In this document: in pieces, positions 1 through 64,000 of the stretch
Layout of the letters: each line of letters opens with the position of its first letter
How positions within the stretch are numbered: position 1 is the stretch's first letter
Assembly (NCBI GenBank): GCA_041651115.1
Contig: JBAZJY010000004.1
Location: 78,114 to 142,113 of the forward strand
Direction: 5' to 3'
Length of the DNA stretch: 64,000 bases
Origin: Candidatus Omnitrophota bacterium
GTDB lineage: Bacteria; Omnitrophota; Gorgyraeia; Gygaellales; Profunditerraquicolaceae
Made by a program: the position numbers and the translations under genes
Notes under the pieces: generated by a model
The model's database searches: none
What the model was told of the DNA's origin: nothing
What the model saw: the letters and a program-made list of their open reading frames with translations, nothing else

Positions 1-454
1 CATACTTTCCGGAAGCCTGGCACTTGGTATTTTGGCCCTGCCCTTGATCATTTCTTCGGCGCAGGAAGCGTTGCTGGCAATTCCGCAGTCAATAAGGGAA
101 GCATCGCTCTCTTTAGGCGCTACCAGATGGGAGACCATAAAAAATATTGTCTTGCCTACAGCCCTGCCGGGGATCCTTACGGGAGTAATTTTAAGCATTG
201 GCAGGGTTGCCGGGGAAACCGCGCCCATACTTTTTACCGCAGCGGCATTTTATCTTCGCGGTTATCCTAAATCAATTTTTTCCGAAGTAATGGCTTTGCC
301 ATATCATATTTATGCGCTGATGACCGAAGGCACGCATCCGGATAAGCAGACGGCAATTGCCTACGGCTGCAGCCTGATACTTTTGGCTATGGTGTTGTTT
401 ATTTCGGCAACGGCAATTTTTATCCGCCAGAAACAGAAGGGGGCACATGTCTAA
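1..454 (+). CDS. pstA: Phosphate ABC transporter permease PstA, C-terminal part; the gene continues upstream of the window
   Basis: The frame is open from nt 2. The translation reads ...[25 protein letters not shown]...[19 protein letters not shown], which is the conserved C-terminal PstA permease signature. It is directly followed by pstB with a 4-nt overlap. Confidence 0.8.
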
Positions 455-1208
455 TAGAATAAAAGTTAAGGCAGAAGACGTAAATTTCTTCTATGCCAAA
501 ACACAGGCGCTAAAAGACATAAACCTTGATATTTTGGAGAAACAGGTTACCGCGATCATCGGCCCTTCAGGATGCGGTAAATCCACGTTTATCCGGCTTT
601 TGAACCGCATGGATGAGCTTGTGCCGAATACCAGCCTTACGGGAAAAATTTTTCTCGACGGAGAAGATATCCTGGAAAGCAAGATTGACGTAGTTGATAT
701 CCGTAAACAAGTGGGCATGGTTTTTCAGAAACCCAACCCTTTTCCTAAAACTATCTTTGAAAACATCAGTTACGGCATTAAAGTTAACGGTATCAGGGAT
801 AAGGAATTTATCTGCCAGAAAGTGGAAGAATCATTAAAAAAAGCAGCGCTGTGGAATGAAGTAAGGGACCGGCTTTGCGACAGCGCATTGAAACTATCCG
901 GCGGCCAGCAGCAGCGGCTCTGCATTGCCCGCAGCCTTGCCGTGGAAACGCAAGTCATTCTTTTTGACGAGCCCTGCGCCAGCCTTGATCCTATCTCTAC
1001 CGCCAAGATCGAAGAGTTAATCTTAGAATTAAAGAAAGAATATACTATTGTGATCGTGACGCATAATATGCAGCAGGCGGCAAGAGTTTCCGATCATACG
1101 GCATTTTTCCTGATGGGCGAGTTAATTGAAGTTGGCAAGACCCAGGATATTTTTACCAAGCCCAAGGATCCCAGAACCGAGGCCTATATTACCGGGAGGT
1201 TTGGATGA
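447..1208 (+). CDS. pstB: Phosphate ABC transporter ATP-binding protein PstB
   Basis: Walker [13 protein letters not shown] signature LSGGQQQRL and Walker B ILFDEP are all present. The length of 253 aa is typical for PstB. It is positioned between pstA and phoU. Confidence 0.9.
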
Positions 1209-1615
1209 CAGCCGGAAAGAAAAAGATATTATTCGTTTGTATTGAGAATTCCTGCCGCAGCCAGATCGCCGAAGGCTTTGGCCGCTATTTTGGCAAAGAC
1301 GTTTTAGAACCCTATAGCGCAGGCTCAAGGCCGTCAGGAGAAATAAACCCTACGGCAGTAGCGGTGATGGCTGAAATCGGGATTGATATTTCCCATCAAC
1401 AGTCAAAAGGATTTGCTGACTTGGCTGTAAAGGATTTTGATTACGCGATCACTCTTGGCTGTAAAGATACGTGTCCGTTTGTGCCGGCTGACCGGCATAT
1501 CGAATGGCAGATAGAAGACCCTAAAGGAAAAGATATAGAATTTTTCCGCAGGACAAGGGATCAGTTAAAAACCAAGATTATTGATTTTATAGAAAGCCTG
1601 AAAGCCGCAGAATAA
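1205..1615 (+). CDS. LMW-PTP-fold arsenate reductase (thioredoxin-coupled ArsC type) or low-molecular-weight protein-tyrosine phosphatase
   Basis: The P-loop [18 protein letters not shown] matches CX5R(S). A downstream CKDTC cysteine pair resembles the Bacillus-type ArsC Cys triad. The protein is 136 aa. Its start overlaps the pstB stop by 4 nt. Confidence 0.6.
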
Positions 1616-1631
1616 GAAAGAGAGCTAACCT

Positions 1632-2300
1632 ATGGAAAGGCATTTAGACCAGGATCTGGAAGATTTAAAAAAGTTATTGCTTAAAATGGGCATATTGGTT
1701 GAAGCGGCGGTATTTGAAGCAACCGAAGCGCTTAAAGAACTGAATAGCAAAAGGGCTAACGCTGTAGTCAGCGGAGATAAGGCGATTGATGAATGGGAAA
1801 ATACCGTTGATGAGAAATGCCTTGACCTCTTGGCGCTGCAGCAGCCGATGGCAGGAGATTTACGGTTTATCACCATGTCAATGAAGATTTCTACCGATTT
1901 AGAGCGTATGGCAGACCTTGCGGTGGACATTGCCCAGCGGGTTATCGAGCTTTCAGATAAGCCCTTGCTTAAGCCGCTCATAGATATACCAAAATTAACA
2001 AAACTCGCTCAGCAGATGTCTAAAAACGCGCTGGATGCTTTTGTAAATAGGGATGCAGACCTCGCCGGAAGAGCGATCCTGCTTGACCGGGAAGCTGACC
2101 GGCTGCGTAACCTGGTGCAGAAAGAATTGATTGAAGAATACATGAGCAAAGACCCCTCTACGGTATCGCGCGCCGTGCCTTTGCTTTTGATCGCCCGGCA
2201 TCTGGAACGTATCTGCGACCATGCCACGAATATCGCAGAAGACGTGATCTATATGGTCCAGGCAAAAGTCGTGCGCCATCATCCGGAACAGTTAAAGTAG
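1632..2300 (+). CDS. phoU: Phosphate-specific transport system accessory protein PhoU
   Basis: The 222-aa protein has two PhoU repeats, with motifs DxxxD and E..RIxDHATNIAE. It lies downstream of pstB. Confidence 0.85.
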   Translation: MERHLDQDLEDLKKLLLKMGILVEAAVFEATEALKELNSKRANAVVSGDKAIDEWENTVDEKCLDLLALQQPMAGDLRFITMSMKISTDLERMADLAVDIAQRVIELSDKPLLKPLIDIPKLTKLAQQMSKNALDAFVNRDADLAGRAILLDREADRLRNLVQKELIEEYMSKDPSTVSRAVPLLLIARHLERICDHATNIAEDVIYMVQAKVVRHHPEQLK

Positions 2301-2328
2301 CCCATGGCTTAAGCCCGCCAATATCCCC

Positions 2329-2356
2329 TTGACCCGCCTAGGAATTGTGCTATTAT
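2329..2356 (+). promoter_or_regulatory. Putative sigma70-type promoter for the Lrp/AsnC gene, TTGACC-N16-TATTAT; the 10-mer TTGACCCGCC recurs at 2362-2371
   Basis: The hexamers were read directly. A strong RBS, TAGGAGG, sits 7 nt before the ATG at 2414. Confidence 0.35.
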
Positions 2357-2413
2357 TTAGTTTGACCCGCCTTTTTATTAAGTAGCGTTTCCCCAGAGAC
2401 TAGGAGGATCAAT

Positions 2414-2899
2414 ATGGACGAGATACTGGAAATTTTAGAGAAAGACTGCCGCAGCACAGCGGAAGATATCGCCAAGATGCTGCATAAGAAGCCGCAGGCA
2501 ATAAGGCAGGCAATCGCCAAATATGAAAAAGAAGGGGTGATCCTTAAATATAAGGCGGTGATCAACCGGGAAATAGTTAAAGATGCGGATTCCGAGGTCA
2601 GGGCGCTGATCGAAGTCAATATTACCCCGCAGAAAGACTTAGGGTTTGATAAGGTTGCCGAACGGGTATATTCTTTTCCGGAAGTTTCCAGCTGCTATCT
2701 GATCTCCGGCACATATGACCTGCTCCTGGTGGTTGAAGGCAAAGACCTGCATACGGTTTCCCGGTTTATCGCCGAGAAATTATCTCCTATGGAGAACGTA
2801 AAAGGAGTGGTTACCCATTTTTTAATGAAAAAATACAAGGAAGACGGAGTGATTTTAAAGCATAAAGAAGAAAATAAGAGGATAGCTATTTCGTATTAA
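2414..2899 (+). CDS. Lrp/AsnC family transcriptional regulator
   Basis: The N-terminal HTH reads DEILEILEKDCRSTAEDIAKML. The C-terminal RAM/AsnC_trans domain is present. The protein is 161 aa. Confidence 0.8.
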   Translation: MDEILEILEKDCRSTAEDIAKMLHKKPQAIRQAIAKYEKEGVILKYKAVINREIVKDADSEVRALIEVNITPQKDLGFDKVAERVYSFPEVSSCYLISGTYDLLLVVEGKDLHTVSRFIAEKLSPMENVKGVVTHFLMKKYKEDGVILKHKEENKRIAISY

Positions 2900-2906
2900 A
2901 CCCAAA

Positions 2907-4079
2907 ATGAAAAACATTATTGCTAAAAAAGTTAAAGAAATGCAGCCCTCGGGTATCAGGGTCTTTTTTGACCTTGTGCTGGGGATGAAGGACGTAATCT
3001 CTCTTGGCGTGGGTGAGCCAGATTTTGTCACGCCCTGGCAGATACGCGAGGAAGGAATCTATTCCCTGGAGCAGGGTTTTACTTCTTATACTTCCAATAA
3101 AGGGCTGTATAAGTTAAGGCTAAGCATTAGCCGCTTTCTAAAAAATAAATTCGGGCTTGACTATTGCCCGGATGAAGAGGTCCTGATCACTGTAGGTGTC
3201 AGTGAAGGAGTAGACCTGACCTTGCGCGCGATCATTAATCCCGGCGACAAGGTGATTGTGCCTATACCCAGCTATGTATCTTACGGCCCGGTTGCCGAAC
3301 TGGCAGGCGCTAAGGCTGTTTACGTGGATACTGTATCAGACGGTTTCAAGCTTACTCCGGCCAGCCTTGAAAAAAATATTGATAGGCACACGAAGGCGGT
3401 AATCCTGAATTACCCTACAAACCCCACGGGTGTTACCTATACCAGGCGGGAACTGGAAGCATTAAAAAAAGTTATCTTAAAGCATAAGCTGCTTGCTATT
3501 TCCGATGAGGTTTATGGAGATTTGACTTATGATTTTGAGCATACGGCATTTGCTTCGCTTTCCGGGGCAAAAGAAAATACTGTTTATCTTGACGGGTTTT
3601 CCAAGAGCTATGCTATGACCGGCTGGCGTATTGGTTATGCCTGCGGCCCGAAAGAGATCATTGCCGCAATGACGAAGATCCATCAGTATACGATCATGTG
3701 CGTGCCGATCACCAGTCAAATGGCTGCCTGCGAAGCAATTGCTACCGGGAAAAAATCTATTGAAGAGATGAAGCGCGAATATAAAAGGAGAAGGGAATTT
3801 GTTATTTCCCGGCTCAATGAAATGGGGCTTTCCTGCCGTATGCCCGAAGGCGCTTTTTATGCTTTTCCATCAATAAAAAATACCGGTTTAAGCTCAATGG
3901 AATTTTGCCAGAGGCTGCTCAAAGAGCAAAAGGTTGCTGTTGTGCCCGGAACTGCTTTCGGCAAATGCGGCGAAGGCTATATAAGGATTTCCTATGCTTC
4001 AAGCATGGAAAATTTGAAAGAGGCTTTAGAAAGGATTGAGTCATGGTTAAGGCAAAACAAGGTTACGACATCTATGTAA
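2907..4079 (+). CDS. Pyridoxal-phosphate-dependent aminotransferase, class I/II (aspartate/aromatic aminotransferase-like)
   Basis: The 390-aa protein carries the SKSYAMTGWRIGY PLP-lysine motif, the fold-type I ILNYPTNPTG motif and a C-terminal AVVPG..FG motif. Confidence 0.8.
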   Translation: MKNIIAKKVKEMQPSGIRVFFDLVLGMKDVISLGVGEPDFVTPWQIREEGIYSLEQGFTSYTSNKGLYKLRLSISRFLKNKFGLDYCPDEEVLITVGVSEGVDLTLRAIINPGDKVIVPIPSYVSYGPVAELAGAKAVYVDTVSDGFKLTPASLEKNIDRHTKAVILNYPTNPTGVTYTRRELEALKKVILKHKLLAISDEVYGDLTYDFEHTAFASLSGAKENTVYLDGFSKSYAMTGWRIGYACGPKEIIAAMTKIHQYTIMCVPITSQMAACEAIATGKKSIEEMKREYKRRREFVISRLNEMGLSCRMPEGAFYAFPSIKNTGLSSMEFCQRLLKEQKVAVVPGTAFGKCGEGYIRISYASSMENLKEALERIESWLRQNKVTTSM

Positions 4080-4768
4080 AACAGATCGAGGCGCTTTCTA
4101 AAGTCGCTAACCTGATCACTTCCGGGATGTACCTGGAGGAATTACTGCGTTTAATCGTCCACGTTACCGCCGAGATTATGAATTCCAAGATCTCCTCGCT
4201 GATGCTTTTGGACCCGGAAAAGAATGAGCTCGTAGTAAAAGCAACCCAGTCCATCTCCGAAGCCTACAATAAAAAGGCGAATATAAAATTAGGCGTGGGA
4301 ATTGCCGGCATCGCGGCGAAAGAAAATAAACCGATCTGCGTTTTGGACGTTAAAGAGGATGAGCGTTATCTGAACCGGGACATCGCGAAAAAAGAAGGCC
4401 TATATTCGCTGGCAAGCGTGCCTTTGGCTGTAAAGGGCAGGGTCATCGGCGTGCTTAATTGTTATACGTCCAAGAAACATGAATTTACCAAGCATGAACT
4501 GCATCTTCTGGCTGCTTTGGCAAACCAGGCCGCAGTTGCCATTGAGAACGCGGAACTGGATATGCGCGCAAAGAGCGCTGAAGAAGCGCTCCTGACCCGT
4601 AAGCATGTTGAGCGGGCAAAGGATATCCTCGCGCAGGAGGCAGGGATCTCTCCGGAACAAGCATACAGGCTGATCCAAAAGCAAAGTATGGATAGGCGCA
4701 AGTCAATGCGCGAAGTTGCCGAAGCAATCATTCTTGCGCGGGACATACGGCAAAAGCATAGCCCTTGA
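4043..4768 (+). CDS. GAF domain plus ANTAR (RNA-binding antiterminator) domain regulator
   Basis: The N-terminal GAF-like region reads LMLLDPEKNELVVKAT...VPLAVKGRVIGVLNCY. The C-terminal ANTAR motif reads LLTRKHVERAKDILAQEAGISPEQAYRLIQKQSMDRRKSMREVAEAII. The start overlaps the aminotransferase stop by 37 nt, and an alternative start at 4127 is possible. Confidence 0.65.
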   Translation: MVKAKQGYDIYVKQIEALSKVANLITSGMYLEELLRLIVHVTAEIMNSKISSLMLLDPEKNELVVKATQSISEAYNKKANIKLGVGIAGIAAKENKPICVLDVKEDERYLNRDIAKKEGLYSLASVPLAVKGRVIGVLNCYTSKKHEFTKHELHLLAALANQAAVAIENAELDMRAKSAEEALLTRKHVERAKDILAQEAGISPEQAYRLIQKQSMDRRKSMREVAEAIILARDIRQKHSP

Positions 4769-4778
4769 AATTATACCA

Positions 4779-6476
4779 ATGCCGAATAAGCTGCCGGAAA
4801 ATCAATTACGCGTTGCCGTTGCTCAGATCAATTGCACGGTAGGAGACCTCCAAGCCAATGCTGCCAAAGTCAGTGAGTATACCGGCTTTGCCGCTAAGGC
4901 CGGCGCCGACATTGTTTGTTTTCCGGAACTTGCGCTTACCGGGTATCCGCCTGAAGACCTGCTGATCAAACCGCAGTTTATCCGCGACAATCTGTCTAAA
5001 CTTAAAGAATTAGTGCGCCGCAGCAGCGATATTGTTTCCATTATTGGATTTGTGGATAGGCAGGCCGGAGAAATATATAATGCTGCCGCGGTAGTCTATA
5101 AAGGAAAGATCAAGGGAGTCTACCGCAAAGTGCACCTTCCTAATTACAGCGTATTTGACGAAAAACGCTACTTTTACCCGGGGAAAGAGCCGCTGGTCTT
5201 TAAATACGGCAACGCGATATTCGGGGTAAATATCTGCGAAGATATCTGGCACTTTGACGGCCCGCTAAAGGCGCAGGCATCCGCAGGCGCCGGGCTGATC
5301 GTTAATATTAATTCTTCGCCTTATTATGCCGGAAAGATCAGGCAGAGGCAGGAGATTGTCCGCAGGCAGGCACGGGAGAATAAAACAGCGATAGTTTACG
5401 CTAATTTAGTAGGCGGCCAGGATGAACTGGTATTTGACGGCCAGAGTATGATCGTAGACCGCAGCGGAAAAGTAATTGCCATTGCAGAGGCGTTTAAAGA
5501 AGACTTATTGATCGCGGATATCAGCTTGCCGCAGGCCAGGATAAGATCAAAAAAATATTTGTGCGTGGTTTCAGAGAAGATTGCGCCTGCCGATAAGCTT
5601 GCCTTGCCCGCGAGAAAGAAAATTTCCCTGCCCGAAGAAGCCAAAGAAGTATACGAGGCTTTATTGCTTGGGCTAAAGGATTATGTTTTAAAGAACGGTT
5701 TTCGCCAGGTCGTTATTGGGTTAAGCGGAGGCATTGATTCAGCGCTGGTAGCGGCAATTGCCGTGGATGCCTTGGGCAAAGATAATGTTACCGGCGTATT
5801 TATGCCGTCAAGATACTCTTCTGTTGAGTCGCGGGAAGACAGCCGGCAACTGGCAGCTAATCTTGGCGTGAAACTGCTGGATATCCCGATTGAAGATATT
5901 TATAAACTTTATTTAAGCCAGCTTCAGCCACATTTTGCCGGCCTTGAAAGCAATATTGCTGAAGAAAACCTGCAGGCGCGTATCAGGGGTAATATCATTA
6001 TGGCGCTTTCCAATAAATTCGGCTGGCTTGTGCTGGCTACGGGAAACAAGTCGGAGATGAGCACAGGATATGCCACGTTATATGGCGACATGGCCGGAGG
6101 ATTTGCCGTAATAAAAGACGTCCCCAAGACCCTGGTATATAAATTGGCAAAATACAGGAACTCATTGGGTGAGGTTATTCCCGAAAGAAGCATTACAAAA
6201 GAGCCCACCGCGGAATTAAAGTCAAACCAAAAAGACAGCGACAGCCTGCCGGTTTATGAAACTCTGGACCCTATTCTTAAGGCTTACATTGAGCAGGATA
6301 GCGATTTGGCAAAGATAGCTTCTTCGGGGTTTGATAAACAAACGGTATTAAGGGTCGCGAATATGGTGGATAAAAGCGAATACAAACGCCGGCAGTCTCC
6401 GCCGGGTATTAAGATCACGCCAAAGGCATTTGGCAGGGACCGCAGGATGCCGATCACCAACAAATATCGTGGGTAG
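4779..6476 (+). CDS. nadE: Glutamine-dependent NAD+ synthetase (N-terminal CN-hydrolase/nitrilase domain plus C-terminal NAD synthetase domain)
   Basis: The nitrilase-fold N-terminus reads RVAVAQINCTVGD...CFPELALTGY. The PP-loop reads GLSGGIDSA. The protein is about 565 aa. The ATG at 4779 is preferred over the 4716 ORF-track start. Confidence 0.85.
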   Translation: MPNKLPENQLRVAVAQINCTVGDLQANAAKVSEYTGFAAKAGADIVCFPELALTGYPPEDLLIKPQFIRDNLSKLKELVRRSSDIVSIIGFVDRQAGEIYNAAAVVYKGKIKGVYRKVHLPNYSVFDEKRYFYPGKEPLVFKYGNAIFGVNICEDIWHFDGPLKAQASAGAGLIVNINSSPYYAGKIRQRQEIVRRQARENKTAIVYANLVGGQDELVFDGQSMIVDRSGKVIAIAEAFKEDLLIADISLPQARIRSKKYLCVVSEKIAPADKLALPARKKISLPEEAKEVYEALLLGLKDYVLKNGFRQVVIGLSGGIDSALVAAIAVDALGKDNVTGVFMPSRYSSVESREDSRQLAANLGVKLLDIPIEDIYKLYLSQLQPHFAGLESNIAEENLQARIRGNIIMALSNKFGWLVLATGNKSEMSTGYATLYGDMAGGFAVIKDVPKTLVYKLAKYRNSLGEVIPERSITKEPTAELKSNQKDSDSLPVYETLDPILKAYIEQDSDLAKIASSGFDKQTVLRVANMVDKSEYKRRQSPPGIKITPKAFGRDRRMPITNKYRG

Positions 6477-6479
6477 CGG

Positions 6480-6557
6480 TTAGGGACGGTTCTCAGCCAA
6501 GGAGAAAAATGTCCCCGAATGGGGACACTTTTCCCTTGGACTGAGAACCGTCCCTAA
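6480..6557. terminator. Long, nearly perfect nested hairpin (about 78 nt) immediately 3' of nadE
   Basis: GTTAGGGACGGTTCTCAGCCAAGG...CCTTGGACTGAGAACCGTCCCTAA, with an inner GTCCCC-gaat-GGGGAC hairpin. Only a weak U-tract follows. Confidence 0.5.
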
Positions 6558-6563
6558 TCTTTG

Positions 6564-6591
6564 TTGACAAAATCCGGCTTTATGTTATACT
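6564..6591 (+). promoter_or_regulatory. Putative sigma70-type promoter, TTGACA-N16-TATACT
   Basis: The hexamers are a near-consensus match and were read directly. Confidence 0.45.
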
Positions 6592-6626
6592 TTATATAGT
6601 TACAGGGTAGTAAAGAATAAGGACTC

Positions 6627-6674
6627 AGGCGTCCTTTAATCCGATTATGGATTAAGGGGCGCCTATTTTTTTTT
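6627..6674 (+). terminator. Intrinsic-terminator-like hairpin plus a 9-T run located inside the leader, 10 nt before the sigma-factor start codon
   Basis: AGGCGTCC...inner TTAATCC-GATTAT-GGATTAA...GGGGCGCCT followed by TTTTTTTTT. An RBS, GGAGAAAAG, follows it directly. Confidence 0.5.
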
Positions 6675-6683
6675 GGAGAAAAG

Positions 6684-7220
6684 ATGACTTTTGAAGGGTT
6701 AGTAAAAAAAATATCTCCGACGTTAAAAAGGATCACCTATAAGCTTAACGGCCATTTTTCCTTTTTTAACGATGAGGACCTGTTCCAGGAAGCGCTGCTG
6801 CGGCTATGGCTTGATTTTCAGCGCGGCAAGCTGGACGATAAGACCGACAGTTACATACTGCAGGGTTGCTACTTCCACCTTAAGAACTATCTGCGTAAGG
6901 CCCGGGACAAGGCGCGTTTGGTCAGCATAGATACGTTGGTTGCCGAGGAAGGGCTCAACTTAGACGAGATGCTGGCTTCGGACAGGCAGTTGCCGGCTTG
7001 CGATGATCTGGACGAGGAGATGTTGTCTGAAAGGATGGAGAAGCTTGGGCTATCCGGCAGGGAAAAAGACATCCTTTCTTTAAGTATGGAAGGCCTGACA
7101 GTAAGAGAGATCGGCAAGAGGCTGGGGATTTCGCATGTTATGGTAATAAAATTAAAAGCCAAAATAAAGTCCAAGTGCATACGGTTCCGGGAGGAAGTGA
7201 AAAACAGTTACCAAATGTAA
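6684..7220 (+). CDS. RNA polymerase sigma factor, sigma-70/ECF family
   Basis: The region-2-like segment reads DLFQEALLRLWLDF. The region-4 HTH reads LSGREKDILSLSMEGLTVREIGKRLGISHVMV. The protein is 178 aa. Confidence 0.6.
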   Translation: MTFEGLVKKISPTLKRITYKLNGHFSFFNDEDLFQEALLRLWLDFQRGKLDDKTDSYILQGCYFHLKNYLRKARDKARLVSIDTLVAEEGLNLDEMLASDRQLPACDDLDEEMLSERMEKLGLSGREKDILSLSMEGLTVREIGKRLGISHVMVIKLKAKIKSKCIRFREEVKNSYQM

Positions 7221-7286
7221 AATATTTTTACTTGTAGTAATGTAGAAGATATCAGCAACAAACACATTGAAGTGTAAGAAGACACA

Positions 7287-7317
7287 GGCGTTCCAACCAG
7301 GGAACGCCATTTTTTTT
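7287..7317 (+). terminator. Rho-independent terminator after the sigma-factor gene
   Basis: GGCGTTCC-aaccag-GGAACGCC followed by TTTTTTTT. Confidence 0.7.
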
Positions 7318-7418
7318 GTAAGACGCAAGCGTCTTTCGTTGCTCCGTTGATGGAGGCAAGAAAGGCGCTTTTTATTTATACAACCGGTAAGATACACCCG
7401 GCCTTAAAGGAATCGGCC

Positions 7419-7445
7419 GGTATCCCACTCTCTGTGGGAAAGGAG
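7419..7445. promoter_or_regulatory. Conserved dyad element GGTATCCCACTcTCTGTGGGAAaGGAG overlapping the RBS; a second copy lies at 35086-35113
   Basis: A TCCCAC-N5-GTGGGA inverted repeat. 26 of 28 nt are identical to the copy at 35086. Confidence 0.6.
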
Positions 7446-7451
7446 AAAAAG

Positions 7452-8216
7452 ATGTTTAAAAAGATTTGCGGTTTCATGATGGTGTTATTTTTAAGTTTTT
7501 GTTTTATCTCTTTTGTTTATGCTGAAAGCGAAGGCCTGCTTTCCGATATCGGTTTTGAGGTCAGCGGCGATGCTTCGGTATACTCACAGTATATATGGAG
7601 AGGGTTTGTCCTGGACAGGGATGCGGTGATCCAGCCGAGTATCTATGTTTCCACCCCCTCAACAAAATTCGGTAAATTGAAAGTCGGGGTATGGTCAAAT
7701 CAGGACTTGCAGAACAGCGATAACCTTAAATCCGAAGAATTTGACTATATCATAGACTATACCTATGATTTTGACTACTTAAGCGTTTCTCTCGGTCACA
7801 CCTATTATGATTTTGTAGAAACATCTACTTTCAGCAAGGAGTTTTATATCGGGCTGTCGCTGCCGAAGTTATTTTTAAGCCCTTCAGTATATTTTTATCG
7901 TGATTACGGGAGCACGGAAAACGGCGGCGGTTCAGGTAACTACACGGTAATAAACGGATTTTACAGCCTGCCGATTAAAAATACGCCTTTAAGCCTGGAC
8001 TTCTCCGGCCATGTCGGATTTAACCATAATCAGTTTATTGACGGAGACGGCGGTGATGTAGGCCTTAAGGTAGGACTTACCATGCCCCTTACAAAGAACT
8101 TATCTTTTACGCCTAATGTGAATTATTCCATCCCATTCGGTGATCTGGCTGATGAGGCGCACGGCAACCAGAAATCAAGATTTTTCGGCGGCGGAACGCT
8201 GGTATACAAATTCTAA
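7452..8216 (+). CDS. Putative outer-membrane beta-barrel (porin-like) protein with signal peptide, first gene of the amt operon
   Basis: The signal peptide reads MFKKICGFMMVLFLSFCFISFVYA. Amphipathic beta-strands alternate through the sequence. The C-terminus ...LVYKF ends in an aromatic residue. The RBS AGGAG lies 7 nt upstream. The 7347 N-terminal extension in the ORF track was rejected. Confidence 0.5.
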   Translation: MFKKICGFMMVLFLSFCFISFVYAESEGLLSDIGFEVSGDASVYSQYIWRGFVLDRDAVIQPSIYVSTPSTKFGKLKVGVWSNQDLQNSDNLKSEEFDYIIDYTYDFDYLSVSLGHTYYDFVETSTFSKEFYIGLSLPKLFLSPSVYFYRDYGSTENGGGSGNYTVINGFYSLPIKNTPLSLDFSGHVGFNHNQFIDGDGGDVGLKVGLTMPLTKNLSFTPNVNYSIPFGDLADEAHGNQKSRFFGGGTLVYKF

Positions 8217-8225
8217 TTAAAGGAG

Positions 8226-9599
8226 ATGACGGCAATGTTTAAAAAACTGATTGGATTAGTGCTGGTGGGAATATGCGGATTTGCCAGCTTGGCATTTGCG
8301 CAGGACCCTTCAGGAGCCCAAACGCTTGCCCAGAATCCGTCTGCACCGGTTGATTATGTCTGGATTCTGGTCTGCGGGTTCCTGGTGTTCTTTATGCAGG
8401 CAGGGTTTGCCATGGTTGAGGCGGGTTTTTGCCGGGCAAAGAATGCCACTAACCTGATGGCAAAGAATACCATTGATTTTGCAAGCGCGTCGCTGATTTT
8501 TATGGCTTTTGGTTTTGCGTTGATGATGGGCCAGGACTATAAAGGGCTTTTCGGCACAACCGGATGGTTTTTGCACGGCGCGAATTACGACGTCGGCAAA
8601 TATCTGATGTTTTTCTGGCAGTTAGTATTTGCCGGGACCGCGGCAACCATTGTTTCCGGCGCGATTGCCGAACGGTTGAAATTCAAGGCGTATTTCTTAT
8701 ACAGTATTGCCGTAAGCGCATTCATTTATCCTATATATGGGCATTGGGTCTGGGGCGGCGGCTGGCTTGCCAAACTTCCTTTTGGCGTAGGCCATATTGA
8801 TTTTGCCGGTTCAGGAGTTGTGCATACTATCGGCGGTTTTGTCGGCCTTGCCGGCGCGCTTGTTTTAGGCCCGAGATTCGGTAAATTCTCAAAAGACGGT
8901 AAACCAAAAGCCATACCCGGGCACAGTATCACATTAGCCGCTTTAGGCACGTTTATCTTATGGTTTGGCTGGTTTGGTTTTAATCCGGGATCTACGTTTT
9001 CCGCGCATCAATTAAGGATTGCCGTAGTTGCCGTGAACACGAACCTGGCAGCTGCAGCCGGGGCAGCCGTGGCAATTCTGGTGGTATTCATGAAAACCAA
9101 AAAATGGGACGTCGGTATGATGCTTAACGGCTGTTTGGCCGGCCTTGTGGCAGTTACAGCGCCATGCGCCTGGATTGAGGCATGGGCAGCCGTAGTTATC
9201 GGCGCGATTGCCGGTTTGTTAGTAGTTGCGAGCGTATATTTCTGGGAAGCAAGAGGAATTGACGACCCGGTTGGCGCAGTAAGCGTCCATGGTATAAACG
9301 GCGTATGGGGCCTGATCAGTGTCGGCCTTTTTGCAGACGGGACGTATGGGCTTGCTACGACCAGCGAACCGTTGGTCAAGGGTCTGTTTTACGGCGGCGG
9401 CTACGGCCAGTTGATCGCTCAAGTTATCGGAGCAGCAGTAGCTGTAACCTGGGCTTTTAGCCTCGGGTTTATCGCGTTTAAATTAATGGATAAGTATTTC
9501 GGTATCCGGGTTTCTCCTGAGGAAGAAATAAAAGGGTTGGATATTCCGGAACATGGGACCCCGGCTTATCCGAATTTTTATACTACGAATCAAGGATAA
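8226..9599 (+). CDS. amt: Ammonium transporter (Amt family) with cleavable signal peptide
   Basis: The conserved Amt block reads DYVWILVCGFLVFFMQAGFAMVEAGFCRAKN. The protein is about 454 aa with 11 TM segments. An alternative start at 8235 is possible. Confidence 0.9.
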   Translation: MTAMFKKLIGLVLVGICGFASLAFAQDPSGAQTLAQNPSAPVDYVWILVCGFLVFFMQAGFAMVEAGFCRAKNATNLMAKNTIDFASASLIFMAFGFALMMGQDYKGLFGTTGWFLHGANYDVGKYLMFFWQLVFAGTAATIVSGAIAERLKFKAYFLYSIAVSAFIYPIYGHWVWGGGWLAKLPFGVGHIDFAGSGVVHTIGGFVGLAGALVLGPRFGKFSKDGKPKAIPGHSITLAALGTFILWFGWFGFNPGSTFSAHQLRIAVVAVNTNLAAAAGAAVAILVVFMKTKKWDVGMMLNGCLAGLVAVTAPCAWIEAWAAVVIGAIAGLLVVASVYFWEARGIDDPVGAVSVHGINGVWGLISVGLFADGTYGLATTSEPLVKGLFYGGGYGQLIAQVIGAAVAVTWAFSLGFIAFKLMDKYFGIRVSPEEEIKGLDIPEHGTPAYPNFYTTNQG

Positions 9600-9614
9600 A
9601 TTGGAGGCATTGAG

Positions 9615-9953
9615 ATGAAAAAGATAGAAGCAGTTATCCGGGTAGAAAAGTTAGAAGAAGTTACGGGAGTTTTGGAAACACTGGGTTCTCCCGGCATGAT
9701 GATCACGCATATCGAAGGCCACGGCCGGCAAAAGGGCATTGTCGAGCAATTCCGCGGCAGGGAATTTAAAGTCAATTTTCTGCCGAAGATAAAAATTGAG
9801 ATCGTCGCCAACGATAAAGATGTGGATAAGATCGTAAATGCGATCTCCCAGATCGCAAAAACCGGGGAGATCGGAGACGGCAAGATCTTTATCTATCCGG
9901 TGGATAATGTAATGAGGATACGCACCGGAGAAAAAGGGGAAAGCGCCATATAA
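9615..9953 (+). CDS. glnK: Nitrogen regulatory protein P-II (GlnB/GlnK)
   Basis: The 112-aa protein begins MKKIEAVIR and carries the P-II signatures GRQKG and GDGKIF. It is adjacent to amt. Confidence 0.9.
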   Translation: MKKIEAVIRVEKLEEVTGVLETLGSPGMMITHIEGHGRQKGIVEQFRGREFKVNFLPKIKIEIVANDKDVDKIVNAISQIAKTGEIGDGKIFIYPVDNVMRIRTGEKGESAI

Positions 9954-9958
9954 AAGAA

Positions 9959-10132
9959 ATGATAGATAAGGAATTGATCGATAAGATCAGGAACCTGAAG
10001 ATAGAGAACAGATATACGTTGTATGATCTGTCCAGGAAGATTGATGTCCAGATCGGCACATTGGAAAGGTGGTTAAAGACTGGCAGGATAAACAGGTTTT
10101 ACGCAAGGGTAGTCAGGGAGAAGTTGGGCATA
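9959..10132 (+). CDS. Small ORF (57 aa) with an XRE-like helix-turn-helix; not in the supplied ORF track because it is shorter than 60 aa
   Basis: I translated it by hand: MIDKELIDKIRNLKIENRYTLYDLSRKIDVQIGTLERWLKTGRINRFYARVVREKLGI. The ...TLYDLSRKIDVQIGTLERWLKTG segment fits the helix2-turn-helix3 pattern of XRE regulators. It lies between glnK-1 and amt-2, and a weak terminator-like hairpin follows at 10143-10172. Confidence 0.25.
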
Positions 10133-10233
10133 TAAAAATAACAGGCATAGGCTGTAATGCCTGGAATTTTTTGGGATATTTTTTTATCAGTTGGCTAAAC
10201 AAGTGTGCAGTTAGCTATGAAAGGAGAGCGGGG

Positions 10234-11463
10234 ATGATAAACTCTGGGGATACGGCGTGGATTTTAATCTCATCGGCTTTGGTGCTGCTGATGACTCCGG
10301 GCTTGGCTTTTTTCTACGGAGGCATGGTAAGAAAAAAGAATATGCTTAGTATTTTGATGCAGTGTTTCATTATTATGTGCGTTTTGAGTTTGCAGTGGGT
10401 GTTGTTCGGATACAGCCTTTCTTTTGCACCGGCAAAAGGGTTTTGGGGCGGGCTTGGCTGGTTTGGTTTGAATGGTGTCGGCTTAGAGCCGTATGCGGAT
10501 TATGCGGCAACCATACCGCACCAGGCGTTTATGATCTTTCAGGCGATGTTTGCGATTATTACGCCGGCGCTGATCATCGGAGCGTTTGCAGAAAGAATGA
10601 AATTTTCCGCGTTCCTTGTTTTTACGCTCCTCTGGGCGACATTTGTCTACGACCCGCTTTGCCACTGGGTCTGGGGTATTGGTGGTTTCCTAAGGAATAT
10701 GGGCGCGCTTGACTTTGCCGGCGGAACCGTAGTCCATATCAACGCGGGTATTGCCGCTTTGGTTACGGCTATCGTTATCGGCAGGAGAAAGAATCTTGAT
10801 TCAAATGCGCCGCATCCGCACAATCTTCCGTTTGTGGTTTTAGGCACTGGCCTGCTCTGGTTCGGTTGGTTTGGTTTTAATGCCGGAAGCGCTTTAGCAG
10901 CTAACGGCCTGGCAGTTAATGCCTTTGTGGTAACTAACACCGCTGCTGCAGCTGCGGGTTTGAGCTGGGCGCTGATTGAATGGATGCGTAACGGCAAACC
11001 CACGATATTCGGCACTGCTTCCGGCGTAGTAGCCGGCTTGGTGGCGATCACTCCCGCTGCCGGGTATGTGAATGTAATTTCTGCAATAATCATCGGTTTG
11101 TTGGTCAGCGTATTTTGTTTTTTTGCCGTGAGCGTGCTCAAGCCGAAATTAGGTTATGATGATTCACTGGATGCCTTTGGCGTGCATTGCGTAGGCGGTA
11201 TATGGGGCGCGCTGGCAACAGGTCTGTTTGCTTCCAAGGCAGTCAACGCTGCCGGAGCAGACGGCTTGTTTTTCGGCAATCCCAAGCAGCTGTTTGTGCA
11301 GCTGGCAACGGTCTTGATAACTATCGGGTATACGTTAATAGTAACGCTTATTATTTATAAATTCGTTGACCTGTTTATAGGCGTGCGTGTTGGTGAAAAA
11401 GAAGAATTGATGGGTCTTGATCTTACGCAGCACCGCGAACAGGCATATACTGTATTGGAATAA
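10234..11463 (+). CDS. amt: Ammonium transporter (Amt family), second copy, no signal peptide
   Basis: Amt signatures are present: DTAWILISSALVLLMTPGLAFFYGGMVRKKN and a twin-His-containing core. An RBS, AAGGAGAG, precedes the ATG at 10234. The 10069 upstream extension was rejected. Confidence 0.85.
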   Translation: MINSGDTAWILISSALVLLMTPGLAFFYGGMVRKKNMLSILMQCFIIMCVLSLQWVLFGYSLSFAPAKGFWGGLGWFGLNGVGLEPYADYAATIPHQAFMIFQAMFAIITPALIIGAFAERMKFSAFLVFTLLWATFVYDPLCHWVWGIGGFLRNMGALDFAGGTVVHINAGIAALVTAIVIGRRKNLDSNAPHPHNLPFVVLGTGLLWFGWFGFNAGSALAANGLAVNAFVVTNTAAAAAGLSWALIEWMRNGKPTIFGTASGVVAGLVAITPAAGYVNVISAIIIGLLVSVFCFFAVSVLKPKLGYDDSLDAFGVHCVGGIWGALATGLFASKAVNAAGADGLFFGNPKQLFVQLATVLITIGYTLIVTLIIYKFVDLFIGVRVGEKEELMGLDLTQHREQAYTVLE

Positions 11464-11562
11464 TTAACACCCAAACCAATCGGCACCTTGCCCTAAAGGA
11501 TGGGCAAGTGTCGCTTGCTGCTGGAATGGTTTGGTGCGCGCTTACTGCGCAGGGAGGAACTT

Positions 11563-11904
11563 ATGAAATTGATTATCGCGATCATCCAGCCCTATAAGCT
11601 GGAAGAAGTAAAAGCAGAACTTTATAAGGCAGACGTTAATTTAATCACGGTCAGCGAGGTGCTTGGCCACGGCCGCCAGATGGGGGTTACGGAAATTTAC
11701 CGCGGGGCAAAAGAAACCGGTAACCTTTTAAGAAAAATGCGGCTGGAGATCGCCGTAAACGACAACTTTGTTGCGCCCACAGTCAAGGCGATCATTAAAG
11801 GGGCAAAGACCGGCGAAACCGGAGACGGGAAGATCTTTGTATTGCCGCTGGAAGAGTGCGTGCGCATACGCACGGAAGAAAAAGGATCGTCGGCAATAGG
11901 TTAA
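11563..11904 (+). CDS. glnK: Nitrogen regulatory protein P-II, second copy
   Basis: The protein begins [17 protein letters not shown] and carries GRQMG and GDGKIF. An RBS, AGGGAGG, lies upstream. The ORF-track start at 11500 was rejected. Confidence 0.85.
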
Positions 11905-12737
11905 AACGATTTGATGTAACGGACCACTTCTTCGGTGATCCACTGCGGAGTTGAGGCGCCGGCAGTAATTCCTACTTTTTGGGCGTTTTTAAACCATACA
12001 GGACGGATCTCTTTCTTTGAGCGTATCCGATAGGTGCGTTTATTCAACGCTTTGGATATTTCAAATAATCTGCGCGTGTTAGCGCTTGTCTTTGATCCGA
12101 TGATGATCATTACGTCGTTTTCCAGGGGCATGCTCCGGATCTCTTCCTGTTTTATCCTTGTCGGCCGGCAGATGGTATTGAAAAATTTTATTTCTTTGAT
12201 ATGGCGTTTTAATTCTTTAACTACAGGCAGGACTTTTTCCAGATTTTGCGTTGATTGAGACAATACAGCCGCCTGTTTTATGCCTTTGATCCGTTCCAGG
12301 GGTATTTTTCCGGACGCTTCGATCACCAGCGCCTTATTTTTTAACTGTCCAATAATCCCCTGGACTTCATCATGTTTGCGGTCTCCAATAATAATTATTT
12401 TATAACCTGCTTGTTCCATCTCTAAAGCAATACGGTGTATTTCTTTTACCATCGGGCAGCTGGCGTCAACAACGTCATAGCCCAGCGCTTTAGCCTTTTT
12501 AATAGTCGCGCTGCCTGTGCCGTGGGCGCGAATAAGCAGGATACTGCCCTTACCTCTGACAAGGCGGGAGATCTTTCGTATACCGGCCTTGCGGGTTTCC
12601 TTGATCACGTCTTCGTTATGCACTATATCGCCCAGCATAAGTACTCTTGAGCTTGACTTTGCTGTTTTAAGGGCGATATCCAGGGCCCTTTTTACGCCGA
12701 AGCAGAAACCCGCTGATTTAGCCAGATTAACTTTCAT
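11901..12737 (-). CDS. ispH: 4-hydroxy-3-methylbut-2-enyl diphosphate reductase (IspH/LytB)
   Basis: The N-terminus reads [13 protein letters not shown]. The protein is 278 aa and has conserved Cys residues matching the LytB family. Confidence 0.85.
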
Positions 12738-12814
12738 AGTTATATTCTACACCAAAAAATTTAGATTGCAAATAGAGGAGATTGCAATAGAATAATGCAG
12801 GGAGGTGAAAAGGT

Positions 12815-13693
12815 ATGAGGATAATTTTTATTTTATTGGTAATAATCTTTCTTTGTTCAGGCAGCTGTCTGGCGCTGGACTGGAAAAACCTGCATGAAAG
12901 AGCGGATAAGACCAGCGTCGAAGAATCAGTGCCGGCCGTAGAAAATGATCCCGGCTCAATTGACAGCCTGTATTTACTGGGGCTGGTCTATCTTAATGCC
13001 CATAGGGACATAGAGGCAAGGGAGGCCTTTGGCAGGATGTTGGAGATCTCTCCCCAGGAGGTTGCCGCGAAATGGGGAATAGCCGAGGTTTTGCGCAGGC
13101 AGCATAAGCCGGACGAAAGCGAAGGCATACTCGATGAGATCATTATTTTAAGCCCCGGGTTTGCGCCGGCCTTAATCACTAAAGCATATATAAGGTACAC
13201 GAAATTTGATTTTGACGCAGCGATCAGATACAGCCAAAGGGCAATAAATTTAGGCAGCAGTAAAGTTGACCTGACTAATTATGTGCGCGCCAACTTGATG
13301 ATCGCGGGAGCAAAGGGCATGCTTGCCCATTACGGCGGGATATTCTCCAAGGTCATTGACGGCACCGGGGTATTCCCCAGGCTCAAGAAAGCAGAATCAA
13401 TGCAGCCGGAATCTGCGGCGGTATTATTCGGGGTAGGCAGTTTTTACCTTTTAGCTCCGAAATTCGCCGGCGGCGGGAATATGGATAAAGCAATAGAATA
13501 CCTGGAAAGGGCAGTTGCAGCCGACCCGCTTTTTGCCAATATTTATGTACGCTTGGCCCAGGCCTATAAAATAAAAGGTGACACTGACAAATACAACGCC
13601 CTGCTTAACAAAGCGCTGGAGATCGATCCGGGAAATGAACTTGCTAATGACATAAAAAGCGGCACCTGCAGGTTTATCTGCGTTCCCGGATGA
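12815..13693 (+). CDS. Secreted tetratricopeptide-repeat protein
   Basis: A signal peptide is present. TPR-like helical repeats recur, for example LYLLGLVYLN and YVRLAQAYKIKGD. Confidence 0.6.
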   Translation: MRIIFILLVIIFLCSGSCLALDWKNLHERADKTSVEESVPAVENDPGSIDSLYLLGLVYLNAHRDIEAREAFGRMLEISPQEVAAKWGIAEVLRRQHKPDESEGILDEIIILSPGFAPALITKAYIRYTKFDFDAAIRYSQRAINLGSSKVDLTNYVRANLMIAGAKGMLAHYGGIFSKVIDGTGVFPRLKKAESMQPESAAVLFGVGSFYLLAPKFAGGGNMDKAIEYLERAVAADPLFANIYVRLAQAYKIKGDTDKYNALLNKALEIDPGNELANDIKSGTCRFICVPG

Positions 13694-13696
13694 TTT

Positions 13697-14734
13697 TTAG
13701 GCAAGGATCTTGCGGGAATAATCAGCAAGCGAATTTTTATATTGCGGACGCATTTTTGAGCGGCTGATCAAGGCAAGCGACTTTTGAAGAAAGCGGGAGA
13801 TTTCTTTTTCCGCGAAATCCCGGCTGCCGGAAATGCTAATGATGCGCCGCATCGTCAACAGATCCGGGCGGCCGATACTCTTTTTTGACAGGATCCGTTT
13901 GATTGCCGCGCGGCCTTTCTTGGAAGAATTGCGCCAGGCATACCAGATCAAGATCGTTTTTTTTGCCTCTTGCAGGTCGGCGAGCGCGGATTTACCGGTT
14001 TCCCTTTCTTCTTCAAATATCCCCAGTATATCGTCCTTAATTTGAAAGGCATTACCCAGATACGCGCCATATTCTGAGATTATATCAATTTCTTCTTGAG
14101 GCGCTCCGGCAAGTATCGCGCCGATCGATAACGGGCAGGCAAAGGTATAATACGCCGTTTTAAAGCCGTAGATCTTATAAATGTCCTCCATTGATACGGC
14201 TTCTATATTTTTTATTCCTGCCAACAATTCGATAAATTCCCCGCTTCCGGTATACATGGCAGCTTCAATGAATTTTTTCAGCGCCCTTTCCTTACGGCAG
14301 GGATTTTCTTTTATGGAGAGGAATGTGTCGATAGCCATGGCGTACATTACGTCTCCGGCTACGATCGCCAGGTCCTGGCCGTTGAATTTTAGGTTTTTAT
14401 ATCCTCTTAGGTAATTGTTGAGCATTTTATGGAAAGAGGGTTTACCGCGGCGGGTATCGGATTTATCGATAATATCATCATGAATAAGCATGAAATCGTG
14501 CAACAATTCTATTGATAGCGCGCTGCGGTAAAGGCCGGCCGCTTCTTTTTTGGCAAAGCCGAGGTAGCCGGCGACAAATAAGACCGGCCGCGCCCTTTTG
14601 CCTTCGCGGGTGATGAAATTCTTTATATTTTTGGTAAGCAGGGGGGATATGCTGTTTAGCGCGTAAGTTTCGCCAAGGCCGGCAGAAAATATGCGCAGTT
14701 CGCGGTCGATCTTCTTTTTTATTTTATCGAACAT
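13697..14734 (-). CDS. Polyprenyl diphosphate synthase (trans-isoprenyl diphosphate synthase family)
   Basis: The first DDxxD motif reads LIHDDIIDKSDTRRGKPS and the second reads GNAFQIKDDILG. The start at 14734 (MFDKIKKK) is uncertain. Confidence 0.8.
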   Translation of the reverse strand: MFDKIKKKIDRELRIFSAGLGETYALNSISPLLTKNIKNFITREGKRARPVLFVAGYLGFAKKEAAGLYRSALSIELLHDFMLIHDDIIDKSDTRRGKPSFHKMLNNYLRGYKNLKFNGQDLAIVAGDVMYAMAIDTFLSIKENPCRKERALKKFIEAAMYTGSGEFIELLAGIKNIEAVSMEDIYKIYGFKTAYYTFACPLSIGAILAGAPQEEIDIISEYGAYLGNAFQIKDDILGIFEEERETGKSALADLQEAKKTILIWYAWRNSSKKGRAAIKRILSKKSIGRPDLLTMRRIISISGSRDFAEKEISRFLQKSLALISRSKMRPQYKNSLADYSRKILA

Positions 14735-14788
14735 ATTTTTATGATAACATAGAAGGAGTTTCAATACAAACATATTTGCGGAGGCTAA

Positions 14789-15706
14789 ATGGGACAAGCC
14801 TGCCTAAGGCAAGCCGGCATGCCGGAATACGCCGCGGCCATGCGTTTACCGTTTCTCAGCGCGAGCGTGCTTCCGTTCATTTTTGGATCATTGGTCAGCC
14901 GGCGCGATTTTAATATTCCCGCTTTTTTGCTGGGGTTAGCCTGCGTTATTTTTACCCACCTTGGTTCCAACCTTATCAATGATTATGCCGATTCAAAGTC
15001 AGGCGTTGACTGGCAGGATTTAAAGCCGTATAAATTTTTCGGCGGATCAAAATTTATCCAGTCAGGGTTGATCGGAGAAAGATTTTATTTCCGCGCGGCA
15101 GCCATTTGTTTTATTTTGGCGCTTTGCTGCTGCCTTGCACTGTCAGTCGCTATTAACAGGCCGGTTACGGTATTGTATTATCTGGCCGTTATGGTTTTAG
15201 GCTGGTCATATTCCCATAAACCGCTTAAGCTGTCTTACCGCCGGTTAGGCGAACCGGCGGTCTTCCTGTTATTCGGGCCTAGCCTGGTAATGGGCGGGTA
15301 TTTTATCCAAACCGGTATTTTCCCCGACGCAAAAAGCCTGTTATTATCCTTGCCTATGGGGTTTCTTACGGCAGGGATCCTCTTTGCCAATGAAATACCC
15401 GATTTTCCCGACGATAAAAAATGCGGCAAGATGAACTGGGTGTCCTTTTCAGGGCCGGAGAAGGCCTATGTCATATACCTGGTTTTGATGGCTTGCGCAT
15501 TCGGCGCCATCGGCATTAATTTAGCCGCGGGATTTTTAGGCAAAGCAGCGTATTTTTCTTTTATATTTATACTGCCGGCAATAAAGGCCGCGGCAGTCTT
15601 GCGGGGCCATTACCGCGAAAAAGAAGAACTGGTTATTTCTTCAAAATTGACGATCCTTGTGCATGCGCTGGTAAGCCTGGCGTTAACCGCGGGGGTATTT
15701 TACTGA
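14789..15706 (+). CDS. UbiA-family aromatic prenyltransferase (MenA-like 1,4-dihydroxy-2-naphthoate polyprenyltransferase)
   Basis: NDYADSKSGVD is a UbiA/MenA Asp-rich motif. About 8 TM helices are present. The gene is divergent from the polyprenyl synthase. An RBS, GGAGG, lies upstream. Confidence 0.7.
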   Translation: MGQACLRQAGMPEYAAAMRLPFLSASVLPFIFGSLVSRRDFNIPAFLLGLACVIFTHLGSNLINDYADSKSGVDWQDLKPYKFFGGSKFIQSGLIGERFYFRAAAICFILALCCCLALSVAINRPVTVLYYLAVMVLGWSYSHKPLKLSYRRLGEPAVFLLFGPSLVMGGYFIQTGIFPDAKSLLLSLPMGFLTAGILFANEIPDFPDDKKCGKMNWVSFSGPEKAYVIYLVLMACAFGAIGINLAAGFLGKAAYFSFIFILPAIKAAAVLRGHYREKEELVISSKLTILVHALVSLALTAGVFY

Positions 15707-15707
15707 A

Positions 15708-16835
15708 ATGAAAAAAAAGATAGTGATAATCGGATGCGGTTTTGCCGGGTCCACTGCCGCGAAAATCCTCTCCCGCTTTAAGAAAGAAGCAGAGGTTATC
15801 GTAATTGATAAGCGCCAAACTTTTGATTTTCTTCCGACCATTCCGGATATAATCGGCAGGAACATCCCGCCGCAGTCTCTAACGTATCCAATTGCGAAGT
15901 TAGCCGAGGGCTTGAAATTTGATTTTATCAATGAAGAAGTTAAGGGTATTGATTTATCCGTTAATACGGTTACTACCATGCGGCAAAATTTTAACTACGA
16001 TTACCTGCTGATTGCCAGCGGTTCGGAAACCAACTTTTACGGCAATGGCGAAATAGGCAAAGTCGCATACAGGTTGGATAGTGTTGCGGCTGCCACGGCA
16101 ATACTTGAAGCTTTACGCGGAAAAAAATTTGATTCCTGCGTTGTCGCAGGCGGCGGCTATACCGGCATTGAGATCGCTTCCGGCCTGAGAATGCATTTTC
16201 ATCGTAATGCATTGCATAAAAAGATCACCATTGTTGAGCGCGCGGGTTCCATACTTGGGCCGCTGCCGGAATGGATGAAGGCGTATACTGCGCATAATCT
16301 TAGAAATAACCTAGGTGTCAATATTATTACGGATACGGTGGTAGATAAAGCTGCGGATGGAAAAGTCATTTTTTCCGATGGCAGGGTATTTGAAAACACT
16401 ATGCTGATCTGGGTTGCCGGGGTGAAAACCGCTGATTTTATCAGCGGTATCGGCCTGGAAAAGAATGCTCAAGGCCGGCTGAAGGTGGATGAATATATGA
16501 AGATCAGGGATAATTGCTTTGTTGCCGGGGATTGCGCCAATGTAGAGCACCGGGGTAATTTCTTAAGAATGGCAGTGCAGTTTTCTATCTACGGTTCTGT
16601 TTTTGCCGCAGGCAATATTATCAGGAGCATCCGCGGACAAGAGCTGCGCAAATACCGGCCGATTGATGTCGGCTATATCATCCCCATGGCTAATAACCGT
16701 TCCTGCGGCCAGGTATTGGGCATAAACGTAAAGGGGAATGCGGCAACGGCACTGCATTTTATGATGTGCATTTACCGTTCGCAAGGGATAAAGAATAAGT
16801 TAGGATTGACAGGTGATTTATTAATGACCCGTTAA
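15708..16835 (+). CDS. FAD/NAD(P)-binding pyridine-nucleotide-disulfide family oxidoreductase (NDH-2-like or SQR-like)
   Basis: The N-terminal Rossmann motif is VIIGCGFAGSTAA and a second GxGxxG is VAGGGYTGIE. The protein is 375 aa. Confidence 0.7.
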   Translation: MKKKIVIIGCGFAGSTAAKILSRFKKEAEVIVIDKRQTFDFLPTIPDIIGRNIPPQSLTYPIAKLAEGLKFDFINEEVKGIDLSVNTVTTMRQNFNYDYLLIASGSETNFYGNGEIGKVAYRLDSVAAATAILEALRGKKFDSCVVAGGGYTGIEIASGLRMHFHRNALHKKITIVERAGSILGPLPEWMKAYTAHNLRNNLGVNIITDTVVDKAADGKVIFSDGRVFENTMLIWVAGVKTADFISGIGLEKNAQGRLKVDEYMKIRDNCFVAGDCANVEHRGNFLRMAVQFSIYGSVFAAGNIIRSIRGQELRKYRPIDVGYIIPMANNRSCGQVLGINVKGNAATALHFMMCIYRSQGIKNKLGLTGDLLMTR

Positions 16836-16851
16836 CATAAGGAGGGGGGAA

Positions 16852-17247
16852 ATGGTTGACTTGGCGGTATTGGTTTTAAGGCTTGGCTTGGGGGTAATGT
16901 TTGCCGCGCACGGCCTGCAGAAAGCCTTTGGTATGTTCGGCGGCCCGGGCATCAGCGGTTTTTCCGGTTTTCTCTCGCAGTTAGGCTTTCCCGCGCCGCT
17001 TGTTTGGGCATATGTTGCTGCCTATACCGAGCTTATCGGCGGGTTATTGCTGGTTCTCGGGATCTCGGTAAGAGTTTCAGCTTCCTTTTTGCTTGTGCTT
17101 ATTGCCGTAGCTACCTATAAAGTCCATTTGAGCAAAGGGTTTTTTATGCAGTCCGGAGGGATTGAATATAACCTTATTATTGCCTGTGCTTGCATGGCCC
17201 TGATCCTGATCGGCCCCGGTAAGCTCAGTCTCTTTAATAAATTTTAA
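16852..17247 (+). CDS. DoxX-family membrane protein
   Basis: VLRLGLGVMFAAHGLQK is the DoxX signature. The 131-aa protein has 4 TM segments. Confidence 0.7.
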   Translation: MVDLAVLVLRLGLGVMFAAHGLQKAFGMFGGPGISGFSGFLSQLGFPAPLVWAYVAAYTELIGGLLLVLGISVRVSASFLLVLIAVATYKVHLSKGFFMQSGGIEYNLIIACACMALILIGPGKLSLFNKF

Positions 17248-17346
17248 AAAAGGGTTACCAAACCGGGTATTTTTTTACTTGTATATGTAGGTGCATAAAA
17301 TTTAGGCACGCAGCAGTGCTTATTGTTTGAGGGAAGCGAACATTGA

Positions 17347-17391
17347 CGTTCAGGAAGGCCTCCTGTTGGAGGCTGGAATGAACGTTTTTTT
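17347..17391 (+). terminator. Rho-independent terminator after doxX
   Basis: CGTTCA-GGAAGGCCTCC-tgtt-GGAGGCTGG-AATGAACG followed by TTTTTTT. Confidence 0.7.
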
Positions 17392-17466
17392 GTTTATAAA
17401 TGCGGCATTCATAGTATAATAGGTAAAATAGCTCAAAAATATCAAACTATCTATTGGGAGGGATTT

Positions 17467-19659
17467 ATGAGTATCCGGCAAAAAGCATTATTTAAGATCA
17501 AAAGCGTTGATTTCGGCAAGGTTGAAGCGCCCAAAAAAGTATCGTCATACTTCGGGGAAAATACTTTTAGCGTTTCCACAATGCGCAAGTATATTTCCGA
17601 GCCTACGTTTGCCGCTTTTAAACGCTGGCTTTCGGAAGGCACTACAATAGACATTAAGCAGGCGAACGAGATCGCAGACGCGATGAAGGAATGGGCGATC
17701 TCCAAAGGCGCGACTTATTATACGCATTGGTTTCAGCCGATGACCGGCCTGACCGCGGAAAAACACGACAGTTTCATTTCCATAGAAGGCCCGGGCAAGG
17801 TGATTGAGAAATTCTCCGGTAATAAACTGATTCAGGGCGAACCAGATGCCTCAAGTTTCCCTTCCGGCGGCATCCGCGCCACCTTTGAAGCGCGCGGTTA
17901 TACTGCCTGGGATCCTTCCAGCCCGGCTTTTATCATTGAAAGCAAACTTGGTAAAACCCTTTGCATACCTACAATATTCATTTCCTATCACGGCGAAGCA
18001 TTGGATAAGAAGCTTCCGCTCTTACGTTCTGATGAAGCCTTGAGTAAGGCGGCTGTGGGCTTGCTTAAGCTTTTCGGGCATAAGGACGTAAAGAAGGTAT
18101 TTTCTACCTGCGGCCCAGAACAGGAATATTTTCTGATTGATAAGAACTATTATAATCTTCGCCAGGACTTGGTGATGACCGGAAGGACATTGGTTGGAGC
18201 GCCTTCGCCAAAGGGACAGCAACTGGAGGATCAGTATTTCGGTTCGATCAAAGAGCGCGTGATTAATTTTATGTTCGAGGTGGCGGAAGAGGCCTATAAA
18301 TTAGGTATCCCGGTAATGACCCGGCACAATGAGGTTGCTCCCCATCAATATGAGTTTGCCCCTGTCTTTGAAGAATCAAATATTGCCGCAGACCACAACC
18401 AGCTCTTGATGGAGTTAATGAAGAAGATCGCCCTGCGTCATAACCTGGTCTGCCTTTTGCATGAAAAGCCGTTTGCCGGCATAAACGGCAGCGGAAAGCA
18501 CCTTAACTGGTCGCTGGCAGACGATAAGGGCAACAATCTTTTGAATCCGGGCGAGACACCGGAGGACAACCTGCAATTTTTGGCAGTTTTAGTCGCGGTC
18601 CTGCGCGCGGTATACAAGCATGCCGATCTTTTGCGCGCCAGTGTTGCCATGGCAGGAAACGAGCATCGCTTGGGAGCAAATGAAGCGCCTCCTGCGATCA
18701 TCAGTGTTTTTCTCGGAGACCAGCTGACGAATATACTAAACATGATTGAAAAGGGCGTGAAAGGTAAAGTTTCCAAACGCGACATCATTGATCTGGGGAT
18801 TGCGCGGCTGCCCAAATTCAATAAGGATACCACTGACCGTAACCGCACTTCGCCGTTTGCCTTTACCGGCAATAAGTTTGAGTTCCGTGCTGTCGGCTCA
18901 TCGCAGAATATTTCCACGCCGATCGCGGTAGTCAATACGATCATTGCCGATTCTCTGGATTATGTGGCCGAGAAGATAAAAAAGGCCGGACAGGGGAAAG
19001 ATTTTAGCACCGCAGTTTTGCAGGTGATCGCGGAGATCGCGAAAGAAACCAAACCGGTGCGCTTTGAAGGCAATAACTACGCCGAAGAATGGGTAAAAGA
19101 GGCGAAAAAAAGAGGGTTGCCCAATGTTGCCTCTACTGCTGAATCGTTGAAAGCGCTGGCTAAGAAAGAGAACATTTCTCTCTTTGAAAAATACAAGGTT
19201 TTCTCGGAGCAGGAACTGATCGCGCGCTACCATATTTGGATACATACGTATAACACCGTGCTTGAGATTGAAGCAAATACCTTGAATGAGATGGTGAATG
19301 CCAGCATCGTGCCTCCGGGCTGCGAATACGAGCAGCTATTGGCGGATGTCCTGGCAAAATTGATCCGGCTGAAAAAAGATGCCGGATTAAAGCTTGATGC
19401 GGCGGCGATCACGGATCAGAAAGAACACTTAAGCGACGTAGTTTCAAAGATCTATTATGTGCGGCGCAATGCCAAGGAAATGGTCAAGCTCCTTGAAAAG
19501 GCAAAAGGGGTAAACCATGAAAAACGCGCCGAGCTTTATTTCACTGAGCTCAAGCCTTTAATGGAGCACATCAGGAAACATGTCGATGCCCTGGAATGCG
19601 TTGTTTCCGATGAACACTGGGATCTTCCGAAATACCGGGAGATGTTGTTCATTAAATAA
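17467..19659 (+). CDS. glnN: Glutamine synthetase type III
   Basis: The 730-aa length is the GSIII size. The GS catalytic core reads HNEVAPHQYEFAPVFE. An RBS, GGGAGGG, lies upstream. Confidence 0.85.
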   Translation: MSIRQKALFKIKSVDFGKVEAPKKVSSYFGENTFSVSTMRKYISEPTFAAFKRWLSEGTTIDIKQANEIADAMKEWAISKGATYYTHWFQPMTGLTAEKHDSFISIEGPGKVIEKFSGNKLIQGEPDASSFPSGGIRATFEARGYTAWDPSSPAFIIESKLGKTLCIPTIFISYHGEALDKKLPLLRSDEALSKAAVGLLKLFGHKDVKKVFSTCGPEQEYFLIDKNYYNLRQDLVMTGRTLVGAPSPKGQQLEDQYFGSIKERVINFMFEVAEEAYKLGIPVMTRHNEVAPHQYEFAPVFEESNIAADHNQLLMELMKKIALRHNLVCLLHEKPFAGINGSGKHLNWSLADDKGNNLLNPGETPEDNLQFLAVLVAVLRAVYKHADLLRASVAMAGNEHRLGANEAPPAIISVFLGDQLTNILNMIEKGVKGKVSKRDIIDLGIARLPKFNKDTTDRNRTSPFAFTGNKFEFRAVGSSQNISTPIAVVNTIIADSLDYVAEKIKKAGQGKDFSTAVLQVIAEIAKETKPVRFEGNNYAEEWVKEAKKRGLPNVASTAESLKALAKKENISLFEKYKVFSEQELIARYHIWIHTYNTVLEIEANTLNEMVNASIVPPGCEYEQLLADVLAKLIRLKKDAGLKLDAAAITDQKEHLSDVVSKIYYVRRNAKEMVKLLEKAKGVNHEKRAELYFTELKPLMEHIRKHVDALECVVSDEHWDLPKYREMLFIK

Positions 19660-19692
19660 GATAATACAACTTTAGGCGATAAGTCAGGGACA

Positions 19693-19726
19693 AAGACGTC
19701 CTCCGGAAGGGGGACGTCTTTTTTTT
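19693..19726 (+). terminator. Rho-independent terminator after glnN
   Basis: AGACGTCC-tccggaag-GGGACGTCT followed by TTTTTTTT. Confidence 0.75.
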
Positions 19727-19771
19727 GCGGTATCCGGTGATTAGTTTTTGGGCAAAGGATGACTGATTATT

Positions 19772-20047
19772 ATGATTAAGCTGGTGATCACAGAAAACGA
19801 AACCGGGATAAAAGATGTGGTTGTTGAGCTGGAAAAATGCTTGTATGATGAAAAAAAAGGGGTATTATATAAATCCATTTTAGAATTAGTGGAAAAACCG
19901 ATCATTGAGCGCGTGCTTGAGCGCACGGAGGGAAATCAGCTTAAGGCAGCCAGGATCTTAGGCATTAATCGCAATACTATGCGGACAAAAATCAAGAAAC
20001 TGGGGATTGACCCTGAAGTATATAAATTCCGTGGACACAATACTTAA
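19772..20047 (+). CDS. Stand-alone Fis-type (HTH_8, NtrC C-terminal-like) DNA-binding mini-protein
   Basis: The C-terminal GNQLKAARILGINRNTMRTKIKKLGI is a classic Fis/NtrC HTH. The protein is 91 aa and sits directly upstream of gltB. Confidence 0.55.
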   Translation: MIKLVITENETGIKDVVVELEKCLYDEKKGVLYKSILELVEKPIIERVLERTEGNQLKAARILGINRNTMRTKIKKLGIDPEVYKFRGHNT

Positions 20048-20086
20048 TTAAGGAAGACGGAATTGATAATTAAGTAGTGTGTCCAC
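20031..20086. repeat. 20-bp inverted repeat (1 mismatch) with a 16-nt spacer, spanning the stop of the Fis-like gene and the 5' end of gltB
   Basis: GTGGACACAATACTTAATTA ... TAATTAAGTAGTGTGTCCAC. The spacer contains AGGAAG. Confidence 0.6.
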
Positions 20087-20097
20087 GAAACAGAAAA

Positions 20098-23000
20098 ATG
20101 AATAATCGTGAAAAGTTAGAAAAATACGGTCTTTATGATCCGAGGTTCGAGCATGATGCCTGCGGCGTAGGTTTTGTGTGTAATATTAAAGGTGCCAGGA
20201 CCAACGAGATCATTCGGCAGGGGTTGGAAGTATTGCGTAAGCTTTCGCATCGCGGGGCAACCGGCGCAGACCCTAAGACCGGAGACGGGGCAGGCATACT
20301 TATACAGATCCCCCATGAATTTTTTGTTAAAGTTGCCGCGGCTGCCAAAATAAAATTACCTCAAAAAGGCGATTATGGGGCAGGGCTGGTGTTCTTGCCG
20401 CAGGATGCTAAAGAACGTAAATTCTGCAAAGATATTTTTTCTGATATTGCCGGCAAGGAGGGTTCAACTATCCTTGGCTGGCGCAGCGTGCCGGTAGACG
20501 ATTCATGCATCGGCATAACCGCAAAACAGACCCAGCCGGTGATTGAGCAGGTTTTTATAGCTAAGGCAGGGGATATAAAAACAGAGATTGACCTTGAAAG
20601 GCGGCTCTATGTTATCAGGAAAAAAACAGAGAATAGCGTCCGCAATTCGCAGATAAAACAAAAATCTTTTTTTTATATCACGAACATATCCTGCCGTACG
20701 CTTTCCTATAAGGGCCTCTTGATGCCTTCGCAGGTGGAAGATTTTTTCCCCGATCTGAAAGACGATTCTCTCAAAAGCAGCCTTTGCCTTGTGCATTCCC
20801 GTTACAGCACCAATACCTTTCCTACATGGGATCTGTCCCAGCCGTTCAGGTATCTTGCCCATAATGGAGAAATAAATACCTTAAGGGGAAATATCAACTG
20901 GATGCTCGCCAGGCAGGGCTTATTAAGAAGTAATGCCTTTGGCAGAGATATCAAAGATATCTTCCCGGTGATCGTTCCCGGCGGAAGCGATTCCGCCTCT
21001 ATCGATAATGTTCTTGAGTTGCTCGTCCTTGCCGGCAGGCCGATAGAGCATGCAATGATGATGCTTATTCCCGCTGCCTGGGAGCGCAACCGGATAATGG
21101 AAGAAAAATTAAGGGACTTTTATAAATATCATTCTTGCCTGATGGAGCCTTGGGATGGGCCGGCGGCAATGGCGTTTACCGACGGCACGCGCATCGGAGC
21201 GCTCCTGGACAGGAACGGCCTGCGGCCTGCGCGTTATATCGTGACTAAGAATGATTTTGTAGTCATGGCATCGGAAGCAGGCGTGCTGGACATACCTGCC
21301 GAAGATGTGCTGTTGTCCGGCAGGCTTGAGCCGGGAAAAATATTTTTTATCGATACCCAGGCCGGATGTTTGATCGGAGATAGAGAAATAAAAGAAAAGA
21401 TGTCCGGTTTAAAACCCTACGGCCAATGGCTTAAAGATAATCTCGTCGAACTGGATAATATCCCTGTGCCTGCAGTTAAAAAAACCGATTCGCAGGACTT
21501 GACCCGGCAGCTTAAGGCGTTTGGCTATAGTCGCGAAGACTTGAGGAATATAATCAAGCCGATGGCCGAGACTGCTCAAGAGCCGGTCGGCTCCATGGGA
21601 AGCGATACCCCCCACGCCGTACTCTCTCAAAAAAGCCAGTTGCTGTATAATTATTTTAAGCAACTATTCGCCCAGGTCACAAACCCGGCGATCGATCCTA
21701 TCAGGGAAGAACTGGTAATGAGCCTGGAGACCTGCCTTGGCCCGGGAAAGAATATTTTTGAAGAGACCCCCGCGCATTGCCATAAGATAATGGTAAGGAA
21801 CCCTATCCTGACAAACGCGGAATTGGCAAAGCTCCGCGATATAAAACAGAACGGCTTTAAAACTAAAACCCTGTCTTTGCTTTTTGACGCATCAAGCGGG
21901 GATAGCTTCATCAAAGCGCTGGATAAAATATGCGCGGAAGCTCAAGCGGCAATCAACGAAGGATATACCTTTATTATCTTAAGCGACAGGGGCCTGAATG
22001 AGCGCTATGCGGCTTTGCCTGCGCTTGCCGCAGTAGGAGCAGTGCACCAGCACCTGATCGGGAATTCGCTGCGCACCCAGATCAGCATTATCGTAGAGAG
22101 CGCTGAACCGCGGGAAGTGCACCATTTTGCGCTGTTGTTTGGTTTTGGGGCGGATTGCATTAATCCTTACCTGGCTTACGAAGCAGTGGAGTATTTAGCC
22201 AGGGAAGGCGAGATTGAAGATCGGCTAAAAGAAAAAGCCCGGGCTAATTATATAAAGGCGGTAAATAAAGGTATCCAGAAGATACTTTCTAAAATGGGGA
22301 TCTCTACTTTGCAAAGTTACCGCGCGGCGCAGATATTTGAGGCGTTGGGTTTAAGCAAGGAAGTAATCGACCGTTGTTTTAGCGGCACGGTTTCCAGGAT
22401 CAGCGGCGCAGACTTTAGCGTGATCGCCAAAGAAGCGCTGCTCAGGCATAGCGAGGCATATCCGGCAACTGAACTTAACCTGCCTCTGGCCGCAGGAGGG
22501 GTTTACCAGTGGAAAAAAGACGGAGAATTCCATCTTTGGAACCCGGATACCATCGCTGCTTTGCAGGATAGCGCATGGAAAAATGATTATAAGAAATATA
22601 AAGAATTTGCCGGTTTGATCAATGATCAGTCTGCTGATCCCACGACGTTGCGCAGCCTGCTGAAATTCAAGCAAGCGCATCCGGTGCCTATTGAAGAAGT
22701 TGAGCCGGTTGAAGAGATCGTGAAACGGTTTGTCACCGGGGCAATGAGCTTTGGCTCGATCAGCAAAGAAGCGCATGAGACGATCGCTATTGCCATGAAC
22801 CGCCTGAAAGGGAAATCAAATACCGGCGAAGGAGGCGAAGACCCGGCAAGGTTCGTAAGCCTGCCTAACGGCGATTCAGCGCGCAGCGCAATCAAACAGG
22901 TTGCTTCCGGAAGATTCGGCGTAACTGCCAACTATCTTGTAAATGCCGATGAAATACAGATCAAGATCGCGCAAGGGGCAAAGCCCGGCGAAGGCGGGCA

Positions 23001-24627
23001 GCTGCCCGGGCACAAGGTAAGCGTTACCATTGCCAAGACGCGCTATACTACGCCGGGAGTAACCCTGATCTCACCGCCGCCGCATCACGATATTTATTCC
23101 ATTGAAGACCTGGCGCAATTGATATTTGACTTAAAGAATGTAAATCCGGCCGCGCGCATCAGCGTAAAACTTGTGTCGGAGATCGGCGTAGGCACAGTTG
23201 CCGCAGGAGTTGCTAAAGGCCATGCAGATATGATCTTGATCTCCGGATTTGACGGAGGCACAGGCGCGTCGCCTTTAAGTTCGATCAAGCATGCCGGCTT
23301 GCCCTGGGAACTCGGGCTTTCTGAAACACATCAGACACTGGTATTGAATGACCTGCGCAGCAGGGTGCGGCTGCAGGCAGACGGCCAGATGCGTACCGGA
23401 AGAGACATTGCCATTGCCTGCTTATTGGGAGCCGAGGAATTCGGTTTTTGTACTGCCGTCTTGATCACGCTTGGCTGCGTGATGCTGCGGCACTGCAACC
23501 TCAATAATTGTTCTGTCGGCGTTGCCACTCAAGATGAGATCCTGCGCCGGAGATTCAAGGGCAGGCCCGAATATATCATTAATTACCTGCGTTTTGTAGC
23601 AGAAGAGCTGCGTGAGATCATGAGCTCTTTGGGCATAAGAAAAATAGATGAAATGGTCGGCAGGACCGATCTTCTGGATATAAATACCGCTATCCTGCCG
23701 TGGAAGGCAAAAGGCATAGATTTTTCCAGGATGACTTACAAGCCGGAAGTGCCGGAAAATATCGGCACCCATTGCAGCGTCAAACAGGACCACGGGATTG
23801 ACAAGATCCTTGACCGGCAGTTGATAAAATCGGCAACAGCGGCATTGCAAAAATCTGAACCCGTGAAGATCGAGCTGGCAATCAATAATGTCAACCGCAC
23901 TTGCGGGGCAATGTTAAGCGGCGAAGTTTGTAAGAGCTATGGCGAAGAAGGCCTTCCCCAGGATACTATCTTTTGTAAATTTAAAGGCATAGCCGGACAG
24001 AGCTTTGGCGCTTTTCTTGCCAAGGGTATTACTTTTGAGCTTGAAGGCATGGCTAACGATTATGTAGGCAAGGGTATTTCCGGAGGTAAAATCATCGTTT
24101 ATCCCGACAAGAAGTCAGGCTGTGACCCGCGGGAAAATATCATTATCGGTAACACTACTTTTTACGGCGCGATCAACGGCGAAGCATATATCCGGGGGTC
24201 GGCCGGAGAAAGGTTCTGCATCAGGAATTCCGGGCTTTATGCGGTAGTTGAAGGCGTGGGTGATCATGGCTGTGAATATATGACCGGCGGAAGAGTAGTG
24301 ATATTGGGAGAAACAGGAAGGAATTTCGGAGCCGGTATGTCCGGCGGCATTGCCTACGTTTACAACCCGCAGGGAGATTTTAAAGATAAGTGTAACCTGG
24401 AAATGGTCCAATTAGAAGCGCTGTCCGCTAGCGACGAAGTAACAATCCGCGATCTGCTCCACAGCCACCATAAATATACGCACAGTGAAGCGGCAAAAAG
24501 AGTCCTTGATGATTTTAAGGTTGAATTAAAAAATTTCGTCAAGGTTATGCCGCTTGAATATAAACGCATTATGGAAACAGCTGAACTGGAACAAAAGCTT
24601 GGCCTTGAAGAAGATTCGGAAGGATAA
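20098..24627 (+). CDS. gltB: Glutamate synthase large subunit
   Basis: The Ntn amidotransferase N-terminus, with CGVGFV after Met, is present. The FMN domain includes GAMSFGSISKEAHETIAIAMNRLKGKSNTGEGGE. A C-terminal GXXG-rich domain is present. The protein is about 1509 aa. Confidence 0.9.
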   Translation: MNNREKLEKYGLYDPRFEHDACGVGFVCNIKGARTNEIIRQGLEVLRKLSHRGATGADPKTGDGAGILIQIPHEFFVKVAAAAKIKLPQKGDYGAGLVFLPQDAKERKFCKDIFSDIAGKEGSTILGWRSVPVDDSCIGITAKQTQPVIEQVFIAKAGDIKTEIDLERRLYVIRKKTENSVRNSQIKQKSFFYITNISCRTLSYKGLLMPSQVEDFFPDLKDDSLKSSLCLVHSRYSTNTFPTWDLSQPFRYLAHNGEINTLRGNINWMLARQGLLRSNAFGRDIKDIFPVIVPGGSDSASIDNVLELLVLAGRPIEHAMMMLIPAAWERNRIMEEKLRDFYKYHSCLMEPWDGPAAMAFTDGTRIGALLDRNGLRPARYIVTKNDFVVMASEAGVLDIPAEDVLLSGRLEPGKIFFIDTQAGCLIGDREIKEKMSGLKPYGQWLKDNLVELDNIPVPAVKKTDSQDLTRQLKAFGYSREDLRNIIKPMAETAQEPVGSMGSDTPHAVLSQKSQLLYNYFKQLFAQVTNPAIDPIREELVMSLETCLGPGKNIFEETPAHCHKIMVRNPILTNAELAKLRDIKQNGFKTKTLSLLFDASSGDSFIKALDKICAEAQAAINEGYTFIILSDRGLNERYAALPALAAVGAVHQHLIGNSLRTQISIIVESAEPREVHHFALLFGFGADCINPYLAYEAVEYLAREGEIEDRLKEKARANYIKAVNKGIQKILSKMGISTLQSYRAAQIFEALGLSKEVIDRCFSGTVSRISGADFSVIAKEALLRHSEAYPATELNLPLAAGGVYQWKKDGEFHLWNPDTIAALQDSAWKNDYKKYKEFAGLINDQSADPTTLRSLLKFKQAHPVPIEEVEPVEEIVKRFVTGAMSFGSISKEAHETIAIAMNRLKGKSNTGEGGEDPARFVSLPNGDSARSAIKQVASGRFGVTANYLVNADEIQIKIAQGAKPGEGGQLPGHKVSVTIAKTRYTTPGVTLISPPPHHDIYSIEDLAQLIFDLKNVNPAARISVKLVSEIGVGTVAAGVAKGHADMILISGFDGGTGASPLSSIKHAGLPWELGLSETHQTLVLNDLRSRVRLQADGQMRTGRDIAIACLLGAEEFGFCTAVLITLGCVMLRHCNLNNCSVGVATQDEILRRRFKGRPEYIINYLRFVAEELREIMSSLGIRKIDEMVGRTDLLDINTAILPWKAKGIDFSRMTYKPEVPENIGTHCSVKQDHGIDKILDRQLIKSATAALQKSEPVKIELAINNVNRTCGAMLSGEVCKSYGEEGLPQDTIFCKFKGIAGQSFGAFLAKGITFELEGMANDYVGKGISGGKIIVYPDKKSGCDPRENIIIGNTTFYGAINGEAYIRGSAGERFCIRNSGLYAVVEGVGDHGCEYMTGGRVVILGETGRNFGAGMSGGIAYVYNPQGDFKDKCNLEMVQLEALSASDEVTIRDLLHSHHKYTHSEAAKRVLDDFKVELKNFVKVMPLEYKRIMETAELEQKLGLEEDSEG

Positions 24628-24629
24628 AT

Positions 24630-26075
24630 ATGGGCGATATAAAAGGGTTCTTGAAAACTAAACGCCATAAATCGCAATACCGGCCGGTATGCGAGCGGTT
24701 AAAGGATTACCGCGAAGTAACGGTCTTGCGTAACGACGATTTGTCGCAGGAGCAGGCATCGCGCTGTATGGATTGCGGCACGCCTTTTTGCCACTGGGCT
24801 TGTCCGATAGGCAATTATATCCCCGAATGGAATGACGCGATGTTCAAGGGCCATTGGCAAAAGGCAATAGAATTATTGACCGCTTGCAATAATCTTCCGG
24901 AAATTACCGGCAGGCTCTGCCCGGCATTATGCGAATACGCCTGTGTCCTGGGGATAAATGACGATCCGGTAACAGTAAGGGAAAATGAATTGGCAATAAT
25001 TGAGCATGCTTTTAAGGCAGGGATAATCAAGCCAATGCCGCCTGCAAAGCGCACTGGTAAGCGCGTAGCGGTTATCGGCTCCGGGCCGGCAGGCATTTCC
25101 TGCGCCGACCAGTTAAATAAAGCAGGGCATAAAGTAACGGTTTTTGAAAAAGACGATAAGCCCGGCGGGATCATGCGTTACGGCATACCGGATTTTAAGC
25201 TGGAAAAATGGATCATTGACCGCAGAGCCGCTATATTAGAGGCAGAAGGAGTTGAGTTCCGCGTAAATACAGATGCGGGAGTAGATTATCCGGCGAAGAA
25301 ACTCTTATCTGAATTTGATGCGGTTTGTCTTACCGGCGGAAGCCGCCAGCCCAGAGATTTAAAGATTGAAGGCAGAGACCTGAAAGGCATTTATTTTGCT
25401 ATGGATTACCTCACGCAATCAAATAGAAGAGTAGCAGGGCAAAGTTTCCCGGCGGATAAATTGATCGATGCCGCAGGAAAGAAAGTTCTAGTGATCGGCG
25501 GCGGCGACACCGGAGCCGATTGCGTGGGCACGGCAAACCGGCAAGGCGCGTCTTGCGTGGTGCAGATTGAAGTCATGCCTAAACCTTCTGAATGCCGCAC
25601 AGAAGATTTCCCGTGGCCAAAGTATCCGCTGCTCTTAAAGAATTCCACCAGCCATGAAGAAGGCGCAGATCGTAAGTGGGCGATATTGACGAAGAAATTC
25701 ATCGGCGAGAATGGTAAACTCAAGAAAATCGTTTGCGTGGAGGCTAATTTTTCTACAAAAGACGCAAAGGGTTGCCCGGTAATCAAAGAAGTCCCCGGAA
25801 GCGAGTTTGAGATTGAAATAGATACGGCGATACTTGCCATCGGGTTCCTGCATCCTGAGCACAGCGGCTTGCTTAAAGAATTAGCAGTGGAGCTTGACGC
25901 AAAAGGCAATGTAAAGACCGATTCCTCTCAAATGACTTCCGTTAAGGGCGTGTTTTCCGCCGGCGATATGCGTCGCGGACAGTCGCTGATTGTCTGGGCG
26001 ATCTCCGAAGGCCGCAAAGCAGCACACTTCATCGACGCCTTTCTCATGGGCCAAAGTAACCTGCCAGCGCTTTAA
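24630..26075 (+). CDS. gltD: Glutamate synthase small subunit (NADPH-dependent, GltD)
   Basis: N-terminal Cys clusters are present. The FAD and NADPH Rossmann motifs are VAVIGSGPAG and VLVIGGGDTGADC. The protein is 481 aa and lies directly after gltB. Confidence 0.9.
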   Translation: MGDIKGFLKTKRHKSQYRPVCERLKDYREVTVLRNDDLSQEQASRCMDCGTPFCHWACPIGNYIPEWNDAMFKGHWQKAIELLTACNNLPEITGRLCPALCEYACVLGINDDPVTVRENELAIIEHAFKAGIIKPMPPAKRTGKRVAVIGSGPAGISCADQLNKAGHKVTVFEKDDKPGGIMRYGIPDFKLEKWIIDRRAAILEAEGVEFRVNTDAGVDYPAKKLLSEFDAVCLTGGSRQPRDLKIEGRDLKGIYFAMDYLTQSNRRVAGQSFPADKLIDAAGKKVLVIGGGDTGADCVGTANRQGASCVVQIEVMPKPSECRTEDFPWPKYPLLLKNSTSHEEGADRKWAILTKKFIGENGKLKKIVCVEANFSTKDAKGCPVIKEVPGSEFEIEIDTAILAIGFLHPEHSGLLKELAVELDAKGNVKTDSSQMTSVKGVFSAGDMRRGQSLIVWAISEGRKAAHFIDAFLMGQSNLPAL

Positions 26076-26458
26076 TCGTATTCCAGTTAACTGAACCTGC
26101 CGGTTCTTTTCGCTCAGTGTGCCGTTTGCCCTAAGATAAAGGAGGGCACGCCAATGATCTTTCGCATTTCGGCGGCGGTGAACTCGCCCTTTTTGCTCTA
26201 GCAAAAAATGGCTCAGACACTCCACCGCCGTCCCGATATTACCGCCTATTCAGGCGGCATCGGGATTCCCGAAAGTGCTCAAGCTCCATTGGCTAAACGG
26301 CCCAAACTTCGCTCAAAGAACCGCCAGATTCATTTTACAAGCGAATCGTTTATAATCTTGCGGCTGACTTGGCTTGCTTTGAGCAGGGCGTGAGGAGGCT
26401 TGAGCGGGCGATGAAACTTTACCTTGATGATAATCTGGGGCTAGGGTAGAATACACCT

Positions 26459-27760
26459 ATGTGCTACGCCATACCGGGAAAAGTGGAAGCGATCAGCGCC
26501 AATGTCGTGACCGTGGACTATTTCGGCGAAAAGAAGAAGGCCTACAATGAATTCATTGAAATTTCCGTCGGAGACTACATCTACGCGCAAGGAGGCTATG
26601 TGATCACCAGGGTTCCGCCGCGTGAAGCGGCAGAGAGCCTTGCGGCGTGGAAAGAATTGTTCTTTAAATTAAAAGAAGTGGACCTGAAAAGATCGCGCTT
26701 TATCTCTTCCGGAAAGACCCGCGGCAGTAAAGTTGTCCCGATCTTTAATAAAGTAAATAAAGGCATTGCCCTAAAGCATGATGAATTGCGCTATCTTTTA
26801 GGGCTTGAAGATAAACAGGAGTTAGCGACGTTCTTTAAGGCGGCGAATTTCCTGCGCCATAAGTACCACGATAATTCCTGCTGCGTGCACGGTATTATTG
26901 AAATTTCCAATAACTGCCGCAGAAATTGCCTTTATTGCGGTATATCGGCCCTGAATAAGAATATCCCGCGCTACCGGATGGATAAAGATGAAATATTGGC
27001 CTGTGTTGCGGAGGCAGTAGAGAAATACGGGTTTAAGGCATTAGTGCTGCAAAGCGCGGAAGATGACGCGTATTCAGTTGAAGAGTTGGCGGATATCATA
27101 AAGACGATAAAACAGCGGCATGCGGTTTTGATATTCGTCAGTTTCGGTGAGATCGGCCTCGATGGTTTAAAAAAATTGTACGCAGCCGGCAGCCGCGGCC
27201 TCTTGATGCGTTTTGAAACTTCCAACCCTGAAATTTACGCGCAACTGCATCCCGGGTATGATCTGCAAACGCGCATAGAACATTTAAAATCCGCCTATGA
27301 ACTGGGTTATCTGATCATTACCGGTTCCTTGATCGGGCTGCCGGGCCAGTCTCCGGACGATATTATAAATGATATGGCCTTGAGCCGGCAATTACATGCG
27401 GAGATGCTCAGTTTCGGGCCGTTTATCCCGCATCCTGATACAGTATTAGCAGCAAGCCCGCTGCCGAAGGAAGAACACATTTTAAAAGTCATCAGCCTTG
27501 CGCGGTTTACCGCGGAAGAGAACGCAAAGATCCTCGTTACCACCGGATTTGAGACCTTAAGTGATAAAGCGCGCGAAAAAGGCCTTGCCTGCGGAGCGAA
27601 TTCAGTGATGCTTAACGTTACTCCTTTAAAATACCGGCCGCTTTATGCGATCTATCCTAATCGTGCGCATGAGCAGGAGCCGATAAGCCTGCAGATTGAG
27701 CAGACGATCGCGCTTCTCAAATCCATGGGCCGCGCGCCCACTGATTTGGATAAGGGATAA
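26459..27760 (+). CDS. Fusion protein: N-terminal HypC/HupF-like domain plus a HydE/BioB-family radical SAM domain
   Basis: The N-terminus MCYAIPGKVEAISANVVTVDYFGEKKKAYNEF.. has the HypC MC-x-IP signature. The radical SAM motif is IEISNNCRRNCLYCGISALNKNIPRYRM, which is the HydE-like CX3CX2C plus RYR pattern. The protein is 433 aa. Confidence 0.7.
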   Translation: MCYAIPGKVEAISANVVTVDYFGEKKKAYNEFIEISVGDYIYAQGGYVITRVPPREAAESLAAWKELFFKLKEVDLKRSRFISSGKTRGSKVVPIFNKVNKGIALKHDELRYLLGLEDKQELATFFKAANFLRHKYHDNSCCVHGIIEISNNCRRNCLYCGISALNKNIPRYRMDKDEILACVAEAVEKYGFKALVLQSAEDDAYSVEELADIIKTIKQRHAVLIFVSFGEIGLDGLKKLYAAGSRGLLMRFETSNPEIYAQLHPGYDLQTRIEHLKSAYELGYLIITGSLIGLPGQSPDDIINDMALSRQLHAEMLSFGPFIPHPDTVLAASPLPKEEHILKVISLARFTAEENAKILVTTGFETLSDKAREKGLACGANSVMLNVTPLKYRPLYAIYPNRAHEQEPISLQIEQTIALLKSMGRAPTDLDKG

Positions 27761-27762
27761 TA

Positions 27763-27880
27763 GGTTAAGGTTATGGTTAGGAAGCCGGTATGGTTTAGAG
27801 GTTAAGGTTAGGCCATTAATATACTTAACCCTAACCCAACTACCATACTGGCTTCTTAACCTCAACCTGATAACTTAACC
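27763..27880. repeat. Long imperfect palindrome / hairpin element rich in GGTTAAGG and CCTAACC motifs (about 118 nt)
   Basis: A 13-bp core, GAAGCCGGTATGG / CCATACTGGCTTC, is flanked by GGTTAAGGTTA direct repeats at 27763 and 27800 and by their complements on the right arm. Confidence 0.55.
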
Positions 27881-27942
27881 AAACATCTGTTTCCGTTTTT
27901 CCTTTGCATTTCGCGCAAAAAGTAGTAGAATTGAAATTGTCT

Positions 27943-28671
27943 ATGAAGATCAAAATTAAACCCTCAATACTGATATCGTTTATCCTCATTATTTTTGCCT
28001 GCCTCGTATTATTTGTCACTCCGCCTTTTCATCTGACCGGCAGAAGGCTGCCGCAGGAAAAACTTTTCCGCGGCGTTGCCTGGTTTAAGTTTGACAGGAA
28101 AGATGCCCTGGAGGGCTGGGAAGAAAAGATCTTTAAAGGCAAGGTCATTTATTCGGTGATCTCAGACAGGAAGGACAGTTATCTCAACGCTTACAGTAAC
28201 CGTTCGGCTTCCGGTATAATTTATTGGCTGAAATTCAACCCGCGCAAAGAGCCGATGGTCGGCTGGAAATGGAAGGTTACGCGTTTTCCCGAAACAAAAG
28301 AACCTGCGCCTGCCGGAGAAGATTCCTGGCTTGAAAGAGATGATTACGCGGCAAGGTTTTATGTCATTTTTCCCCGTTTTCCGTTTTTCCGCTCCCAGTG
28401 CCTTGAATATATCTGGGCAAAAGACCTGCCATTGGGCACTGTCTTGACCAATCCGACATTCAGGAACTTAAAAATTATTGTTGTTGAGTCGGGAGAACAG
28501 AACCTCGGCAAATGGGTGAGCGTGGAGAGGAATATTTTTGAAGATTTCACCAAACATTTTGATTCTAAACCCGGGCCTGCCGGCGCCATAGCGCTCATGA
28601 CCGATTCGGAAAATACCGGCAGCACGGCAGAGGCGCAATACAACGATATCGAGGTGGGATATGAAAAGTAA
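27943..28671 (+). CDS. Hypothetical exported protein
   Basis: A signal or anchor segment reads MKIKIKPSILISFILIIFACLV. No motif I can name was found. The 27904 start in the ORF track was rejected. Confidence 0.5.
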   Translation: MKIKIKPSILISFILIIFACLVLFVTPPFHLTGRRLPQEKLFRGVAWFKFDRKDALEGWEEKIFKGKVIYSVISDRKDSYLNAYSNRSASGIIYWLKFNPRKEPMVGWKWKVTRFPETKEPAPAGEDSWLERDDYAARFYVIFPRFPFFRSQCLEYIWAKDLPLGTVLTNPTFRNLKIIVVESGEQNLGKWVSVERNIFEDFTKHFDSKPGPAGAIALMTDSENTGSTAEAQYNDIEVGYEK

Positions 28672-29074
28672 CCAGAGGAGAAAAAAATATATCGGGACGT
28701 CTTTTCAAAGGCGGCTTTTGTTCCTGGTTTTTGCTTCGGCAGTGATCCCGGCAGTCATATTAGCCGCCTGCCTGTATTATCTTATATTCCACATGCTGTC
28801 GCTGCAGCTGGTTTTTCCGGAAGCCATAGCTTATAATGTGATGCCGGTATTGCGCCAGGTCAATACGCTGATCATCATCGCGCTGCCGGTCAGCCTTTTT
28901 CTGATCTGGATCATCGCGCTTGAGCTTTCGCACCGCATTGCCGGTCCCCTTTACCGCATGGAAAAGGAGCTTGATGAACGCATCAGCGGGCAAAAACACG
29001 GCCCGATCAGGCTGCGGGCAAAAGATGAATTCAAGTTACTCGCCGATAAATTAAATAAATTAATCTGTAAGTGA
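28661..29074 (+). CDS. Small membrane protein with 2 TM helices and a HAMP-like linker
   Basis: Two TM segments are followed by SHRIAGPLYRMEKELDERISGQ...LLADKLNKL, which is HAMP-like. Confidence 0.45.
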   Translation: MKSNQRRKKYIGTSFQRRLLFLVFASAVIPAVILAACLYYLIFHMLSLQLVFPEAIAYNVMPVLRQVNTLIIIALPVSLFLIWIIALELSHRIAGPLYRMEKELDERISGQKHGPIRLRAKDEFKLLADKLNKLICK

Positions 29075-29078
29075 AAGG

Positions 29079-29645
29079 ATGAAGGGCATGCGCAAATTAT
29101 TTTTTTATGCGGTATCAACGCTTTTATTATTGGGCATTTTCGTTAATGCTAATGCGGAGGATAATACGATGAAAGACGGGGTGGTGGTTGTCTTGGAAAC
29201 AAATCAGGGAGTAATAGAAATAGGGCTTTTTAGTAAAATAGCGCCGAAGGCCTGCGAGAATTTTGTGGAGCTCGTTAAAAAAGGGTATTATGACGGCATA
29301 ATTTTTCACCGGGTGATCAAGGATTTTATGATCCAGGGCGGGGATCCCACGGGGACCGGAAGAGGCGGAGAGTCAATCTGGGGAAGGCCGTTTGAAGACG
29401 AGGTTACTCCCGGGGTCGGCTTTGACCGCAAAGGCCTCCTTGCCATGGCAAATGCCGGGCCCAGCACCAACGGCAGCCAGTTCTTTATCACCACCGCTAA
29501 AGCGCCGTGGCTGAACATGAAACATACGATATTCGGAGAGGTTATCTCAGGCTACGATGTAGTGGAAAAGATCGAGAACAGCGGAACCGATTCCTCGGAC
29601 CGGCCGCTGGCAGAGCAGAAGATTGTAAAGGCGTATGTGAAATAA
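29079..29645 (+). CDS. ppiB: Peptidyl-prolyl cis-trans isomerase, cyclophilin type, secreted
   Basis: Cyclophilin motifs are present: FHRVIKDFMIQGGDPTGTGRGGESIWG and NAGPSTNGSQFFIT. A signal peptide is present. Confidence 0.85.
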   Translation: MKGMRKLFFYAVSTLLLLGIFVNANAEDNTMKDGVVVVLETNQGVIEIGLFSKIAPKACENFVELVKKGYYDGIIFHRVIKDFMIQGGDPTGTGRGGESIWGRPFEDEVTPGVGFDRKGLLAMANAGPSTNGSQFFITTAKAPWLNMKHTIFGEVISGYDVVEKIENSGTDSSDRPLAEQKIVKAYVK

Positions 29646-29759
29646 GCATTAAAAAAAATGGCATTTTTCCGCGCAGTAATTTCCACAGCTTTATTTTTTT
29701 CTTCCGCTGAAAGAATCAGTCGCCGGGCAGCGCTAAAAAATACCTACAGAGCGTAATCA

Positions 29760-31526
29760 ATGAGTAAAATACCTTTGGCAAAAAATGCTTTAGAGGTACT
29801 GAAGAAAAGGTATCTTCTAAAGAATAACCGGCAGGAGGCAGCTGAGAGCCCGCAGCAGCTTTTTAAAAGGGTCGCTTCTAATATTGCCCGGAATGATGAA
29901 GCGGAAGAAAAATTTTACCGGATGATGTCCAGCCTTGAATTCATGCCTAATTCGCCGACCCTGATGAATGCCGGTACTTGCCTTAACCAGCTTTCGGCGT
30001 GCTTTGTGCTTCCCGTAGAAGATTCCATGGAAGGGATATTTACTTCCCTGAAAAATATGGCTAAGATCCATCAGACCGGAGGAGGCACGGGTTTTAGTTT
30101 TTCGCGGCTGCGGCCCAAAGGCGACCTTGTCAGTTCCACAAAGGGGCAGGCATCAGGCGTGGTCTCTTTTATGGAAATCTTTGATAAGGCAACCGGCGTG
30201 ATCGTGCAGGGCGGCAGGCGCCGGGGCGCCAATATGGGCATATTAAGGTGCGATCATCCGGATATCGTTGAATTCGTGGAGGCAAAAAGGCAAGAAGGAA
30301 GATTCTCCAATTTTAACCTTTCCGTCGGTATCACGGACAAATTCATGGAGGCCCAGCGCCTCGGCCGACGTTTTAGCCTGGTTAACCCCCGCACGCATAA
30401 AAAGAGCGGTTCGATCAAGGCAAGAGAATTATTCAAGCGCATTATAGATACGGCATGGCTTACCGGCGATCCGGGGCTGGTTTTCCTGGATGAAATAAAC
30501 CGGCATAATCCCACGCCTTTATTGGGTGATATTGAAGCGACAAACCCTTGCGGAGAACTGCCGCTTTTAGCTTATGAAAGCTGCAACCTTGGTTCGATCA
30601 ACCTGGCAAAGATGATCGCCGGCAATTCATTTGATTGGGATAAATTCGCAGACCGCATAAGCTGGGCAATCAGGTTCCTTGACGATGTAATTGAAGCCAA
30701 TAAATTCCCCTTGCCGGAGATCCGGGAGATTACCTTTGCCAACCGCAAGATCGGGCTGGGCGTCATGGGCTTTGCGGACGCGCTCGTTTTGTTAGGGCTT
30801 TCTTATGATTCACATAAGGCGGTTGAGTTTGCCCGCAAGCTGATGCGTTTTATGCGCCGGCATTCATTGGCAGCATCAAGCCGGCTTGCCGCGGAAAGAG
30901 GGGTTTTCCCTAATTTCACAAGATCCATATACGCGAAAACCGGCCTGAAGCTGCGCAATGCCACGGTCAATACCATTGCCCCGACCGGCACGATCAGTAT
31001 CATTGCCGGATGTTCCAGCGGCATTGAGCCGTTGTTTGCCGTAAGTTTTGTGCGCAATGTTTTGTCCGGCCAAAGGCTTTTTGAAGTAAACGCGATATTT
31101 AAGGCGTTGGCAAAAAAAAGAGGTTTTTACAGCGACGGACTGATTAGCCGGATATCCTGCGAAGGTTCGCTTAAGGGCATAAGCGGGGTGCCGCAGGATA
31201 TTAAGAATATTTTTGTCACTGCCTTTGATGTCCCGGCAAGCCAGCATCTTAAGATACAGGCGGCGTTTCAGGAATATACGGACAATTCGGTTTCTAAGAC
31301 GATCAATCTGCCCCGTGATGCCGGAACTGAAGACATAAAAAAAACGTATCTCATGGCTTACAAGCTTAAATGTAAAGGTATAACCGTTTACCGTTATGGC
31401 AGCAAGGCAAACCCGGTCTTATCTTTCGGCTACGGTAAACGCAGGAAACGGGAGGCTGCTGGTGAGGCGGTTATCGCGGATTCGGAATATTCCGGCGGAT
31501 GCGCCTCGGGTATCTGCCCGTTTTAA
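29760..31526 (+). CDS. nrdJ: Adenosylcobalamin-dependent (class II) ribonucleotide reductase
   Basis: The active-site region reads ATNPCGELPLLAYESCNLGSINL. The N-terminus reads PNSPTLMNAGT..LSACFVLPVEDSM. The C-terminal Cys tail reads SGGCASGICPF. The protein is 588 aa. Confidence 0.8.
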   Translation: MSKIPLAKNALEVLKKRYLLKNNRQEAAESPQQLFKRVASNIARNDEAEEKFYRMMSSLEFMPNSPTLMNAGTCLNQLSACFVLPVEDSMEGIFTSLKNMAKIHQTGGGTGFSFSRLRPKGDLVSSTKGQASGVVSFMEIFDKATGVIVQGGRRRGANMGILRCDHPDIVEFVEAKRQEGRFSNFNLSVGITDKFMEAQRLGRRFSLVNPRTHKKSGSIKARELFKRIIDTAWLTGDPGLVFLDEINRHNPTPLLGDIEATNPCGELPLLAYESCNLGSINLAKMIAGNSFDWDKFADRISWAIRFLDDVIEANKFPLPEIREITFANRKIGLGVMGFADALVLLGLSYDSHKAVEFARKLMRFMRRHSLAASSRLAAERGVFPNFTRSIYAKTGLKLRNATVNTIAPTGTISIIAGCSSGIEPLFAVSFVRNVLSGQRLFEVNAIFKALAKKRGFYSDGLISRISCEGSLKGISGVPQDIKNIFVTAFDVPASQHLKIQAAFQEYTDNSVSKTINLPRDAGTEDIKKTYLMAYKLKCKGITVYRYGSKANPVLSFGYGKRRKREAAGEAVIADSEYSGGCASGICPF

Positions 31527-31542
31527 ATAACGGAGGGTAAAG

Positions 31543-31977
31543 ATGAAGATTACCAGCCCGGATTTTGCGCATAACGCATTTATGCCCGCTAAGTTTACTT
31601 GTGACGGCAAAGAAGTTAACCCTGCGCTTGAGATATCCGAAATACCCGCGGAAGCAAAAGAACTGGCGTTAATCGTTGACGATCCTGACGCGCCGATGGG
31701 CACATGGGTGCATTGGATAGTTTATAATATCCCTCTTTTAAACCGTATCGAGGAAGACAGTGTCCCCGGTACGCAGGGCCTCAATACCCCCAATAAAAGA
31801 TGCTATGAAGGCCCATGCCCGCCGTCAGGCACGCACCGTTATTTTTTTAAGATCTACGCCTTGGATGAAAAGCTGGATTTAAAAGAAGGCCTGAGCAAGG
31901 CCGGCCTGGAAAGGGCAATGCAGGGACATATCATTGATAAGGCAGAACTGGTAGGGCTGTATAAGCGGGGAAAGTAG
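31543..31977 (+). CDS. YbhB/YbcL-family PEBP (Raf kinase inhibitor-like) protein
   Basis: The PEBP signatures are DDPDAP..GTWVHW and GTHRYFFKIYALD. The protein is 144 aa. Confidence 0.75.
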   Translation: MKITSPDFAHNAFMPAKFTCDGKEVNPALEISEIPAEAKELALIVDDPDAPMGTWVHWIVYNIPLLNRIEEDSVPGTQGLNTPNKRCYEGPCPPSGTHRYFFKIYALDEKLDLKEGLSKAGLERAMQGHIIDKAELVGLYKRGK

Positions 31978-31978
31978 G

Positions 31979-32620
31979 ATGGGAGAAATAATCATCAGGC
32001 CGTACGCAGGCAAGGACCGGGACGCAGTCAGGCAGATCGCTTTTGACACGGCGTTTCTTGGCGAGCCGGGATCGGCATTTTTTGACAGCCGGGAAATGCT
32101 TGCGGATTTCCTGACCGATTATTTTATTGATTATGAGCCGCAGTCTTGTTTTGTCGCTGAATCAGGCGGAGAAGTTATCGGGTATCTCCTTGGGGCAAAA
32201 GATTCTGCCTGCCCGCGGCCGGGGCTGGCCGGAAAACTATTACTTAAAGCCGTAAAACAAAATATAATTTTTAACAGAAAGAACGCAGCGTTTATCTTCA
32301 GGTGCCTCACGAGTTTTTTCCGCGGTGAATTCAAGGCGCCGGATTTTTCCCGTGAATATCCGGCAACCTTACATATTAATATCAAGGACGGATTCCGCAG
32401 CCAGGGGATCGGCGCAAAGCTTATCGGAGTATACCTGGATTACTTGAAGAAAGAAAAGATCAAGGGCGTACATTTTGCCACGCTTTCCGAACGGGCGGCA
32501 AACTTCTATGAAAGGCTGGGGTTTACCTTGCTTCATAAGGCTAAGCGGTCGTATTTTAATAGTATTTTACATAAAGATGTTTTCTGTTATATTTATGGGA
32601 AAAGATATGAAGATAATTGA
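31979..32620 (+). CDS. GNAT-family N-acetyltransferase
   Basis: The acetyl-CoA-binding motif is QGIGAKLI...YERLGF. The protein is 213 aa. Confidence 0.7.
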   Translation: MGEIIIRPYAGKDRDAVRQIAFDTAFLGEPGSAFFDSREMLADFLTDYFIDYEPQSCFVAESGGEVIGYLLGAKDSACPRPGLAGKLLLKAVKQNIIFNRKNAAFIFRCLTSFFRGEFKAPDFSREYPATLHINIKDGFRSQGIGAKLIGVYLDYLKKEKIKGVHFATLSERAANFYERLGFTLLHKAKRSYFNSILHKDVFCYIYGKRYEDN

Positions 32621-33437
32621 TAAGGCGGTTTTAGGAGAAGCGCAAGGCATAAAAATCACCAAGCTGGTGGTTTTGGCGCCGGATATTAGCCGGAAAGCCC
32701 AGGCAGGCCAGTTTATCGCGCTTATGGCCAGTGAAAAAGGAGAGCGCATCCCGCTCACTATTGTGGATGCTGATAAAGATAACGGGGCAATCACTTTGAT
32801 CCTCCAGGAAGCAGGGTTAACTACTAAATTATTAGGCAAGATGAACGTCGGCGATTCTTTATACGCGCTGGCCGGGCCCCTGGGGCATCCTACGCAGATC
32901 ATTAATTACGGAAGAGTGGTCCTGGTTGGCGGTGGAGTGGGGATCGCAGAAATTTATCCGATTGCAAAGGCATTAAAATCCGCCGGTAACCAAGTCACTA
33001 CAGTATTAGGCGCCAGGACTAAAGAATTATTGATCTTGGAAAAAGAATTGCGGGAAGTTTCGGATGAATTTCTTGTCACTACCGATGACGGTTCTTATGC
33101 AAGAAAAGGGTTTACTACCGATATATTGACCGAAATGCTGGAAAAAGGCAAATACGGCCTGGTTTATGCGGTTGGCCCGATCCCGATGATGCAAAGAGTT
33201 GCCGCGCTAACCAAGGGCTTTGGCGTAAAGACTATTGTTTCACTTAATCCGCTGATGGTTGATGCAACCGGTATGTGCGGCTGCTGCCGGGTAACCGTAA
33301 GCGGAGAGGTAAAGTTTAGCTGCGTAGACGGGCCGGAATTTGATGCCGCAGCAGTGGATTGGGATGAGCTGGTGAAAAGAAACAGCGCCTATCTTGATAA
33401 AGAAAAACACATTTGCCGGCTTAATAAATTAATTTAA
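32607..33437 (+). CDS. NfnA/SudB-like FAD/NAD(P)-binding iron-sulfur subunit (PyrK-like electron-transfer subunit)
   Basis: The ferredoxin-reductase fold begins MKIIDKAVLGEAQGIKITKLVVLAPDI. The C-terminal Cys cluster reads CGCCRV...C. The start at 32607 is preferred, with a 14-nt overlap with the GNAT gene. Confidence 0.75.
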   Translation: MKIIDKAVLGEAQGIKITKLVVLAPDISRKAQAGQFIALMASEKGERIPLTIVDADKDNGAITLILQEAGLTTKLLGKMNVGDSLYALAGPLGHPTQIINYGRVVLVGGGVGIAEIYPIAKALKSAGNQVTTVLGARTKELLILEKELREVSDEFLVTTDDGSYARKGFTTDILTEMLEKGKYGLVYAVGPIPMMQRVAALTKGFGVKTIVSLNPLMVDATGMCGCCRVTVSGEVKFSCVDGPEFDAAAVDWDELVKRNSAYLDKEKHICRLNKLI

Positions 33438-33444
33438 TTTAAAA

Positions 33445-34869
33445 ATGAAAAAAGAACCGGTTGATCCTAAAGAATTGGCAGCTGCGCAAAGAACAAGCGG
33501 CTTTGAAGAAGTGGTTGCCGTGTACGGCGAGGAACAAGCATTGGAGGAGGCCAGCCGCTGCCTGCAGTGTAAAAACCCTACCTGTATTTCCGGCTGTCCC
33601 GTAGGCATAGACATAAAGAAATTCATCGGCGAGGTTGCCAAAAAAGATTATGCCGCCGCATATTTTACGATCCGGGAAAAAAATAATTTTCCCGCGATCT
33701 GCGGTAGAGTCTGCCCGGCAGAATACCAGTGCCGCCGCAGCTGCGTATTGACAAAGAAAGGCTCGCCGTTTGCCTCTAAGGAAGCAATAAACATCCATTT
33801 CCTGGAAAGGTTTGTCGGTGATTATGGGATGAAAAATAATCTGGCGGCCCCGGTTTCCAATGACAGCGCTTTTACCGGATTAAAAGTGGCAATAGTCGGT
33901 TCCGGTCCGGCAGGATTGTGCTGCGCCGGAGAATTGGCAAGGTGCGGGATCAAGGTAACGGTTTTTGAAAGCCTGCATAATTCCGGAGGGGTTTTGCGTT
34001 ACGGCATACCTCCGTTCAGGCTGCCAAGGGATATCCTTGATTTTGAGATAAATTATTTAAAGAAATTGGGAGTGGAGATCCGCCCTAATCTGATTATCGG
34101 CAGGACCAAGACTTTAGATGAATTATTTTCCGAAGGATACAAGGCGATATTCCTGGGCCTGGGAGCGGGTATTCCGTCTTTTATGGGGATCAAGGGCGAA
34201 AGCTTATGCAATGTCTATTCTGCCAATGAATTCTTGACCCGCGTGAACCTGATGTCCGCTTATAAATTCCCGGAGTTCCAGACGCCGGTAAGCATCGGTA
34301 AGCACGTGATTGTCATCGGCGGAGGCAATACTGCGATGGATTCCGCCAGAGTAGCGCTTAGGCTGCAAAAAATGAACGGGATTATGCCGGATACCACGGT
34401 CCTTTACCGGCGTACGGAAGTTGAAATGCCGGCAAGAAGGCTGGAGATCGAGCACGCTAAAGAAGAAGGGATAAAATTCAAATTTCTGGTAAAACCCGAG
34501 GAATTCATCGGCGATGAAAACGGCCTGCTGAAAAAGATCCGCTGCCTTGAGTGCAAATTAGGCGAACCGGACAGCTCCGGCAGGAAAAGACCCATACCCA
34601 TTGAGGGCAGCGATTTTCAGCTGGATTGCGACCTGGCGGTGATTGCCGTGGGCTTAAGGGCAAACCAGATCCTGACCAAGGCTACGTCGGGGTTAAAGGT
34701 AGATAAATACGCCGACGTGATCGTAGACCCAGAGACCATGGAAACATCGATCAGGGGAGTTTTTGCCGGAGGCGATATCGTCGGTGGAGAAGGTACGGTC
34801 ATTGAGGCAATGGGCATGGCCAAGAAAGCTGCAAAGGCGATAATCAAATATTTGCGGTCACTGTTGTAA
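33445..34869 (+). CDS. NfnB/SudA-like glutamate-synthase-beta-type NADPH-dependent oxidoreductase (GltD family)
   Basis: The N-terminal Cys clusters are CLQCKNPTCISGCP and CGRVCPAEYQC. The Rossmann motifs are VAIVGSGPAG and VIVIGGGNTAMD. Confidence 0.8.
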   Translation: MKKEPVDPKELAAAQRTSGFEEVVAVYGEEQALEEASRCLQCKNPTCISGCPVGIDIKKFIGEVAKKDYAAAYFTIREKNNFPAICGRVCPAEYQCRRSCVLTKKGSPFASKEAINIHFLERFVGDYGMKNNLAAPVSNDSAFTGLKVAIVGSGPAGLCCAGELARCGIKVTVFESLHNSGGVLRYGIPPFRLPRDILDFEINYLKKLGVEIRPNLIIGRTKTLDELFSEGYKAIFLGLGAGIPSFMGIKGESLCNVYSANEFLTRVNLMSAYKFPEFQTPVSIGKHVIVIGGGNTAMDSARVALRLQKMNGIMPDTTVLYRRTEVEMPARRLEIEHAKEEGIKFKFLVKPEEFIGDENGLLKKIRCLECKLGEPDSSGRKRPIPIEGSDFQLDCDLAVIAVGLRANQILTKATSGLKVDKYADVIVDPETMETSIRGVFAGGDIVGGEGTVIEAMGMAKKAAKAIIKYLRSLL

Positions 34870-34977
34870 AGCGCCGCCCGGAAAGATGTAAATTTATCTT
34901 GACAGAGCCGTCATTTAATTATATTTTATTAAACAGGCTTCAAAATACTTAAACAACATAAGTTAGTCAAGGACAAA

Positions 34978-35010
34978 GGCGTCCCAAACTAGGCGGGATG
35001 CCTTTTTTTA
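34978..35010 (+). terminator. Rho-independent terminator after the nfnAB-like pair
   Basis: AGGCGTCCC-aaactagg-CGGGATGCCT followed by TTTTTTTA. Confidence 0.7.
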
Positions 35011-35085
35011 TTTGGGTAAGTGTGATTAAAAAACGGGCAAAAGCTGCCTAATCTTTAACAAATACCCAATTCAATAGGTTGAATT

Positions 35086-35113
35086 GGTATCCCACTTTCT
35101 GTGGGAAGGGAGG
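35086..35113. promoter_or_regulatory. Second copy of the conserved dyad element, GGTATCCCACTtTCTGTGGGAAgGGAGG, overlapping the RBS
   Basis: Identical to 7419-7445 apart from 2 nt. An extra 9-bp inverted repeat, CCAATTCAA-taggt-TTGAATTGG, lies just upstream at 35065-35087. Confidence 0.6.
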
Positions 35114-35119
35114 AATGCT

Positions 35120-36712
35120 ATGAATTTGCGTACACCCGGCGGCAACGACGCAACGCGTACGTTCAACCGCTCGAAAAACGTAGTTCCTTGTTCAGGCTTG
35201 TGTTCCAGGTGTCTGGAGTCTTGCCGGGGTAACTGCGAAGTTTTTAAATCTTCATTCCGCGGCAGGGAAGTGATCTATCCCGGGCCGTTCGGCGAAATGA
35301 CAGCCGGAGGCGATAAGGATTATCCGGTTGATTATTCACATTTGAATATCCAGGGATATGCCCAGGGCGCTAAAGGCCTGCCAAAGGGCACAGAGGCGGG
35401 CCCGGATTCTGCGACTTTCCCATCGGTAAACACCGAAACAGAATATGGCTGGGATAAGAAGGTCAAAATGAAAGCCCCGATTTTTACCGGCGCGCTCGGC
35501 TCAACCGAGATCGCCCGTAAGAATTGGGAGCATTTTGCCATAGGCGCTGCCATTTCAGGCGTGACCATTGTCTGCGGGGAGAATGTATGCGGCATTGATC
35601 CTAAGCTTGAGTTAGACAGCAAGGGAAAGATCACCAATGCCCCGGATATGGATCGCCGTATCGAAGTATATAAGCGTTTCCATGACGGTTACGGCGAGAT
35701 CCTCGTGCAAATGAACGTTGAGGATACGCGCCTGGGGGTTGCCGAATACGTGCGTAAAAAACATAAACTGGAAACCATTGAGTTAAAATGGGGCCAGGGC
35801 GCAAAATGTATCGGCGGTGAGATCAAGGTAAAAAGCCTGGAAAGGGCGATTGAGCTGAAAAAACGCGGCTATATCGTTACTCCTGATCCGACTGTGCATG
35901 CTAATAAAGAAGCGTTTAAAGCAGGCGCGATCAAAGAATTTGAACGCCATTCCCGCTTAGGGTTTGTCTCCGAAGAAGGCTTTATGAAGGAGATCAAGCG
36001 CTTAAGGGATCTTGGTTTTAAACGGATCACCTTGAAGACCGGCGCATATTCCATGGTGGAACTTGCCCAGGCCTTGAAGTTTTCCTCGATGGCCAAGATT
36101 GACCTTTTAACCATTGACGGCGCTCCCGGCGGCACAGGGATGAGTCCATGGAGAATGATGCAGGAATGGGGTACGCCTACGTTTTATTTGCAGGCGCTGA
36201 CCTATGAGTTTTGCGAAAAATTAGCCAAGAAAAAAATGCGCATCCCGGATATTGCCATTGCCGGCGGGTTCTCATTGGAAGATCATATCTTCAAGGTGAT
36301 CGCCATGGGCGCTCCTTATGTCAAAGCAGTGTGTATGGGCCGCGCGTTGATGATCCCGGGCTTTGTCGGCAAGAACATCGGAGAATGGATCAAGTCAAAT
36401 ACTCTGCCTCCGACAGTTTCCGAATTCGGGGTCAAGCCGGAAGAGATCTTTGTTTGCTACGAAGAGCTGGCCGAAAAATACGGGGAAGACATGAAAGATA
36501 TCCCCTTGGGCGCGGTGGGTATCTATACCTTCTCGCAGCGGATCAAAGTCGGCTTGCAGCAATTGATGGCGGGTTCGCGTAATTTTAACCTGTCCACGAT
36601 TTCCCGTAAGGACCTGATGAGCCTGACAAAGGAAGCGGAAGAGGTTTCCGGCATTCCTTATGTGATGGATGCTTATCGCAAAGAAGCGGAGAAGATCTTA
36701 GGCGGTAAGTAA
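35120..36712 (+). CDS. Stand-alone glutamate-synthase domain-2-like FMN-dependent oxidoreductase with an N-terminal Cys-rich motif
   Basis: CSGLCSRCLESCRGNC is a 4-Cys cluster. The GltS FMN-domain pattern is TGALGSTEIARKNWEHFAIGAAISGVTIVCGENV, paralleling GAMSFGSIS...TGEGG of gltB. The protein is about 530 aa. Confidence 0.7.
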   Translation: MNLRTPGGNDATRTFNRSKNVVPCSGLCSRCLESCRGNCEVFKSSFRGREVIYPGPFGEMTAGGDKDYPVDYSHLNIQGYAQGAKGLPKGTEAGPDSATFPSVNTETEYGWDKKVKMKAPIFTGALGSTEIARKNWEHFAIGAAISGVTIVCGENVCGIDPKLELDSKGKITNAPDMDRRIEVYKRFHDGYGEILVQMNVEDTRLGVAEYVRKKHKLETIELKWGQGAKCIGGEIKVKSLERAIELKKRGYIVTPDPTVHANKEAFKAGAIKEFERHSRLGFVSEEGFMKEIKRLRDLGFKRITLKTGAYSMVELAQALKFSSMAKIDLLTIDGAPGGTGMSPWRMMQEWGTPTFYLQALTYEFCEKLAKKKMRIPDIAIAGGFSLEDHIFKVIAMGAPYVKAVCMGRALMIPGFVGKNIGEWIKSNTLPPTVSEFGVKPEEIFVCYEELAEKYGEDMKDIPLGAVGIYTFSQRIKVGLQQLMAGSRNFNLSTISRKDLMSLTKEAEEVSGIPYVMDAYRKEAEKILGGK

Positions 36713-36740
36713 GATCTGGTTTTAAAAAAGAGAAAAGATA

Positions 36741-36796
36741 AAGTAGGGACAGACACTACTTTTTGGCAAAAAAGTAGTGTCTGTCCCTACTTTTTA
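36741..36796. terminator. Perfect 23-bp palindrome with a 4-nt loop, flanked by A- and T-runs (bidirectional terminator)
   Basis: AAGTAGGGACAGACACTACTTTTT-ggca-AAAAAGTAGTGTCTGTCCCTACTTTTT. Confidence 0.8.
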
Positions 36797-36812
36797 TGTT
36801 ATATTAACAGCC

Positions 36813-38354
36813 ATGCGTATACTTTTTTTCAGGCAACCGACCGGCTATAGCAGGCCGGTCATGGGTTTTGGTTTGGGGATAGTGGCGACGATCCTCAAAA
36901 ACGCCGGCCATGAGGTCAAGGTTGTAGATAATAACTCCTTATATTACAAGGTTTATAGCGACAGCGACCTCTTAAAGATCATTCAGCAATATAAGCCGGA
37001 TGCCCTGGGTTTTGGCATTACCATTATCAATGCGTATAAGACCTATCAAGCGCTGGCAAAAATAAAAAAAACTTTTCCCGACCTCCTTACTGTTGCCGGC
37101 GGCATCCACATGAAAAATTGTTCTGTTGAGGCGCTGCGTTACGGCTTTGATGTGGCAGTAGTCAGGGAAGGCGAAAAGGTCGTGGCCCCGCTTTTTGCGC
37201 ACCTGGCAGGCAAAACCCGTAAAGACTTTTGGCAGGGGTTGCAGGATATTGCAGGGGTGTCCTTTATCCGTCCTGATAACAGCTTGCATCAGGCAACGGA
37301 ATTCCCCGGCGTTGCTGACCTTGACGAAGTTCCTTTTGTCGATTATGACCTTTTTAATCTCCAGGATTTTTATAAAACCGGGGATGAGCCCTTGGCGATC
37401 GAGATCTGCGGCCAGCGCGGCTGCCCGGGTCGCTGCACCTTTTGTAGCGACGAGGTGATCCGCTCTGACCGGCGCCGTACTTCTACCGAATACGTATTAT
37501 CCTACCTGCATTATCTCTACGATAAATATAAAACCAAGTATATGTTTTTGAATGACAATAATTTTCTCTTTCCGCGCGAGCGGGCAGTTGATTTTTGCAA
37601 CCGCCTGATCAGTTCCGGCTTGAATAAAAAGATCTCTTTTGCCTGTCAGGCAAGGGTAGATACGCCGTTTGACGATGATTTCGTTCACCTGCTTAAAGAA
37701 GCGGGATTTTGCAGTTTAGGATTAGGCGTGGAGCGGCTTGACCCTTATTCCCAGGAAGCGATCCGTAAAAAATCCGATCCGCAGCGCGTGCGCCAGGTTG
37801 CCGCGATGATCCGCAGGGCAAAGATAAACGTGACCATGTTCATTGTAGCCGGGTTCCCGTTTGAGACCGTAGAGCGGCTGCGCGCTGAAGAGGCAGCTTT
37901 CATGGAGCTGGCAGAATACACCAAGACGTTTGACGTGAGTATCCTGATGCCGGTTCCCGGCACGATCTATTATGATGATTATCCGGAAGTCAAAAACTGG
38001 TATCTTAAACCCGAGGCCCTGAATATTACCTTTTCCTATTATGGCCAGGTATACGATGTAAAGATGCTCGGTATCATTAAACAGAATTTCTATAAGCTGC
38101 CCAAAGAGGTAACGCAAGAGCTTCTGCGTTTTGTGATGAAGTTCAAGCGTATCAACCACCGGAACTTCGTGATCAAACACAATCTCACCGTAGATATTAT
38201 GTCATTCCTGGATGTCGTAGTGGCGCAAATTTCGCGGGTTTTTTACTGGATTTCGCCTTCGTTGGAGGCAGCGGCCTTCAGTAAAGTACGGTATATCCGG
38301 TATTATTTCGCCACAAAACTATTCGGGAAAAAGATCTCCGAATCCCTTGATTAA
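36813..38354 (+). CDS. Class B radical SAM enzyme (N-terminal cobalamin-binding domain plus radical SAM domain)
   Basis: The B12-binding-like N-terminus reads GLGIVATILKNAGHEVKVVD. The radical SAM motif is CPGRCTFCSDE, that is CX3CX2C. The protein is about 513 aa. Confidence 0.7.
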   Translation: MRILFFRQPTGYSRPVMGFGLGIVATILKNAGHEVKVVDNNSLYYKVYSDSDLLKIIQQYKPDALGFGITIINAYKTYQALAKIKKTFPDLLTVAGGIHMKNCSVEALRYGFDVAVVREGEKVVAPLFAHLAGKTRKDFWQGLQDIAGVSFIRPDNSLHQATEFPGVADLDEVPFVDYDLFNLQDFYKTGDEPLAIEICGQRGCPGRCTFCSDEVIRSDRRRTSTEYVLSYLHYLYDKYKTKYMFLNDNNFLFPRERAVDFCNRLISSGLNKKISFACQARVDTPFDDDFVHLLKEAGFCSLGLGVERLDPYSQEAIRKKSDPQRVRQVAAMIRRAKINVTMFIVAGFPFETVERLRAEEAAFMELAEYTKTFDVSILMPVPGTIYYDDYPEVKNWYLKPEALNITFSYYGQVYDVKMLGIIKQNFYKLPKEVTQELLRFVMKFKRINHRNFVIKHNLTVDIMSFLDVVVAQISRVFYWISPSLEAAAFSKVRYIRYYFATKLFGKKISESLD

Positions 38355-38458
38355 AGCAGGGGCGTCCCCCATAGTCCTTACCTAAATTATCTTGAACGGT
38401 AAAATCTTTTGTGATAGGATGATGCATTAAGAATAACTTCTTAGTCAGGGGGTAATGC

Positions 38459-39913
38459 GTGTCGCCTTTGACCATTGTATATATAGTTACGGGGATAATC
38501 GGCATAGCCACGGCTTTATTCCTTGCCCAGATGGCGGCAAGGATGTCCAGCCGTACGGCTTTAGATACCGGGATAAAAGGCAAGAAGCTTTCCCTGGATG
38601 CGGCTGCCGAAGACGGCCTAAGGCAGACAATACTTAAGGAAGTCGGCGCAACCGCCCTTCCCCGCCAGCAATCGCATGAAATCGCCAATAGGTTATCGTC
38701 GGTATTAAGCAGGGAATTGGAAAAAAAAGTAGCGCAAACCGAAGAAGAGCTTTCGCACAAATACGAGACGATAATAAAAGAAAAGGACAAGAACGAGGAG
38801 ATCGCCTGGAGAAAGTATGAAAAGGTCCTCACGGATAAGAAAGAAACCGAAGCGGTTATCCGCAGCATAGCCGAAGGCCTGGTGGTAGTTGACGCTTCGG
38901 GCAAGGTGGTCATGATGAACCCTGCCGCGGAAAAACTACTCGGGGTTTCAAGAAAAGACAAGATCGGCAAGCCCGTGTTGGATAACTTGAAAGAAGAGCA
39001 GCTGGTTTCCTTAAGCCGCGAATCTCCTGCCGGGCACGACGGCAGGGAAATAGAGCTGGTCAGCCGGCAGGACGAAACAAAAAAGGTATTGCGGGCTTCT
39101 ACCGCAGTCATCGAGAATGAAAACGGCCATACCGTAGGCATGGTTTCCGTTTTAAGCGATATCACAAAACAAAAGGAACTTGACCGGCTTAAGGCAAATT
39201 TCGTGGCCAGCGTTTCCCATGAATTGCGCACCCCGCTTGTGGCAATAGATAAATCCATATCCTTAATGCTGAATAAAAATGCCGGCGAGATCACGGAAAC
39301 GCAGGAGCAGTTCCTCAACATTGCCGCGCGTAACCTAAAGCGTTTGTCCGTCCTCGTCAATGACCTGCTTGATCTTTCCAAGCTTGAAGCAGGCAGGATG
39401 GAGATCAGGCGCAAGCCAACAGCCGTAGATGCCCTGATAAATGAATCTGTAGCCGGCCTTGCAAACTGGGCCAAGACAAAATTGATCAACCTGGAAGCTA
39501 AGATCCAGGCCGGGCTTGCCGAAGCTGACATTGACCCGGACAGGACCATGCAGGTTTTAAATAACCTGATCGGCAATGCCATAAAATTCACTCCTGCCAA
39601 CGGCACGATCACCATTGAGGCCAAATCCGAAAGCCAGGATTGGATCGAAGTATCGGTGAGAGATACAGGTATCGGTATTGCCAAAGATAATCTCGGCAAA
39701 GTTTTTGATAAATTTTATCAGGTCGGAGAAAGGGTCTCCAGCGACATAAACGGAACCGGCATAGGGTTATCTATTGCCAAAGAGATCGTAGAATTGCACG
39801 GCGGCAGGATATGGGCGGAAAGTGAACAAGGAGAAGGCGCCAGGTTTGTTTTTACCATACCGGTAAAGAAACAAACGGCAGGCCCTGACACAGGGAGCGC
39901 GGATAATGGGTGA
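38459..39913 (+). CDS. Sensor histidine kinase (TM anchor, PAS, HisKA, HATPase_c)
   Basis: The HisKA H-box reads FVASVSHELRTPL. The N, G1 and G2 boxes are NLIGNAIKFT, RDTGIGI and GTGIGLSIAKEIVELHGG. The start is a GTG preceded by a GGGGG RBS. Confidence 0.8.
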   Translation: MSPLTIVYIVTGIIGIATALFLAQMAARMSSRTALDTGIKGKKLSLDAAAEDGLRQTILKEVGATALPRQQSHEIANRLSSVLSRELEKKVAQTEEELSHKYETIIKEKDKNEEIAWRKYEKVLTDKKETEAVIRSIAEGLVVVDASGKVVMMNPAAEKLLGVSRKDKIGKPVLDNLKEEQLVSLSRESPAGHDGREIELVSRQDETKKVLRASTAVIENENGHTVGMVSVLSDITKQKELDRLKANFVASVSHELRTPLVAIDKSISLMLNKNAGEITETQEQFLNIAARNLKRLSVLVNDLLDLSKLEAGRMEIRRKPTAVDALINESVAGLANWAKTKLINLEAKIQAGLAEADIDPDRTMQVLNNLIGNAIKFTPANGTITIEAKSESQDWIEVSVRDTGIGIAKDNLGKVFDKFYQVGERVSSDINGTGIGLSIAKEIVELHGGRIWAESEQGEGARFVFTIPVKKQTAGPDTGSADNG

Positions 39914-40295
39914 GAAGAAAATAAAGGTTCTGGTAGCTGACGATGAAACGGATTTTCGGCAATTGCTGGCTTTTTGGCTGGAATCCCGGGGGTATGAGGT
40001 TATAGCCGTATCAAACGGAGAAGAAGCGGTACAGACAGCGCAAAAAGAAAATCCCGATATCGTGCTTACAGACCTAAGGATGCCGGTTGTCGACGGGGTG
40101 GAGGCGATCAGGATGATCAGGCGGTTTAACCGTGAGGTGCCGATTATCGTCATCAGCGCCTATGTTGACGACCCAAAAGCAAAAGAGGCGATGGCCTACG
40201 GCGTATCAGGCGTCTTCTATAAAGGCAAAGACTTCCAGGAAGGGCTCTCGCTCCTGGATTCCGCTTTAAGGACGCATAAAAAACTTAAAAAATAG
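39906..40295 (+). CDS. Stand-alone response regulator receiver domain (CheY-like)
   Basis: KVLVADDETDF...DIVLTDLRMPVVDG. The 129-aa protein has no output domain. Its start overlaps the kinase stop by 8 nt. Confidence 0.75.
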   Translation: MGEKKIKVLVADDETDFRQLLAFWLESRGYEVIAVSNGEEAVQTAQKENPDIVLTDLRMPVVDGVEAIRMIRRFNREVPIIVISAYVDDPKAKEAMAYGVSGVFYKGKDFQEGLSLLDSALRTHKKLKK

Positions 40296-40340
40296 CCTTA
40301 ATGTATCCTTTCCGTATAGCCTTTGCATCAATCGCATAAC

Positions 40341-42845
40341 ATGAAAAAAAATAAACTTTTAATTTTCTCCTTGTTGCTTACGTTGGCAGTCGGCCTGAAT
40401 GTTTATTTCCGCAGCTTCACGATAAATTTCCCGCAGATAAAAAAACAGGCGCATAATTTTATCGAGCAGGCTGCCAGCCAGCAGATCATGCAGGATGTTT
40501 ACCGGCGCTTTCCGCAGTTCGACCCCTTGGCTAAGGAAAAAATCGCCAAGACCCGCCTTGCCGAGTACAAAAAACAGAATAAACAGGAAATAAATAAACG
40601 GGCAAAAGAATTATATATCAAGCTTAAAGATAAATTTCAGGATGATACCGGCCAGACATATATCATGGAGCTTGACTGTTGGCATTGGGCAAGGTATACG
40701 GAAAATATCGTGCGCACCGGCCACCCCGGAGATGAGCAGATCTACGGCAGGCAATGGGATTTACTGATGCTTGCGCCTTTGGGCAGTTATATGAATTGGG
40801 ACCACTTCTTGTATCATTTGTCCGCGTCATTGTATAAAATATTTAATTTCTTCCATCCGGTCAAGCTGCATTCTTTCCTTTTTTACCTGCCGCTTCTTTT
40901 TACCGCGGTCTTTATCGTAATATTGTACATGTTTGTTTACCGCAGCGCCGGCAATATCGGCGCGTTGACAGCCGTGTTTTTTATCGGTTTAAGCCCGATA
41001 TTTATCCCCCGCAGCTGCGCCGGCTGGTTTGATAAGGATATCTTGAGCTTGCTCTTTCCGGTGTTGATCATCTGGGTATACCTGACGGCCTTGAATGCCA
41101 AATCCCTGCGTCAGAGGCTGCTATTGATCTGTTTTTCCTCTTTCTGGGTAGGCGTATTTTGTTTCGCCTGGATGTTCTGGTGGTTTGTCTTCCTGATCAT
41201 CCTTGCCTACGAAACAATCTCGCTCTTATATTTGGGTTATTTGTATTTTTACCGTAACGAAAAAGATACGGCACTGCTTAAGCAGCACGCGATCTCGGTA
41301 TCTTCGTTCATATTTTTTAGTTTTTTCTGGATCCTGGTTATCGTAGGTAAAGAGCCGCTGGCAGTGCTTTATAACTTTATCATTCAAGCGCTGATCCTGA
41401 ATAAGCCGCTCTTGGCATCGGTTTGGCCGAATGTCTATTCTACGGTCGGAGAGTTAAAAAAGATCGGTCTGCGCGAGGCTGCCGGTTCATTGGGAGGCTG
41501 GGGCCTGGCCTTGCCTGCGCTGGTGTGGATGGTGATATTAACTATCCGGGCGTTTTCCAGCCGCAAGTTTTCCGGGATTAAGCGCGAAGCAGTGATCATC
41601 ATGGCGATCTGGCTGGTAGCTATGCTTGTTGCCGTATCGCGCGGGGTAAGGTTCATGGTATTTTTACTGATCCCCCTGGGTATTTCGCTGGCGTGGCTGG
41701 TAAGTGATGCCTACGCGTATATCAGCAGGAAGCACAAGGCAATAGCCGGGATTTTTGCGCTGGCGGCTTTAACGCTTATAGGCAGCATATTTGTCAATAG
41801 GGCATATAGGGCTGCCAGCTCAATGTACCCGCTTATTGACGACAGCTGGTATAAGATCCTGAATATGATCAAAGAAAAGACTTCGCAGGAAACCATCCTT
41901 AATTCATGGTGGGATTACGGCGATTGGTTTAAGGTTATCGGCAAGCGCAGGGTAATTTTTGACGGGCAGAGCCAGGATATGCCGCAGGCTTATTGGATGG
42001 GCAAGGCCCTCTTAAGCAATAATGAAAATGAGGCGGTCGCGATATTGCGCATGCTCAACAACGGCGGTAATAAGGCCTTTGAGATCATCAACGATTACGT
42101 CAAGGACCCGCTTAAATCCGTGCTTTTACTTGAAAGTATTTTGGGCCAGGAGCCGTCAAAGGCGCAGAAAGTCCTGCTTGAATATTTGCCGGTAGTTAAG
42201 GCCAATGAAGTAATGCGGCTGCTTTTTGCTATTCCGGCGCGCGCCTGTTTTATCGTCGATAATACAATGGTCTTTAAGATGCCGGCAATCTCGTATTTGG
42301 GAAGCTGGAATTTTGCCAAGGTTTATATCGCGCAGAACCTGAACAAAGAAGAGAAGGGCCAGATCATTGAGCGGCTCAAGAAACTGGGCTGGAAAGATCA
42401 GGACCTTCAGCGGTTCTACCAGGAGGCATTCCTCATCTCTACTAAAAATATCGACGAGTGGCTTTCCCGCAGGCTGCAGTTTTACGGGCCGCCGGCATCC
42501 GGCAGGGAAAAAGACGGGGTGATCTTTTTCGAGAACGGCTTCGTGTATAATCCCAAGGCGCAAACCGTAATCCAGTCTAGCGCCGGGCAGATCCCTATGA
42601 GCCTGTTCCTTGCTAAAGAAACCAGCCTGGCGGAAACCCCCCTTCCCAACGCCAATGTAGGATTTTCCGCTTTAATCTTTGATACGCCCGAGGGTTATAA
42701 GTGTGTTTTGCTTGACCGGCCGCTTGCCGCCAGCCTGTTCTCGCGGCTGTATTTTTTAAAGGGTAGAGGGATGAAACATTTTATTCCTTTCATTGACGCG
42801 GAAGAAGGCAATAATTATGTCCGGGTCTTTAATATCGCCTGGTAA
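40341..42845 (+). CDS. Oligosaccharyltransferase of the STT3/AglB/PglB family (GT-C)
   Basis: The WWDYGDWF motif, the hallmark WWDYG of STT3/PglB/AglB, lies at the TM/periplasmic junction. An N-terminal multi-TM domain of about 500 aa is followed by a soluble C-terminal domain. The protein is about 835 aa. Confidence 0.7.
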   Translation: MKKNKLLIFSLLLTLAVGLNVYFRSFTINFPQIKKQAHNFIEQAASQQIMQDVYRRFPQFDPLAKEKIAKTRLAEYKKQNKQEINKRAKELYIKLKDKFQDDTGQTYIMELDCWHWARYTENIVRTGHPGDEQIYGRQWDLLMLAPLGSYMNWDHFLYHLSASLYKIFNFFHPVKLHSFLFYLPLLFTAVFIVILYMFVYRSAGNIGALTAVFFIGLSPIFIPRSCAGWFDKDILSLLFPVLIIWVYLTALNAKSLRQRLLLICFSSFWVGVFCFAWMFWWFVFLIILAYETISLLYLGYLYFYRNEKDTALLKQHAISVSSFIFFSFFWILVIVGKEPLAVLYNFIIQALILNKPLLASVWPNVYSTVGELKKIGLREAAGSLGGWGLALPALVWMVILTIRAFSSRKFSGIKREAVIIMAIWLVAMLVAVSRGVRFMVFLLIPLGISLAWLVSDAYAYISRKHKAIAGIFALAALTLIGSIFVNRAYRAASSMYPLIDDSWYKILNMIKEKTSQETILNSWWDYGDWFKVIGKRRVIFDGQSQDMPQAYWMGKALLSNNENEAVAILRMLNNGGNKAFEIINDYVKDPLKSVLLLESILGQEPSKAQKVLLEYLPVVKANEVMRLLFAIPARACFIVDNTMVFKMPAISYLGSWNFAKVYIAQNLNKEEKGQIIERLKKLGWKDQDLQRFYQEAFLISTKNIDEWLSRRLQFYGPPASGREKDGVIFFENGFVYNPKAQTVIQSSAGQIPMSLFLAKETSLAETPLPNANVGFSALIFDTPEGYKCVLLDRPLAASLFSRLYFLKGRGMKHFIPFIDAEEGNNYVRVFNIAW

Positions 42846-42852
42846 TTTAAGT

Positions 42853-44001
42853 ATGGATAATAAAATAGAAATCTCGGTTGTCCTGCCTTGCCTGAATGAA
42901 GAAGCTTCTATCGGTATCTGCGTAAAAAAAATAAAAGAAGTTCTTGCCAACAACGGCTTAAACGGCGAGATAATCGTTTCCGATAACGGTTCTCTTGACC
43001 GTTCCCGGGAAATCGCTGCTTCCTGCGGGGCAAAAGTCGTCAGCGAACCGGTCAAAGGTTACGGCGCGGCATACCTCTCCGGCCTCAAAGAGGCGCGGGG
43101 CAGGTATATTGTCATCGGAGACAGCGATAATACCTATGATTTTTGCGATATCCCTAAATTTTTAAAGCCGCTGCAAGAAGGCTATGATTTCGTGATGGGT
43201 TCGCGTTTTAGGGGCGGGATCAAAAAAGGCTCAATGAGCTGGACGCACCGTTATATAGGAAACCCCATACTTTCCGGGATGTGCCGCTTATTTTTCCGGA
43301 CCAGCCTTTCCGATATCCATTGCGGCATGCGCGCTTTTACCGCCGAAGCCTATAGAAAAATGCAATTGATGGCATTAGGCATGGAATTTGCCACAGAAAT
43401 GGTAGTTTCCGCCTTAAGGAATAATCTTAAAATCTATGAGGTCCCCATAAACTACCACCCCCGCTCCGGGACTTCTAAGTTAAGCCCGTTAGCCGATGCC
43501 TGGCGCCATATCAGGTTCATGCTGCTTTATTGCCCGGCATGGCTCTATTTTGTCCCCGGTTTAGCAGGGTTTGTTTCCGGCATAACCATCTTGTTGGTTA
43601 TGTCCAGAGGGCCTTTCTTTTTCCTGGGGCGCTACTGGGACGTGCATTTTATGGCTTTTGCCAGCATGCTCTGCATTCTTTCTTACCAAGTCATGCATTT
43701 GGGGGTTTACGCGCATACTTATGCCATCAAACAGGGATTTTTAAAATACGATAAGGTAACGTTGTTTTTTAAACAGCATTTTAATCTGGAAAGAGGCATC
43801 ATCCTCGGAGGGGGCGTATTTCTAACCGGCTTCCTGATCATCGGCTCTATTTTTGCGGAATGGTTTTCCCGGCATTTCGGTGAATTGTCCCGCGTCAGGG
43901 AATCGATCCTGGCAATGACGCTTGTGGTGATCGGCATCCAGACCGTATTTTCCTCCTTTTTTATCAGCCTCTTATTTTTGGAAAGAAAGAAGGATTCCTG
44001 A
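42853..44001 (+). CDS. GT2-family polyprenyl-phosphate glycosyltransferase (DPM1/GtrB/ArnC-like) with a C-terminal 4-TM extension
   Basis: ISVVLPCLNEE...VSDNGSLDRS...GDSDNTYD are GT-A DxD-type motifs. C-terminal TM helices are present. Confidence 0.75.
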   Translation: MDNKIEISVVLPCLNEEASIGICVKKIKEVLANNGLNGEIIVSDNGSLDRSREIAASCGAKVVSEPVKGYGAAYLSGLKEARGRYIVIGDSDNTYDFCDIPKFLKPLQEGYDFVMGSRFRGGIKKGSMSWTHRYIGNPILSGMCRLFFRTSLSDIHCGMRAFTAEAYRKMQLMALGMEFATEMVVSALRNNLKIYEVPINYHPRSGTSKLSPLADAWRHIRFMLLYCPAWLYFVPGLAGFVSGITILLVMSRGPFFFLGRYWDVHFMAFASMLCILSYQVMHLGVYAHTYAIKQGFLKYDKVTLFFKQHFNLERGIILGGGVFLTGFLIIGSIFAEWFSRHFGELSRVRESILAMTLVVIGIQTVFSSFFISLLFLERKKDS

Positions 44002-45620
44002 TGGAGAAGCTTATGCGCAGCCGGACAATGAAAATATCTTTATTGGGGCTGATCATGCTTTTGGGCTTTGCCTTAAGGAGCTATAACATTGATTTCCCCG
44101 CCATCGGTTATCATAATATGAAAGAAAATGATTACCTTTCCATGGCGCAGGAAATGCAAAGGACAGGGGATTACGTTACGCGCAGGATATATTTCTGGAA
44201 TGCCTTTGAAGATAACCCCACGATCCGCGTTTATCCCCAACCGCCGCTGATCTCTTATCAGATATTGCTTTGTTGGAAAACCTTAGGCGAGAACCTTTGG
44301 GGCCCGAGGCTGATTAACGTCCTCTTTGGCGTAGCCGCCATATTAATAATGTATCTTATCGCTGCGCTTCTGTTTAAGGATGTCTGGCGCGCCATGTACT
44401 GCAGCCTGCTCTTGGCAATCATGCCGCTGGCAGTATTTTTTTCCCGCAATCTCCAGCCGGAGAGCCAGGCGTTTTTCTTTATGCTCTTAGGCAGCTTTTT
44501 TTACCTGAAGTTTATCCGGTCGTTTAAGGCATATAATTTATTATTGGGAGGGATAGCGTTCTCTCTGGCCTGGCTTTATAAGTTCAGTTTCCTTATTGCC
44601 ATACTCCCTATTGCAGCCTGCCTGCCCTATAAAAAGATCTTCGGCGAAAAGAAGCGCGCTTTATTCAAATACGCGTTTACGTTTATTCTGCCCTACCTGA
44701 TTGTCATTGCCTCTATCCTGTGGATGAAACGCACCGGCCAATGGCAGTTTGAAGACTGGGGCCGGGTGAGGATATTTGAAATATTTTCCCCGGATTACTG
44801 GAAAAAATACGGAAAGATGATCTGGTGGTACGCAAGAGGAGAAAATTTCACCGTTATCTTTACTTTGCTGGCAACCGCAGGCATCATCCTTGCTTTTGTA
44901 AAACGCAAGGGCTTGTTAAACCGTTATATTATCGGCAGCGCTTTGGCGGTGGTGCCTTACAGCATGTTTTTTTCCGACTATGTCAACCAGCACAACTATT
45001 ACCAGATGCCGTTCCTGGCGCTTGTTTGCCTGGCGGTTATTTATGCCGTGGGCTTCTTTGCCGATACGATAAAGAAACTGGCCAACCGCAACGCGTTCAT
45101 CCTGATCATGGCTGTAGTCGTTATCGCGGCTATCCCGCCCATACACGCTTCAATTACAAGGATGTTTGCTACGGTCTTCCTCGGCCAGGATGTTGCGGGT
45201 GAATCGTTGAACGAATTTACCGCGCCGGATGAACGTATTTTCCTGTTTACTTACCCGCAGGGCTATGCGATCGCCCGTTATGCCCGTAGGTATGTAGGGT
45301 GGGCTTCCGGGCTGGAAGATTTTAAGCAAAAAGAGCAGAAGTTCAATATGCGCTATGTCTGTTTTTATCCGGCGGAATTCGCGCAGGTGCTTAAAGCCGA
45401 ACAGCCGGACCTCTTCAATTATTTAAAAGATAATTATCACGTTAAAGAAGTCGGCCTGACCGAAGAGCCGGGAAAACTGGCGTACATAATAATGGAACGC
45501 GGCAAGCCAAAGCCGGAAGAGCAGAAAGAATTCCTGCAGTCATTTTCAGGGAACAGGCAATTGAGGACGATCTACAAGCTCTTTGGCAGGTATATTTTCT
45601 TTTATTCGCTCAGGACATGA
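44001..45620 (+). CDS. GT-C-fold glycosyltransferase of the ArnT/PMT type (GT39/GT83-like)
   Basis: The protein has 11-13 TM helices. The first periplasmic loop reads HNMKENDYLSMAQEM, comparable to the ArnT/PMT DE..Y..ISREM loop. The protein is 539 aa. Confidence 0.55.
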   Translation: MEKLMRSRTMKISLLGLIMLLGFALRSYNIDFPAIGYHNMKENDYLSMAQEMQRTGDYVTRRIYFWNAFEDNPTIRVYPQPPLISYQILLCWKTLGENLWGPRLINVLFGVAAILIMYLIAALLFKDVWRAMYCSLLLAIMPLAVFFSRNLQPESQAFFFMLLGSFFYLKFIRSFKAYNLLLGGIAFSLAWLYKFSFLIAILPIAACLPYKKIFGEKKRALFKYAFTFILPYLIVIASILWMKRTGQWQFEDWGRVRIFEIFSPDYWKKYGKMIWWYARGENFTVIFTLLATAGIILAFVKRKGLLNRYIIGSALAVVPYSMFFSDYVNQHNYYQMPFLALVCLAVIYAVGFFADTIKKLANRNAFILIMAVVVIAAIPPIHASITRMFATVFLGQDVAGESLNEFTAPDERIFLFTYPQGYAIARYARRYVGWASGLEDFKQKEQKFNMRYVCFYPAEFAQVLKAEQPDLFNYLKDNYHVKEVGLTEEPGKLAYIIMERGKPKPEEQKEFLQSFSGNRQLRTIYKLFGRYIFFYSLRT

Positions 45621-46306
45621 AGGCAGTCATATTAGCAGGCGGCAGGGGAGAAAGGCTTCGGCCCTTGACAGATGCCGTGCCTAAGCCGATGATCAGAATA
45701 AAAGGCAGGCCTTTCCTTGAGCACCAATTGGAGTTGCTGAAAAAAAACGGGATAACTTCGTTCCTGCTCTGCGTAGGTTATCTTAAAGAAGCGGTCATTG
45801 ATCATTTCGGCGACGGCAGCCGGTTCGGGCTGAAGATTGAATATTCCACAGAAGGATCTTTTTTAGGCACAGCCGGAGCAATAAAACAGGCGGAGGGATT
45901 GCTCCCCGGAGAGTTTATTTTACTTTACGGAGATTCCTACCTGCCGATCGATTATGCAGCTTTAGTGGATGCCTGGTTTAAGCGTGATTGCAGCGGTTTA
46001 GTAGTGTGTTATGACAACTCATTACATATCGCTCAAAATAATATTTATTTGTCGCCTGACAATAGAATAATTTCATACAACAAACGCAGCCCCGACAGCC
46101 GGGCAAATTATGTAGAGGCAGGAGTGAGCATATTAAAAAAAGAAATTTTGGGGTTGATACCTCCGGCTGGGCAGGTTTCGCTGGAAGAGGAAATTTTTCC
46201 GCTCCTGGCCAGGGACGGGCTTTTAAAAGGCTATCCTACAAGCCAGCGTTATTATGATATCGGCGCTCCCGAGCGCCTGAAAAGCATTGAAGAGGTGTTA
46301 TTATGA
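45617..46306 (+). CDS. Sugar-1-phosphate nucleotidyltransferase (HddC-like, D-glycero-D-manno-heptose-1-P guanylyltransferase-like)
   Basis: The N-terminus reads MKAVILAGGRGERLRPLTDAVPKPM. The 229-aa length matches HddC. It is translationally coupled to the downstream kinase. Confidence 0.75.
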   Translation: MKAVILAGGRGERLRPLTDAVPKPMIRIKGRPFLEHQLELLKKNGITSFLLCVGYLKEAVIDHFGDGSRFGLKIEYSTEGSFLGTAGAIKQAEGLLPGEFILLYGDSYLPIDYAALVDAWFKRDCSGLVVCYDNSLHIAQNNIYLSPDNRIISYNKRSPDSRANYVEAGVSILKKEILGLIPPAGQVSLEEEIFPLLARDGLLKGYPTSQRYYDIGAPERLKSIEEVLL

Positions 46307-47283
46307 TCATTTCCAGGACGCCCTTAAGGATCAGCTTTGTTGGCGGCGGAACAGACCTGGCGGTATTTTATAAAAAAGAAACCGGGGAAGTGATCTCTAC
46401 TGCCGTGAATAAATATATGTATGTCAGCGTCAACAAGCGCTTTGACGATTCTATCCGCCTCAGCTATACCAAAACCGAGATCGTGGATAACGTAGAGGAC
46501 TTGCAGCATGAATTGGTAAAGGAGGCAATGAAGCTTACCGGCGTAACCAAGGGCGTAGAGATCACCACCGTTGCCGATATTCCCGCTAAAGGCACGGGCC
46601 TGGGTTCTTCCAGCAGCCTGACCGTCGGGCTCTTGAACGCGCTCTACGCTTATAAAGGCAAGAGAGTGGCTACGCGCCGGCTTGCCGAAGAGGCATGCAA
46701 GATTGAGATTGATATAGTGGGAGAGCCGATCGGCAAGCAAGACCAGTATATTGCCGCTTACGGCGGGATCAAGCATTTTTATTTCAAGCAGAATAACAGC
46801 GTGGTAGTCGAGCCGTTATTAGTTTCCGGCCGCAGGATAAAAAAACTGCAGGAAAATCTGATGCTGTTTTATACGCAGATCAACCGCAGCGCGCATTCGG
46901 TGCTTAAAGAGCAAAAGGCAAACAGCAGCAACAAACTTGAGGAGCTGCGCAGCTTGAAAGGGCTCGTGCCCGGGTTAAAGAACTGTTTTGAGAAAGAAAG
47001 CAGCAGGTTAGATGAATTCGGCGAGATCCTGCATCGGGGATGGCAGGTCAAGAAAACCCTTGCCTCCAATATTACTAATGACGTGATTGACCGTTATTAT
47101 CAGAAGGCAATGAATGCCGGAGCTATCGGAGGAAAAATCCTTGGTGCCGGCGGCGGCGGCTTTCTGCTTTTATATTGCCACAAGGAATATCAGCGCAAAG
47201 TAAAAGAGGCGCTTAAGCCTTTAAGGCAGGTAGCGTTTGAATTTGAGCCGGAAGGCTCGAGGATCATCTATGCGGACTACTAA
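46303..47283 (+). CDS. GHMP-family sugar kinase (HddA-like heptose-7-phosphate kinase-like)
   Basis: PAKGTGLGSSSS is the GHMP ATP-binding motif. The protein is 326 aa. Confidence 0.75.
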   Translation: MIISRTPLRISFVGGGTDLAVFYKKETGEVISTAVNKYMYVSVNKRFDDSIRLSYTKTEIVDNVEDLQHELVKEAMKLTGVTKGVEITTVADIPAKGTGLGSSSSLTVGLLNALYAYKGKRVATRRLAEEACKIEIDIVGEPIGKQDQYIAAYGGIKHFYFKQNNSVVVEPLLVSGRRIKKLQENLMLFYTQINRSAHSVLKEQKANSSNKLEELRSLKGLVPGLKNCFEKESSRLDEFGEILHRGWQVKKTLASNITNDVIDRYYQKAMNAGAIGGKILGAGGGGFLLLYCHKEYQRKVKEALKPLRQVAFEFEPEGSRIIYADY

Positions 47284-48235
47284 AACACGTTATTTAGTTA
47301 CCGGCGGATGCGGGTTTATCGGCAGCCACGTGGTGGACAGGCTGATAAAGTCCGGCGCGGTTATTGTATATGATAATTTAAGCTCCGGAAAAAAAGAATT
47401 TATCAACGGGCATTTAGGAAAAAAGAATTTCCGTTTCATTAAAGCCGACCTGCTTAACAAAAATGCGCTGATAAAGGCAATGTCCGGAGTGGATGTCGTA
47501 TTCCACATGGCGGCAAACCCGGAGATCAGGATCGGAGAAGTTGAGCCGGAGGTGGATTTTAAACAAGGGATAGTAGCTACCTATAATGTGCTTGAGGCAA
47601 TGCGGCTTTGCCGGGTAAAAAAAATAGCCTTCGCTTCCAGTTCTACGGTGTTCGGAGAGCCGGCAATCAGGCCGACGCCGGAAGACTATGCGCCGTTAAA
47701 GCCGATTTCGGTATACGGGGCAAGTAAGCTGGCATGCGAGGGGCTGGTCAGCGCGTATTCCTACATGTTCGGCATCCAATCATGGATCTTCCGTTTTGCC
47801 AATATCGTCGGAAAAAGAGGCACGCACGGCATCCTTGTGGATTTTTTGCAAAAGCTTGAGAAGAACCGTAAAACTCTAGAGGTGCTGGGAAACGGCAGGC
47901 AGCGTAAATCTTACCTTTTGGTAGAAGACGTAGCGGGCGGAATGTTGTTTGCGCTGCGGCGCGCCGGAGAACAGGTGAATATTTTTAATCTCGGCACGGC
48001 TGATGACATCAGGATCTCGGAGATCGCCGGGATAGTTTTAGAAAAGTCAGGGCTTGCCAAGGCGAAGGTCCGTTATACCGGCGGCAGCCGCGGATGGAAA
48101 GGCGACGTGCCGCTTATGCTGCTGGATATTTCAAAAATAAGGAAGCTGGGATGGCGGATAAATTACGGCTCGCGCTTCGCCGTTATAAAAGCCGTTGATG
48201 CCCTGCTCCAGGAAAAATATGCCCGGCCAGAATGA
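47270..48235 (+). CDS. NAD-dependent epimerase/dehydratase (extended SDR, UDP-sugar 4-epimerase-like)
   Basis: The N-terminus reads YLVTGGCGFIGSHVV. The catalytic motif is YGASKLACE, that is YxxxK. The protein is about 321 aa. Confidence 0.8.
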   Translation: MRTTKTRYLVTGGCGFIGSHVVDRLIKSGAVIVYDNLSSGKKEFINGHLGKKNFRFIKADLLNKNALIKAMSGVDVVFHMAANPEIRIGEVEPEVDFKQGIVATYNVLEAMRLCRVKKIAFASSSTVFGEPAIRPTPEDYAPLKPISVYGASKLACEGLVSAYSYMFGIQSWIFRFANIVGKRGTHGILVDFLQKLEKNRKTLEVLGNGRQRKSYLLVEDVAGGMLFALRRAGEQVNIFNLGTADDIRISEIAGIVLEKSGLAKAKVRYTGGSRGWKGDVPLMLLDISKIRKLGWRINYGSRFAVIKAVDALLQEKYARPE

Positions 48236-49220
48236 CCTTCCTTTTATTTCGGTAGTCATACCCGTTAAGAATGCCGCCAGGTTCCTTCCTAAATGTTTAG
48301 ACAGCCTGAATAATCTTAATTATCCTAAGGATAAATATGAAGTGATTATTTCAGATTCCGATTCTACGGATGGGACAAGGCAGATCGCTGTTTCTATGGG
48401 CGCGAAGGTAGTTGACGCGGGAGGCCCCAGCGTCTGCGCCGGAAGGAACAGCGGGTTTAAAGCGTCTAAGGGAGAGATTGTTGCTTTTTCCGACGCCGAC
48501 TGTGTGATGGATAAAGACTGGTTGGCCAACGCGGTAAAGTACTTTGCCGACAGGGATGTGGCATGCGTGGGAGGGGTAAGCCTTGTGCCGGAAGATGAAA
48601 CGGCATTCGGCAAGGCCTGCGGGTTTATTTTTTCCTACAGTCTATTTACCGGCGGTTCTACGTATGGGATGGATTTTCCTAAGGTGCGGGAGGTCAAGCA
48701 TAATCCCGGGTGCAATGCGATTTACCGGCGCAGCAGCTTGGAAAGGGTAATGCCGGTAGACGAACGGATTACCGACGGTGAAGACGTGGTGATGAATAAG
48801 CGGTTGAGCGATATGGGATATAAATTCTTATTTACGCCGGATACAAAACTTTGGCATTATCGTTCTTCCACCCCTAAAAGATTTTGGAAACAGAAGATAC
48901 ATTACGGCATAGGCAGGGTAATGATCGCCAGGCAGTATCCCGCGCTGCTTAATCCGATGCATATCATTGCCGGATACAGCATTCCCTTGATTGCCGGCAC
49001 CATGCTGCTTGCGGCATATCTGAAGATGGTCATTTTTTTCGCCGTATTTTATGCGGGCGCGGTATTCCTGCTGTTTTTCTTTTTTTCGGCGTGGTTTAAG
49101 GTGCGTTCTTTACGGGTAGCCCTGAACGTGCCGCTGGCGATCATTATTTTACTTTTTGGCTGGTCAATCGGCTTTATGGGAGAGGTATTTTTCCCGCAGC
49201 GCAAAAAACAATCATTATGA
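48219..49220 (+). CDS. GT2-family glycosyltransferase with C-terminal TM helices
   Basis: ISVVIPVKNAARFL...ISDSDSTDGT...FSDADC are GT-A motifs. The C-terminal hydrophobic region reads LLFFFFSAWF. Confidence 0.7.
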   Translation: MPGQNDLPFISVVIPVKNAARFLPKCLDSLNNLNYPKDKYEVIISDSDSTDGTRQIAVSMGAKVVDAGGPSVCAGRNSGFKASKGEIVAFSDADCVMDKDWLANAVKYFADRDVACVGGVSLVPEDETAFGKACGFIFSYSLFTGGSTYGMDFPKVREVKHNPGCNAIYRRSSLERVMPVDERITDGEDVVMNKRLSDMGYKFLFTPDTKLWHYRSSTPKRFWKQKIHYGIGRVMIARQYPALLNPMHIIAGYSIPLIAGTMLLAAYLKMVIFFAVFYAGAVFLLFFFFSAWFKVRSLRVALNVPLAIIILLFGWSIGFMGEVFFPQRKKQSL

Positions 49221-50689
49221 AAATCACTTTTTTAATCCCGCCGGCTTTAGACGGCACTTATGACGTTGACCGCACGTCCGGCTGCAACTACAATGCCTAT
49301 TTCCTGCCGCTTTTGCCCATGCTGCACAGCGCCACGATATTAAAAGACAGGATAGAGGCCGTGGCGATCCTGGATTTTCCCGCTAATAAGAAAAACCGGC
49401 ATGACCTTGAAGCGTTTATTGAGAAAGACGATTCCAGCGTTTACGTTTTTTATACGGTTTTTCTCTGTCAACAAACAGATATGCGGGTGCGGGAAATGAT
49501 CCGTAAAAAAAGGCAGTCCGGCGTATATTTCATTTTTTCCGGGCCGCAGCCCACATTCGCCCCGGAGGTATTCCTGGATAAAAGCGATACGTTCGTGGTA
49601 AGGGGCGAGCCGGAATTCATTACCGCAGACCTGGTTAGCGCGATCAACGCCGGTTCAGGGTTGGGCAAGGTGCAGGGGGTCTCGTATTACGATGGCAGGC
49701 AAATAATCCATAACCATTCCGCGGGCTTTATCGCCGATCTTGACAAGCTGCCGATACCCGATCGCAAGCTGCTTGACCATCGGCCGTATTATAATCCTAA
49801 GCTGCGCACAACCCCGCATACTGCGGCAATGGCTTCCCGCGGCTGCTTTGGCCGCTGCACCTTTTGCGTCCCTACTTCCTTAGACTACGCGCGTGAGTTG
49901 GAGCACAGGAAATCCTGCGGCCGCAAGCCGCCGCCGCGCATGCATTCCGCAAAAAGGGTGATTGAGGAATTCCGTTCTATGGCAGCGCACGGTTTTAAGT
50001 CCGTATCGCTTTTAGACGATGAATTCCTATGGGATGACCGGCGCACGCTTGAGATTTGCGACGGCATCAAGGACCTGAAGCTTGAGTGGTCGTGTTTATG
50101 CCGGCCGGATAAAGTCAATGACGCGGTTGCCAAGGCAATGAAACGGGCAGGCTGCGCTTACGTTGACCTGGGCACCGAATCGTTTGACGACGGGGTATTA
50201 AAGGCGATCAGGAAAGATATGACCGCCGAAGACACCGACAATGCGGTAAAAATTTTAAGGCATAACGGCATTCAGGTTGAGCTCAATGTCCTTTTCGGCG
50301 CGACTCCGGTTGAGACGGAAAAAACGATAAGGAAGACGTTGCGGCACCTGCGCAAGCTTAATGTGGATTACGTGCTTTTCAGCATTGCCAATCCTTTCCC
50401 CGGCACGGAATTCTACGATACGGCAAAAAAAGAAGGCTGGATGTATTACGGGGATTATGTCCCGGCTGACCCGGCAAAAAGCGCAATCATCTCCTACCCG
50501 CATTTATCCAAAAAAAAGCTGGAGTATTATGTCACCTATGCTTATGTCAGCTATTACCTGCACCCGCGCTATCTCTTGCGCCAGCTATTGCACGTCAGGG
50601 GGCCGCGTGATTTTATGCAGAAGCTTTCCACGGCCTTTAAGTTTTTCCGTAAGACGTTTTCTTCGGAAAGAAAGAAGGGAAAAGCATGA
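49217..50689 (+). CDS. Class B (B12-binding) radical SAM enzyme
   Basis: The radical SAM motif is CFGRCTFC. An N-terminal B12-binding-like domain is present. The protein is 490 aa. Confidence 0.7.
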   Translation: MKITFLIPPALDGTYDVDRTSGCNYNAYFLPLLPMLHSATILKDRIEAVAILDFPANKKNRHDLEAFIEKDDSSVYVFYTVFLCQQTDMRVREMIRKKRQSGVYFIFSGPQPTFAPEVFLDKSDTFVVRGEPEFITADLVSAINAGSGLGKVQGVSYYDGRQIIHNHSAGFIADLDKLPIPDRKLLDHRPYYNPKLRTTPHTAAMASRGCFGRCTFCVPTSLDYARELEHRKSCGRKPPPRMHSAKRVIEEFRSMAAHGFKSVSLLDDEFLWDDRRTLEICDGIKDLKLEWSCLCRPDKVNDAVAKAMKRAGCAYVDLGTESFDDGVLKAIRKDMTAEDTDNAVKILRHNGIQVELNVLFGATPVETEKTIRKTLRHLRKLNVDYVLFSIANPFPGTEFYDTAKKEGWMYYGDYVPADPAKSAIISYPHLSKKKLEYYVTYAYVSYYLHPRYLLRQLLHVRGPRDFMQKLSTAFKFFRKTFSSERKKGKA

Positions 50690-51558
50690 AGCGCTTTAAT
50701 TTATTCTGGGCGGCCCTGTTCTTTTTCGCCGGGATCATGGCGGTATTGGTTTTTTACCGGGTTATTGCGCCGCGTTCCGAAGATACAGGCGTTTCGCAGA
50801 TGGGCAGCAACGCCCCTTACTACGCGGAAATTAAAGAGATCATCAAGCCTTTGAGGTATTCGGGGTTTTCCAGCCTGATGATGCCGGAAGTTAAAATAAC
50901 TATTAATTTTATTGCCCGCACATGGAGGCTGCACAATATCCATCATTTTGACGATGAGGGAAAGGTCGTTTTGGTTGAAGGCCGTTACGGCCTTTGCGGT
51001 GACCTGGCAGCTTATCTTTACGATAAGATCAAGCCTTTATTAGGCAATGAGTATGATATTGATTTTGTCCGGGTTGCCGAATCGGGCTATTTCCTTGATC
51101 CGCGCGCCTCGCACATAGCGCTGTTAATCACAAGGCAATCCCTTTTTGGCCAGGCAGTCTATCTTCTTGACCCATCGTTCCGCAGGTACGGCTTAGAAAG
51201 TGATTTTGACGAGTATTTATTTTTTGATAAGATGCGGGAACTTCCATTTGTGGAAAATAAGAACAGGGATGAAGTTTTTAATATCGGGGCAATTACCCCG
51301 ATCCTCATCCGGAAAGAGTACATAGTCGGGCTGATCGTAGATGAGCAGAACGCCAGGTTTGACAAAGATAATTTTATTGTGGCTATCACCGCTACCCGCC
51401 GTTTTAAATATACCGGCCGGGCATTGCTGACCATACGCAGGATAGACGGCAGGACCGAGGTTATGGAAAACACGCATTTGGCAGGTATTATCCTTGGCCG
51501 GGACATATACGCCAAGCTGCGCGAAAGAATAATGCAGCTGTATTCAGAATTGCCATAG
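50686..51558 (+). CDS. Hypothetical membrane-anchored protein, possibly transglutaminase-like papain-fold
   Basis: An N-terminal TM helix is present. GRYGLCGDLAAYLYD resembles the transglutaminase-like G-x-C-x-D-x-A catalytic Cys motif. The resemblance is weak. Confidence 0.4.
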   Translation: MKRFNLFWAALFFFAGIMAVLVFYRVIAPRSEDTGVSQMGSNAPYYAEIKEIIKPLRYSGFSSLMMPEVKITINFIARTWRLHNIHHFDDEGKVVLVEGRYGLCGDLAAYLYDKIKPLLGNEYDIDFVRVAESGYFLDPRASHIALLITRQSLFGQAVYLLDPSFRRYGLESDFDEYLFFDKMRELPFVENKNRDEVFNIGAITPILIRKEYIVGLIVDEQNARFDKDNFIVAITATRRFKYTGRALLTIRRIDGRTEVMENTHLAGIILGRDIYAKLRERIMQLYSELP

Positions 51559-51576
51559 GTAATAAAAGGTGTTAAA

Positions 51577-52962
51577 ATGAATAACTTTAAAATAGCGCTG
51601 GTGCGGCCGGATTATCATTCGCATTTGATCACTCCGCCGCTAAGCCTTGGATACCTTTCTTCTTACTTAAAAAGTAAAGGTTTTGATTGCGAGATCATTG
51701 ACGGGTTAAATCTGGGATTTGGCCCGGAAAAAATCATTAAGCGCTGTAAAGGCGCTTCTTTGGTCGGGGTCAATTGCCTGAGCGCATATTTTCCGGAAAC
51801 TATTGCATTAAGCCGCAAGTTAAAAGATAAGGGCTTTAAAGTTGTAGTCGGCGGGCCGCATGCCTCGGCACTGCCGGAATTGACCCTGGATGAAACCAGG
51901 GCTGATTATGTTGTTTGCGGCGAAGGAGAAATTACCTTATTTGAGTTGGCCGATGCCTTAAGCAATAGAAAGCCGGTTTCCGGGATCCCCGGCATAATGG
52001 CGCAAAGCAGCCGGCAGTTAAAAAAGAGGCCTTTGATCAATGATCTTGATGCTTTGCCGTTTCCCGATTGGCAGCAGATGGATCCCGGTAAATATAAGAA
52101 AGCGCCGCACGGAGGCCTGATAAAAAGTTTTCCCGTTGCGCCGATAACCTCCACGCGCGGCTGCCCATTTGAATGTTCGTTTTGCGCCAGCCCCAGGCTC
52201 TGGGATAAGGCCATCCGTTTTCGCAGCCCGGAAAACGTAGTTGACGAGATTGAATATCTGGTTAAGGAATTCAAGGTGCGGGAGATCCATTTTGAAGACG
52301 ACAACCTTACTTTAAAGAAGAGCCATATTGAAGGTATATGCAATTTGATCTTGGAAAGGAAAATAAAAGTCAGCTGGGCAACGCCGAACGGGGTGCGCGC
52401 TGATACGCTTGACCTTCAGCTTCTGCGTTTGATGAAAAAAAGCGGCTGTTATTTTATCGCGTTTGGCATTGAATCCGGGAATCAGGCTATCCTCGACGGG
52501 ATCAACAAAAAGACGAAGCTGGAGACCATTGAAAAGGCAGTGGCAATGGCCAGGCGCGCCGGCATTGTCACGCAGGGATTTTTTATTTTTGGCCTGCCCG
52601 GAGAGACCGCGGCAACGGTAAAACAGACCATTGCCTTTGCCAAAAAGCTTCCTTTGGACAAAGCGCAATTTTTATTGCTGGATGTTATGCCCGGGTCAGA
52701 GTTATGGGATAGATTGGCCAAGCAGCGCGCAGCAGGATGGGCGTTAAGGAGCTATCAGGAAACAACCTGGGTGCCCGAAGGTATCAGCCGGCAGGAACTG
52801 AATGCCGCTCCGGCATACGCCTTCCGCAGTTTCTTTTTCCGCCCGAGGCAGATGATGTTCCTGTTAAAATATTTTAAACCGGGCCAGCTTCCTTTTATTT
52901 TGAGGCGGCTGCAGGATTTCGGGGTCTTGCCTTTTTCCAAAAAAAGAGAAGGGGTGTCTTAA
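51577..52962 (+). CDS. Class B (B12-binding) radical SAM enzyme
   Basis: The radical SAM motif is TRGCPFECSFCAS. An N-terminal B12-binding-like domain is present. The protein is 461 aa. Confidence 0.7.
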   Translation: MNNFKIALVRPDYHSHLITPPLSLGYLSSYLKSKGFDCEIIDGLNLGFGPEKIIKRCKGASLVGVNCLSAYFPETIALSRKLKDKGFKVVVGGPHASALPELTLDETRADYVVCGEGEITLFELADALSNRKPVSGIPGIMAQSSRQLKKRPLINDLDALPFPDWQQMDPGKYKKAPHGGLIKSFPVAPITSTRGCPFECSFCASPRLWDKAIRFRSPENVVDEIEYLVKEFKVREIHFEDDNLTLKKSHIEGICNLILERKIKVSWATPNGVRADTLDLQLLRLMKKSGCYFIAFGIESGNQAILDGINKKTKLETIEKAVAMARRAGIVTQGFFIFGLPGETAATVKQTIAFAKKLPLDKAQFLLLDVMPGSELWDRLAKQRAAGWALRSYQETTWVPEGISRQELNAAPAYAFRSFFFRPRQMMFLLKYFKPGQLPFILRRLQDFGVLPFSKKREGVS

Positions 52963-52964
52963 AT

Positions 52965-54410
52965 ATGCCCAGGCACGTCGTTATTTTAGGAGCAGGGGCC
53001 GCAGGCTTAAGCGCGGGTTGGGAGCTTTCCCGGCAAGGCATCCGCGTGGATGTGCTGGAAAAAGAGGCGGTTGTCGGCGGATTATGCCGCAGCACAAAGC
53101 GGGACGGGTTTATCTTTGACCTGGGAGGCCATCGCTTCATCACTAAAGACGAACTCCTGCTTGCCGATGTAACCGAATTGATGGGCGAAGACCTGCTGGT
53201 CAGGCCGCGCAAGAGCGTGATCCGGCTGCAGGGAAAATTTTTCTCCTATCCCTTATCCATAGTTGACGTTTTAAAAAAGATCAATCCTTTGATCTCTCTA
53301 AGGACGGGGATCGATTTTCTTCTCACTAAGGTCGGCGCATATTCGCGGCTTTCCGACGAGTCTTTTGAAAACTGGATCGTCAAGCGCTTTGGCCGGACGC
53401 TCTATGATATCTATTTCGGGCCTTATTCGGAAAAATTATGGGGCATGCCTCCGAAACAGCTTTCTTCCGGATGGGCGGCACAGCGCATTTCCCTGGTAAA
53501 CATTACCGATGTCCTGTTGCGCGCTTTGGGTAAGAAAAAAGATATGCCCAAAACATACGCCAGCCATTTTCTTTACCCCAAAAAAGGCATCGGCCATATA
53601 TCCGAGCGCATGGCAGAGGAGATAGAAAAGAAGGGCGGCAAAGTCCATCTTAATTCCGAAGTAAAGAAGGTCAGCATCAGGGATAACCGCATTCAGGAGA
53701 TCGTTTACCTCCAGGACGGGCAGGAAAAAAGCATTTCCGCGGATTTCTTCGTTTCTACCATACCTTTGCCGGAATTCATTTTAGACGTTGAGCCAAGGCC
53801 CGATAACGGCTGTATCGCCACTGCCGAAGAGATGGGCTTTCGCAGTGTCCTATTCCTGCATATTATGTTGAATACCGAATTCATTACCGATAATACCTGG
53901 ATTTACATACCGGAGGAAAAATACCTGTTTTTTCGCATACAGGACAGGAGGAATTGGAGCCCGACTACCGTGCCGCCGGGGCAAAACGCCCTGACCCTGG
54001 AGATCGCCTGCAATAAAGAAGATGCAGTATGGGCCATGCCGGATAAGGATATTTTTGAGCGCTGCATCACCGGCTTAGAGGAATTGAAGCTGGCGCGCCG
54101 CGATCAGGTAATTGATTTTTTCACGGAAAAGATCGAGCATGCCTATCCGATCTATGCCATGGATTATGAAAAAAAGATCAAGACTACGTATAGTTTTCTT
54201 TCAAAGATAAAAGATTTTATTTCTATCGGCCGCCAGGGATTATACAGGTATAATAATATGGACCATTCGCTGAAAATGGGGATCCTTGCTGCCAAGCACA
54301 TCCTGCACGGTTACCCGAAGCAGAAAGTATTAGAGATCGCCACAGAGAATATTATTTTTGACTGGCAGGACCCCGGGTACCACGACGGCAGGAAGAATAT
54401 TATAGAATAA
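52965..54410 (+). CDS. FAD-dependent oxidoreductase, UDP-galactopyranose-mutase-like / amine-oxidase-like
   Basis: The N-terminal dinucleotide-binding motif is VVILGAGAAGLSAG. YSEKLWGMPPKQLSSGWAAQRI resembles the Glf Y..KQWG..P..LP motif. The protein is 481 aa. Confidence 0.6.
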   Translation: MPRHVVILGAGAAGLSAGWELSRQGIRVDVLEKEAVVGGLCRSTKRDGFIFDLGGHRFITKDELLLADVTELMGEDLLVRPRKSVIRLQGKFFSYPLSIVDVLKKINPLISLRTGIDFLLTKVGAYSRLSDESFENWIVKRFGRTLYDIYFGPYSEKLWGMPPKQLSSGWAAQRISLVNITDVLLRALGKKKDMPKTYASHFLYPKKGIGHISERMAEEIEKKGGKVHLNSEVKKVSIRDNRIQEIVYLQDGQEKSISADFFVSTIPLPEFILDVEPRPDNGCIATAEEMGFRSVLFLHIMLNTEFITDNTWIYIPEEKYLFFRIQDRRNWSPTTVPPGQNALTLEIACNKEDAVWAMPDKDIFERCITGLEELKLARRDQVIDFFTEKIEHAYPIYAMDYEKKIKTTYSFLSKIKDFISIGRQGLYRYNNMDHSLKMGILAAKHILHGYPKQKVLEIATENIIFDWQDPGYHDGRKNIIE

Positions 54411-54674
54411 TACGATGATTATAATTTTGCATCTGCCTTGTCTTGCTTTTCGCAGGGACGCTCGCCCCGCCCAGCGTGCGGGGCTTCGCTCGGAAGTCGG
54501 CTTTCGCTCTCCCCGCCGTTGTTGGAGACAAACGGCGAGGATCCATGCCCGCTCAAGCCTCCTACGCCCTGCTCAAAGCAAAACAAGTCAGCCGCAAAAT
54601 TATTAGCGATATCTTACGGCGAAATGTTGCAGCGCCGAGAATAAAAAAGCGGAAATTAACGAAGGAATGAGAAA

Positions 54675-56132
54675 ATGAGAATGAGCGTGATCAGCCCGAA
54701 TTTAAGCGGGTGCTGTTCGATCCTTGATATCGGCGTTACCTGCCTTGCGACTTACATCAATGAGCGCACGGAGCATAAGGCGAATATCATTGATTATACT
54801 TTCCGGACGAAGGACTGGAAATCCTACCTAAAGAAACGGCTGGAAGAATTTAAGCCCGACGTTATCGGCATCACCACGACTTCGCTTTTTATGCGTTATG
54901 TGCGCCTGACCATTGAGGAAATAAGGAAGGAATATAGTCAAGATGTGCCGATCGTCCTGGGCGGCTACCATACTACTTTGAATCCCGATTCAGTGATCAA
55001 GGAACCCGGGGTTGACGCGATCGTGCTTGGAGAGGGCGAATATATCATCAGCGATTATCTTGACGCGCTTGCTAAAGGCAAGAGCTTGGACGGCATTACC
55101 GGATTGTGGTATAAGAAGGGCGCAGAGTTCGTCAAGAATCCCAAGCGCGGCTGGATCGAAGATATTGACAGCCTGCCTGTTCCCGATTACGACCTTTGGG
55201 AAGATATTGATAAATATTTTTATTTTATCAGCCAGCTCTGGTTTATGGGCACGCGCGGCTGCCCGTTTAAATGCACGAATTGCTCGGAAGAGCCGATGAA
55301 CAAGGCCCTTCCCGGCAAGCGTTTTCGCGTGCGTAACCCCAAGGCCTATGTCCAGGAAATAAAACAGCAATGGCTTAAATATAAAGACCGGGGTTTTCGC
55401 ATGGCGCATCCCTTTGACGCGGTCTTTACCGTTAATACCGAATGGGTAAGGGATTTTTGCGAAGAATATAAAGCTCAAGGCCTGGCAGGTAAGCTTCCAT
55501 TTTCCGTATTTACCCACGGCGCGACTTCGCAGGAAGAAAAAGTAAAGTTGCTTGCCGCAGCCGGGTGCAAAGAAGTGCGCATAGGCATTGAATCAGGCAG
55601 CGAGCGCGTAAGGAATGAAGTTTACGGCAAACACGCCACAGACGCGCAGATCCGGGAGGCATTCAAAAATTTTCATAAATACGGACTAAACGTCATTGCT
55701 TACAACATGTTAGGCGGCCCGACCGAAACCAAAGAAATACTCTGGCAAACCTATAATTTTAACAAAGAGTTACAGCCGGAAAAGCCGATCTTTTTCATTT
55801 TCCGGCCGCTGCCCGGAACCGATATTATCGCGCAAATGAACAGCCTTGGGGAGGAAATTGACAGCGCGGCGATGTCGCATGAGATTGATACCCTGCATTG
55901 GGGCGCGGCATTAAAATCCAAAAGCCGCAGCGAAAACTACGTAGAGTATTTCCAGCTGCGCTGTTTCCTGTATTTTGTTTCAAGAAGGGTATGGCGTTTG
56001 ATAAAAAAACAAAAGCTGCGTTTCTTTATCAATTTTTTCAGGTATATGTATACCGCCCGGAAATATAAGCTTGACATGCGCATTGCCTTTGCTTATTTTC
56101 TTGCTTCCTGCGGCGATAGCCTGTTTATGTAA
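54675..56132 (+). CDS. Class B (B12-binding) radical SAM enzyme
   Basis: The radical SAM motif is TRGCPFKCTNCSE. An N-terminal B12-binding-like domain is present. The protein is 485 aa. Confidence 0.7.
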   Translation: MRMSVISPNLSGCCSILDIGVTCLATYINERTEHKANIIDYTFRTKDWKSYLKKRLEEFKPDVIGITTTSLFMRYVRLTIEEIRKEYSQDVPIVLGGYHTTLNPDSVIKEPGVDAIVLGEGEYIISDYLDALAKGKSLDGITGLWYKKGAEFVKNPKRGWIEDIDSLPVPDYDLWEDIDKYFYFISQLWFMGTRGCPFKCTNCSEEPMNKALPGKRFRVRNPKAYVQEIKQQWLKYKDRGFRMAHPFDAVFTVNTEWVRDFCEEYKAQGLAGKLPFSVFTHGATSQEEKVKLLAAAGCKEVRIGIESGSERVRNEVYGKHATDAQIREAFKNFHKYGLNVIAYNMLGGPTETKEILWQTYNFNKELQPEKPIFFIFRPLPGTDIIAQMNSLGEEIDSAAMSHEIDTLHWGAALKSKSRSENYVEYFQLRCFLYFVSRRVWRLIKKQKLRFFINFFRYMYTARKYKLDMRIAFAYFLASCGDSLFM

Positions 56133-56641
56133 TGGTAAAAGGTTTATTCCTCGGAGTATTCTGTTTTTTATTGTTCCTCCTGCATACTTCCATATTCCAC
56201 AGGTTTAATATCCGGCGGAAATTCTTCGCGGTCGCGCTTTCATTCTTCGGCGGGTTATTTATTTATACGCTGCTTTTTCTGGCCGTGCCCAGGGAATATT
56301 TTCAAAATATTGCGCCGGCGCTGGCCCTGGCATTTTTAAACGGAGCGTTCCTGCATTTCTTTTTTTATTATTTCTATATCCACTTCATACAGATCATGGA
56401 CCGGTCGGTATCTACGCGGATGATGACCGAGATCGAAAAATCGCCTGCCTGCCGGCTTAAAGCGGAAGAGCTGGAGATGGCCTACAGTATGGATGAAAAA
56501 ATTTCTACGGAAATGGAAGACATGGTTATCCTCGGGCGGCTGATTAAGGACGGGGATGAATACAGGCTGGCACCTAAGGGCAGGCTTCATTCGGCGGTTT
56601 TTAAAAACGTGCGGGATTATTTAAGGCTAAGGAGAAGTTAG
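56132..56641 (+). CDS. Hypothetical 4-TM membrane protein with a cytoplasmic C-terminal domain (paralog A)
   Basis: It shares the pattern DRSvSt..m.EIEkSP...L......AYS... with the downstream paralog. No family I can name was found. Confidence 0.45.
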   Translation: MVKGLFLGVFCFLLFLLHTSIFHRFNIRRKFFAVALSFFGGLFIYTLLFLAVPREYFQNIAPALALAFLNGAFLHFFFYYFYIHFIQIMDRSVSTRMMTEIEKSPACRLKAEELEMAYSMDEKISTEMEDMVILGRLIKDGDEYRLAPKGRLHSAVFKNVRDYLRLRRS

Positions 56642-56647
56642 GCCGTT

Positions 56648-57214
56648 ATGGAGATAATAAAGAGCATAATCATTGCCGTGATTTGTTCTTTTACCGCGCT
56701 GTTGCTGCATCTCTTCCTGAATATTTTCAGGAAGGGCAGGCAGGCGAGCGAGCCGGTGATCCTTGAACTGGGCAGGCAGGCAAAAATATCGCTGGCAGCT
56801 TGGATTTTCACGTTTATATTATTTATCGTTTTATTCTTTTTTCCTCCGGCGTTCATCAACGCCTTGGCAGGCGTAATCAACTCTTTTGAAAATCCGGCAG
56901 CATATATTTACGGCGTTTTCCTGTATTTAATCTTGTGTTTTTCATATTTAATCGTTTATTATTTTATTGACCGTTCAATATCCGCGACGCTGCTTGAAAT
57001 GATCGAGAATTCTCCGGAGGGTAAGCTAAGCATTCAGCAGATAAAAGAGGCGTATAGCGTATCCGGCAAATACCGCATGGAATTAAAAGGCATGGCCGAA
57101 GGCGGTTTTATCGTTGAAGAATCGGGATATTTCCGGAATTCCCTGAAAGGCCGGCTCTACGCAAGGCTGGCGTTGATCACGAAAGCGGTTTTAAAATTAG
57201 GGCCGGGAGGATAA
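56648..57214 (+). CDS. Hypothetical 4-TM membrane protein (paralog B of 56132..56641)
   Basis: This is a tandem paralog, with DRSISATLLEMIENSPEGKL..IKEAYS matching DRSVSTRMMTEIEKSPACRL..LEMAYS. Confidence 0.45.
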   Translation: MEIIKSIIIAVICSFTALLLHLFLNIFRKGRQASEPVILELGRQAKISLAAWIFTFILFIVLFFFPPAFINALAGVINSFENPAAYIYGVFLYLILCFSYLIVYYFIDRSISATLLEMIENSPEGKLSIQQIKEAYSVSGKYRMELKGMAEGGFIVEESGYFRNSLKGRLYARLALITKAVLKLGPGG

Positions 57215-57220
57215 GCAGGC

Positions 57221-58357
57221 ATGTTTACCGCAAAGACCAAAAAAGCTTTGGTAAAAGGGGTGCTTACCAAGAGGAGCCCGATCTACGTGCAGTTTGCGGT
57301 TACCAAGCTTTGTAACCTTAAATGCCGGATGTGCGGCTCTTCGCTGTCTAGAAAAGAAGAAGCGGAGCTTTCATTGCCGCAGATTGAAAAACTCGCCGGT
57401 AATCTGGATAAATTAAAAGCCGGAGTGATCCTGTTGACCGGCGGAGAAGTATTCCTGCGGCCGGATATCGCGGACATCGTGCGGATCTTTTCCCGGCGCG
57501 GCTTTACCGTGCGGCTGCAGACAAACGGCATCCTTGCCGACGAGGAAAAGATCAGGCAGGTATATGCAGCCGGGATAAAAGAAGTAACGATCTCCCTGAA
57601 CACGCTTTCGCCGGAGAAGCAGGACGCGATCACCGGGCAAGACGGTTCATGGCAAAAGATCATCGCTGCGATCGCCAGGTTCTCGCAGATACTTCCCGTC
57701 AAAGGCACGCTCCTGGGTATCAATACGGTTGTCACGCGCGACAATTTAGATGAGCTTCCGCAGCTGATAAAGTTTGTCAGCGGGATCGGTTTTTATTCTT
57801 CGCTGATACCGATCCACCTCAGTAATCCCGGCGACGGCGATTTCATCATCAGGAAATATTCTCCGGAATCCGCTTTTCAACCGTCGGATTTTGAGAGGAT
57901 CGATGAAGTATACGGCAGGATCATCCGGATGAAGAAACAAGGTTATAACATTTATAACTCGTACAAATTCCTGCGTAACAGCCCGGCATTCTTAAAGGGT
58001 AAGAGGGTCAACTGGCGCTGTGACAGCCCGCATTTATATTTTGCCATCAGCCCATCAGGGAATTTCCTGCCTTGCGTGGATATCAAGACTTCTATTTCAA
58101 TGTTGGATGACAGTTTCCCCGCGCTGTATCGCTCGCAGGATTTTCAGAAGAAAATACGGCAGATGGTGGAAAAATGCCGCGGTTGTTTTTACGCCTGTTG
58201 GCCGGAAATGACTTATCTCTGCCGCGATCCGTTTGTCTTTTTGGAAAGGGCAAGGTTTGCCATGGCGGCAGCCGTAAAAATACGCAAACCCGTAACTTAT
58301 CCACAGTGCCTGAGCCTCATTGAGGGCATAAGAAACGCGCCTTCCCCGCTTACCTAA
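57221..58357 (+). CDS. Radical SAM enzyme with a C-terminal SPASM/twitch-like Cys-rich domain
   Basis: The radical SAM motif is CNLKCRMCGS. A GGE motif reads LLTGGEVFLRPD. The C-terminal Cys cluster reads C...C...CRGCFYAC...C. The protein is 378 aa. Confidence 0.7.
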   Translation: MFTAKTKKALVKGVLTKRSPIYVQFAVTKLCNLKCRMCGSSLSRKEEAELSLPQIEKLAGNLDKLKAGVILLTGGEVFLRPDIADIVRIFSRRGFTVRLQTNGILADEEKIRQVYAAGIKEVTISLNTLSPEKQDAITGQDGSWQKIIAAIARFSQILPVKGTLLGINTVVTRDNLDELPQLIKFVSGIGFYSSLIPIHLSNPGDGDFIIRKYSPESAFQPSDFERIDEVYGRIIRMKKQGYNIYNSYKFLRNSPAFLKGKRVNWRCDSPHLYFAISPSGNFLPCVDIKTSISMLDDSFPALYRSQDFQKKIRQMVEKCRGCFYACWPEMTYLCRDPFVFLERARFAMAAAVKIRKPVTYPQCLSLIEGIRNAPSPLT

Positions 58358-58544
58358 TATTGCAAGATCAAAAAATCTTCCCAAACTCCTTTTGTGATAA
58401 AAAGTTAGACCCCCTCAAGGCCTGACTGCCTATTTTTTTAAAATATTATTGACAAAATAGCGATTATATGATACTGTAAACAATAACAACGCAACAAATT
58501 ATGTAAAATTCAGCAGCCGCGCTTAAGAAGACCTGGAAAGATTT

Positions 58545-58572
58545 TTGTAAGGCATCCTATTTGTACTATAAT
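58545..58572 (+). promoter_or_regulatory. Putative sigma70-type promoter, TTGTAA-N16-TATAAT
   Basis: The hexamers were read directly. A terminator-like hairpin, AGCCTAAC...GTTAGGCT plus a T-rich run, follows at 58626-58663 before the exeA-like ATG at 58679. Confidence 0.4.
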
Positions 58573-58678
58573 AAGATACAGCAAATATGCGAGATGCATA
58601 TAAGGGGAATCGGCAGCGTAAAAACAGCCTAACTTCTAAAAAAGAGTTAGGCTTTTCTTATTTATATAGAGGCGAAAG

Positions 58679-59560
58679 ATGAGTTATTTCAAGGTTTTAG
58701 GATTTGAGAAGGAACCTTTTTCCACAAGCCCGGATCCGGACTTTTTTTATCTGTCAAAGGAGCACGAGATCGCTTTAACAAACATTCTTATTGATCTCAG
58801 GCTTAAGCGCGGCCTTTGCATTATCCTTGGCGATGTCGGCACCGGAAAGACGACCCTTTCGCGCAAGCTGATCCAGGAATTAAAATCCCGCGATGATTTT
58901 ATTTTTCACATCGTGCTTGACCCGTCATTTGACAGCGAAGAATTATTTTTAACTTCGCTGGCGCGTAATTTTGAGATCGGGCTTGGCGCGAATATTTCCG
59001 ACCTTTCAATATTAGACCTGCGCGAAGCCCTGGAGCGCTTCCTTTTTCAAAAAGGCGTTACGGAAAATAAGACCGTTACGCTGATCGTTGATGAGGCGCA
59101 AAAATTGAGCGAAGGCTCGCTTGAGCTTTTGCGCGTGCTGCTTAATTATGAAACAAACGAATTTAAATTGCTGCAGCTTATTTTATTGGGCCAGCTGGAA
59201 CTTTATTCCAAGATCGTGAATATCCCGAACTTTTTTGACCGCATCAGTTTCAAATATACGCTTAATCCGTTAGACTATAATGAAACGAAGGAAATGATCG
59301 CCTTTCGCATCAGGCAGGCCGGCTATCAGGCGAATATGGATATATTTTTGGAAGACGCGCTGCGCGCGATCTATGAGCACAGCCGCGGCTATCCGCGCCA
59401 GATCACCATGCTCTGCCATAAATCCTTAAAGAACCTTGTGCTCAAAAATAAATACGTCGTTGATTCCGAGATCGTCAACGAACTGATCGAAGAAGAGGTC
59501 AAGTCGGGATGGCACAGAAAAAGCAACCCGTTGCAGTCCAACATCGTGAGGACAAACTAG
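58679..59560 (+). CDS. ExeA/GspA-like AAA ATPase (MshM-like)
   Basis: Walker A reads GDVGTGKTT. Walker B reads VTLIVDEAQ. The ExeA-family architecture is present. The protein is 293 aa. Confidence 0.7.
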   Translation: MSYFKVLGFEKEPFSTSPDPDFFYLSKEHEIALTNILIDLRLKRGLCIILGDVGTGKTTLSRKLIQELKSRDDFIFHIVLDPSFDSEELFLTSLARNFEIGLGANISDLSILDLREALERFLFQKGVTENKTVTLIVDEAQKLSEGSLELLRVLLNYETNEFKLLQLILLGQLELYSKIVNIPNFFDRISFKYTLNPLDYNETKEMIAFRIRQAGYQANMDIFLEDALRAIYEHSRGYPRQITMLCHKSLKNLVLKNKYVVDSEIVNELIEEEVKSGWHRKSNPLQSNIVRTN

Positions 59561-59561
59561 A

Positions 59562-60809
59562 GTGCGCAGGCCAGGCATAAACACAAATTATTTTTTGATC
59601 GCATTGGCTACGGCAGTAGGGTTGGTCATCGGCTTGATCCTCAGCCAGACCGGCAAGGCTAAAGATATCGTCTCTGCTGAAATCATCAGCCCGATAAAAT
59701 CCGCTAACGCTTCTCCGAGCGCACCGGCACAGAATAATCCGCCGGCAAAACCGTCGCCTGAAAAAATTTCCAAAGCGCCCGACGCGGAAAAGAGCATCTT
59801 GCGCCTGAAAGACTACATCAAAAGTACCGAAGAAAAAAGCGCTTTTCTTAAAGAGAAAGTCGAGCTTCTCGACGACTTACTTAATTCCAAGGGCAAAGAG
59901 CTGGCAAAATTAAATACCGATAACGCCATCCTTAAAGAAAATCTTAACCAGACGATCGAGCTGCAAAATAAATTAAAGGCAGAGCTTGAACAAAATATTA
60001 ACAGCCTCCGGGAGCAACTCAGCCAAAAAGACGCGGACATCTCCAGTCTTAACGCGGCCAAGGCGGGATTGGAAGGCCAGCTTGCCGAATTGAATAATAA
60101 ATTGTCCGTTCTTTCAACGGATTATGCTGTTTTGCAGGCTAAGTCCGGCAGTTTAGAGCAGGATAAATCATCGCTGGAATCAAGGCTTGGCCGGATCAGG
60201 GAAGACCTGGACCGGCAGGAGGCAATCAACGACACCCTGAATAAAAACGTATCGGAATTAACGGCAAGCCTTGCTGCCAAAGAAAAAGAGCGTTTGGATA
60301 TCAGCGTTGAGCTTGAGCAGCTGATGTCTGCTAAGGCTAATGCGGAAACAGAGCTTGCCCGGATTAAATCGGCAAAGGCAGAAGCGGATAACAATATAAA
60401 CCAGCTCAACAGCCGTATAAGCGAGATCAACGCGTTGTATGAGGAGGCGAAAAAATCGCTCTTTCAAATGTCAAATATGCTTGCTGCCAAAGAACAGTTG
60501 ATCAATGAAAAAGAAAGCGAGGCCTCCGCCCTAAAAGACAGCCTCGTTAAATCTGACGGAGGCAAGGGCCTATTGCTTTCTGCTTTGGATGAAAAGGAAA
60601 AGGTCATCTGCGACCTGAACGCGGCGCTGGCCAGTATGGAAGGCCGCATTGCTGCCATGCAGAAAGAGCTCGCCGCGCAAGAAGAGCGCCAGGCAAACAC
60701 CAGCCGGCAGCTGGCCGAGGCAGTATCGTTGAATAAAAATTTAAAAATGAAACTTAAAAATATATATATTGAGTTGGAAATGATCCGGGCCGAAAGGCAG
60801 GGGCGATAA
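59562..60809 (+). CDS. Membrane-anchored long coiled-coil protein (ExeB/GspB-like partner?)
   Basis: The start is GTG. The N-terminal TM reads YFLIALATAVGLVIGLIL. A PA-rich linker follows. About 280 aa of heptad-rich coiled coil then follow, rich in L, E, K, N and Q. Confidence 0.5.
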   Translation: MRRPGINTNYFLIALATAVGLVIGLILSQTGKAKDIVSAEIISPIKSANASPSAPAQNNPPAKPSPEKISKAPDAEKSILRLKDYIKSTEEKSAFLKEKVELLDDLLNSKGKELAKLNTDNAILKENLNQTIELQNKLKAELEQNINSLREQLSQKDADISSLNAAKAGLEGQLAELNNKLSVLSTDYAVLQAKSGSLEQDKSSLESRLGRIREDLDRQEAINDTLNKNVSELTASLAAKEKERLDISVELEQLMSAKANAETELARIKSAKAEADNNINQLNSRISEINALYEEAKKSLFQMSNMLAAKEQLINEKESEASALKDSLVKSDGGKGLLLSALDEKEKVICDLNAALASMEGRIAAMQKELAAQEERQANTSRQLAEAVSLNKNLKMKLKNIYIELEMIRAERQGR

Positions 60810-60812
60810 AAT

Positions 60813-61490
60813 ATGGCGCAGGGAAAGCCGGCTACGCCGGAAAAAGAGCTTTTAAATTTGATTGAGAAGCCGATGTCGCGCGGGACGCTTAACGCGGCAA
60901 CGATCAAATACCACGGATTAAGCTGGCTGTCCATGGGCGGCCTGAAAGGAAGGTTTGCTTTTTTCCGGAACAGGCTGAAGTTTGATTTCCGGGCAAAGAG
61001 CTTTCGCGAATTAGATATCCGCACGTTAAATAAAATACTTAAAATTTCCCTGGTCGGGCTTTCGGTCTATTACGTAATTTTTTTATCCATGTCCATCGCC
61101 AACCTTAACAAAGAATTGAAGTTTGAGGTCAAGATCGAGAAAGCGGGAGAAGGCGTTCCTGCGAAAACAAATTCTTTCCTGAGATCGGCGTCTTATTACC
61201 TTGAGCGGGCGAAAGAAAAAGATATTTTCCGCAAAGGGATGAAAAAAATCATGGCGGCAACCGGGGTGATGAAAACTCCCTCGCAAAAAATGCTTGAACT
61301 CACCCAGAATTACCGACTGGTGGGTATTTCATGGTCGGATAACCCCGACGTGATGATCGAAGACACCAAGACCCAGCGGACGTTTTTCTTAAGGCGGGGC
61401 CAGATAATTGAAAATGATATTATCCTCAAGGAAGTGTTTAAAGACAAAGTTGTCCTCGGCCTTGGCGGAGAAGAGATAGAGCTGCGATGA
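60813..61490 (+). CDS. Hypothetical single-TM protein, GspC/PilP-like secretin-associated candidate
   Basis: It has one TM (ISLVGLSVYYVIFL). The C-terminal beta-rich segment ends ..VVLGLGGEEIEL. It is coupled to the secretin gene through a 4-nt overlap. Confidence 0.4.
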   Translation: MAQGKPATPEKELLNLIEKPMSRGTLNAATIKYHGLSWLSMGGLKGRFAFFRNRLKFDFRAKSFRELDIRTLNKILKISLVGLSVYYVIFLSMSIANLNKELKFEVKIEKAGEGVPAKTNSFLRSASYYLERAKEKDIFRKGMKKIMAATGVMKTPSQKMLELTQNYRLVGISWSDNPDVMIEDTKTQRTFFLRRGQIIENDIILKEVFKDKVVLGLGGEEIELR

Positions 61491-63412
61491 TGCGTAAAAC
61501 GTTTTTCTTCACATTATTATTTACCTGCGCGCTGGCCACAGGCCTTAATAACCTGGCTGCTGAAGAGGCTGTCCCGCAGGTCTTTTTGCCCAAAGACTTA
61601 AAGATGCCTCAGGGTATTTCTATTGCCGGAAAGGGAGAGAGGATCTCTGTGAGCCTGCGCAACATTGACATCATTGAAGCGCTGAAATTCTTTTCTATGC
61701 GTTCGGGGTTGAATATTATCCCTACCCAGAAAGTAGCGGGAAGGGTTACGCTTACGGTTGAAGACGTGCCGGTAATGGATGTTTTTGATATTATGTTACG
61801 CTCAAACTCCCTTGCTTATGACCGCAAGGGAGAGATCTTTAACGTCATGACTGAAGACGAATACCGCATGCTTTACGGAAAAAACTTTTCCGATACGCGC
61901 CAGGTAAAAGTGTTCCGGCTTAAATACGCCGTGCCTGAACAGGCATTTGCCATGCTTGATGCGCTTAAGAGCGAGATCGGCAGGCTCCTTGTAGAGGTAG
62001 AATCCGGGGCAATAATGCTCATTGACACGCCGGAAAAACTCACCGAGGCTGAAAAAGCGCTGGCTGCGCTTGAGCAGAAGAATACCGTTAAAGTCTTTGA
62101 CCTGAAATACGCGCTGGCTAAAGACGTGGAAGAACAGCTGAAGAATCAGCTTGACCTTAAAAAAGTGGGTATTGTAAAGTCGGATAGCCGCACCAACCAG
62201 ATCATTGTCCAGGCGCTGCCTGAAAGGATGCCAAACATAGAAGAGCTGATCGCACGGCTTGATAAAAAGACCAAGGCGGTGCTTATTGATACCAAGATCC
62301 TCAAGATAAAATTAAGCGACAGGGAAGACCGCGGGATACAATGGGAAGGCCTGTTTAACATCGCCAAACAATACGGCATGGCATACCTGGGCTCGTATCC
62401 GTTCAGCGCCATACAGTCTGCGACCTCTGCCTTTAAAACAAGAAGTGATTTATTGAGCAGTTTAGGCGGGCAGGTAGGCTCGTATCCTTTTAGCGGCACA
62501 ACTTCCAATCTTAGCGCCAGCACAAAGACCGTCCTCGGAGAAAAAATGCATATCGGCGTCGTGGATTCAAAGCGCGATTTTGACGTGGTCATTGATTATT
62601 TATCAACGCTGGGCAAATCCAAGATCATGGCCAGCCCTTCCATATCCGTGGTCAATAATCAGGAAGCCAAGATCCATATCGGCGAAAGGCGCGCTTATGT
62701 TACTACCACCACGACTACGGGCTCAAGTTCGGTTACGGTAGCAGAAGAGATCACTTACGTGGACGTCGGCATAAGGCTGTCGGTAATCCCGACGATAAAC
62801 GATGACGGCTACGTTACGATTAAAGTTAAGCCGGAAATAAGCAGCGTGGTGGATAACATAGTGACCTCCAGCAATAATACCATACCTATACTTGATACCA
62901 GCACTGCCGAGACAACGGTGATTGCCAAGGATAAGTCAACGATCATTATCGGAGGATTGGGCAGGGAGGAAGTAACTTCAAGCTCAAAGCAGGTCCCGTT
63001 TTTTGGCAACCTTCCGCTGATCGGGTTTTTATTTAAATCAAAAACGCAGACAAACGAGCGCTTTGAGCTGGTGATCATGCTTACGCCGATCATTTTTGAG
63101 GGGGATAAGTTTATTACCGCCGAGGAGGCAGATAAATTTCCCGTTAAGTCACCTAAGAAATTTGATGTCTTTAAGCCTGAAGGCAAGCTTAATCAGGGCA
63201 CGGCTGCGGCAGTGCTTCTAAAAGATGAGTTTATGTCTAAAAGTTTTAAGCCGTACAGTACCTCCATCTCGCCGGAGCCTGAAACCGGCGTTATGCCGGC
63301 ATCAAGTATAAAAGATAATGTAAATTTACAAAATTTCAAACTTGGGACCATGGGCGGTTCGGAGACAAGGGTAGATAAGACTGCGGGCAAAGGGTTTAGA
63401 GCGTATAATTGA
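61487..63412 (+). CDS. Secretin (GspD/PilQ/MshL superfamily outer-membrane channel)
   Basis: The secretin C-domain reads SKIMASPSISVVNNQEAKIHIGE...TTVIAKDKSTIIIGGL...VPFFGNLPLIGFLFKSKTQTNERFELVIMLTPII. A signal peptide is present. The protein is 641 aa. Confidence 0.8.
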   Translation: MMRKTFFFTLLFTCALATGLNNLAAEEAVPQVFLPKDLKMPQGISIAGKGERISVSLRNIDIIEALKFFSMRSGLNIIPTQKVAGRVTLTVEDVPVMDVFDIMLRSNSLAYDRKGEIFNVMTEDEYRMLYGKNFSDTRQVKVFRLKYAVPEQAFAMLDALKSEIGRLLVEVESGAIMLIDTPEKLTEAEKALAALEQKNTVKVFDLKYALAKDVEEQLKNQLDLKKVGIVKSDSRTNQIIVQALPERMPNIEELIARLDKKTKAVLIDTKILKIKLSDREDRGIQWEGLFNIAKQYGMAYLGSYPFSAIQSATSAFKTRSDLLSSLGGQVGSYPFSGTTSNLSASTKTVLGEKMHIGVVDSKRDFDVVIDYLSTLGKSKIMASPSISVVNNQEAKIHIGERRAYVTTTTTTGSSSVTVAEEITYVDVGIRLSVIPTINDDGYVTIKVKPEISSVVDNIVTSSNNTIPILDTSTAETTVIAKDKSTIIIGGLGREEVTSSSKQVPFFGNLPLIGFLFKSKTQTNERFELVIMLTPIIFEGDKFITAEEADKFPVKSPKKFDVFKPEGKLNQGTAAAVLLKDEFMSKSFKPYSTSISPEPETGVMPASSIKDNVNLQNFKLGTMGGSETRVDKTAGKGFRAYN

Positions 63413-63503
63413 ACGCCCAATAACGAGATATGCGTTCATCCTGAGGAACGAAGCTCCGAAGGATCTTACAGTTAAAAGCCTTATATATAGGTAAGGCCAA
63501 AAA

Positions 63504-64000
63504 ATGGATAAGAAAATGCACTTTCATCTATCAGGTTGTGCGAGAGGGGTTTTTATCTTAGCATTAATCTCTGTTTTGGCTTCTCCGGTTTTTTCCGAAG
63601 AGCCTGTTTCCGGCAGCAATGAAATTCCTGCGTACGAAGATGAGTTAACTACTCTTTTAAACGATTTTAACGCTTTAAAGGAGGAACTTATAGTTGCAAG
63701 GCAGGATTACCGTAAGTTAAAGAACGAAGCTTCGGCAATACTGGAAGAAAAAGCATCTTTAGAAACCCAGCTTAGAGATGCAAAAGCAAAAGAGCAGCAG
63801 TTACAATCCCAGGTCCAGCAGCTTAATCTTTCCGCTGCCGAAAAAGATAAGGTTATAGCCGGGTTTAGAATAAAAGAGCAGAGAACGCAGGCAGAAGCGC
63901 AGCAAACAATTGCCGACCTGAATCAGAATAGCCTTAAACTTTCCAATCAGATAAAAGACAGCGAGGCCAGGATCGCTGCCCTGCAACAGGAAAAGATCGC
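63504..64000 (+). CDS. Partial (3'-truncated by the window edge) exported coiled-coil protein; not in the ORF track because it has no in-window stop
   Basis: I translated it by hand. The signal peptide reads MDKKMHFHLSGCARGVFILALISVLASPVFS. A heptad-rich Q/E/K/L coiled coil follows. No stop occurs before nt 64000. Confidence 0.4.
   Translation, partial: MDKKMHFHLSGCARGVFILALISVLASPVFSEEPVSGSNEIPAYEDELTTLLNDFNALKEELIVARQDYRKLKNEASAILEEKASLETQLRDAKAKEQQLQSQVQQLNLSAAEKDKVIAGFRIKEQRTQAEAQQTIADLNQNSLKLSNQIKDSEARIAALQQEKI

Follow-up and report, generated by a model that had tools for sequence, protein, structure and literature searches.

A conserved dyad in front of Omnitrophota nitrogen genes is best read as the central hairpin of an undescribed structured mRNA leader

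Glutamine riboswitches are known from cyanobacteria and marine metagenomes, and the gene context of the glnA-RNA type consists of genes of the amt, P-II, GS and gltS-like type. NtrC sites are dyads with a 6-N5-6 geometry. Omnitrophota are uncultured and widespread bacteria, and to our knowledge their gene regulation is essentially unknown. [quoted passage not shown]

Here we describe an element of Omnitrophota DNA that shares some features with each of these systems and that we place among the structured mRNA-leader elements, broadly defined, as a member not described before. In a 64-kb stretch of Candidatus Omnitrophota DNA (called the window, meaning the whole stretch analysed) the 27-mer GGTATCCCACT[C/T]TCTGTGGGAA[A/G]GGAG occurs at 7419-7445 and at 35086-35112, on the + strand in both cases, and allowing up to three mismatches these are the two matches in the window, compared with 0.00 in 100 dinucleotide-preserving shuffles. 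A sequence-only reading of the window had reported both copies at these sites, and they are indeed there, although the identity of 26 of 28 positions claimed for them has to be corrected to 25 of 27 bases, or 25 of 28 when one base is added. The bases that vary between the amt and gltS copies are loop position 2 (C/T) and the base preceding GGAG (A/G). As that reading had claimed, the TCCCAC-N5-GTGGGA core is a perfect inverted repeat in both copies and the element stands 5-10 nt before the start codons and runs into the Shine-Dalgarno sequence (SD): the gaps from the end of the 27-mer to the start codon measure 6 nt (ATG 7452) and 7 nt (ATG 35120), and the 3' ends merge with AAGGAG in the amt copy and with GGGAGG in the gltS copy. 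The downstream genes named for the two sites (porin-amt-glnK-amt-glnK, and a GltS-FMN protein) agree with Pfam, which assigns a Gcw_chp-like porin, Amt, P-II, Amt and P-II to the genes after 7452 and a partial Glu_synthase FMN domain to the 530-aa GltS-like protein starting at 35120, whose named homologues belong to Candidatus Omnitrophota. Several database homologues of this protein are annotated 16-21 residues too long, apparently reading through this leader. Outside the 27-mer, alignment of the amt and gltS leaders showed that they share only an upstream hairpin/terminator.

Both copies of the earlier count are real, but a third, degenerate one had been overlooked. A covariance model built from the known instances found it at 11484-11529 of the window with 20.3 bits, and the entire spacer between amt2 and glnK2 (11466-11562) proved homologous to the elements of two other loci, L036 and L034, described below. 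The exact-protein look-up of glnK2 gave no match beyond the source contig. The features of the three copies and of the hairpins upstream of them are collected in Table 1.

Table 1. Coordinates in the window of the leader features around the dyad and its further copies.
Feature	Position	Strand	Remarks
ANTAR-type attenuator, amt leader	7262..7317	+	hairpins ACAC-AUUGAA-GUGU and GAC-ACAGGC-GUU, the latter overlapping the 5' arm of terminator 7287-7308, then U8; z = -3.9
Second long hairpin, then UUUUUAUUUAU, between attenuator and P1-P2	7321..7376	+	possible second terminator
P1 hairpin, amt leader	7398..7420	+	CCGGCC / 11-nt loop / GGCCGG; 3' arm ends one base before 20-mer; 6-bp helix, shuffle p = 0.03
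Conserved 20-mer UAUCCCACUCUCUGUGGGAA, amt leader	7421..7440	+	P2 stem 7423-7428 / 7434-7439; loop UCUCU 7429-7433
SD AAGGAG 7440-7445 and ATG 7452, porin-amt-glnK-amt-glnK operon	7440..7454	+	SD predicted unpaired
Fuller degenerate copy, amt2-glnK2 spacer	11468..11557	+	homologous along full length to L036 11399-11499 and L034
P0 5' strand CACCCAAACCA, glnK2 copy	11468-11478	+	
J AUCGGCAC, glnK2 copy	11479-11486	+	
P1 CUUGCCC / GGGCAAG, glnK2 copy	11487-11493 / 11502-11508	+	
UGU plus degenerate P2, glnK2 copy	11509-11525	+	
P0 3' strand GGUUUGGUG, glnK2 copy	11528-11536	+	
P3 hairpin, glnK2 copy	11537-11551	+	
SD GGGAGG, glnK2 copy	11552-11557	+	glnK2 ATG at 11563 (gene caller start also 11563)
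Attenuator, gltS-like leader	34971..35009	+	hairpin GGAC-AAAGGC-GUCC overlapping terminator AAAGGCGUCCC...GGGAUGCCUUU, then U-run; z = -3.8
P1 hairpin, gltS-like leader	35066..35087	+	CCAAUUCAA / UAGG / UUGAAUUGG; 9-bp helix abutting 20-mer, shuffle p = 0.0008
Conserved 20-mer UAUCCCACUUUCUGUGGGAA, gltS-like leader	35088..35107	+	P2 stem 35090-35095 / 35101-35106; loop UUUCU; 48.3 bits
SD GGGAGG 35108-35113 and ATG 35120, 530-aa GltS-FMN-domain protein	35108..35122	+	gene caller: same start

The copies outside the window came from a scan of JGI metagenomes for TATCCCACTNTCTGTGGGAA (the exact 20-mer) and from loci related to the window, most of which were fetched via nitrogen proteins. The scan gave four matches, and two of them are real, namely L034 and L035 (of the same contig family as L036), which have extra flanking sequence in common. 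The synteny of L036 is that of the Omnitrophota cluster porin-amt-P-II-GSIII-HTH_8-gltB-gltD, and its GltD is 67% identical to that of the window; here the element separates gltD from a PPDK_N-pyrG-carA-carB-GATase block, whose ATG follows at about 41 nt. This gltD-PPDK_N spacer measures about 100 nt with the element in L036 and 14-58 nt without P1-P2 in L041, L042 and L044. A variant of the element, UGUCCCGCUUUCUGCGGGAA, with the core TCCCGC-N5-GCGGGA, is present in L041 between glnB and GSIII. The L034 element is followed by an RF-1-domain (ArfB-like) gene and not by a nitrogen gene; the earliest ATG in frame is about 42 nt away, an alternative ATG ATG start with a better SD is found about 76 nt downstream of the element, and a second, diverged P1-P2-like unit about 100 nt upstream. 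The copies of L036 and L041 and that at 11468 in the window are intercistronic and without predicted promoter.

The site of the element differs from genome to genome, with three copies in the window and one in L041. No copy was found in about 140 kb of relatives' loci (L025-L031, L042, L044 and L047), and the dyad was not found in the orthologous GltS-like leaders of relatives (84-93% protein identity), so that there is no phylogenetic footprint at the gltS site. Such patchy sites and the absence in close relatives are also expected of a small mobile or dispensable element.

The other matches to the JGI scan were rejected, L033 as a chance match within a coding region without P1, and L032 as the terminal part of a dispersed repeat of Streptococcus; further copies of that repeat break off at ...CCCACTCTC and have no 3' arm. 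A scan of the GTDB species representatives for TCCCACNNNNNGTGGGAANGGAG gave 23 matches where a rough estimate of chance is about 17, none with the loop or the flanks and all at the 10-15 bits of chance stems. A degenerate P2 pattern had no match in IMG/VR. At the gathering threshold Rfam 15, whose families include glnA RNA, Downstream-peptide, the PyrR site, preQ1 and guanidine-II/III, had no matches in the window, L032, L034 or L035, and at E <= 10 it gave nothing in L034:700-1250 and, within 7200-7470 of the window, just three chance-level matches elsewhere than on the element. We found nothing relevant in the literature on the motif or on nitrogen regulation in Omnitrophota.

Read as RNA, the dyad corresponds to a hairpin, P2, contained in the 20-mer UAUCCCACUYUCUGUGGGAA, whose general form is UCCCRC-UYUCU-GYGGGA flanked by UR and A; the amt copy of the 20-mer scores 47.6 bits with the covariance model and its P2 folds at -10 kcal/mol. 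True copies score 35-49 bits, the degenerate copy 20 and chance stems 10-15. The A-U pair of P2 is replaced by G-C with the loop kept in L041:3156-3175, a compensatory change, and glnK2 likewise has G-C at this position. All five strong copies have the loop UYUCU; the corresponding bases of the degenerate glnK2 copy are UUGCU. As a separate observation, the 7-nt loop CU[C/U]UCUG would read as a tRNA-Glu anticodon, CUC or UUC, in a conceivable mimic of the anticodon arm with a pyrimidine at position 37; neither the window nor the fetched loci contain tRNA-Glu or rRNA genes.

Immediately 5' of this block lies P1, a helix of 5-9 Watson-Crick bp whose last base directly adjoins the 20-mer in each of the five strong Omnitrophota copies (shuffle p values for the abutment of 0.03, 0.0008, 0.0014, 0.0046 and 0.13). 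Its sequences are unrelated among amt (CCGGCC/GGCCGG), gltS (CCAAUUCAA/UUGAAUUGG) and L041 (CCCGCGC/GCGCGGG), and related with compensatory changes among L036 (CUUACCCA/UGGGUAAG), L034 (CUUGC/GCAAG) and glnK2 (CUUGCCC/GGGCAAG). When the three full-length copies were folded with RNAalifold, P1 reached into the 'URU' of the 20-mer by pairing G-Y-A-C with G-U-R-U around a bulged C, with Y/R covariation between 'GGYAC' and 'GURU' (the pair is U-A in L036 and L034 and C-G in glnK2; inspection shows C-G in L041 also) and covariation of P1 and P3 as well. Because P1 extends in this way into the conserved block, P1 and P2 abut and probably stack. A closing helix, P0, completes a three-way junction in L036, L034 and the glnK2 copy, with J0/1 AUCG and J2/0 AAU. 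P0 of L036 holds two G.U pairs that would give C.A mismatches on the opposite strand, and this P0 therefore exists on the sense strand only. After P0 comes a small hairpin, P3, with covarying stems (UGCGC/GCGCA, UGUG/CACA, UUGC/GCAA and UGU/ACA) and UUAC in its loop, and then the SD; the fold z-scores of L036 and L034 are -3.8 and -3.2. In the amt and gltS copies the SD follows P2 directly, without P0 or a conserved J0/1, while L042 has P0 (loop UUAUCGGAUA) and P3 with P1-P2 missing. The P1-P2 unit thus behaves as an insertable module.

Counting the Omnitrophota copies alone (loops trimmed, P1 arms hand-chosen and the streptococcal L032 left out), 98% of the cells pair and five pairs show two-sided changes, compared with at most 52% of cells in slid controls; this covariation rests on six instances, several of them related by descent, and its statistics are thin. 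The orientation of the element matches that of the flanking genes in six copies out of six.

The leaders of the amt and gltS-like genes contain a further type of structure. About 100-130 nt upstream of each dyad there is a hairpin of the form GGAC-A.AGGC-GUYC, with a hexaloop carrying A1 and G4, the 3' half of which is the 5' arm of a strong intrinsic terminator. In the gltS-like leader this terminator spans about 34975-35005 plus a U-run, and the predicted promoter is at 34899-34927, so placed that the dyad lies about 190 nt downstream of it, past the terminator or terminators. The same hairpin/terminator unit also precedes the LuxR-like ORF 6684, GS type III 17467 and HTH_8/gltB 19772/20077, and recurs in relatives, with the first hairpin of the pair not always being a clean hexaloop. 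Since these units fit the published ANTAR hexaloop/terminator definition, they are likely to be the targets of the GAF-ANTAR protein encoded at 4043-4768. None of the trans factors that had been proposed for the dyad (Lrp/AsnC, GAF-ANTAR, Fis-type HTH, XRE-like ORF and P-II) came to be implicated by our results and, for GAF-ANTAR in particular, the expected targets are these separate upstream hairpins.

The proposal that the dyad is a nitrogen-regulon cis element finds partial support. Five of the six copies flank nitrogen-cluster genes: in the window all three precede amt, glnK or gltS-like cistrons, and of those outside it L036 and L041 are inside amt-glnB-GS-gltBD clusters and L034 is before the ArfB-like gene. 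By a rough count nitrogen genes make up about a quarter of the approximately 55 genes in the window. The enrichment is partly a matter of ascertainment, because most of the related loci were fetched via nitrogen proteins; the unbiased motif scan gave two real matches, of which only one belongs to a nitrogen cluster. The element is thus non-random, intergenic, in one orientation and tied to nitrogen genes, and yet close orthologues are without it. A REP-like repeat, the outcome that had been set as refuting the proposal, probably does not describe the element, which in the window and the related loci covered is low-copy, sense-only and intergenic.

Taking all these results together, the dyad is best read as the most conserved hairpin (P2) of an undescribed structured mRNA leader of Omnitrophota nitrogen genes. 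Two mechanisms had been offered in the sequence-only reading, a dimeric HTH operator overlapping the RBS and an RNA hairpin sequestering it. RNA is favoured over the operator because the flanking helices covary, P2 shows a compensatory change, the strand is constant and there are intercistronic copies, and the dyad is therefore probably not a DNA operator. The sequestration part did not hold, as the SD lies 3' of the stem, its bases are not paired within the conserved stem and they are predicted to be mostly unpaired (mean probabilities of 0.9, 0.57 and 0.73). P2 stands as little as 13 and as much as about 105 nt from the start codon, with three copies 40-105 nt away, and direct RBS occlusion can therefore not be the universal mechanism. 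Nor is P2 an intrinsic terminator, because AAAGGAG, AGGGAGG or AAUGG follows it instead of a U-tract; it was not listed by the terminator scan.

We propose that the module would be transcribed on the sense strand in leaders and intercistronic spacers, 5' of the starts of cistrons that belong mostly to the Omnitrophota nitrogen cluster (porin-amt, glnK, GS, gltS-like and the gene after gltD), and that its full form would consist of P1-P2 within the P0 junction, followed by P3 and then the SD. A putative factor, most likely a protein, would dock on P2 as presented by the P1/P2 stack, and its binding beside the RBS may alter 30S access or the processing and stability of the mRNA. P2 is taken as the docking site because it is nearly invariant, loop included, while P1 varies freely; the 20-nt block with its loop is identical between genomes whose GltD proteins are 67% identical. 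In the window P2 directly adjoins the SD in the porin-amt1 and gltS-like leaders; at glnK2 one hairpin (P3) stands between it and the SD. When the 5' arm of P2 is blocked in silico, the loop (UCUCU or UUUCU) pairs with the GGAG of the SD, which is one conceivable switch. That P2 is the docking hairpin of a sense-strand RNA module for a trans-acting factor affecting translation or mRNA fate is a proposition to which we give about an even chance. Since the module lies downstream of the ANTAR-type attenuators in the window, it may constitute a second, post-transcriptional layer of control. In a more far-reaching version, which we hold to be rather unlikely, P1-P2 (with P0 and P3) would be a new Omnitrophota-specific nitrogen-status regulatory RNA, either a metabolite-sensing riboswitch or the RNA partner in a protein-RNA control of translation, and would serve as a second checkpoint for amt, glnK, GS and GOGAT-type genes once GAF-ANTAR antitermination has taken place.

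Other readings of the conserved block were tried and rejected. As a sigma-54 promoter (TGGTAT-N5-TTTC) it lacks the GC at -12, and transcripts starting about 12 nt downstream would be left without an SD. An H-type pseudoknot of the P2 loop with the SD would, judging from its geometry, have only 2-3 nt to span the 6-bp stem. The antisense likeness to a PyrR site (CCACAGAGAGUGG) is on the wrong strand, occurs in one copy only and has no Rfam match.

The alternatives to a docking hairpin are weighed here in falling order of our confidence. The first is that of a passive block of structural hairpins which insulates the RBS from upstream sequence or guards the processed mRNA downstream of it from 5'-end-dependent decay, with no dedicated regulator or signal. 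We regard it as unlikely, although stable hairpins abut the SD in every copy and leave it unpaired, the copies stand at cistron boundaries of very long operons, and relatives carry unrelated hairpins at the same boundaries, for example CGUCCCGAUC...GAUCGGGACG in L047. What it leaves unexplained is that a 20-nt block including its loop has remained identical at 67% GltD identity beside a drifting P1. Under a small-molecule riboswitch the P0/P1/P2 junction would bind a metabolite that reports nitrogen status, for instance glutamine, as an aptamer controlling translation, and the element would be a functional counterpart of the glutamine riboswitch of cyanobacteria. The amt, P-II, GS and gltS-like context recalls that of the glnA-RNA riboswitches, the full-length copies close a three-way junction with the conserved AUCG and AAU, and RNAfold closes the junction in the short copies also, by UCUUU/GAGGA using the SD in gltS and by CUUUUU/AAAAAG using the spacer plus AUG in amt. 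However, the two strongest copies are without P0 and J0/1, all that the copies share being a 6-bp hairpin with a 5-nt loop that leaves little room for a ligand pocket, an expression platform is not evident in the full-length copies, and no Rfam riboswitch model matches even at E <= 10, so that an aptamer appears to us quite improbable.

A DNA operator, bound by a nearby dimeric HTH protein (HTH_8 19772, the 58-aa XRE-like ORF 9959, the LuxR-like 6684 or Lrp) as a roadblock or repressor, would account for the perfect 6-N5-6 dyad with fixed half-site spacing and NtrC-like geometry, for the joint change of both half-sites in L041, which fits a co-evolving dimeric DNA-binding protein, and for the conservation of the small HTH_8 gene in the cluster. 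It is nonetheless very improbable in our view: the dyad is either far past the only predicted promoter and beyond one or two terminators or, in three copies, intercistronic, all six copies share one orientation, the 'spacer' UYUCU is as conserved as the half-sites, and the abutting P1, the G.U pairs of P0 and the covariation of P3 have no meaning for duplex DNA. Slightly less credible again is a small dispersed or mobile repeat (REP, MITE or BOX-like) that landed in spacers without a regulatory role, in spite of the insertion polymorphism at the gltD-PPDK_N spacer, the orthologous gltS-like leaders without the element and the unrelated streptococcal repeat, which illustrates the behaviour of hairpin-rich elements. 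Copy number is low (three in 64 kb, a single one in L041 and no copy across about 140 kb of loci from relatives), every copy lies between genes in sense orientation ahead of a start codon, terminal repeats and target duplications seem to be lacking, the similarity of the amt and gltS copies ends at the 27-mer, and P1 differs wholly between copies, unlike what transposition of one element would give. We give hardly any credence to a non-canonical ANTAR target, in which the GAF-ANTAR protein would bind P1-P2 at the RBS and repress translation. P1-P2 are tandem hairpins adjoining the RBS like the mycobacterial cases (bioRxiv 10.1101/660928), the ANTAR gene is in the cluster and some P1 loops resemble A1/G4 hexaloops (AUAGGU in gltS, and AUCGGA in an inner hairpin of L034), but A1 and G4 are both missing from the 5-nt pyrimidine loop of the invariant P2, the P1 loops (4, 6-8, 11 or more than 50 nt) do not have A1/G4 in common, and canonical-looking ANTAR units are already present upstream in the same leaders.

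If the reading of P2 as the docking hairpin of an RNA module is true, the nitrogen genes of Omnitrophota would carry two stacked RNA controls, namely ANTAR-type attenuators followed by a hairpin module on the RBS side. Being short, sharply defined and without an Rfam counterpart, the module lends itself to a covariance-model survey of the whole phylum and to cultivation-free tests in vitro, and it could yield a new nitrogen-sensing RNA or RNA-binding regulator. Were it only a stabilising hairpin, it would still be a useful annotation marker of true start codons.

Placing the element among the known systems, it shares with NtrC- and Fis-type operators the 6-N5-6 geometry, the nitrogen context and a small HTH_8 protein nearby, whereas its presumably transcribed position past terminators or between cistrons, its constant strand, its conserved spacer and its covarying RNA helices set it apart from them. 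ANTAR dual-hairpin RNAs (EutV/NasR/AmiR and mycobacterial Rv1626) are likewise tandem short hairpins of sense-strand leaders, sometimes by the RBS, and are found in the same operons and in regulons of the nitrogen/metabolic kind, with an ANTAR protein encoded in the cluster. As in those RNAs, two stem-loops stand in tandem with a short linker, P1 and P2 abutting in all copies. The P2 loop is UCUCU or UUUCU in all strong copies instead of an A1/G4 hexaloop, and P2 is followed by the SD or the P0 3' strand instead of being exclusive with a terminator; the overlap with a terminator belongs to the separate upstream elements at 7281-7317 and 34971-35009. ANTAR targets conserve their loops, whereas here it is the stem sequence that is conserved.

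The glutamine riboswitches (glnA RNA, RF01739, and Downstream-peptide, RF01704) are also small three-helix leader RNAs, found in front of genes of the amt, P-II, GS and GOGAT type and presumed to work at the level of translation; they differ in phylum, in having other conserved nucleotides and in giving no covariance-model match here at the thresholds tried, and the best two copies of our element are without the junction. With 5' stabiliser or intercistronic hairpins (ompA, aprE and ermC, and REP stabilisers) the element has in common a stable stem-loop at the 5' edge of a cistron, a free SD and long operons, but such hairpins are not normally conserved in sequence across distant genomes. Protein operators adjacent to the SD (E. 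coli thrS, ribosomal-protein leaders and those of the PyrR/TRAP type) differ from it in that three copies here are 40-105 nt from the start codon and the binding partner is putative; they resemble it in placing a conserved hairpin immediately 5' of the SD next to a variable neighbour helix, and in their modular occurrence in several transcripts of one regulon.

A hairpin of the form GGAC-(A/U)NAG(G/A)C-GUYC, which overlaps a strong intrinsic terminator, was found in five leaders of the window; the fourth base of its hexaloop is G and the first is usually A. The same hairpin/terminator unit recurs in relatives within the Omnitrophota (L027, L029, L036:450-560, L041:1330-1440 and L047). Together the leaders of the LuxR-like ORF, porin-amt, GSIII, HTH_8-gltBD and the gltS-like gene look like an extensive ANTAR antitermination regulon, and a GAF-ANTAR gene is encoded in the window itself.

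Positions of the hairpin/terminator units, the GAF-ANTAR gene and the AUCGG strings
Feature	Position	Context
Hairpin/terminator unit	6616-6673	leader of LuxR-like ORF
Hairpin/terminator unit	7262-7317	porin-amt leader
Hairpin/terminator unit	17338-17397	GSIII leader
Hairpin/terminator unit	19686-19728	HTH_8-gltBD leader
Hairpin/terminator unit	34971-35009	leader of gltS-like gene
GAF-ANTAR gene	4043-4768	window
AUCGG	7412-7416	window
AUCGG	11479-11483	window
AUCGG	11414-11418	L036
AUCGG	3140-3144	L041
AUCGG	~8913	L042
AUCGG (twice)		L034

The promoter regions of amt (7225-7245) and GSIII (17272-17290) have in common the string TTTTTACTTGTA(N2-4)TGTAG, and in L047 similar TTACTTATGTA...GTAG strings stand upstream of the leaders of porin and GS (~855-875 and ~3560-3585); these strings may represent a nitrogen-regulated promoter or operator acting at the DNA level. 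The amt leader also contains at 7321-7376 a second long hairpin, GCGUCUUUC...GAAAGGCGC, that encloses an inner stem, is followed by UUUUUAUUUAU and is possibly another terminator in tandem; there is also a small alternative hairpin, AAGACGC-AA-GCGUCUU. Directly after nadE and upstream of the promoter at 6564 lies a long inverted repeat, GGGACGGUUCUCAGCCAAGG...CCUUGGACUGAGAACCGUCCC (6484-6555), with a small hairpin inside.

Within the dyad module (the conserved 20-mer hairpin P2 abutted by helix P1, with closing helix P0 in fuller copies) a short unpaired AUCGG(A/U) is recurrent, either in J0/1, the strand joining P0 and P1, or in hairpin loops such as the hexaloop AUCGGA of L034, the copy preceding an RF-1-domain gene, and the P0 loop UUAUCGGAUA of L042; the gltS-like copy is without it. 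The main L034 copy has a second, diverged unit some 100 nt upstream of it on the minus strand (~1025-1072), reading CAC(C)UUGCC-UUAUCGGA-UGGCAAGUG and then GUCCCC-UCCU-GGGGCG. This unit falls within a 67-aa ORF that is rich in lysine and perhaps not a true gene. A look-alike came from L032 (740-960), a metagenome match, and L050 (Streptococcus sp. FDAARGOS_192, S. salivarius), which carry an oral-streptococcal dispersed intergenic repeat of ~180 nt, rich in hairpins and ending in ...GAUUUCURUCCCACUCUC. In one metagenome copy of this repeat the flank happens to complete the 20-mer, and we discarded that copy as coincidence.

The second P-II gene is listed as a 134-aa ORF beginning within the leader RNA (11500-11565); its true start is ATG 11563 (113 aa, SD GGGAGG), as is also called on the ENA contig. 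For amt2 the gene caller places the start at ~10234 (409 aa) rather than at GTG 10069, and between glnK1 and amt2 there is a 58-aa XRE-like HTH ORF (9959-10135) followed by a terminator-like hairpin (10142-10175). TTG 35084, in frame with the GltS-like ORF, extends it across the dyad in the segment 35084-35120. Many database homologues of this protein (P0015, P0020, P0031, P0042 and others) measure 546-551 aa versus 530, lengths that probably reflect starts mis-called through the leader.

Examination of the relatives (L036 11431-21371; L041, L042, L044, L047; L025, L029, L031) showed a PPDK_N-domain protein of ~860 aa after gltD, often followed by pyrG, carA, carB and GATase, with pyrG-carAB often also next after the GltS-like gene. 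Other Omnitrophota carry another conserved hairpin between cistrons, CGUCCCGAUC-N3-GAUCKGGACG, distinct from the dyad module, at the GS/HTH_8 and gltD/PPDK_N boundaries (L047 5195-5225 and 11470-11500). The gltD-PPDK_N-pyrG-carA-carB-GATase and GltS-like-pyrG-carAB arrangements constitute a large super-operon of glutamine-producing and glutamine-consuming functions.

What the first reader, a model, noticed from the sequence alone, without database searches (positions are those of the whole stretch)
26459..27760. Unusual fusion: HypC/HupF-like N-terminal domain fused to a HydE/BioB-family radical SAM enzyme, with no hydrogenase genes nearby
Residues 1 to about 80 (MCYAIPGKVEAISANVVTVDYFGEKKKAYNEF...) follow the HypC/HybG pattern, an N-terminal Cys2 after Met followed by an OB-fold. 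HypC normally carries the Fe(CN)2CO moiety during [NiFe]-hydrogenase maturation. The remainder of the protein is a radical SAM domain whose motif, IEISNNCRRNCLYCGISALNKNIPRYRM, closely resembles the HydE, HmdB and PylB subgroup. No hydrogenase structural or maturation genes are visible in this window. The gene sits after gltBD behind a 380-nt leader. A HypC-radical SAM fusion could represent a new metallocofactor or ligand-synthesis module.
Basis: partly seen in the sequence, partly recalled or inferred. Interest (0 to 1): 0.6.

Follow-up and report, generated by a model that had tools for sequence, protein, structure and literature searches.

The report
HypC–HydE-like fusion hydrogenase maturase
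This gene really does fuse a HypC-type iron chaperone to a HydE-type radical SAM enzyme; it belongs to a widespread, unstudied family that in most other genomes sits at the end of [NiFe]-hydrogenase operons next to HydG, hinting at a radical-SAM route for building the nickel-iron hydrogenase cofactor in anaerobes.

Summary
The ORF at 26459-27760 (+, 433 aa) is real and both domains pass HMM tests: PF01455 HupF_HypC (49.7 bits, cutoff 28.5) and a radical SAM barrel closest to HydE (TIGR03956 241 bits, cutoff 254.6; TM 0.93-0.96 to TmHydE). The fusion is not a one-off. It occurs full length in over 100 species-level genomes of Omnitrophota, Margulisiibacteriota, Elusimicrobia, Fibrobacterota, Atribacterota and others.

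The "no hydrogenase nearby" observation holds for this window (about 82 kb checked) but is the exception. In 39 of 52 informative loci the gene directly follows a [NiFe]-hydrogenase, a HycI protease and a HypA-like gene (gaps of a few bp). In 20 of 54 HydG follows, often overlapping. Three natural HypC-HydE-HydG triple fusions exist.

The radical SAM domain forms a separate HydE clade. It keeps the SAM cluster and the Fe-relay methionines, but the S3 site needed for [FeFe] maturation (R54/T134/R155) is replaced by H/F/G. The HypC His that contacts HypD is an invariant Gln.

Best reading (about 0.42): with HydG it makes an Fe-CO/CN fragment and passes it to its own HypC domain for [NiFe] enzymes. 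Main rival: two independent functions fused by adjacency. The genome-wide hypDEF/hydF census could not be run. No literature describes the family.

The parts
26459..27760 (+). Complete gene for the 433-aa HypC-HydE-like fusion protein (stop codon included)
   Evidence: Single ORF. Identical to P0001, a 'radical SAM protein' of a Candidatus Omnitrophota MAG on a 161,957-bp contig. dN/dS 0.08 against the closest relative L001.
26459..26695 (+). HypC/HupF-like domain (residues 1-79): N-terminal Met-Cys2, OB-fold strands 7-52, long helix 54-79
   Evidence: PF01455 at 49.7-53.6 bits (cutoff 28.5), TIGR00074 at 41-45 bits (cutoff 48). Aligns to solved HypC structures 2z1c, 3vyr and 3d3r. Secondary structure from the AF2 model. 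C2, Y3, P6, G7, G38, D39, Y40, Q44, G45, G46, W64, F68, F69 and D75 are invariant in 92 homologues.
26462..26464 (+). Cys2 codon, the metal-carrying N-terminal cysteine of HypC-type chaperones
   Evidence: Invariant in 92 homologues. Described as essential in HypC by PMC9002611.
26588..26590 (+). Gln44 codon, at the position of the conserved HypC histidine (E. coli His51, T. kodakarensis His44)
   Evidence: HMMER alignments to 2z1c, 3vyr, 3d3r and 2ot2 place Q44 opposite the His of VIVH(T/V)GFA. Q44 is invariant in the family. The His lies at the HypC-HypD interface and H51A weakens HypD binding (PMC9002611).
26696..26746 (+). Inter-domain linker (residues 80-96), the only low-confidence stretch of the model
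   Evidence: Mean pLDDT 65 for residues 81-90, against 86-98 elsewhere.
26747..27739 (+). HydE-type radical SAM (beta-alpha)8 barrel (residues 97-427)
   Evidence: TIGR03956 covers residues 97-407 at 241 bits. phmmer to TmHydE chains gives 1e-62 over residues 108-427. Foldseek: TmHydE structures rank first, target-normalised TM 0.91-0.96, 34-36% identity.
26915..26938 (+). CX3CX2C radical SAM cluster motif (C153, C157, C160; equivalent to TmHydE C63/C67/C70)
   Evidence: Read directly from the sequence. 71 of 71 family members conserve all three cysteines.
26888..26890 (+). His144 codon, replacing S3-site Arg54 of TmHydE. Together with F226 (27134-27136, replaces T134) and G247 (27197-27199, replaces R155) it marks the clade.
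   Evidence: 71 of 71 fused proteins have His here. 102 canonical HydE representatives have R-T-R, while all 17 fused representatives have H-F/Y-G/A. The S3 residues contact the CN ligands and are needed for HydE activity (PMC11826987 and PMC10114646).
27404..27406 (+). Met316 codon (TmHydE M224). With Met384 (27608-27610, TmHydE M291) it forms the conserved thioether relay that binds the Fe(CO)2(CN) intermediate in HydE.
   Evidence: Both methionines are conserved in 71 of 71 members. Their role is described in PMC11826987 and PMC10114646.
26424..26452 (+). Promoter-like site TTGATG-17 nt-TAGAAT, ending 6 nt before the start codon (possible short-leader or leaderless transcript)
   Evidence: Consensus scan. 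Weak evidence: 4 sites found in the region against 2.6 expected from shuffles.
26093..26198 (+).
   Evidence: Consensus scan (not above the shuffle expectation). The spacer is not conserved in L001 and has no Rfam match.
27768..27868 (+). Long, very stable hairpin immediately after the stop codon (possible terminator or repeat element)
   Evidence: MFE -60.6 kcal/mol, z = -8.7 against shuffles. Unique in the window.
32475..36712 (+). SudBA/NfnAB-like genes plus a Glu_synthase-domain gene: residual synteny with the hydrogenase-fusion-HydG clusters of other Omnitrophota
   Evidence: Pfam. These are my clusters 4, 10 and 30, which directly follow fusion-HydG in L007, L012, L016, L017, L018, L026 and L028.

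Best explanation
The gene encodes a bifunctional hydrogenase-maturation protein of an uncharacterised family. A HypC-type iron chaperone domain (N-terminal Cys2) is held in a defined geometry on a HydE-type radical SAM barrel that belongs to a separate 'H-F-G' clade.

Proposed mechanism (step status given after each step):
1. HydG, the usual downstream neighbour, cleaves tyrosine and builds the [Fe(Cys)(CO)2(CN)] synthon. This is established for HydG; here only a bona fide HydG gene is shown.
2. The HydE-like domain binds that synthon and removes the cysteine by 5'-deoxyadenosyl radical attack on sulfur, passing the Fe-CO/CN fragment along the conserved Met316/Met384 relay. The conservation of these residues is shown; the chemistry is inferred.
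3. The anion-binding S3 site, where canonical HydE holds or dimerises the product for HydF, is replaced by His144/Phe226/Gly247. The fragment is therefore not exported to HydF but captured by the N-terminal cysteine of the tethered HypC domain. Inferred.
4. The HypC domain inserts the iron unit into the [NiFe]-hydrogenase large-subunit precursor encoded upstream in most genomes. HypA-like and HypB proteins add nickel and HycI trims the C-terminus. The context is shown; the function is inferred.

This would be a tyrosine- and radical-SAM-based supply of CO (and CN) for [NiFe] enzymes in strict anaerobes, supplementing or bypassing HypD/E/F. In this window the gene has been separated from the hydrogenase operon but remains under strong purifying selection.
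For: Domain identity:
- Both domains verified by HMMs and by solved-structure relatives.

Operon context:
- 39 of 52 loci with at least 3 kb upstream have a [NiFe] large subunit, HycI or HypA-like gene within 5 kb on the same strand.
- Median gaps are 7.5 bp (HypA-like to fusion, n=32), 3.5 bp (HycI to fusion, n=12) and -0.5 bp (fusion to HydG, n=16).
- Neighbours identified by NCBIfam and Pfam and independently by precomputed Pfam calls on 599-kb and 492-kb contigs.
- The large subunits carry both Ni/Fe-binding Cys motifs, and 43 of 57 have a C-terminal extension.
- The context spans two different [NiFe] groups (3b-type and membrane-bound group 4) and more than ten phylum labels.

Link to HydG:
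- HydG scores 454-497 bits against a 312 cutoff.
- Triple fusions HypC-HydE-HydG exist in L013, a complete Omnitrophota chromosome, and in representatives P0122 and P0131.

Distinct HydE clade:
- C63/C67/C70, M224, M291, T268 and L157 are invariant in all 71 fused proteins, and V105 and T269 nearly so (70 and 68 of 71). R54/T134/R155 become H/F/G in all fused proteins, against R-T-R in 102 canonical representatives.
- The unrooted tree splits 113 versus 28.
- L038 has a canonical hydF-hydG-hydE set and, separately, the fusion behind its [NiFe] operon.

Other points:
- HydF is absent from the other 79 loci and [FeFe] HydA is present in only 5.
- No HypD, HypE or HypF signature occurs in any locus, although HypA-like and HypB genes are present.
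- The HypC His that contacts HypD is an invariant Gln.
- The AF2 model has pLDDT 92 and pTM 0.91, and the linker helix is conserved, implying a fixed two-domain arrangement.
- Published Omnitrophota MAGs each have only one hydrogenase type, often [NiFe] only (PMC8542988).
- The anaerobic CO source for [NiFe] enzymes is unresolved (PMC12134894).
Against:
- HydG lies within 5 kb downstream in only 20 of 54 loci.
- In 5 loci a group A [FeFe] hydrogenase with Rex lies just downstream of the fusion, and L085 also shows Rex, NuoE and NuoF genes nearby. Those arrangements fit an [FeFe] role.
- The substrate pocket is the same as in true HydE, so an ordinary HydE function is chemically possible.
- HydG's synthon is Fe(CO)2(CN), whereas [NiFe] enzymes need Fe(CO)(CN)2. 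A ligand exchange has to be assumed.
- The model gave no coordinates, so the position of Cys2 relative to the barrel exit is unknown.
- In this particular window there is neither a hydrogenase nor HydG within about 82 kb.
- Most data come from MAGs.
Confidence: 0.42

Rival explanations
1. Two independent functions fused by adjacency. The HypC domain is the operon-specific chaperone of the upstream [NiFe] hydrogenase and works with HypD/E/F encoded elsewhere. The radical SAM domain is simply the organism's HydE for [FeFe]-hydrogenase H-cluster synthesis with HydG and HydF. The fusion arose because hypC and hydE were neighbours in a hydrogenase gene island.
For: - The order protease, HypA-like, HypC-like at the 3' end of a [NiFe] operon mirrors hybD-hybF-hybG in the E. 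coli hyb operon (established knowledge; hybG's location in the hyb operon is stated in PMC9002611).
- HydE is the best family hit, and some homologues are named HydE by NCBI.
- The complex-B pocket and both methionines are conserved.
- [FeFe] hydrogenase, Rex and HydG lie downstream in 5 or more loci.
- No canonical HydE is seen in those loci.
Against: - All three S3-site residues reported as conserved and important for [FeFe] maturation are replaced throughout the clade.
- L038 keeps a canonical hydFGE set in addition to the fusion.
- HydF is absent from the other 79 loci.
- The fusion is ancient, found in many phyla, and has a conserved linker and a confident fixed geometry. That is unexpected for a small chaperone that must shuttle between HypD and the large subunit.
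- The HypD-contact His is lost.
- HydG is translationally coupled to the fusion right behind [NiFe] operons with no HydA within 10 kb in most cases.
Confidence: 0.28
2. The whole protein serves [FeFe]-hydrogenase maturation. The HypC-like domain acts as a built-in carrier that receives the HydE product, taking over part or all of HydF's scaffold role.
For: - HydF is missing from all loci that contain the fusion with HydG, and from the loci with [FeFe] HydA.
- The HydF-facing S3/exit site is the part that has changed.
- Canonical HydEs are sometimes fused to another Cys-bearing carrier-like domain, PF11823.
Against: - The dominant and tightest association is with [NiFe] structural and maturation genes, not HydA.
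- HydF is considered essential for adding the dithiomethylamine bridge (PMC12752695 abstract).
- HydF could simply be encoded elsewhere in the genome.
Confidence: 0.1
3. In this lineage the protein has a non-hydrogenase role: synthesis or delivery of a different metallocofactor or ligand, perhaps linked to the neighbouring nitrogen-assimilation or Fe-S flavoenzyme genes.
For: - No hydrogenase or HydG within about 82 kb of the gene.
- The closest relative L001 shares the gltD-fusion order.
- The gene is under strong purifying selection despite being 'orphaned'.
Against: - The protein retains every family-invariant residue and is 58-81% identical to homologues embedded in hydrogenase operons.
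- The SudBA-like genes downstream are residual synteny with those operons.
- Only part of a 162-kb contig of an incomplete MAG was visible, so the hydrogenase may lie elsewhere in the genome.
Confidence: 0.08

Closest known systems
HydE, the [FeFe]-hydrogenase H-cluster radical SAM maturase (Thermotoga maritima HydE; PDB 3CIW, 7O1O, 7O1T)
   Same: Full (beta-alpha)8 radical SAM barrel with target-normalised TM 0.91-0.96 and 34-36% identity. CX3CX2C motif. Conserved V105, L157, R159, T268, T269, and the Fe-binding M224 and M291. Frequent adjacency or fusion to HydG.
   Different: Scores just below the TIGR03956 cutoff (241 against 254.6). The S3 anion-site residues R54/T134/R155 are replaced by H/F/G and K309 is mostly R. 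No auxiliary-cluster cysteines. Carries an N-terminal HypC domain. Found with [NiFe] rather than [FeFe] genes and without HydF. Forms its own clan in the tree.
HypC/HybG/HupF [NiFe]-hydrogenase Fe(CN)2CO chaperones (E. coli HypC and HybG; T. kodakarensis HypC, PDB 2Z1C and 3VYR)
   Same: Met-Cys2 N-terminus, OB-fold and C-terminal helix; passes PF01455. Same operon position as hybG, after the protease and the HypA homologue.
   Different: Not a free protein of about 80 aa but covalently attached to a 350-aa enzyme. The conserved His (His51 in E. coli HypC) that contacts HypD is an invariant Gln. Just under the TIGR00074 cutoff.
HydG, the tyrosine lyase that makes the Fe(CO)2(CN)(Cys) synthon
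   Same: Related radical SAM fold (TM about 0.65). It is the genomic partner of the fusion, and in L013, P0122 and P0131 it is part of the same polypeptide.
   Different: The window protein is not a HydG (TIGR03955 54.8 bits against a 312 cutoff). It lacks HydG's C-terminal auxiliary-cluster domain.
Other maturase fusions: Chlamydomonas HydEF (own knowledge), HydE-HydG (P0143), and Se/S-carrier (PF11823)-HydE (P0188, P0194)
   Same: HydE fused to its pathway partner or to a small Cys-bearing carrier domain.
   Different: Those involve canonical R-T-R HydE and [FeFe]-pathway partners. Here the partner domain comes from the [NiFe] pathway.
HypX, the aerobic CO synthase for [NiFe] hydrogenases
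   Same: If the model is right, both are accessory enzymes that supply the CO ligand to iron held by HypC (PMC12134894).
   Different: Unrelated fold and chemistry: HypX works by formyl-THF/formyl-CoA decarbonylation and is an aerobic adaptation. The fusion is an oxygen-sensitive radical SAM enzyme found in strict anaerobes.

Membership tests
HypC/HupF family (PF01455 / TIGR00074) | Profile match above the curated threshold | tested here: met
   PF01455 at 49.7 bits (whole protein) and 53.6 bits (residues 1-90), against a cutoff of 28.5. The narrower TIGR00074 gives 41.2-45.5 bits against 48, just below its cutoff.
HypC/HupF family (PF01455 / TIGR00074) | Essential cysteine directly after the initiator Met | tested here: met
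   M1-C2 in the window. Invariant in 92 homologues. 66 of 72 locus ORFs start exactly at MC.
HypC/HupF family (PF01455 / TIGR00074) | OB-fold beta-barrel followed by a C-terminal helix | tested here: met
   The AF2 model has strands 7-13, 16-21, 24-29, 40-44 and 47-52, then helix 54-79, with pLDDT 78-92. The sequence aligns end to end with 2z1c and 3vyr.
HypC/HupF family (PF01455 / TIGR00074) | Highly conserved histidine near Cys2 at the HypD interface (E. coli His51) | tested here: not met
   Replaced by Gln44, which is invariant in the family. The role of the His is described in PMC9002611.
HypC/HupF family (PF01455 / TIGR00074) | Binds HypD and carries Fe(CN)2CO to the large-subunit precursor | not testable with these tools
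   Needs biochemistry. No hypD was seen in any of the 80 loci by motif search, and whole genomes could not be searched.
HydE (TIGR03956) | Profile match above the equivalog cutoff | tested here: not met
   241 bits against 254.6, a narrow miss. A canonical HydE from L038 scores 359.6. NCBI names some homologues HydE.
HydE (TIGR03956) | CX3CX2C radical SAM cluster and a complete (beta-alpha)8 barrel like TmHydE | tested here: met
   C153/C157/C160. Foldseek target-normalised TM 0.91-0.96 to TmHydE structures, rmsd 1.5 A to 7o1p.
HydE (TIGR03956) | Substrate (complex-B) pocket and the Met224/Met291 iron relay | tested here: met
   M316 and M384, T361/T362, V196, L249 and R251 are conserved: L157, R159, M224, T268 and M291 equivalents in 71 of 71 members, V105 in 70 and T269 in 68.
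HydE (TIGR03956) | S3 site (one Thr and two Arg: R54, T134, R155), conserved and required for [FeFe] maturation | tested here: not met
   H144, F226 and G247 in the window. H in 71 of 71, F/C/L, and G/A in the family. R-T-R in 102 canonical representatives. The importance of the site is described in PMC10114646 and PMC11826987.
HydE (TIGR03956) | Co-occurrence with HydG, HydF and an [FeFe] hydrogenase | tested here: inconclusive
   At locus level, HydG is within 5 kb in 20 of 54 loci, HydF is in 1 of 80 (L038, next to a canonical HydE), and HydA is in 5 of 80. None of the three is in the window. The genome-level test could not be run.
BioB, PylB and HmdB (other members of the same radical SAM subgroup) | Profile match above the equivalog cutoff | tested here: not met
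   PylB 127.9 against 348.2, BioB 93.8 against 225, HmdB 61.7 against 320.9. Structural similarity is lower than to HydE.

The most novel reading that the evidence does not exclude
HydG together with the HypC-HydE(H-F-G) fusion forms a previously unrecognised radical-SAM pathway. It builds a tyrosine-derived Fe-CO/CN unit and delivers it, through the tethered HypC domain, to group 3b and group 4 [NiFe] hydrogenases of uncultivated anaerobes. It supplements or replaces HypD/E/F, and so identifies an anaerobic source of the [NiFe] CO ligand in these lineages.
Probability: 0.3. Interest if true: 0.92.

Novelty: new variant of a known kind. Interest (0 to 1): 0.72.

Why it matters
The 2025 review of [NiFe]-cofactor biosynthesis calls the anaerobic origin of the CO ligand the most pressing open question in the field, and it does not consider radical SAM enzymes. 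Here a protein physically joins the [NiFe] pathway's iron carrier (HypC) to the enzyme that processes the Fe(CO)2(CN) synthon in the [FeFe] pathway (HydE). It sits in [NiFe] operons, is translationally coupled to the CO/CN-making HydG, and is sometimes fused to it. That gives a concrete, clonable three-part candidate system for testing whether tyrosine-derived CO and CN can feed [NiFe] hydrogenases.

Even if the two domains prove to act independently, the H-F-G clade shows that many database 'HydE', 'biotin synthase' and 'HypC chaperone' annotations are inconsistent names for one distinct protein family. It also offers a natural variant for dissecting the role of HydE's S3 site. The family is common in Omnitrophota and other uncultivated anaerobes whose hydrogen metabolism is inferred only from genomes.

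Tried and rejected
- Rfam scan of the whole window at gathering thresholds: no hit, so no known riboswitch or leader RNA upstream.
- Promoter and terminator scans: sites exist, but their number is not above the shuffle expectation, so they are reported only as leads.
- Signature-motif searches for HypD (GPGCPVC, GFETT), HypE (C-terminal PRIC) and HypF (double zinc finger) in all ORFs of the 80 loci: none found. The HydF motif appeared only in L038. The regexes are crude and cover only about 10 kb on each side.
- Extending the window with the look-up of encoding contigs gave 8 kb and 10 kb of new sequence, with no hydrogenase genes.
- The midpoint-rooted 'monophyly' test was uninformative because the root fell inside the H-F-G group. 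Read as an unrooted split it is clean, 113 versus 28.
- The strict CX2CX22C regex matched only 18 of 28 HydG neighbours. By my reading of the sequences printed, the L037-type HydG and the HydG beside the canonical hydF/hydE of L038 have a CX5C spacing, so I did not treat this as a special HydG type.
- Literature: no paper holds HypC, HydE, radical SAM and fusion in a relevant sense. 'HydE-like' gave zero papers. Searches combining HydG/HydE with hyp genes or with Omnitrophota gave nothing relevant. The Margulisbacteria paper never mentions maturation. The Ace Lake supplements contain no maturase names. The primary HydE/complex-B paper PMC8300475 is not held. Two searches failed on syntax.
- AFDB fold search: the library was unavailable.
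- BioB, PylB and HmdB assignments were rejected on scores.
- A separate small hypC gene with a downstream start for the radical SAM part was rejected: the ORF is continuous and the family starts at MC.
- The two remaining large protein-database searches were not used. Without an Omnitrophota HypD or HydF seed, the top-120 output could not answer the genome-level question.
Full report
OBSERVATION. Pfam places HupF_HypC (PF01455) on residues 1-64 at 49.7 bits, against a gathering score of 28.5, and Radical_SAM on residues 147-306. Among NCBIfam models HydE (TIGR03956) is by far the best at 241 bits. That is just under its 254.6 cutoff and well ahead of PylB (128), BioB (94) and HmdB (62). The narrower HypC model TIGR00074 gives 41-45 bits against a cutoff of 48. 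Solved structures agree. TmHydE chains match residues 108-427 at about 1e-62, and HypC chains (2z1c, 3vyr, 3d3r) match residues 1-67. An AlphaFold2 model built on 92 homologues is confident (pLDDT 92.1, pTM 0.91). It shows an OB-fold, a long helix (54-79), a short uncertain linker and a (beta-alpha)8 barrel. The barrel superposes on TmHydE with target-normalised TM-scores of 0.91-0.96.

THE FAMILY. The protein is identical to a 'radical SAM protein' of a Candidatus Omnitrophota MAG on a 161,957-bp contig. All 120 best database hits (58-81% identical, about 433 aa) carry both Pfam domains. Their source names are inconsistent: radical SAM protein, HypC chaperone, HydE, biotin synthase. A scan of species-representative genomes found 105 relatives. 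The 80 kept match query residues 1-430. Their labels include Omnitrophota, Margulisiibacteriota/Saganbacteria, Elusimicrobia, Fibrobacterota, Spirochaetota, Atribacterota (including a complete chromosome), Riflebacteria/Ozemobacteraceae, Auribacterota, Syntrophales, Nitrospirae and others. These are MAG labels as deposited. In a library clustered at 50% identity, about 20 representatives are full-length fusions, and the scores then run on into ordinary unfused HydEs of about 350 aa.

CONTEXT IN THE WINDOW. Upstream lie amtB, P-II, type III glutamine synthetase, gltB and gltD. Downstream lie DUF3047, a small unknown gene, cyclophilin, ribonucleotide reductase, PEBP, GNAT, SudBA/NfnAB-like genes and a Glu_synthase-domain protein. 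Further on come B12-radical SAM genes, a two-component system and a glycosylation cluster. tblastn with [NiFe] and [FeFe] hydrogenase subunits, HycI, HypB, HydG and canonical HydE finds nothing in the 64 kb except the fusion itself. Another 8 kb upstream and 10 kb downstream on overlapping assemblies also lack such genes. So 'no hydrogenase genes nearby' is correct here. The 383-nt spacer before the gene is not a conserved leader. The nearest relative (L001, 77% DNA identity in the coding regions) shares the gltD-fusion order, but its spacer is only about 128 bp and shows no similarity. Rfam finds nothing. The spacer holds two terminator-like hairpins after gltD and a promoter-like TTGATG-17-TAGAAT that ends 6 nt before the ATG. 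These consensus hits are not more frequent than in shuffles. The gene is under strong purifying selection (dN/dS 0.08 against L001, with dS near saturation).

CONTEXT ELSEWHERE. I called ORFs in the 80 loci and clustered them. The window turns out to be the exception. In most loci the fusion is preceded, on the same strand, by a [NiFe]-hydrogenase operon. This is either a four-subunit group 3b-type enzyme or a membrane-bound group 4 (Mbh/Mrp or Ech-like) enzyme. A HycI-type endopeptidase and a small HypA-like protein come next, and then the fusion. In many loci the fusion is followed by an unfused radical SAM protein. NCBIfam identifies the large subunit (sulfhydrogenase alpha, 271 bits), the small subunit, HycI (TIGR00072, 104 bits against 47), HypB, Rex, and the downstream radical SAM protein as HydG (454-497 bits against 312). 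The 82-aa neighbour matches the N-terminal half of HypA (25.8 bits, cutoff 28.9). Of 47 such neighbours, 40 start with MHE, and about a third are full length with a CxxC site. All 57 large subunits have the C-terminal DPCxxCxx[H/R] motif, 54 also have RxCGxC, and 43 have a 7-35-aa C-terminal extension. Precomputed gene calls on two very long contigs give the same picture independently: NiFeSe_Hases ... HycI - HypA - fusion - Rex - Radical_SAM+BATS. In numbers, 39 of 52 loci with at least 3 kb upstream have a large subunit, protease or HypA-like gene within 5 kb on the same strand, and 20 of 54 with at least 3 kb downstream have HydG within 5 kb. Most 'neither' loci have hydrogenase genes on the other side. 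Median gaps are 7.5 bp (HypA-like to fusion, n=32), 3.5 bp (HycI to fusion, n=12) and -0.5 bp (fusion to HydG, n=16). That is operon-like and often translationally coupled. A complete Omnitrophota chromosome (L013) encodes a single 921-aa HypC-HydE-HydG polypeptide, and two representatives of about 900 aa (P0122, P0131) are the same kind. HydF appears in only one locus, L038, beside a canonical unfused HydE (360 bits) and HydG. That same locus also has the fusion behind its [NiFe] operon. A group A [FeFe] hydrogenase lies downstream in 5 loci. No HypD, HypE or HypF signature was found in any locus. The SudBA-like and Glu_synthase-domain genes that follow fusion-HydG in several Omnitrophota are present 5 kb downstream in the window. 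The window therefore looks like a rearranged remnant of that arrangement.

A DISTINCT HydE CLADE. I took TmHydE residue roles from PMC11826987 and PMC10114646 and mapped them onto 71 fused proteins. The SAM-cluster cysteines, L157, R159, T268 and the two iron-relay methionines M224 and M291 are invariant, and V105 and T269 nearly so (70 and 68 of 71). The S3 site is different. The papers describe it as one threonine and two arginines that are conserved, contact the CN ligands and are needed for hydrogenase maturation. In the fused family it is replaced throughout: R54 becomes His (71 of 71), T134 becomes Phe, Cys or Leu, and R155 becomes Gly or Ala. The auxiliary-cluster cysteines are absent. 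Across 141 diverse representatives, 102 unfused HydEs have R-T-R, while every representative with a HypC start has H-F/Y-G/A. Several apparently unfused H-F-G sequences are truncated fusions. A neighbour-joining tree of the barrel splits cleanly into a canonical clan (113 terminals) and an H-F-G-like clan (28). On the HypC side, the conserved His (E. coli His51) aligns with Gln44, which is invariant in the family. That His lies at the HypC-HypD interface, and its replacement weakens HypD binding (PMC9002611). The linker helix is also conserved (W64, F68, F69, L71, D75).

INTERPRETATION. Shown: a conserved two-domain protein; a HydE-type barrel that keeps the substrate pocket and methionine relay but has a remodelled product site; a HypC-type domain that keeps Cys2 but lacks the HypD-contact His; operon membership with [NiFe] hydrogenase, protease and HypA; coupling or fusion to HydG. 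Inferred: HydG makes the Fe(Cys)(CO)2(CN) synthon. The HydE-like domain strips the cysteine by radical chemistry. The iron-carbonyl-cyanide fragment is then not dimerised and passed to HydF, but taken by the N-terminal cysteine of the tethered HypC domain and delivered to the [NiFe] large subunit. After Met removal that residue is an N-terminal cysteine with a free amine and a thiolate, a protein-bound analogue of the cysteinate ligand of the HydG product. The idea fits two reports: Omnitrophota MAGs each have a single hydrogenase type, often [NiFe] only (PMC8542988), and 3b enzymes typify the same uncultivated phyla (PMC9324843). It would also address what the 2025 review calls the most pressing open question, the anaerobic origin of the [NiFe] CO ligand (PMC12134894). 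I put this at about 0.42.

RIVALS AND LIMITS. The main rival (0.28) is a fusion of neighbouring hypC and hydE genes with independent [NiFe] and [FeFe] roles. It is favoured by the intact substrate pocket and by the loci with an [FeFe] hydrogenase and Rex downstream. It is weakened by the S3 replacement, the coexisting canonical hydFGE set in L038, the absence of HydF elsewhere, the fixed inter-domain geometry and the loss of the HypD-contact His. A third reading makes the HypC domain a HydF-like carrier for [FeFe] maturation (0.10). A fourth is a non-hydrogenase role in this lineage (0.08). Key gaps remain. I could not search whole genomes for hypDEF, hydF or hydA. The structure tool returned no coordinates, so the Cys2-to-barrel geometry is unknown. 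HydG's Fe(CO)2(CN) differs from the Fe(CO)(CN)2 that [NiFe] sites need. Nearly all data come from MAGs.

NOVELTY AND VERDICT. No paper in the searchable library describes a HypC-HydE fusion or links HydG/HydE to [NiFe] operons. Public annotations of the family are inconsistent. I rate it a new variant of known kinds: a HydE paralogue joined to a HypC chaperone. There is a realistic chance (about 0.3) that it marks a new maturation route. Interest 0.72.

Noticed in passing
window 27768-27868: A long, very stable hairpin directly after the fusion's stop codon (MFE -60.6 kcal/mol, z -8.7 against shuffles). It is built of GGTTAAGGTTA-like units, is unique in the window and has no T-run. It could be a terminator or a small repeat element.
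   Followed up: partly
window 32475-36712: SudBA/NfnAB-like genes plus a Glu_synthase-domain gene. The same three gene families directly follow fusion-HydG in several Omnitrophota loci (L007, L012, L016-L018, L026, L028). The window therefore looks like a rearranged remnant of the hydrogenase cluster, with several unrelated genes (DUF3047, an unknown gene, cyclophilin, ribonucleotide reductase, PEBP, GNAT) in between.
   Followed up: partly
L013 10001-12766; proteins P0122, P0131, P0143: Natural triple fusions HypC-HydE-HydG: 921 aa in a complete Omnitrophota chromosome, plus representatives of 906 aa and 881 aa. There is also a canonical R-T-R HydE fused to HydG without a HypC domain (803 aa).
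   Followed up: partly
proteins P0188, P0194, P0264: Canonical HydEs that carry an N-terminal PF11823 'putative Se/S carrier' domain (52-68 bits for the two scanned, P0188 and P0194; P0264 has a similar extension that was not scanned). Fusing a small Cys-bearing carrier domain to the front of HydE seems to be a recurring theme.
   Followed up: partly
L020, L021, L034, L051, L075 (my cluster 34): A His-rich (HxHxH runs) membrane protein of about 237 aa with no significant Pfam match. In L020 and L021 it lies directly after the fusion (before HydG in L020); in L051 and L075 it lies before it. It may be a nickel transporter.
   Followed up: no
L041 8790-10601 and four other loci (my cluster 33): The group A6-type [FeFe] hydrogenase found downstream of some fusions has TSCSPGW in place of the usual TSCCPxW motif, that is a Ser at the position of the proton-relay Cys.
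   Followed up: no
L038 14-3424: One Omnitrophota locus has a canonical hydF (partial), hydG and hydE cluster and, a few kb away, a 3b-type [NiFe] operon ending in the fusion. Both HydE types therefore coexist in a single genome.
   Followed up: yes
window 36777-38354, 49217-50689, 54675-56132, 57221-58357: Three B12-binding radical SAM genes and a further radical SAM/DUF3463 gene, scattered around an STT3-type oligosaccharyltransferase and glycosyltransferase cluster (40323-49220).
   Followed up: no
window 10069-26075 and L081: A large nitrogen-assimilation block upstream: two amtB genes with P-II genes, type III glutamine synthetase, gltB (1516 aa) and gltD. A GAF-ANTAR regulator and NAD synthase lie further upstream.
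   Followed up: no
L082 15957-18953 (beyond the window's 3' end): A giant ORF (product over 3,900 aa, running off the locus) downstream of two secretin genes and TPR proteins.
   Followed up: no

Follow-up and report, generated by a model that had tools for sequence, protein, structure and literature searches.

A radical SAM and flavoenzyme cassette in an Omnitrophota surface-glycosylation operon that most likely builds a modified sugar

Background

The systems closest to the locus described here handle sugars. AprD4 is the radical SAM (rSAM) diol-dehydratase for C3'-deoxygenation in apramycin, while HpnI and HpnJ are a hopanoid family 2 glycosyltransferase (GT2) and a B12-rSAM that contracts a glucosamine ring to a cyclitol ether. 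The SPASM/twitch rSAM sugar enzymes include the cytosylglucuronate decarboxylase BlsE as well as BtrN-type dehydrogenases and NeoN-type epimerases. In three-component extracytoplasmic glycosylation a GtrB/CsbB GT2 works with a GtrA/GtcA flippase and a GT-C enzyme such as YfhO or ArnT, and ArnE/ArnF is a heterodimeric small flippase made of tandem paralogs. Winged-helix domains, which also appear in this locus, usually bind DNA.

Results and discussion

The window, by which we mean the whole 64,000-nucleotide stretch that was analysed, comes from a Candidatus Omnitrophota metagenome-assembled genome. A preliminary description reported that four rSAM genes share a 9-kb region with a UGM-like flavoenzyme and tandem membrane paralogs, and this observation is real: the ORFs are all present on the + strand and tightly packed, with overlaps or gaps of at most 18 bp between them and a 264-bp gap at 54411-54674 as the sole exception. 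The features are as follows.

36777-38354, + strand: g36777, fifth class-B rSAM (Pfam B12-binding 53, Radical_SAM 59 bits; CX3CX2C at residue 216)
40323-48235, + strand: glycosylation context (module A), made up of the next six genes
40323-42845, + strand: STT3 oligosaccharyltransferase (WWDYG at residue 529)
42793-44001, + strand: g42793, AglJ-like GT2 (DPM1/AglJ-type)
44001-45620, + strand: g44001, PMT_2 GT-C
45617-46306, + strand: sugar-1-P nucleotidyltransferase
46303-47283, + strand: HddA-like GHMP kinase
47237-48235, + strand: GalE/4,6-dehydratase-like SDR
48195-49220, + strand: g48195, GT2 with C-terminal TM segments (Glycos_transf_2 103 bits)
49217-50689, + strand: g49217, AprD4/HpnJ-like rSAM of module A with a degenerate B12-like N-terminal domain (Radical_SAM 64.8 bits; CX3CX2C at residue 210)
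50686-51558, + strand: g50686, N-terminally membrane-anchored protein with a Cys-His-Asp triad
51577-52962, + strand: g51577, class-B rSAM, cassette orthogroup 1 (B12-binding 59, Radical_SAM 87 bits; CX3CX2C at residue 196)
52965-54410, + strand: g52965, UGM-like FAD enzyme of the PRK07208 family (Amino_oxidase 107 bits)
54411-54674, no strand: non-coding gap with a small inverted-repeat element (internal inverted repeat of ~29 nt, 86% identity)
54675-56132, + strand: g54675, class-B rSAM, cassette orthogroup 2 (B12-binding 59, Radical_SAM 70 bits; CX3CX2C at residue 196)
56132-56641, + strand: g56132, membrane protein A, 3 TM helices and a cytoplasmic winged helix (hydropathy, alignment, weak HTH_45 matches)
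56648-57214, + strand: g56648, membrane protein B, 3 TM helices and a cytoplasmic winged helix (AlphaFold pLDDT 85)
57221-58357, + strand: g57221, SPASM/twitch-like rSAM, cassette anchor gene (Radical_SAM 87 bits; CX3CX2C at residue 31)
58626-58653, + strand: best terminator-like hairpin of the 40-59 kb region (10-bp stem then a T-run), which likely marks the operon end

The Radical_SAM domain exceeds the Pfam cut-off in all five rSAM proteins (59-87 bits versus 29.5) and each has a single CX3CX2C motif. The N-terminal B12-binding domain ascribed to the class-B enzymes holds for g51577, g54675 and g36777 (53-59 bits versus 32.1) and scores below the cut-off in g49217 (23.7 bits). The class-B character of g36777 was likewise borne out, whereas its membership of the same operon is unproven, as a histidine kinase and a response regulator separate it from the glycosylation genes and none of the related loci compared has an ortholog. 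Pairwise alignment of the B12-rSAMs, as proposed in the preliminary description, gave identities of 24-26%, and because mutual identity is this low we regard them as ancient, distinct families; separate orthologs of each are found in other phyla, so that recent paralogy falls away as a ground for iterative chemistry.

In comparison with NCBIfam and Pfam profiles none of the enzymes reached the curated cut-off of a family with a known function. No NCBIfam cut-off was reached by g51577 or g54675, the equivalogs HpnJ, BchE, AprD4, HpnR, PhpK, ladderane, HpnH and others scored far under theirs, and no known pathway explains the locus. Because these cut-offs were not reached, each reaction assigned to the enzymes below is an inference. 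The nearest characterised relatives, AprD4, HpnJ, BlsE and the eukaryote-type UDP-galactopyranose mutases (UGM), are all sugar-acting.

The idea of one homogeneous sub-cluster was not upheld, as g49217 pairs with g48195 in another module and g50686 is unrelated. In L093, L094 and L096-L100 the g49217 ortholog is immediately preceded by a GT2 corresponding to g48195, and with the pairing scored over every locus having upstream sequence the partner was always present beside g49217 orthologs of 56-81% identity. The gene g48195 is the obligate upstream partner of g49217, and both belong to a conserved STT3/GT2/PMT_2 locus. In the syntenic relatives L098 and L099 the order is response regulator-STT3-GT2-GT2-PMT_2-GT2-g49217, followed directly by AAA ATPase and secretin genes, with 45617-47237 and 50686-57221 missing, and in L093 (81% identity to g49217) the cassette is missing downstream too. 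The genes g51577, g52965 and g54675, together with the membrane pair and g57221, make up a cassette of their own, which is a discrete unit inserted in the conserved glycosylation locus.

The top PDB match of g49217 is AprD4 (6fd2, 98 bits), although the likeness is limited to the rSAM half and the AprD4 family model scores 111 bits versus 500. Both proteins have an N-terminal Rossmann-like domain with a poor B12-binding score, and AprD4 has a sugar substrate and binds no cobalamin (PMC12931638). Unlike AprD4, g49217 is paired with a membrane GT2 in a surface-glycosylation locus, where AprD4 belongs to a cluster for an aminoglycoside, and no reductase partner resembling AprD3 was identified for it. 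The succession of a GT2 and directly an rSAM (g48195-g49217) mirrors the HpnI-HpnJ order, g49217 (194 bits versus 577) and g51577 (177 bits) both have HpnJ as their top NCBIfam model, and the chemistry may be alike in being a radical rearrangement on a lipid-linked sugar. In contrast with HpnI/HpnJ, SHC, HpnH, HpnG and HpnK genes are not nearby and the scores are about one third of the 577.6 cut-off; the top NCBIfam model of g48195 is MftF (140 bits versus 280). The genes g48195 and g49217 are thus a GT2 and rSAM pair distinct from the cassette and part of the core locus, and they probably make a second radical-modified sugar.

Between the two modules, g50686 has no match in Pfam or NCBIfam. 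Its C104, H143 and D162 are invariant across 48 homologs, the protein is probably periplasmic, and its AlphaFold model (pLDDT 92) has LapG and arylamine N-acetyltransferases as top Foldseek matches, which are weak (E 0.03-0.1). The homologs stand alone in unrelated contexts, and g50686 is an unrelated passenger outside the conserved cassette. A 58-nt stretch of the gap at 54411-54674 is 93% identical to window positions 26352-26409, and the gap is missing from related cassettes, with the flanking genes abutting in L001 and L003. Such entry of unrelated material into the operon, along with the place of g49217 in another module, might suggest neighbours without a shared pathway and an rSAM density that merely reflects an rSAM-rich anaerobe; we consider this very unlikely given that the order 51577-52965-54675-(pair)-57221 is kept across phyla at 45-80% identity with genes that overlap or nearly abut.

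Relatives of g57221 occur in 290 genome stretches of a one-genome-per-species collection. For co-occurrence we took the non-redundant loci in which a relative shares at least 45% identity with g57221, 27 in number, and tested also for genes within 3 kb on the same strand. The FAD enzyme is present in 23 of the 27, as is a B12-rSAM whose best window match is g51577 (clear orthologs of 51-68% identity in about 11, 25-37% in the remainder), and g54675 orthologs (40-82% identity) are found in 20; the FAD enzyme occurs in none of the 55 loci with g57221 relatives of 35-40% identity. With synteny of the core genes in 20-23 of 27 loci from several phyla, the clustering is beyond chance. The core, consisting of the SPASM-like rSAM, the UGM-like FAD enzyme and one or two B12-rSAMs, recurs in Omnitrophota, Planctomycetota, Desulfobacterota and Nitrospinota, and in DPANN archaea the rSAMs are present with a divergent FAD enzyme. 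This co-occurrence of two B12-rSAM orthogroups with a flavoenzyme and a SPASM-like rSAM fits the earlier suggestion of successive modifications of one scaffold. We found no publication describing the cassette.

The core is conserved across many phyla of anaerobes, almost always amid glycosyltransferase and sugar-nucleotide genes, the neighbours across copies including GT2, GT4, GT9, PMT_2, AftD-like GT-C, NTP-transferase, SDR, DegT and Wzy; the Brocadiales copy (L009), on a short contig, has no GT neighbours. This context bears on whether the product could be a diffusible secondary metabolite of carbohydrate origin, resembling an aminoglycoside or a nucleoside, and not a cell-surface glycan. 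The nearest characterised relatives AprD4 and BlsE and the GenK-type class-B methylases of the literature do belong to antibiotic pathways, but the cassette is embedded in a locus of STT3, PMT_2 and polyprenyl-P-sugar GT2 genes, other copies are accompanied by GT-C enzymes, Wzy and O-antigen-type GTs, the operon has no 2-deoxy-scyllo-inosose synthase, exporter or resistance genes, and the cassette is spread over hundreds of species whose genomes are small, all of which makes a secondary metabolite quite unlikely.

The UGM-like assignment of g52965 proved sound: it aligns over its full length with the eukaryote-type mutases (118 bits, residues 5-450; A. fumigatus 3ute/4u8l and T. cruzi 4dsg) and keeps the GGH flavin (His) loop and the equivalents of W315, Y317, R327, Y419, R447, Y453 and N457. 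Bacterial copies of the cassette share these catalytic residues; the archaeal copies have a different FAD enzyme that lacks them. Unlike UGM, g52965 has Gly for R182 and Trp for Y334, its UDP-contact residues Q107 and N163 are altered, and it falls under the cut-off for the UGM models Pfam GLF and TIGR00031; it scores 394 bits versus 389 for NF005548, a family named 'hypothetical protein'. R182 is one of the two diphosphate-binding arginines and is variable in the orthologs, and because it is replaced by Gly a substrate other than a UDP-sugar is conceivable and mutase activity is putative.

Were the FAD enzyme instead a desaturase or reductase and the rSAMs lipid methylases or cyclases, the cassette would tailor a membrane lipid or isoprenoid (a hopanoid-like side chain, a ladderane-like lipid or a polyprenol carrier) and not a sugar. 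The top NCBIfam models do include HpnJ (177-194 bits), the ladderane-associated TIGR04072 (147 bits) and HpnR, g57221 matches HpnH/DUF3463 over its full length if weakly, the cassette is found in Brocadiales, Nitrospinota and Desulfobacterota, and an FA_desaturase gene adjoins one distant membrane-pair locus. However, all these scores lie 2-10 fold under the family cut-offs, no squalene/hopene cyclase, fatty-acid or isoprenoid genes adjoin any copy, the FAD enzyme resembles desaturases only at the dinucleotide-binding motif, DPANN archaea carry the cassette amid PMT_2 genes, and the substrate moiety of HpnJ is itself a sugar. We therefore see lipid tailoring as unlikely and return to a sugar as the substrate.

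The top PDB match of g51577 is MgmA (9ccb, 75 bits) and that of g57221 is BlsE (7vob, 48 bits), the latter likeness being confined to the rSAM core, residues 22-190. The SPASM-like C-terminus claimed for g57221 is below the Pfam cut-off (17.9 versus 21.5 bits), as is DUF3463 (27.5 bits), but stands as a conserved cysteine pattern, CX12GX4C plus CX2CX3CX7C, in which cysteines 267, 285, 319 and 322 are invariant and 326 and 334 are present in 24/27 and 22/27. It shares with SPASM/twitch sugar enzymes the CX9-15GX4C auxiliary-cluster motif and further conserved cysteines, whereas, unlike BlsE, its C-terminal domain has its own CX2CX3CX7C and weakly resembles DUF3463/HpnH.

The tandem paralogy of g56132 and g56648 is confirmed (28% identity, E 3.5e-12), though in place of the four TM helices first proposed, hydropathy and AlphaFold give three and then a C-terminal winged-helix domain. 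In the g56648 model helices 2-27, 37-64 and 83-108 precede an H-b-H-H-b-b-H domain (111-182), and the top Foldseek matches are all winged-helix proteins without statistical significance (E at least 0.08). The family is large and unannotated (1706 representative clusters) and adjoins GT-C and rSAM genes. Tandem pairs recur beside B12-rSAM/rSAM genes in Nitrospina (L031) and L102, and distant relatives abut PMT_2- or YfhO-like GT-C genes.

The preliminary description's lead, that the rSAMs mature these two small membrane proteins or another peptide in the manner of a RiPP, draws on SPASM-type rSAM genes often lying beside their own peptide substrates and on the pair being directly upstream of g57221 in all Omnitrophota copies. 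We find it extremely unlikely and rejected a peptide-substrate role for the pair: it is present in only 5-6 of the 27 cassette loci, its three TM helices and winged helix are modelled with high confidence, its family also adjoins GT-C genes where there is no rSAM, and the locus, with glycan and not RiPP neighbours, lacks a small ORF of the leader/core kind, a peptidase and an ABC exporter, its only gaps being the repeat element and the terminator. The pair is still viable as a scaffold or transporter, and could be regulators given their winged helices. As in three-component glycosylation, the operon has a DPM1/AglJ-type GT2 (g42793) beside a PMT_2 GT-C (g44001), and its annotation shows no flippase of the GtrA or Wzx type; the pair are tandem paralogs as in ArnE/ArnF, but have no sequence kinship to the GtrA or SMR families and differ in having three TM helices and a winged helix. 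Any flipping role is putative.

Conclusions

On balance we lean towards reading 51577-58357 as an accessory cassette, shuffled horizontally, whose cytoplasmic enzymes work without oxygen and remodel an activated sugar for cell-surface display. The upstream kinase, nucleotidyltransferase and SDR would provide an NDP-sugar, which the DPM1/AglJ-type GT2 may transfer onto polyprenyl phosphate. The UGM-like enzyme, with its flavin-proximal catalytic residues kept, would contract or rearrange the pyranose ring, the two predicted cobalamin rSAMs would methylate or alkylate unactivated carbons, and the SPASM-like rSAM may abstract a hydrogen atom in, for example, an epimerisation, a dehydrogenation or a decarboxylation. 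The two 3-TM/winged-helix proteins may form a membrane heterodimer that either holds the soluble rSAMs at their lipid-linked substrate or flips the product for later use by the GT-C enzymes (PMT_2, STT3). As an add-on in an Omnitrophota surface-glycosylation operon, the cassette most likely builds an unusual modified sugar.

Organization of the glycosylation locus

All of the open reading frames named in the preliminary description of this region are present where it placed them. From ~40.3 to 58.4 kb the plus strand carries an unbroken run of genes in which neighbours overlap by 1-53 bp or sit at most 27 bp apart, the lone exception being a 264-bp gap (54411-54674), and 321 bp separate the end of the run from the next gene. 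Genes are named here by their start coordinates. The features around the cassette (51577-58357, comprising the B12-type radical SAM genes g51577 and g54675, the flavoenzyme gene g52965, the membrane protein pair g56132/g56648 and the SPASM-like radical SAM gene g57221) are as follows.

38459 and 39906, histidine kinase and response regulator, upstream of the cassette
40323-42845, plus strand, STT3 oligosaccharyltransferase of 840 aa with a canonical WWDYG at residue 529
42793, plus strand, AglJ/DPM1-like GT2, upstream of the cassette
44001, plus strand, PMT_2 GT-C glycosyltransferase, upstream of the cassette
45617, plus strand, sugar-1-phosphate nucleotidyltransferase, upstream of the cassette
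46303, plus strand, HddA-like GHMP kinase, upstream of the cassette
47237, plus strand, GalE/4,6-dehydratase-like SDR, upstream of the cassette
48195, plus strand, MftF-like GT2 with TM segments, directly 5' of the radical SAM gene g49217
58626-58653, terminator-like hairpin right after g57221, the strongest of the region
58679-63412, PEP-CTERM-type AAA ATPase, two unannotated proteins and a secretin, downstream of the glycosylation operon

Given these STT3, glycosyltransferase and sugar-nucleotide neighbours, the setting is a surface or protein glycosylation locus and not a peptide or pigment cluster. The PMT_2 protein passes its Pfam threshold (40.9 against 26.1), the likeness of the g42793 GT2 to AglJ/Dol-P-hexose synthase scores 157 bits, below the cut-off of 325, and the downstream AAA ATPase scores 183 bits with the PEP-CTERM-system model against a cut-off of 324. 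A three-component polyprenyl-phosphate system includes a flippase, for which no GtrA- or Wzx-type gene was found within the operon; the operon's candidate for this component is the membrane pair. An Rfam scan of the whole window returned no matches, and therefore no cobalamin or SAM riboswitch. A nitrogen-assimilation region lies further upstream (8-36 kb), and window proteins are 100% identical to WC532_08560, WC532_08580 and WC532_08585, all three annotated as hypothetical proteins.

The histidine kinase and response regulator pair (38459-40295) precedes STT3, and the order response regulator-STT3-GT2-PMT_2 is kept in two metagenomic loci (L098 and L099), which points to regulation of protein or surface glycosylation in Omnitrophota. 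The block from AAA ATPase to secretin is likewise syntenic with the glycosylation operon in L098 (9940-15468), hinting at a functional tie of the locus to a secretion or pilus-type export apparatus.

Radical SAM enzymes

The radical SAM assignments were borne out for g49217, g51577, g54675, g57221 and the fifth class-B gene g36777, with Radical_SAM (PF04055) scores of 59-87 bits, well above threshold, and one CX3CX2C motif each (CFGRCTFC, CPFECSFC, CPFKCTNC and CPGRCTFC in the class-B set). The B12-binding domains proposed for the class-B proteins pass the PF02310 threshold of 32.1 in g51577 (59.4), g54675 (59.2) and g36777 (53.2) and fall short of it in g49217 (23.7). We know of no diagnostic sequence motif for cobalamin binding or methyl transfer; cobalamin is predicted in g51577 and g54675 and not in g49217. 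The closest solved structure to g49217 is AprD4 (98 bits), a sugar diol-dehydratase that has the B12-type fold without cobalamin (PMC12931638), and its best curated model is HpnJ. At just 24-26% mutual identity the B12-type enzymes are old, distinct families and not recent duplicates.

None of these proteins reached the cut-off for HpnJ (TIGR03471, 577.6; g49217 194.1, g51577 177.5, g54675 114.5, g36777 78.1), nor did g49217 reach that of the AprD4 family (NF033070, 500; 110.8 bits). Bacteriochlorophyll synthesis, raised earlier as a known pathway that might account for the locus, does not do so, as the best BchE score (TIGR02026) is 155 bits for g51577 against 481, and there are no chlorophyll genes in the window. 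Across every gene, searched against NCBIfam and Pfam, no equivalog cut-off was reached for HpnJ, HpnR, HpnH, BchE, AprD4, PhpK, BzaD, the ladderane B12-radical SAM, MoaA, PqqE, NirJ or AhbD, with NCBIfam equivalog scores all 2-10 fold short, and on these missed cut-offs the bacteriochlorophyll, hopanoid, ladderane, PQQ and heme d1 pathways were rejected. Placement of the class-B enzymes relative to HpnP, Fom3, GenK, TsrM and GrsA/B uses HMM scores and PDB phmmer matches as proxies; by these g51577 and g54675 weakly match MgmA, TsrM, AprD4, CysS and OxsB.

A SPASM-like domain had been proposed at the C-terminus of g57221, and here the motif held while the profile did not: PF13186 scores 17.9 against 21.5 bits, and a CX9-15GX4C motif with downstream cysteines is present. 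The pattern is CX12GX4C ... CX2CX3CX7C, and in an alignment of 27 family members C267-X12-G280-X4-C285, C319 and C322 are invariant, with C326 kept in 24 and C334 in 22. This corresponds to a SPASM/twitch-like auxiliary-cluster domain with six cysteines rather than the canonical seven, which may hold one or two clusters. DUF3463 is sub-threshold (27.5 against 31.3), and the score for the adenosylhopane synthase HpnH is 55.8 bits against 225 (TIGR03470), though the alignment is full-length. g57221 is best matched by the radical SAM core of BlsE, an enzyme that decarboxylates a glucuronic-acid nucleoside by radical chemistry. Kinship with GDGT/Tes/Grs enzymes was rejected, a 29-bit match of g57221 to GDGT-MAS (7tol) being the sole hit. 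Judged from these comparisons, the radical SAM enzymes are unclassified subfamilies whose nearest characterised relatives act mostly on carbohydrates.

Immediately before g36777 lie a second GltD-like protein (33445) and a 542-aa protein with the 'Glu_synthase' FMN domain only (35084), together spanning 33445-36712, and the window also holds a complete GOGAT (20077-26075; GltB 1516 aa, GltD 481 aa). One idea is that the GltD-like/Glu_synthase pair serves as an electron donor for radical SAM chemistry. Between the GOGAT genes and the remainder of the nitrogen-assimilation region is a 433-aa protein of unusual architecture (26459-27760) in which a HupF/HypC domain at the N-terminus, with the fold of a hydrogenase-maturation chaperone, is fused to a radical SAM domain.

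A cassette conserved across phyla

Relatives of g57221 occur in 290 genome stretches of a collection holding one genome per species. The open reading frames of all fetched loci were compared with the window proteins and the loci divided by the identity of their g57221 relative. Where this was at least 45% (27 non-redundant loci), the FAD enzyme is found in 23 and a 54675-type protein in 20, mostly with the gene order kept and within 3 kb, and missing genes are accounted for by contig ends or ORF calling (one such locus, L003, does have the FAD gene). A protein with its best match to g51577 is found in 23 of the 27, with clear orthologs (51-68% identity) in ~11 and, in the others, best B12-type enzymes 25-37% identical that probably belong to another family. 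At 35-40% identity (55 loci) the FAD enzyme is found in none, a best match to g51577 in four and a 54675-type protein in three. No ortholog of g49217, g50686 (the gene between g49217 and g51577) or g36777 was found in any of these 27 + 55 loci. This shared occurrence defines the conserved unit as 51577-52965-54675-(membrane pair)-57221, and we consider coincidental clustering of radical SAM genes a very improbable explanation for it.

The gene g49217 belongs with its upstream neighbour. A metagenome scan recovered orthologs at 56-81% identity, and a g48195-type GT2 lies directly 5' in every locus that has upstream sequence. Two of these loci (L098 and L099) are syntenic with the window on both flanks (response regulator-STT3-GT2-GT2-PMT_2-GT2-g49217, then AAA ATPase, two genes and secretin) and are without both the nucleotidyltransferase/kinase/SDR trio (45617-47237) and genes 50686-57221; the locus with the closest g49217 relative (L093) likewise has no cassette downstream. 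Either the cassette entered the locus between g49217 and the AAA ATPase gene, or the L098 lineage has lost it; in both cases it behaves as one unit. The GT2-paired g49217 and the conserved cassette are two separate modules of the region, and g50686, whose homologs occur alone, is a passenger gene.

Carriers of the cassette include Omnitrophota, Planctomycetota, Desulfobacterota, Nitrospinota and DPANN archaea. Its presence in Brocadiales, together with the sub-threshold HpnJ, HpnH and ladderane matches, is consistent with a cassette that tailors a lipid or isoprenoid; we hold this to be unlikely.

The more distant (35-40%) g57221 relatives (L037-L089) are found in polysaccharide clusters of Gemmatimonadota, Verrucomicrobiota, Gammaproteobacteria, Pelagibacteraceae and CPR, with no UGM-like partner and almost never a B12-type one. 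Beside them are a DPM1/AglJ-type GT2 in 30 of the 55 loci and an SDR in 25, and in Neptuniibacter sp. SY11_33 (L089, 10001-11206) the neighbours are GT2, GT4, methyltransferases, an SDR and a split transketolase. They constitute a second uncharacterised glycan-associated radical SAM subfamily.

A passenger gene and a repeat element

The product of g50686 was previously counted among the cluster proteins. We rejected it as a cassette member, since 54 homologs occur singly, elsewhere and in unrelated contexts. Its AlphaFold model (pLDDT 92) shows a TM anchor at the N-terminus and, after it, an alpha/beta domain, and the protein has no Pfam match. The transglutaminase-like Cys motif attributed to it is plausible, in that C104, H143 and D162 do not vary among 48 homologs, while the best Foldseek matches, LapG and arylamine N-acetyltransferases, are weak (E 0.03-0.1, TM-score 0.2-0.3). 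LapG is a bacterial transglutaminase-like cysteine protease of the periplasm that cleaves the giant adhesin LapA. Two of three examined homologs (L091 1-8876 and L092 1-8963) lie within ~2.5 kb of giant genes in divergent orientation, encoding proteins of 8192 and 5920 residues, both cut by the locus end. With LapG as the best fold match, the g50686 protein could conceivably act on giant proteins of Omnitrophota in the manner of LapG, and with three contexts the proximity may be due to chance.

The 54411-54674 gap, the sole sizeable one inside the cassette, contains a small element with a ~29-nt internal inverted repeat. Over 58 nt it matches intergenic sequence at 26352-26409 with 93% identity in the opposite orientation, and related cassettes have no gap at this position; the element resembles a miniature repeat or a MITE-like insertion.

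The UGM-like flavoenzyme

The earlier assignment of g52965 as a UGM-like (UDP-galactopyranose mutase-like) FAD enzyme was upheld. Residues 5-450 align with the eukaryote-type UGMs of A. fumigatus and T. cruzi (E 3.5e-33), and desaturases and amine oxidases match at the N-terminal dinucleotide-binding motif alone. The GGH flavin loop is present, as are counterparts of W315, Y317, R327, Y419, R447, Y453 and N457, and the catalytic residues are kept in all bacterial cassette orthologs, even at ~30% identity, and lost in the DPANN versions. The curated UGM models, which are built mainly on the prokaryotic type, are missed (PF03275 24.5 against 26.3; TIGR00031 58 against 303.75). The second diphosphate-binding arginine, R182, is Gly in g52965 and variable in orthologs, and two UDP contacts are altered (Q107 to Ser, N163 to Ser). 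We predict a flavoenzyme of the mutase type, perhaps acting on a substrate with an activating group other than UDP.

A membrane protein family associated with glycan loci

The tandem proteins g56132 and g56648 are paralogs, each with its own orthologs in other genomes. Four TM segments had been counted in each; the AlphaFold model of g56648 (36 sequences, pLDDT 85) instead shows three TM helices and a C-terminal H-b-H-H-b-b-H domain. All of its top Foldseek matches are winged-helix (MarR, MntR/DtxR, IclR and O-methyltransferase dimerisation domains; E at least 0.08, not significant), and weak Pfam HTH_45 matches agree with this reading. The positively charged TM1-TM2 loop would place the winged helix in the cytoplasm.

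A filter-free profile search (E <=1e-3) found 1706 representative clusters of the family, far more than a word-index search suggested, and the best 150 of these are mostly of 160-190 residues. The 3-TM/winged-helix family has no Pfam model, and its members are often encoded in tandem beside GT-C (PMT_2/YfhO-like) or radical SAM genes. Remote tandem pairs adjoin B12-type and other radical SAM genes on a Nitrospina contig (L031), and L102 has the order DegT, GT-C-like proteins, B12-type radical SAM, two radical SAMs, GT9, split transketolase, pair, GT2. Three contexts of distant members, read on short contigs of 2-5 kb and so giving a partial view, have a member directly adjoining a PMT_2 gene (L105), a tandem pair just 3' of a gene whose product has a weak YfhO-type match at its C-terminus (L106) and a member adjoining a 743-residue protein without Pfam match (L104). 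These neighbours tie the family to glycan loci and often to radical SAM genes.

The pair was earlier suggested as a possible substrate of the SPASM enzyme. This was not supported, the family being tied to glycan loci and the pair itself absent from most cassette copies. The family, which is new, accompanies the cassette in many carrier lineages. A precursor peptide was also sought in the two non-coding gaps, which hold the repeat element and the terminator, and no conserved small ORF was found. With no precursor ORF conserved alongside the maturase, a peptide maturation system is scarcely credible. Candidate roles for the pair are a tether for the soluble radical SAM enzymes, a flippase or a membrane-bound regulator; like ArnE and ArnF, its members are tandem small paralogs.

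A predicted sugar-tailoring unit

On balance, the cassette is probably an accessory, oxygen-independent carbohydrate-tailoring unit feeding a surface-glycosylation pathway. This reading is favoured by its modularity, its cross-phylum synteny, the near-universal glycan-gene context, the sugar-active nearest relatives and the kept UGM residues. A cassette making a diffusible sugar-derived metabolite appears distinctly unlikely. Within a sugar-tailoring pathway, g51577 and g54675 would carry out C-methylation, the flavoenzyme g52965 ring contraction and g57221 an H-abstraction step, in an order that is itself conjectural; the sugar may be carried on NDP or polyprenyl phosphate, and the membrane pair would act as tether or flippase. 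We propose more tentatively, with low confidence, an anaerobic route to a new surface sugar. Its ring would be contracted (furanose or carbocyclic) and two cobalamin radical SAM enzymes would C-alkylate it; it would be assembled on or beside polyprenyl-phosphate and handed to GT-C/STT3, and the 3-TM/winged-helix heterodimer would be a membrane adaptor or flippase of a new class, coupling soluble radical SAM enzymes to lipid-linked glycans. At ~6.8 kb, the cassette is short enough to be open to direct test by heterologous expression.

In layout and probable chemistry the cassette and the g48195/g49217 region resemble HpnI/HpnJ, AprD4, GenK-type sugar C-methylation, BlsE and UGM; every curated membership threshold that could be applied is missed. 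A full-text literature search found no description of the cassette or of the 3-TM/winged-helix family. To our knowledge, nearly all known cases of radical SAM sugar tailoring belong to antibiotic pathways (aminoglycosides, nucleosides) or to the hopanoid side chain. The cassette would be of a known kind, radical SAM carbohydrate tailoring, and new as a portable cassette in the envelope-glycosylation loci of uncultured anaerobes.

Four enzyme families travel as a fixed set inside envelope-glycosylation loci, and no component has a characterised ortholog. If the anaerobic route to a new sugar is true, radical SAM chemistry would be widespread in the envelope glycosylation of uncultured anaerobic phyla. 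If the product is a surface sugar that is C-alkylated or ring-contracted, it would extend known prokaryotic glycan chemistry and give a function to large 'hypothetical' families, namely PRK07208-type flavoenzymes, two B12-radical SAM orthogroups, a SPASM-like radical SAM and the 3-TM/winged-helix family (>1700 clusters). It would also help to explain the surface diversification of episymbiotic or ultra-small anaerobes.
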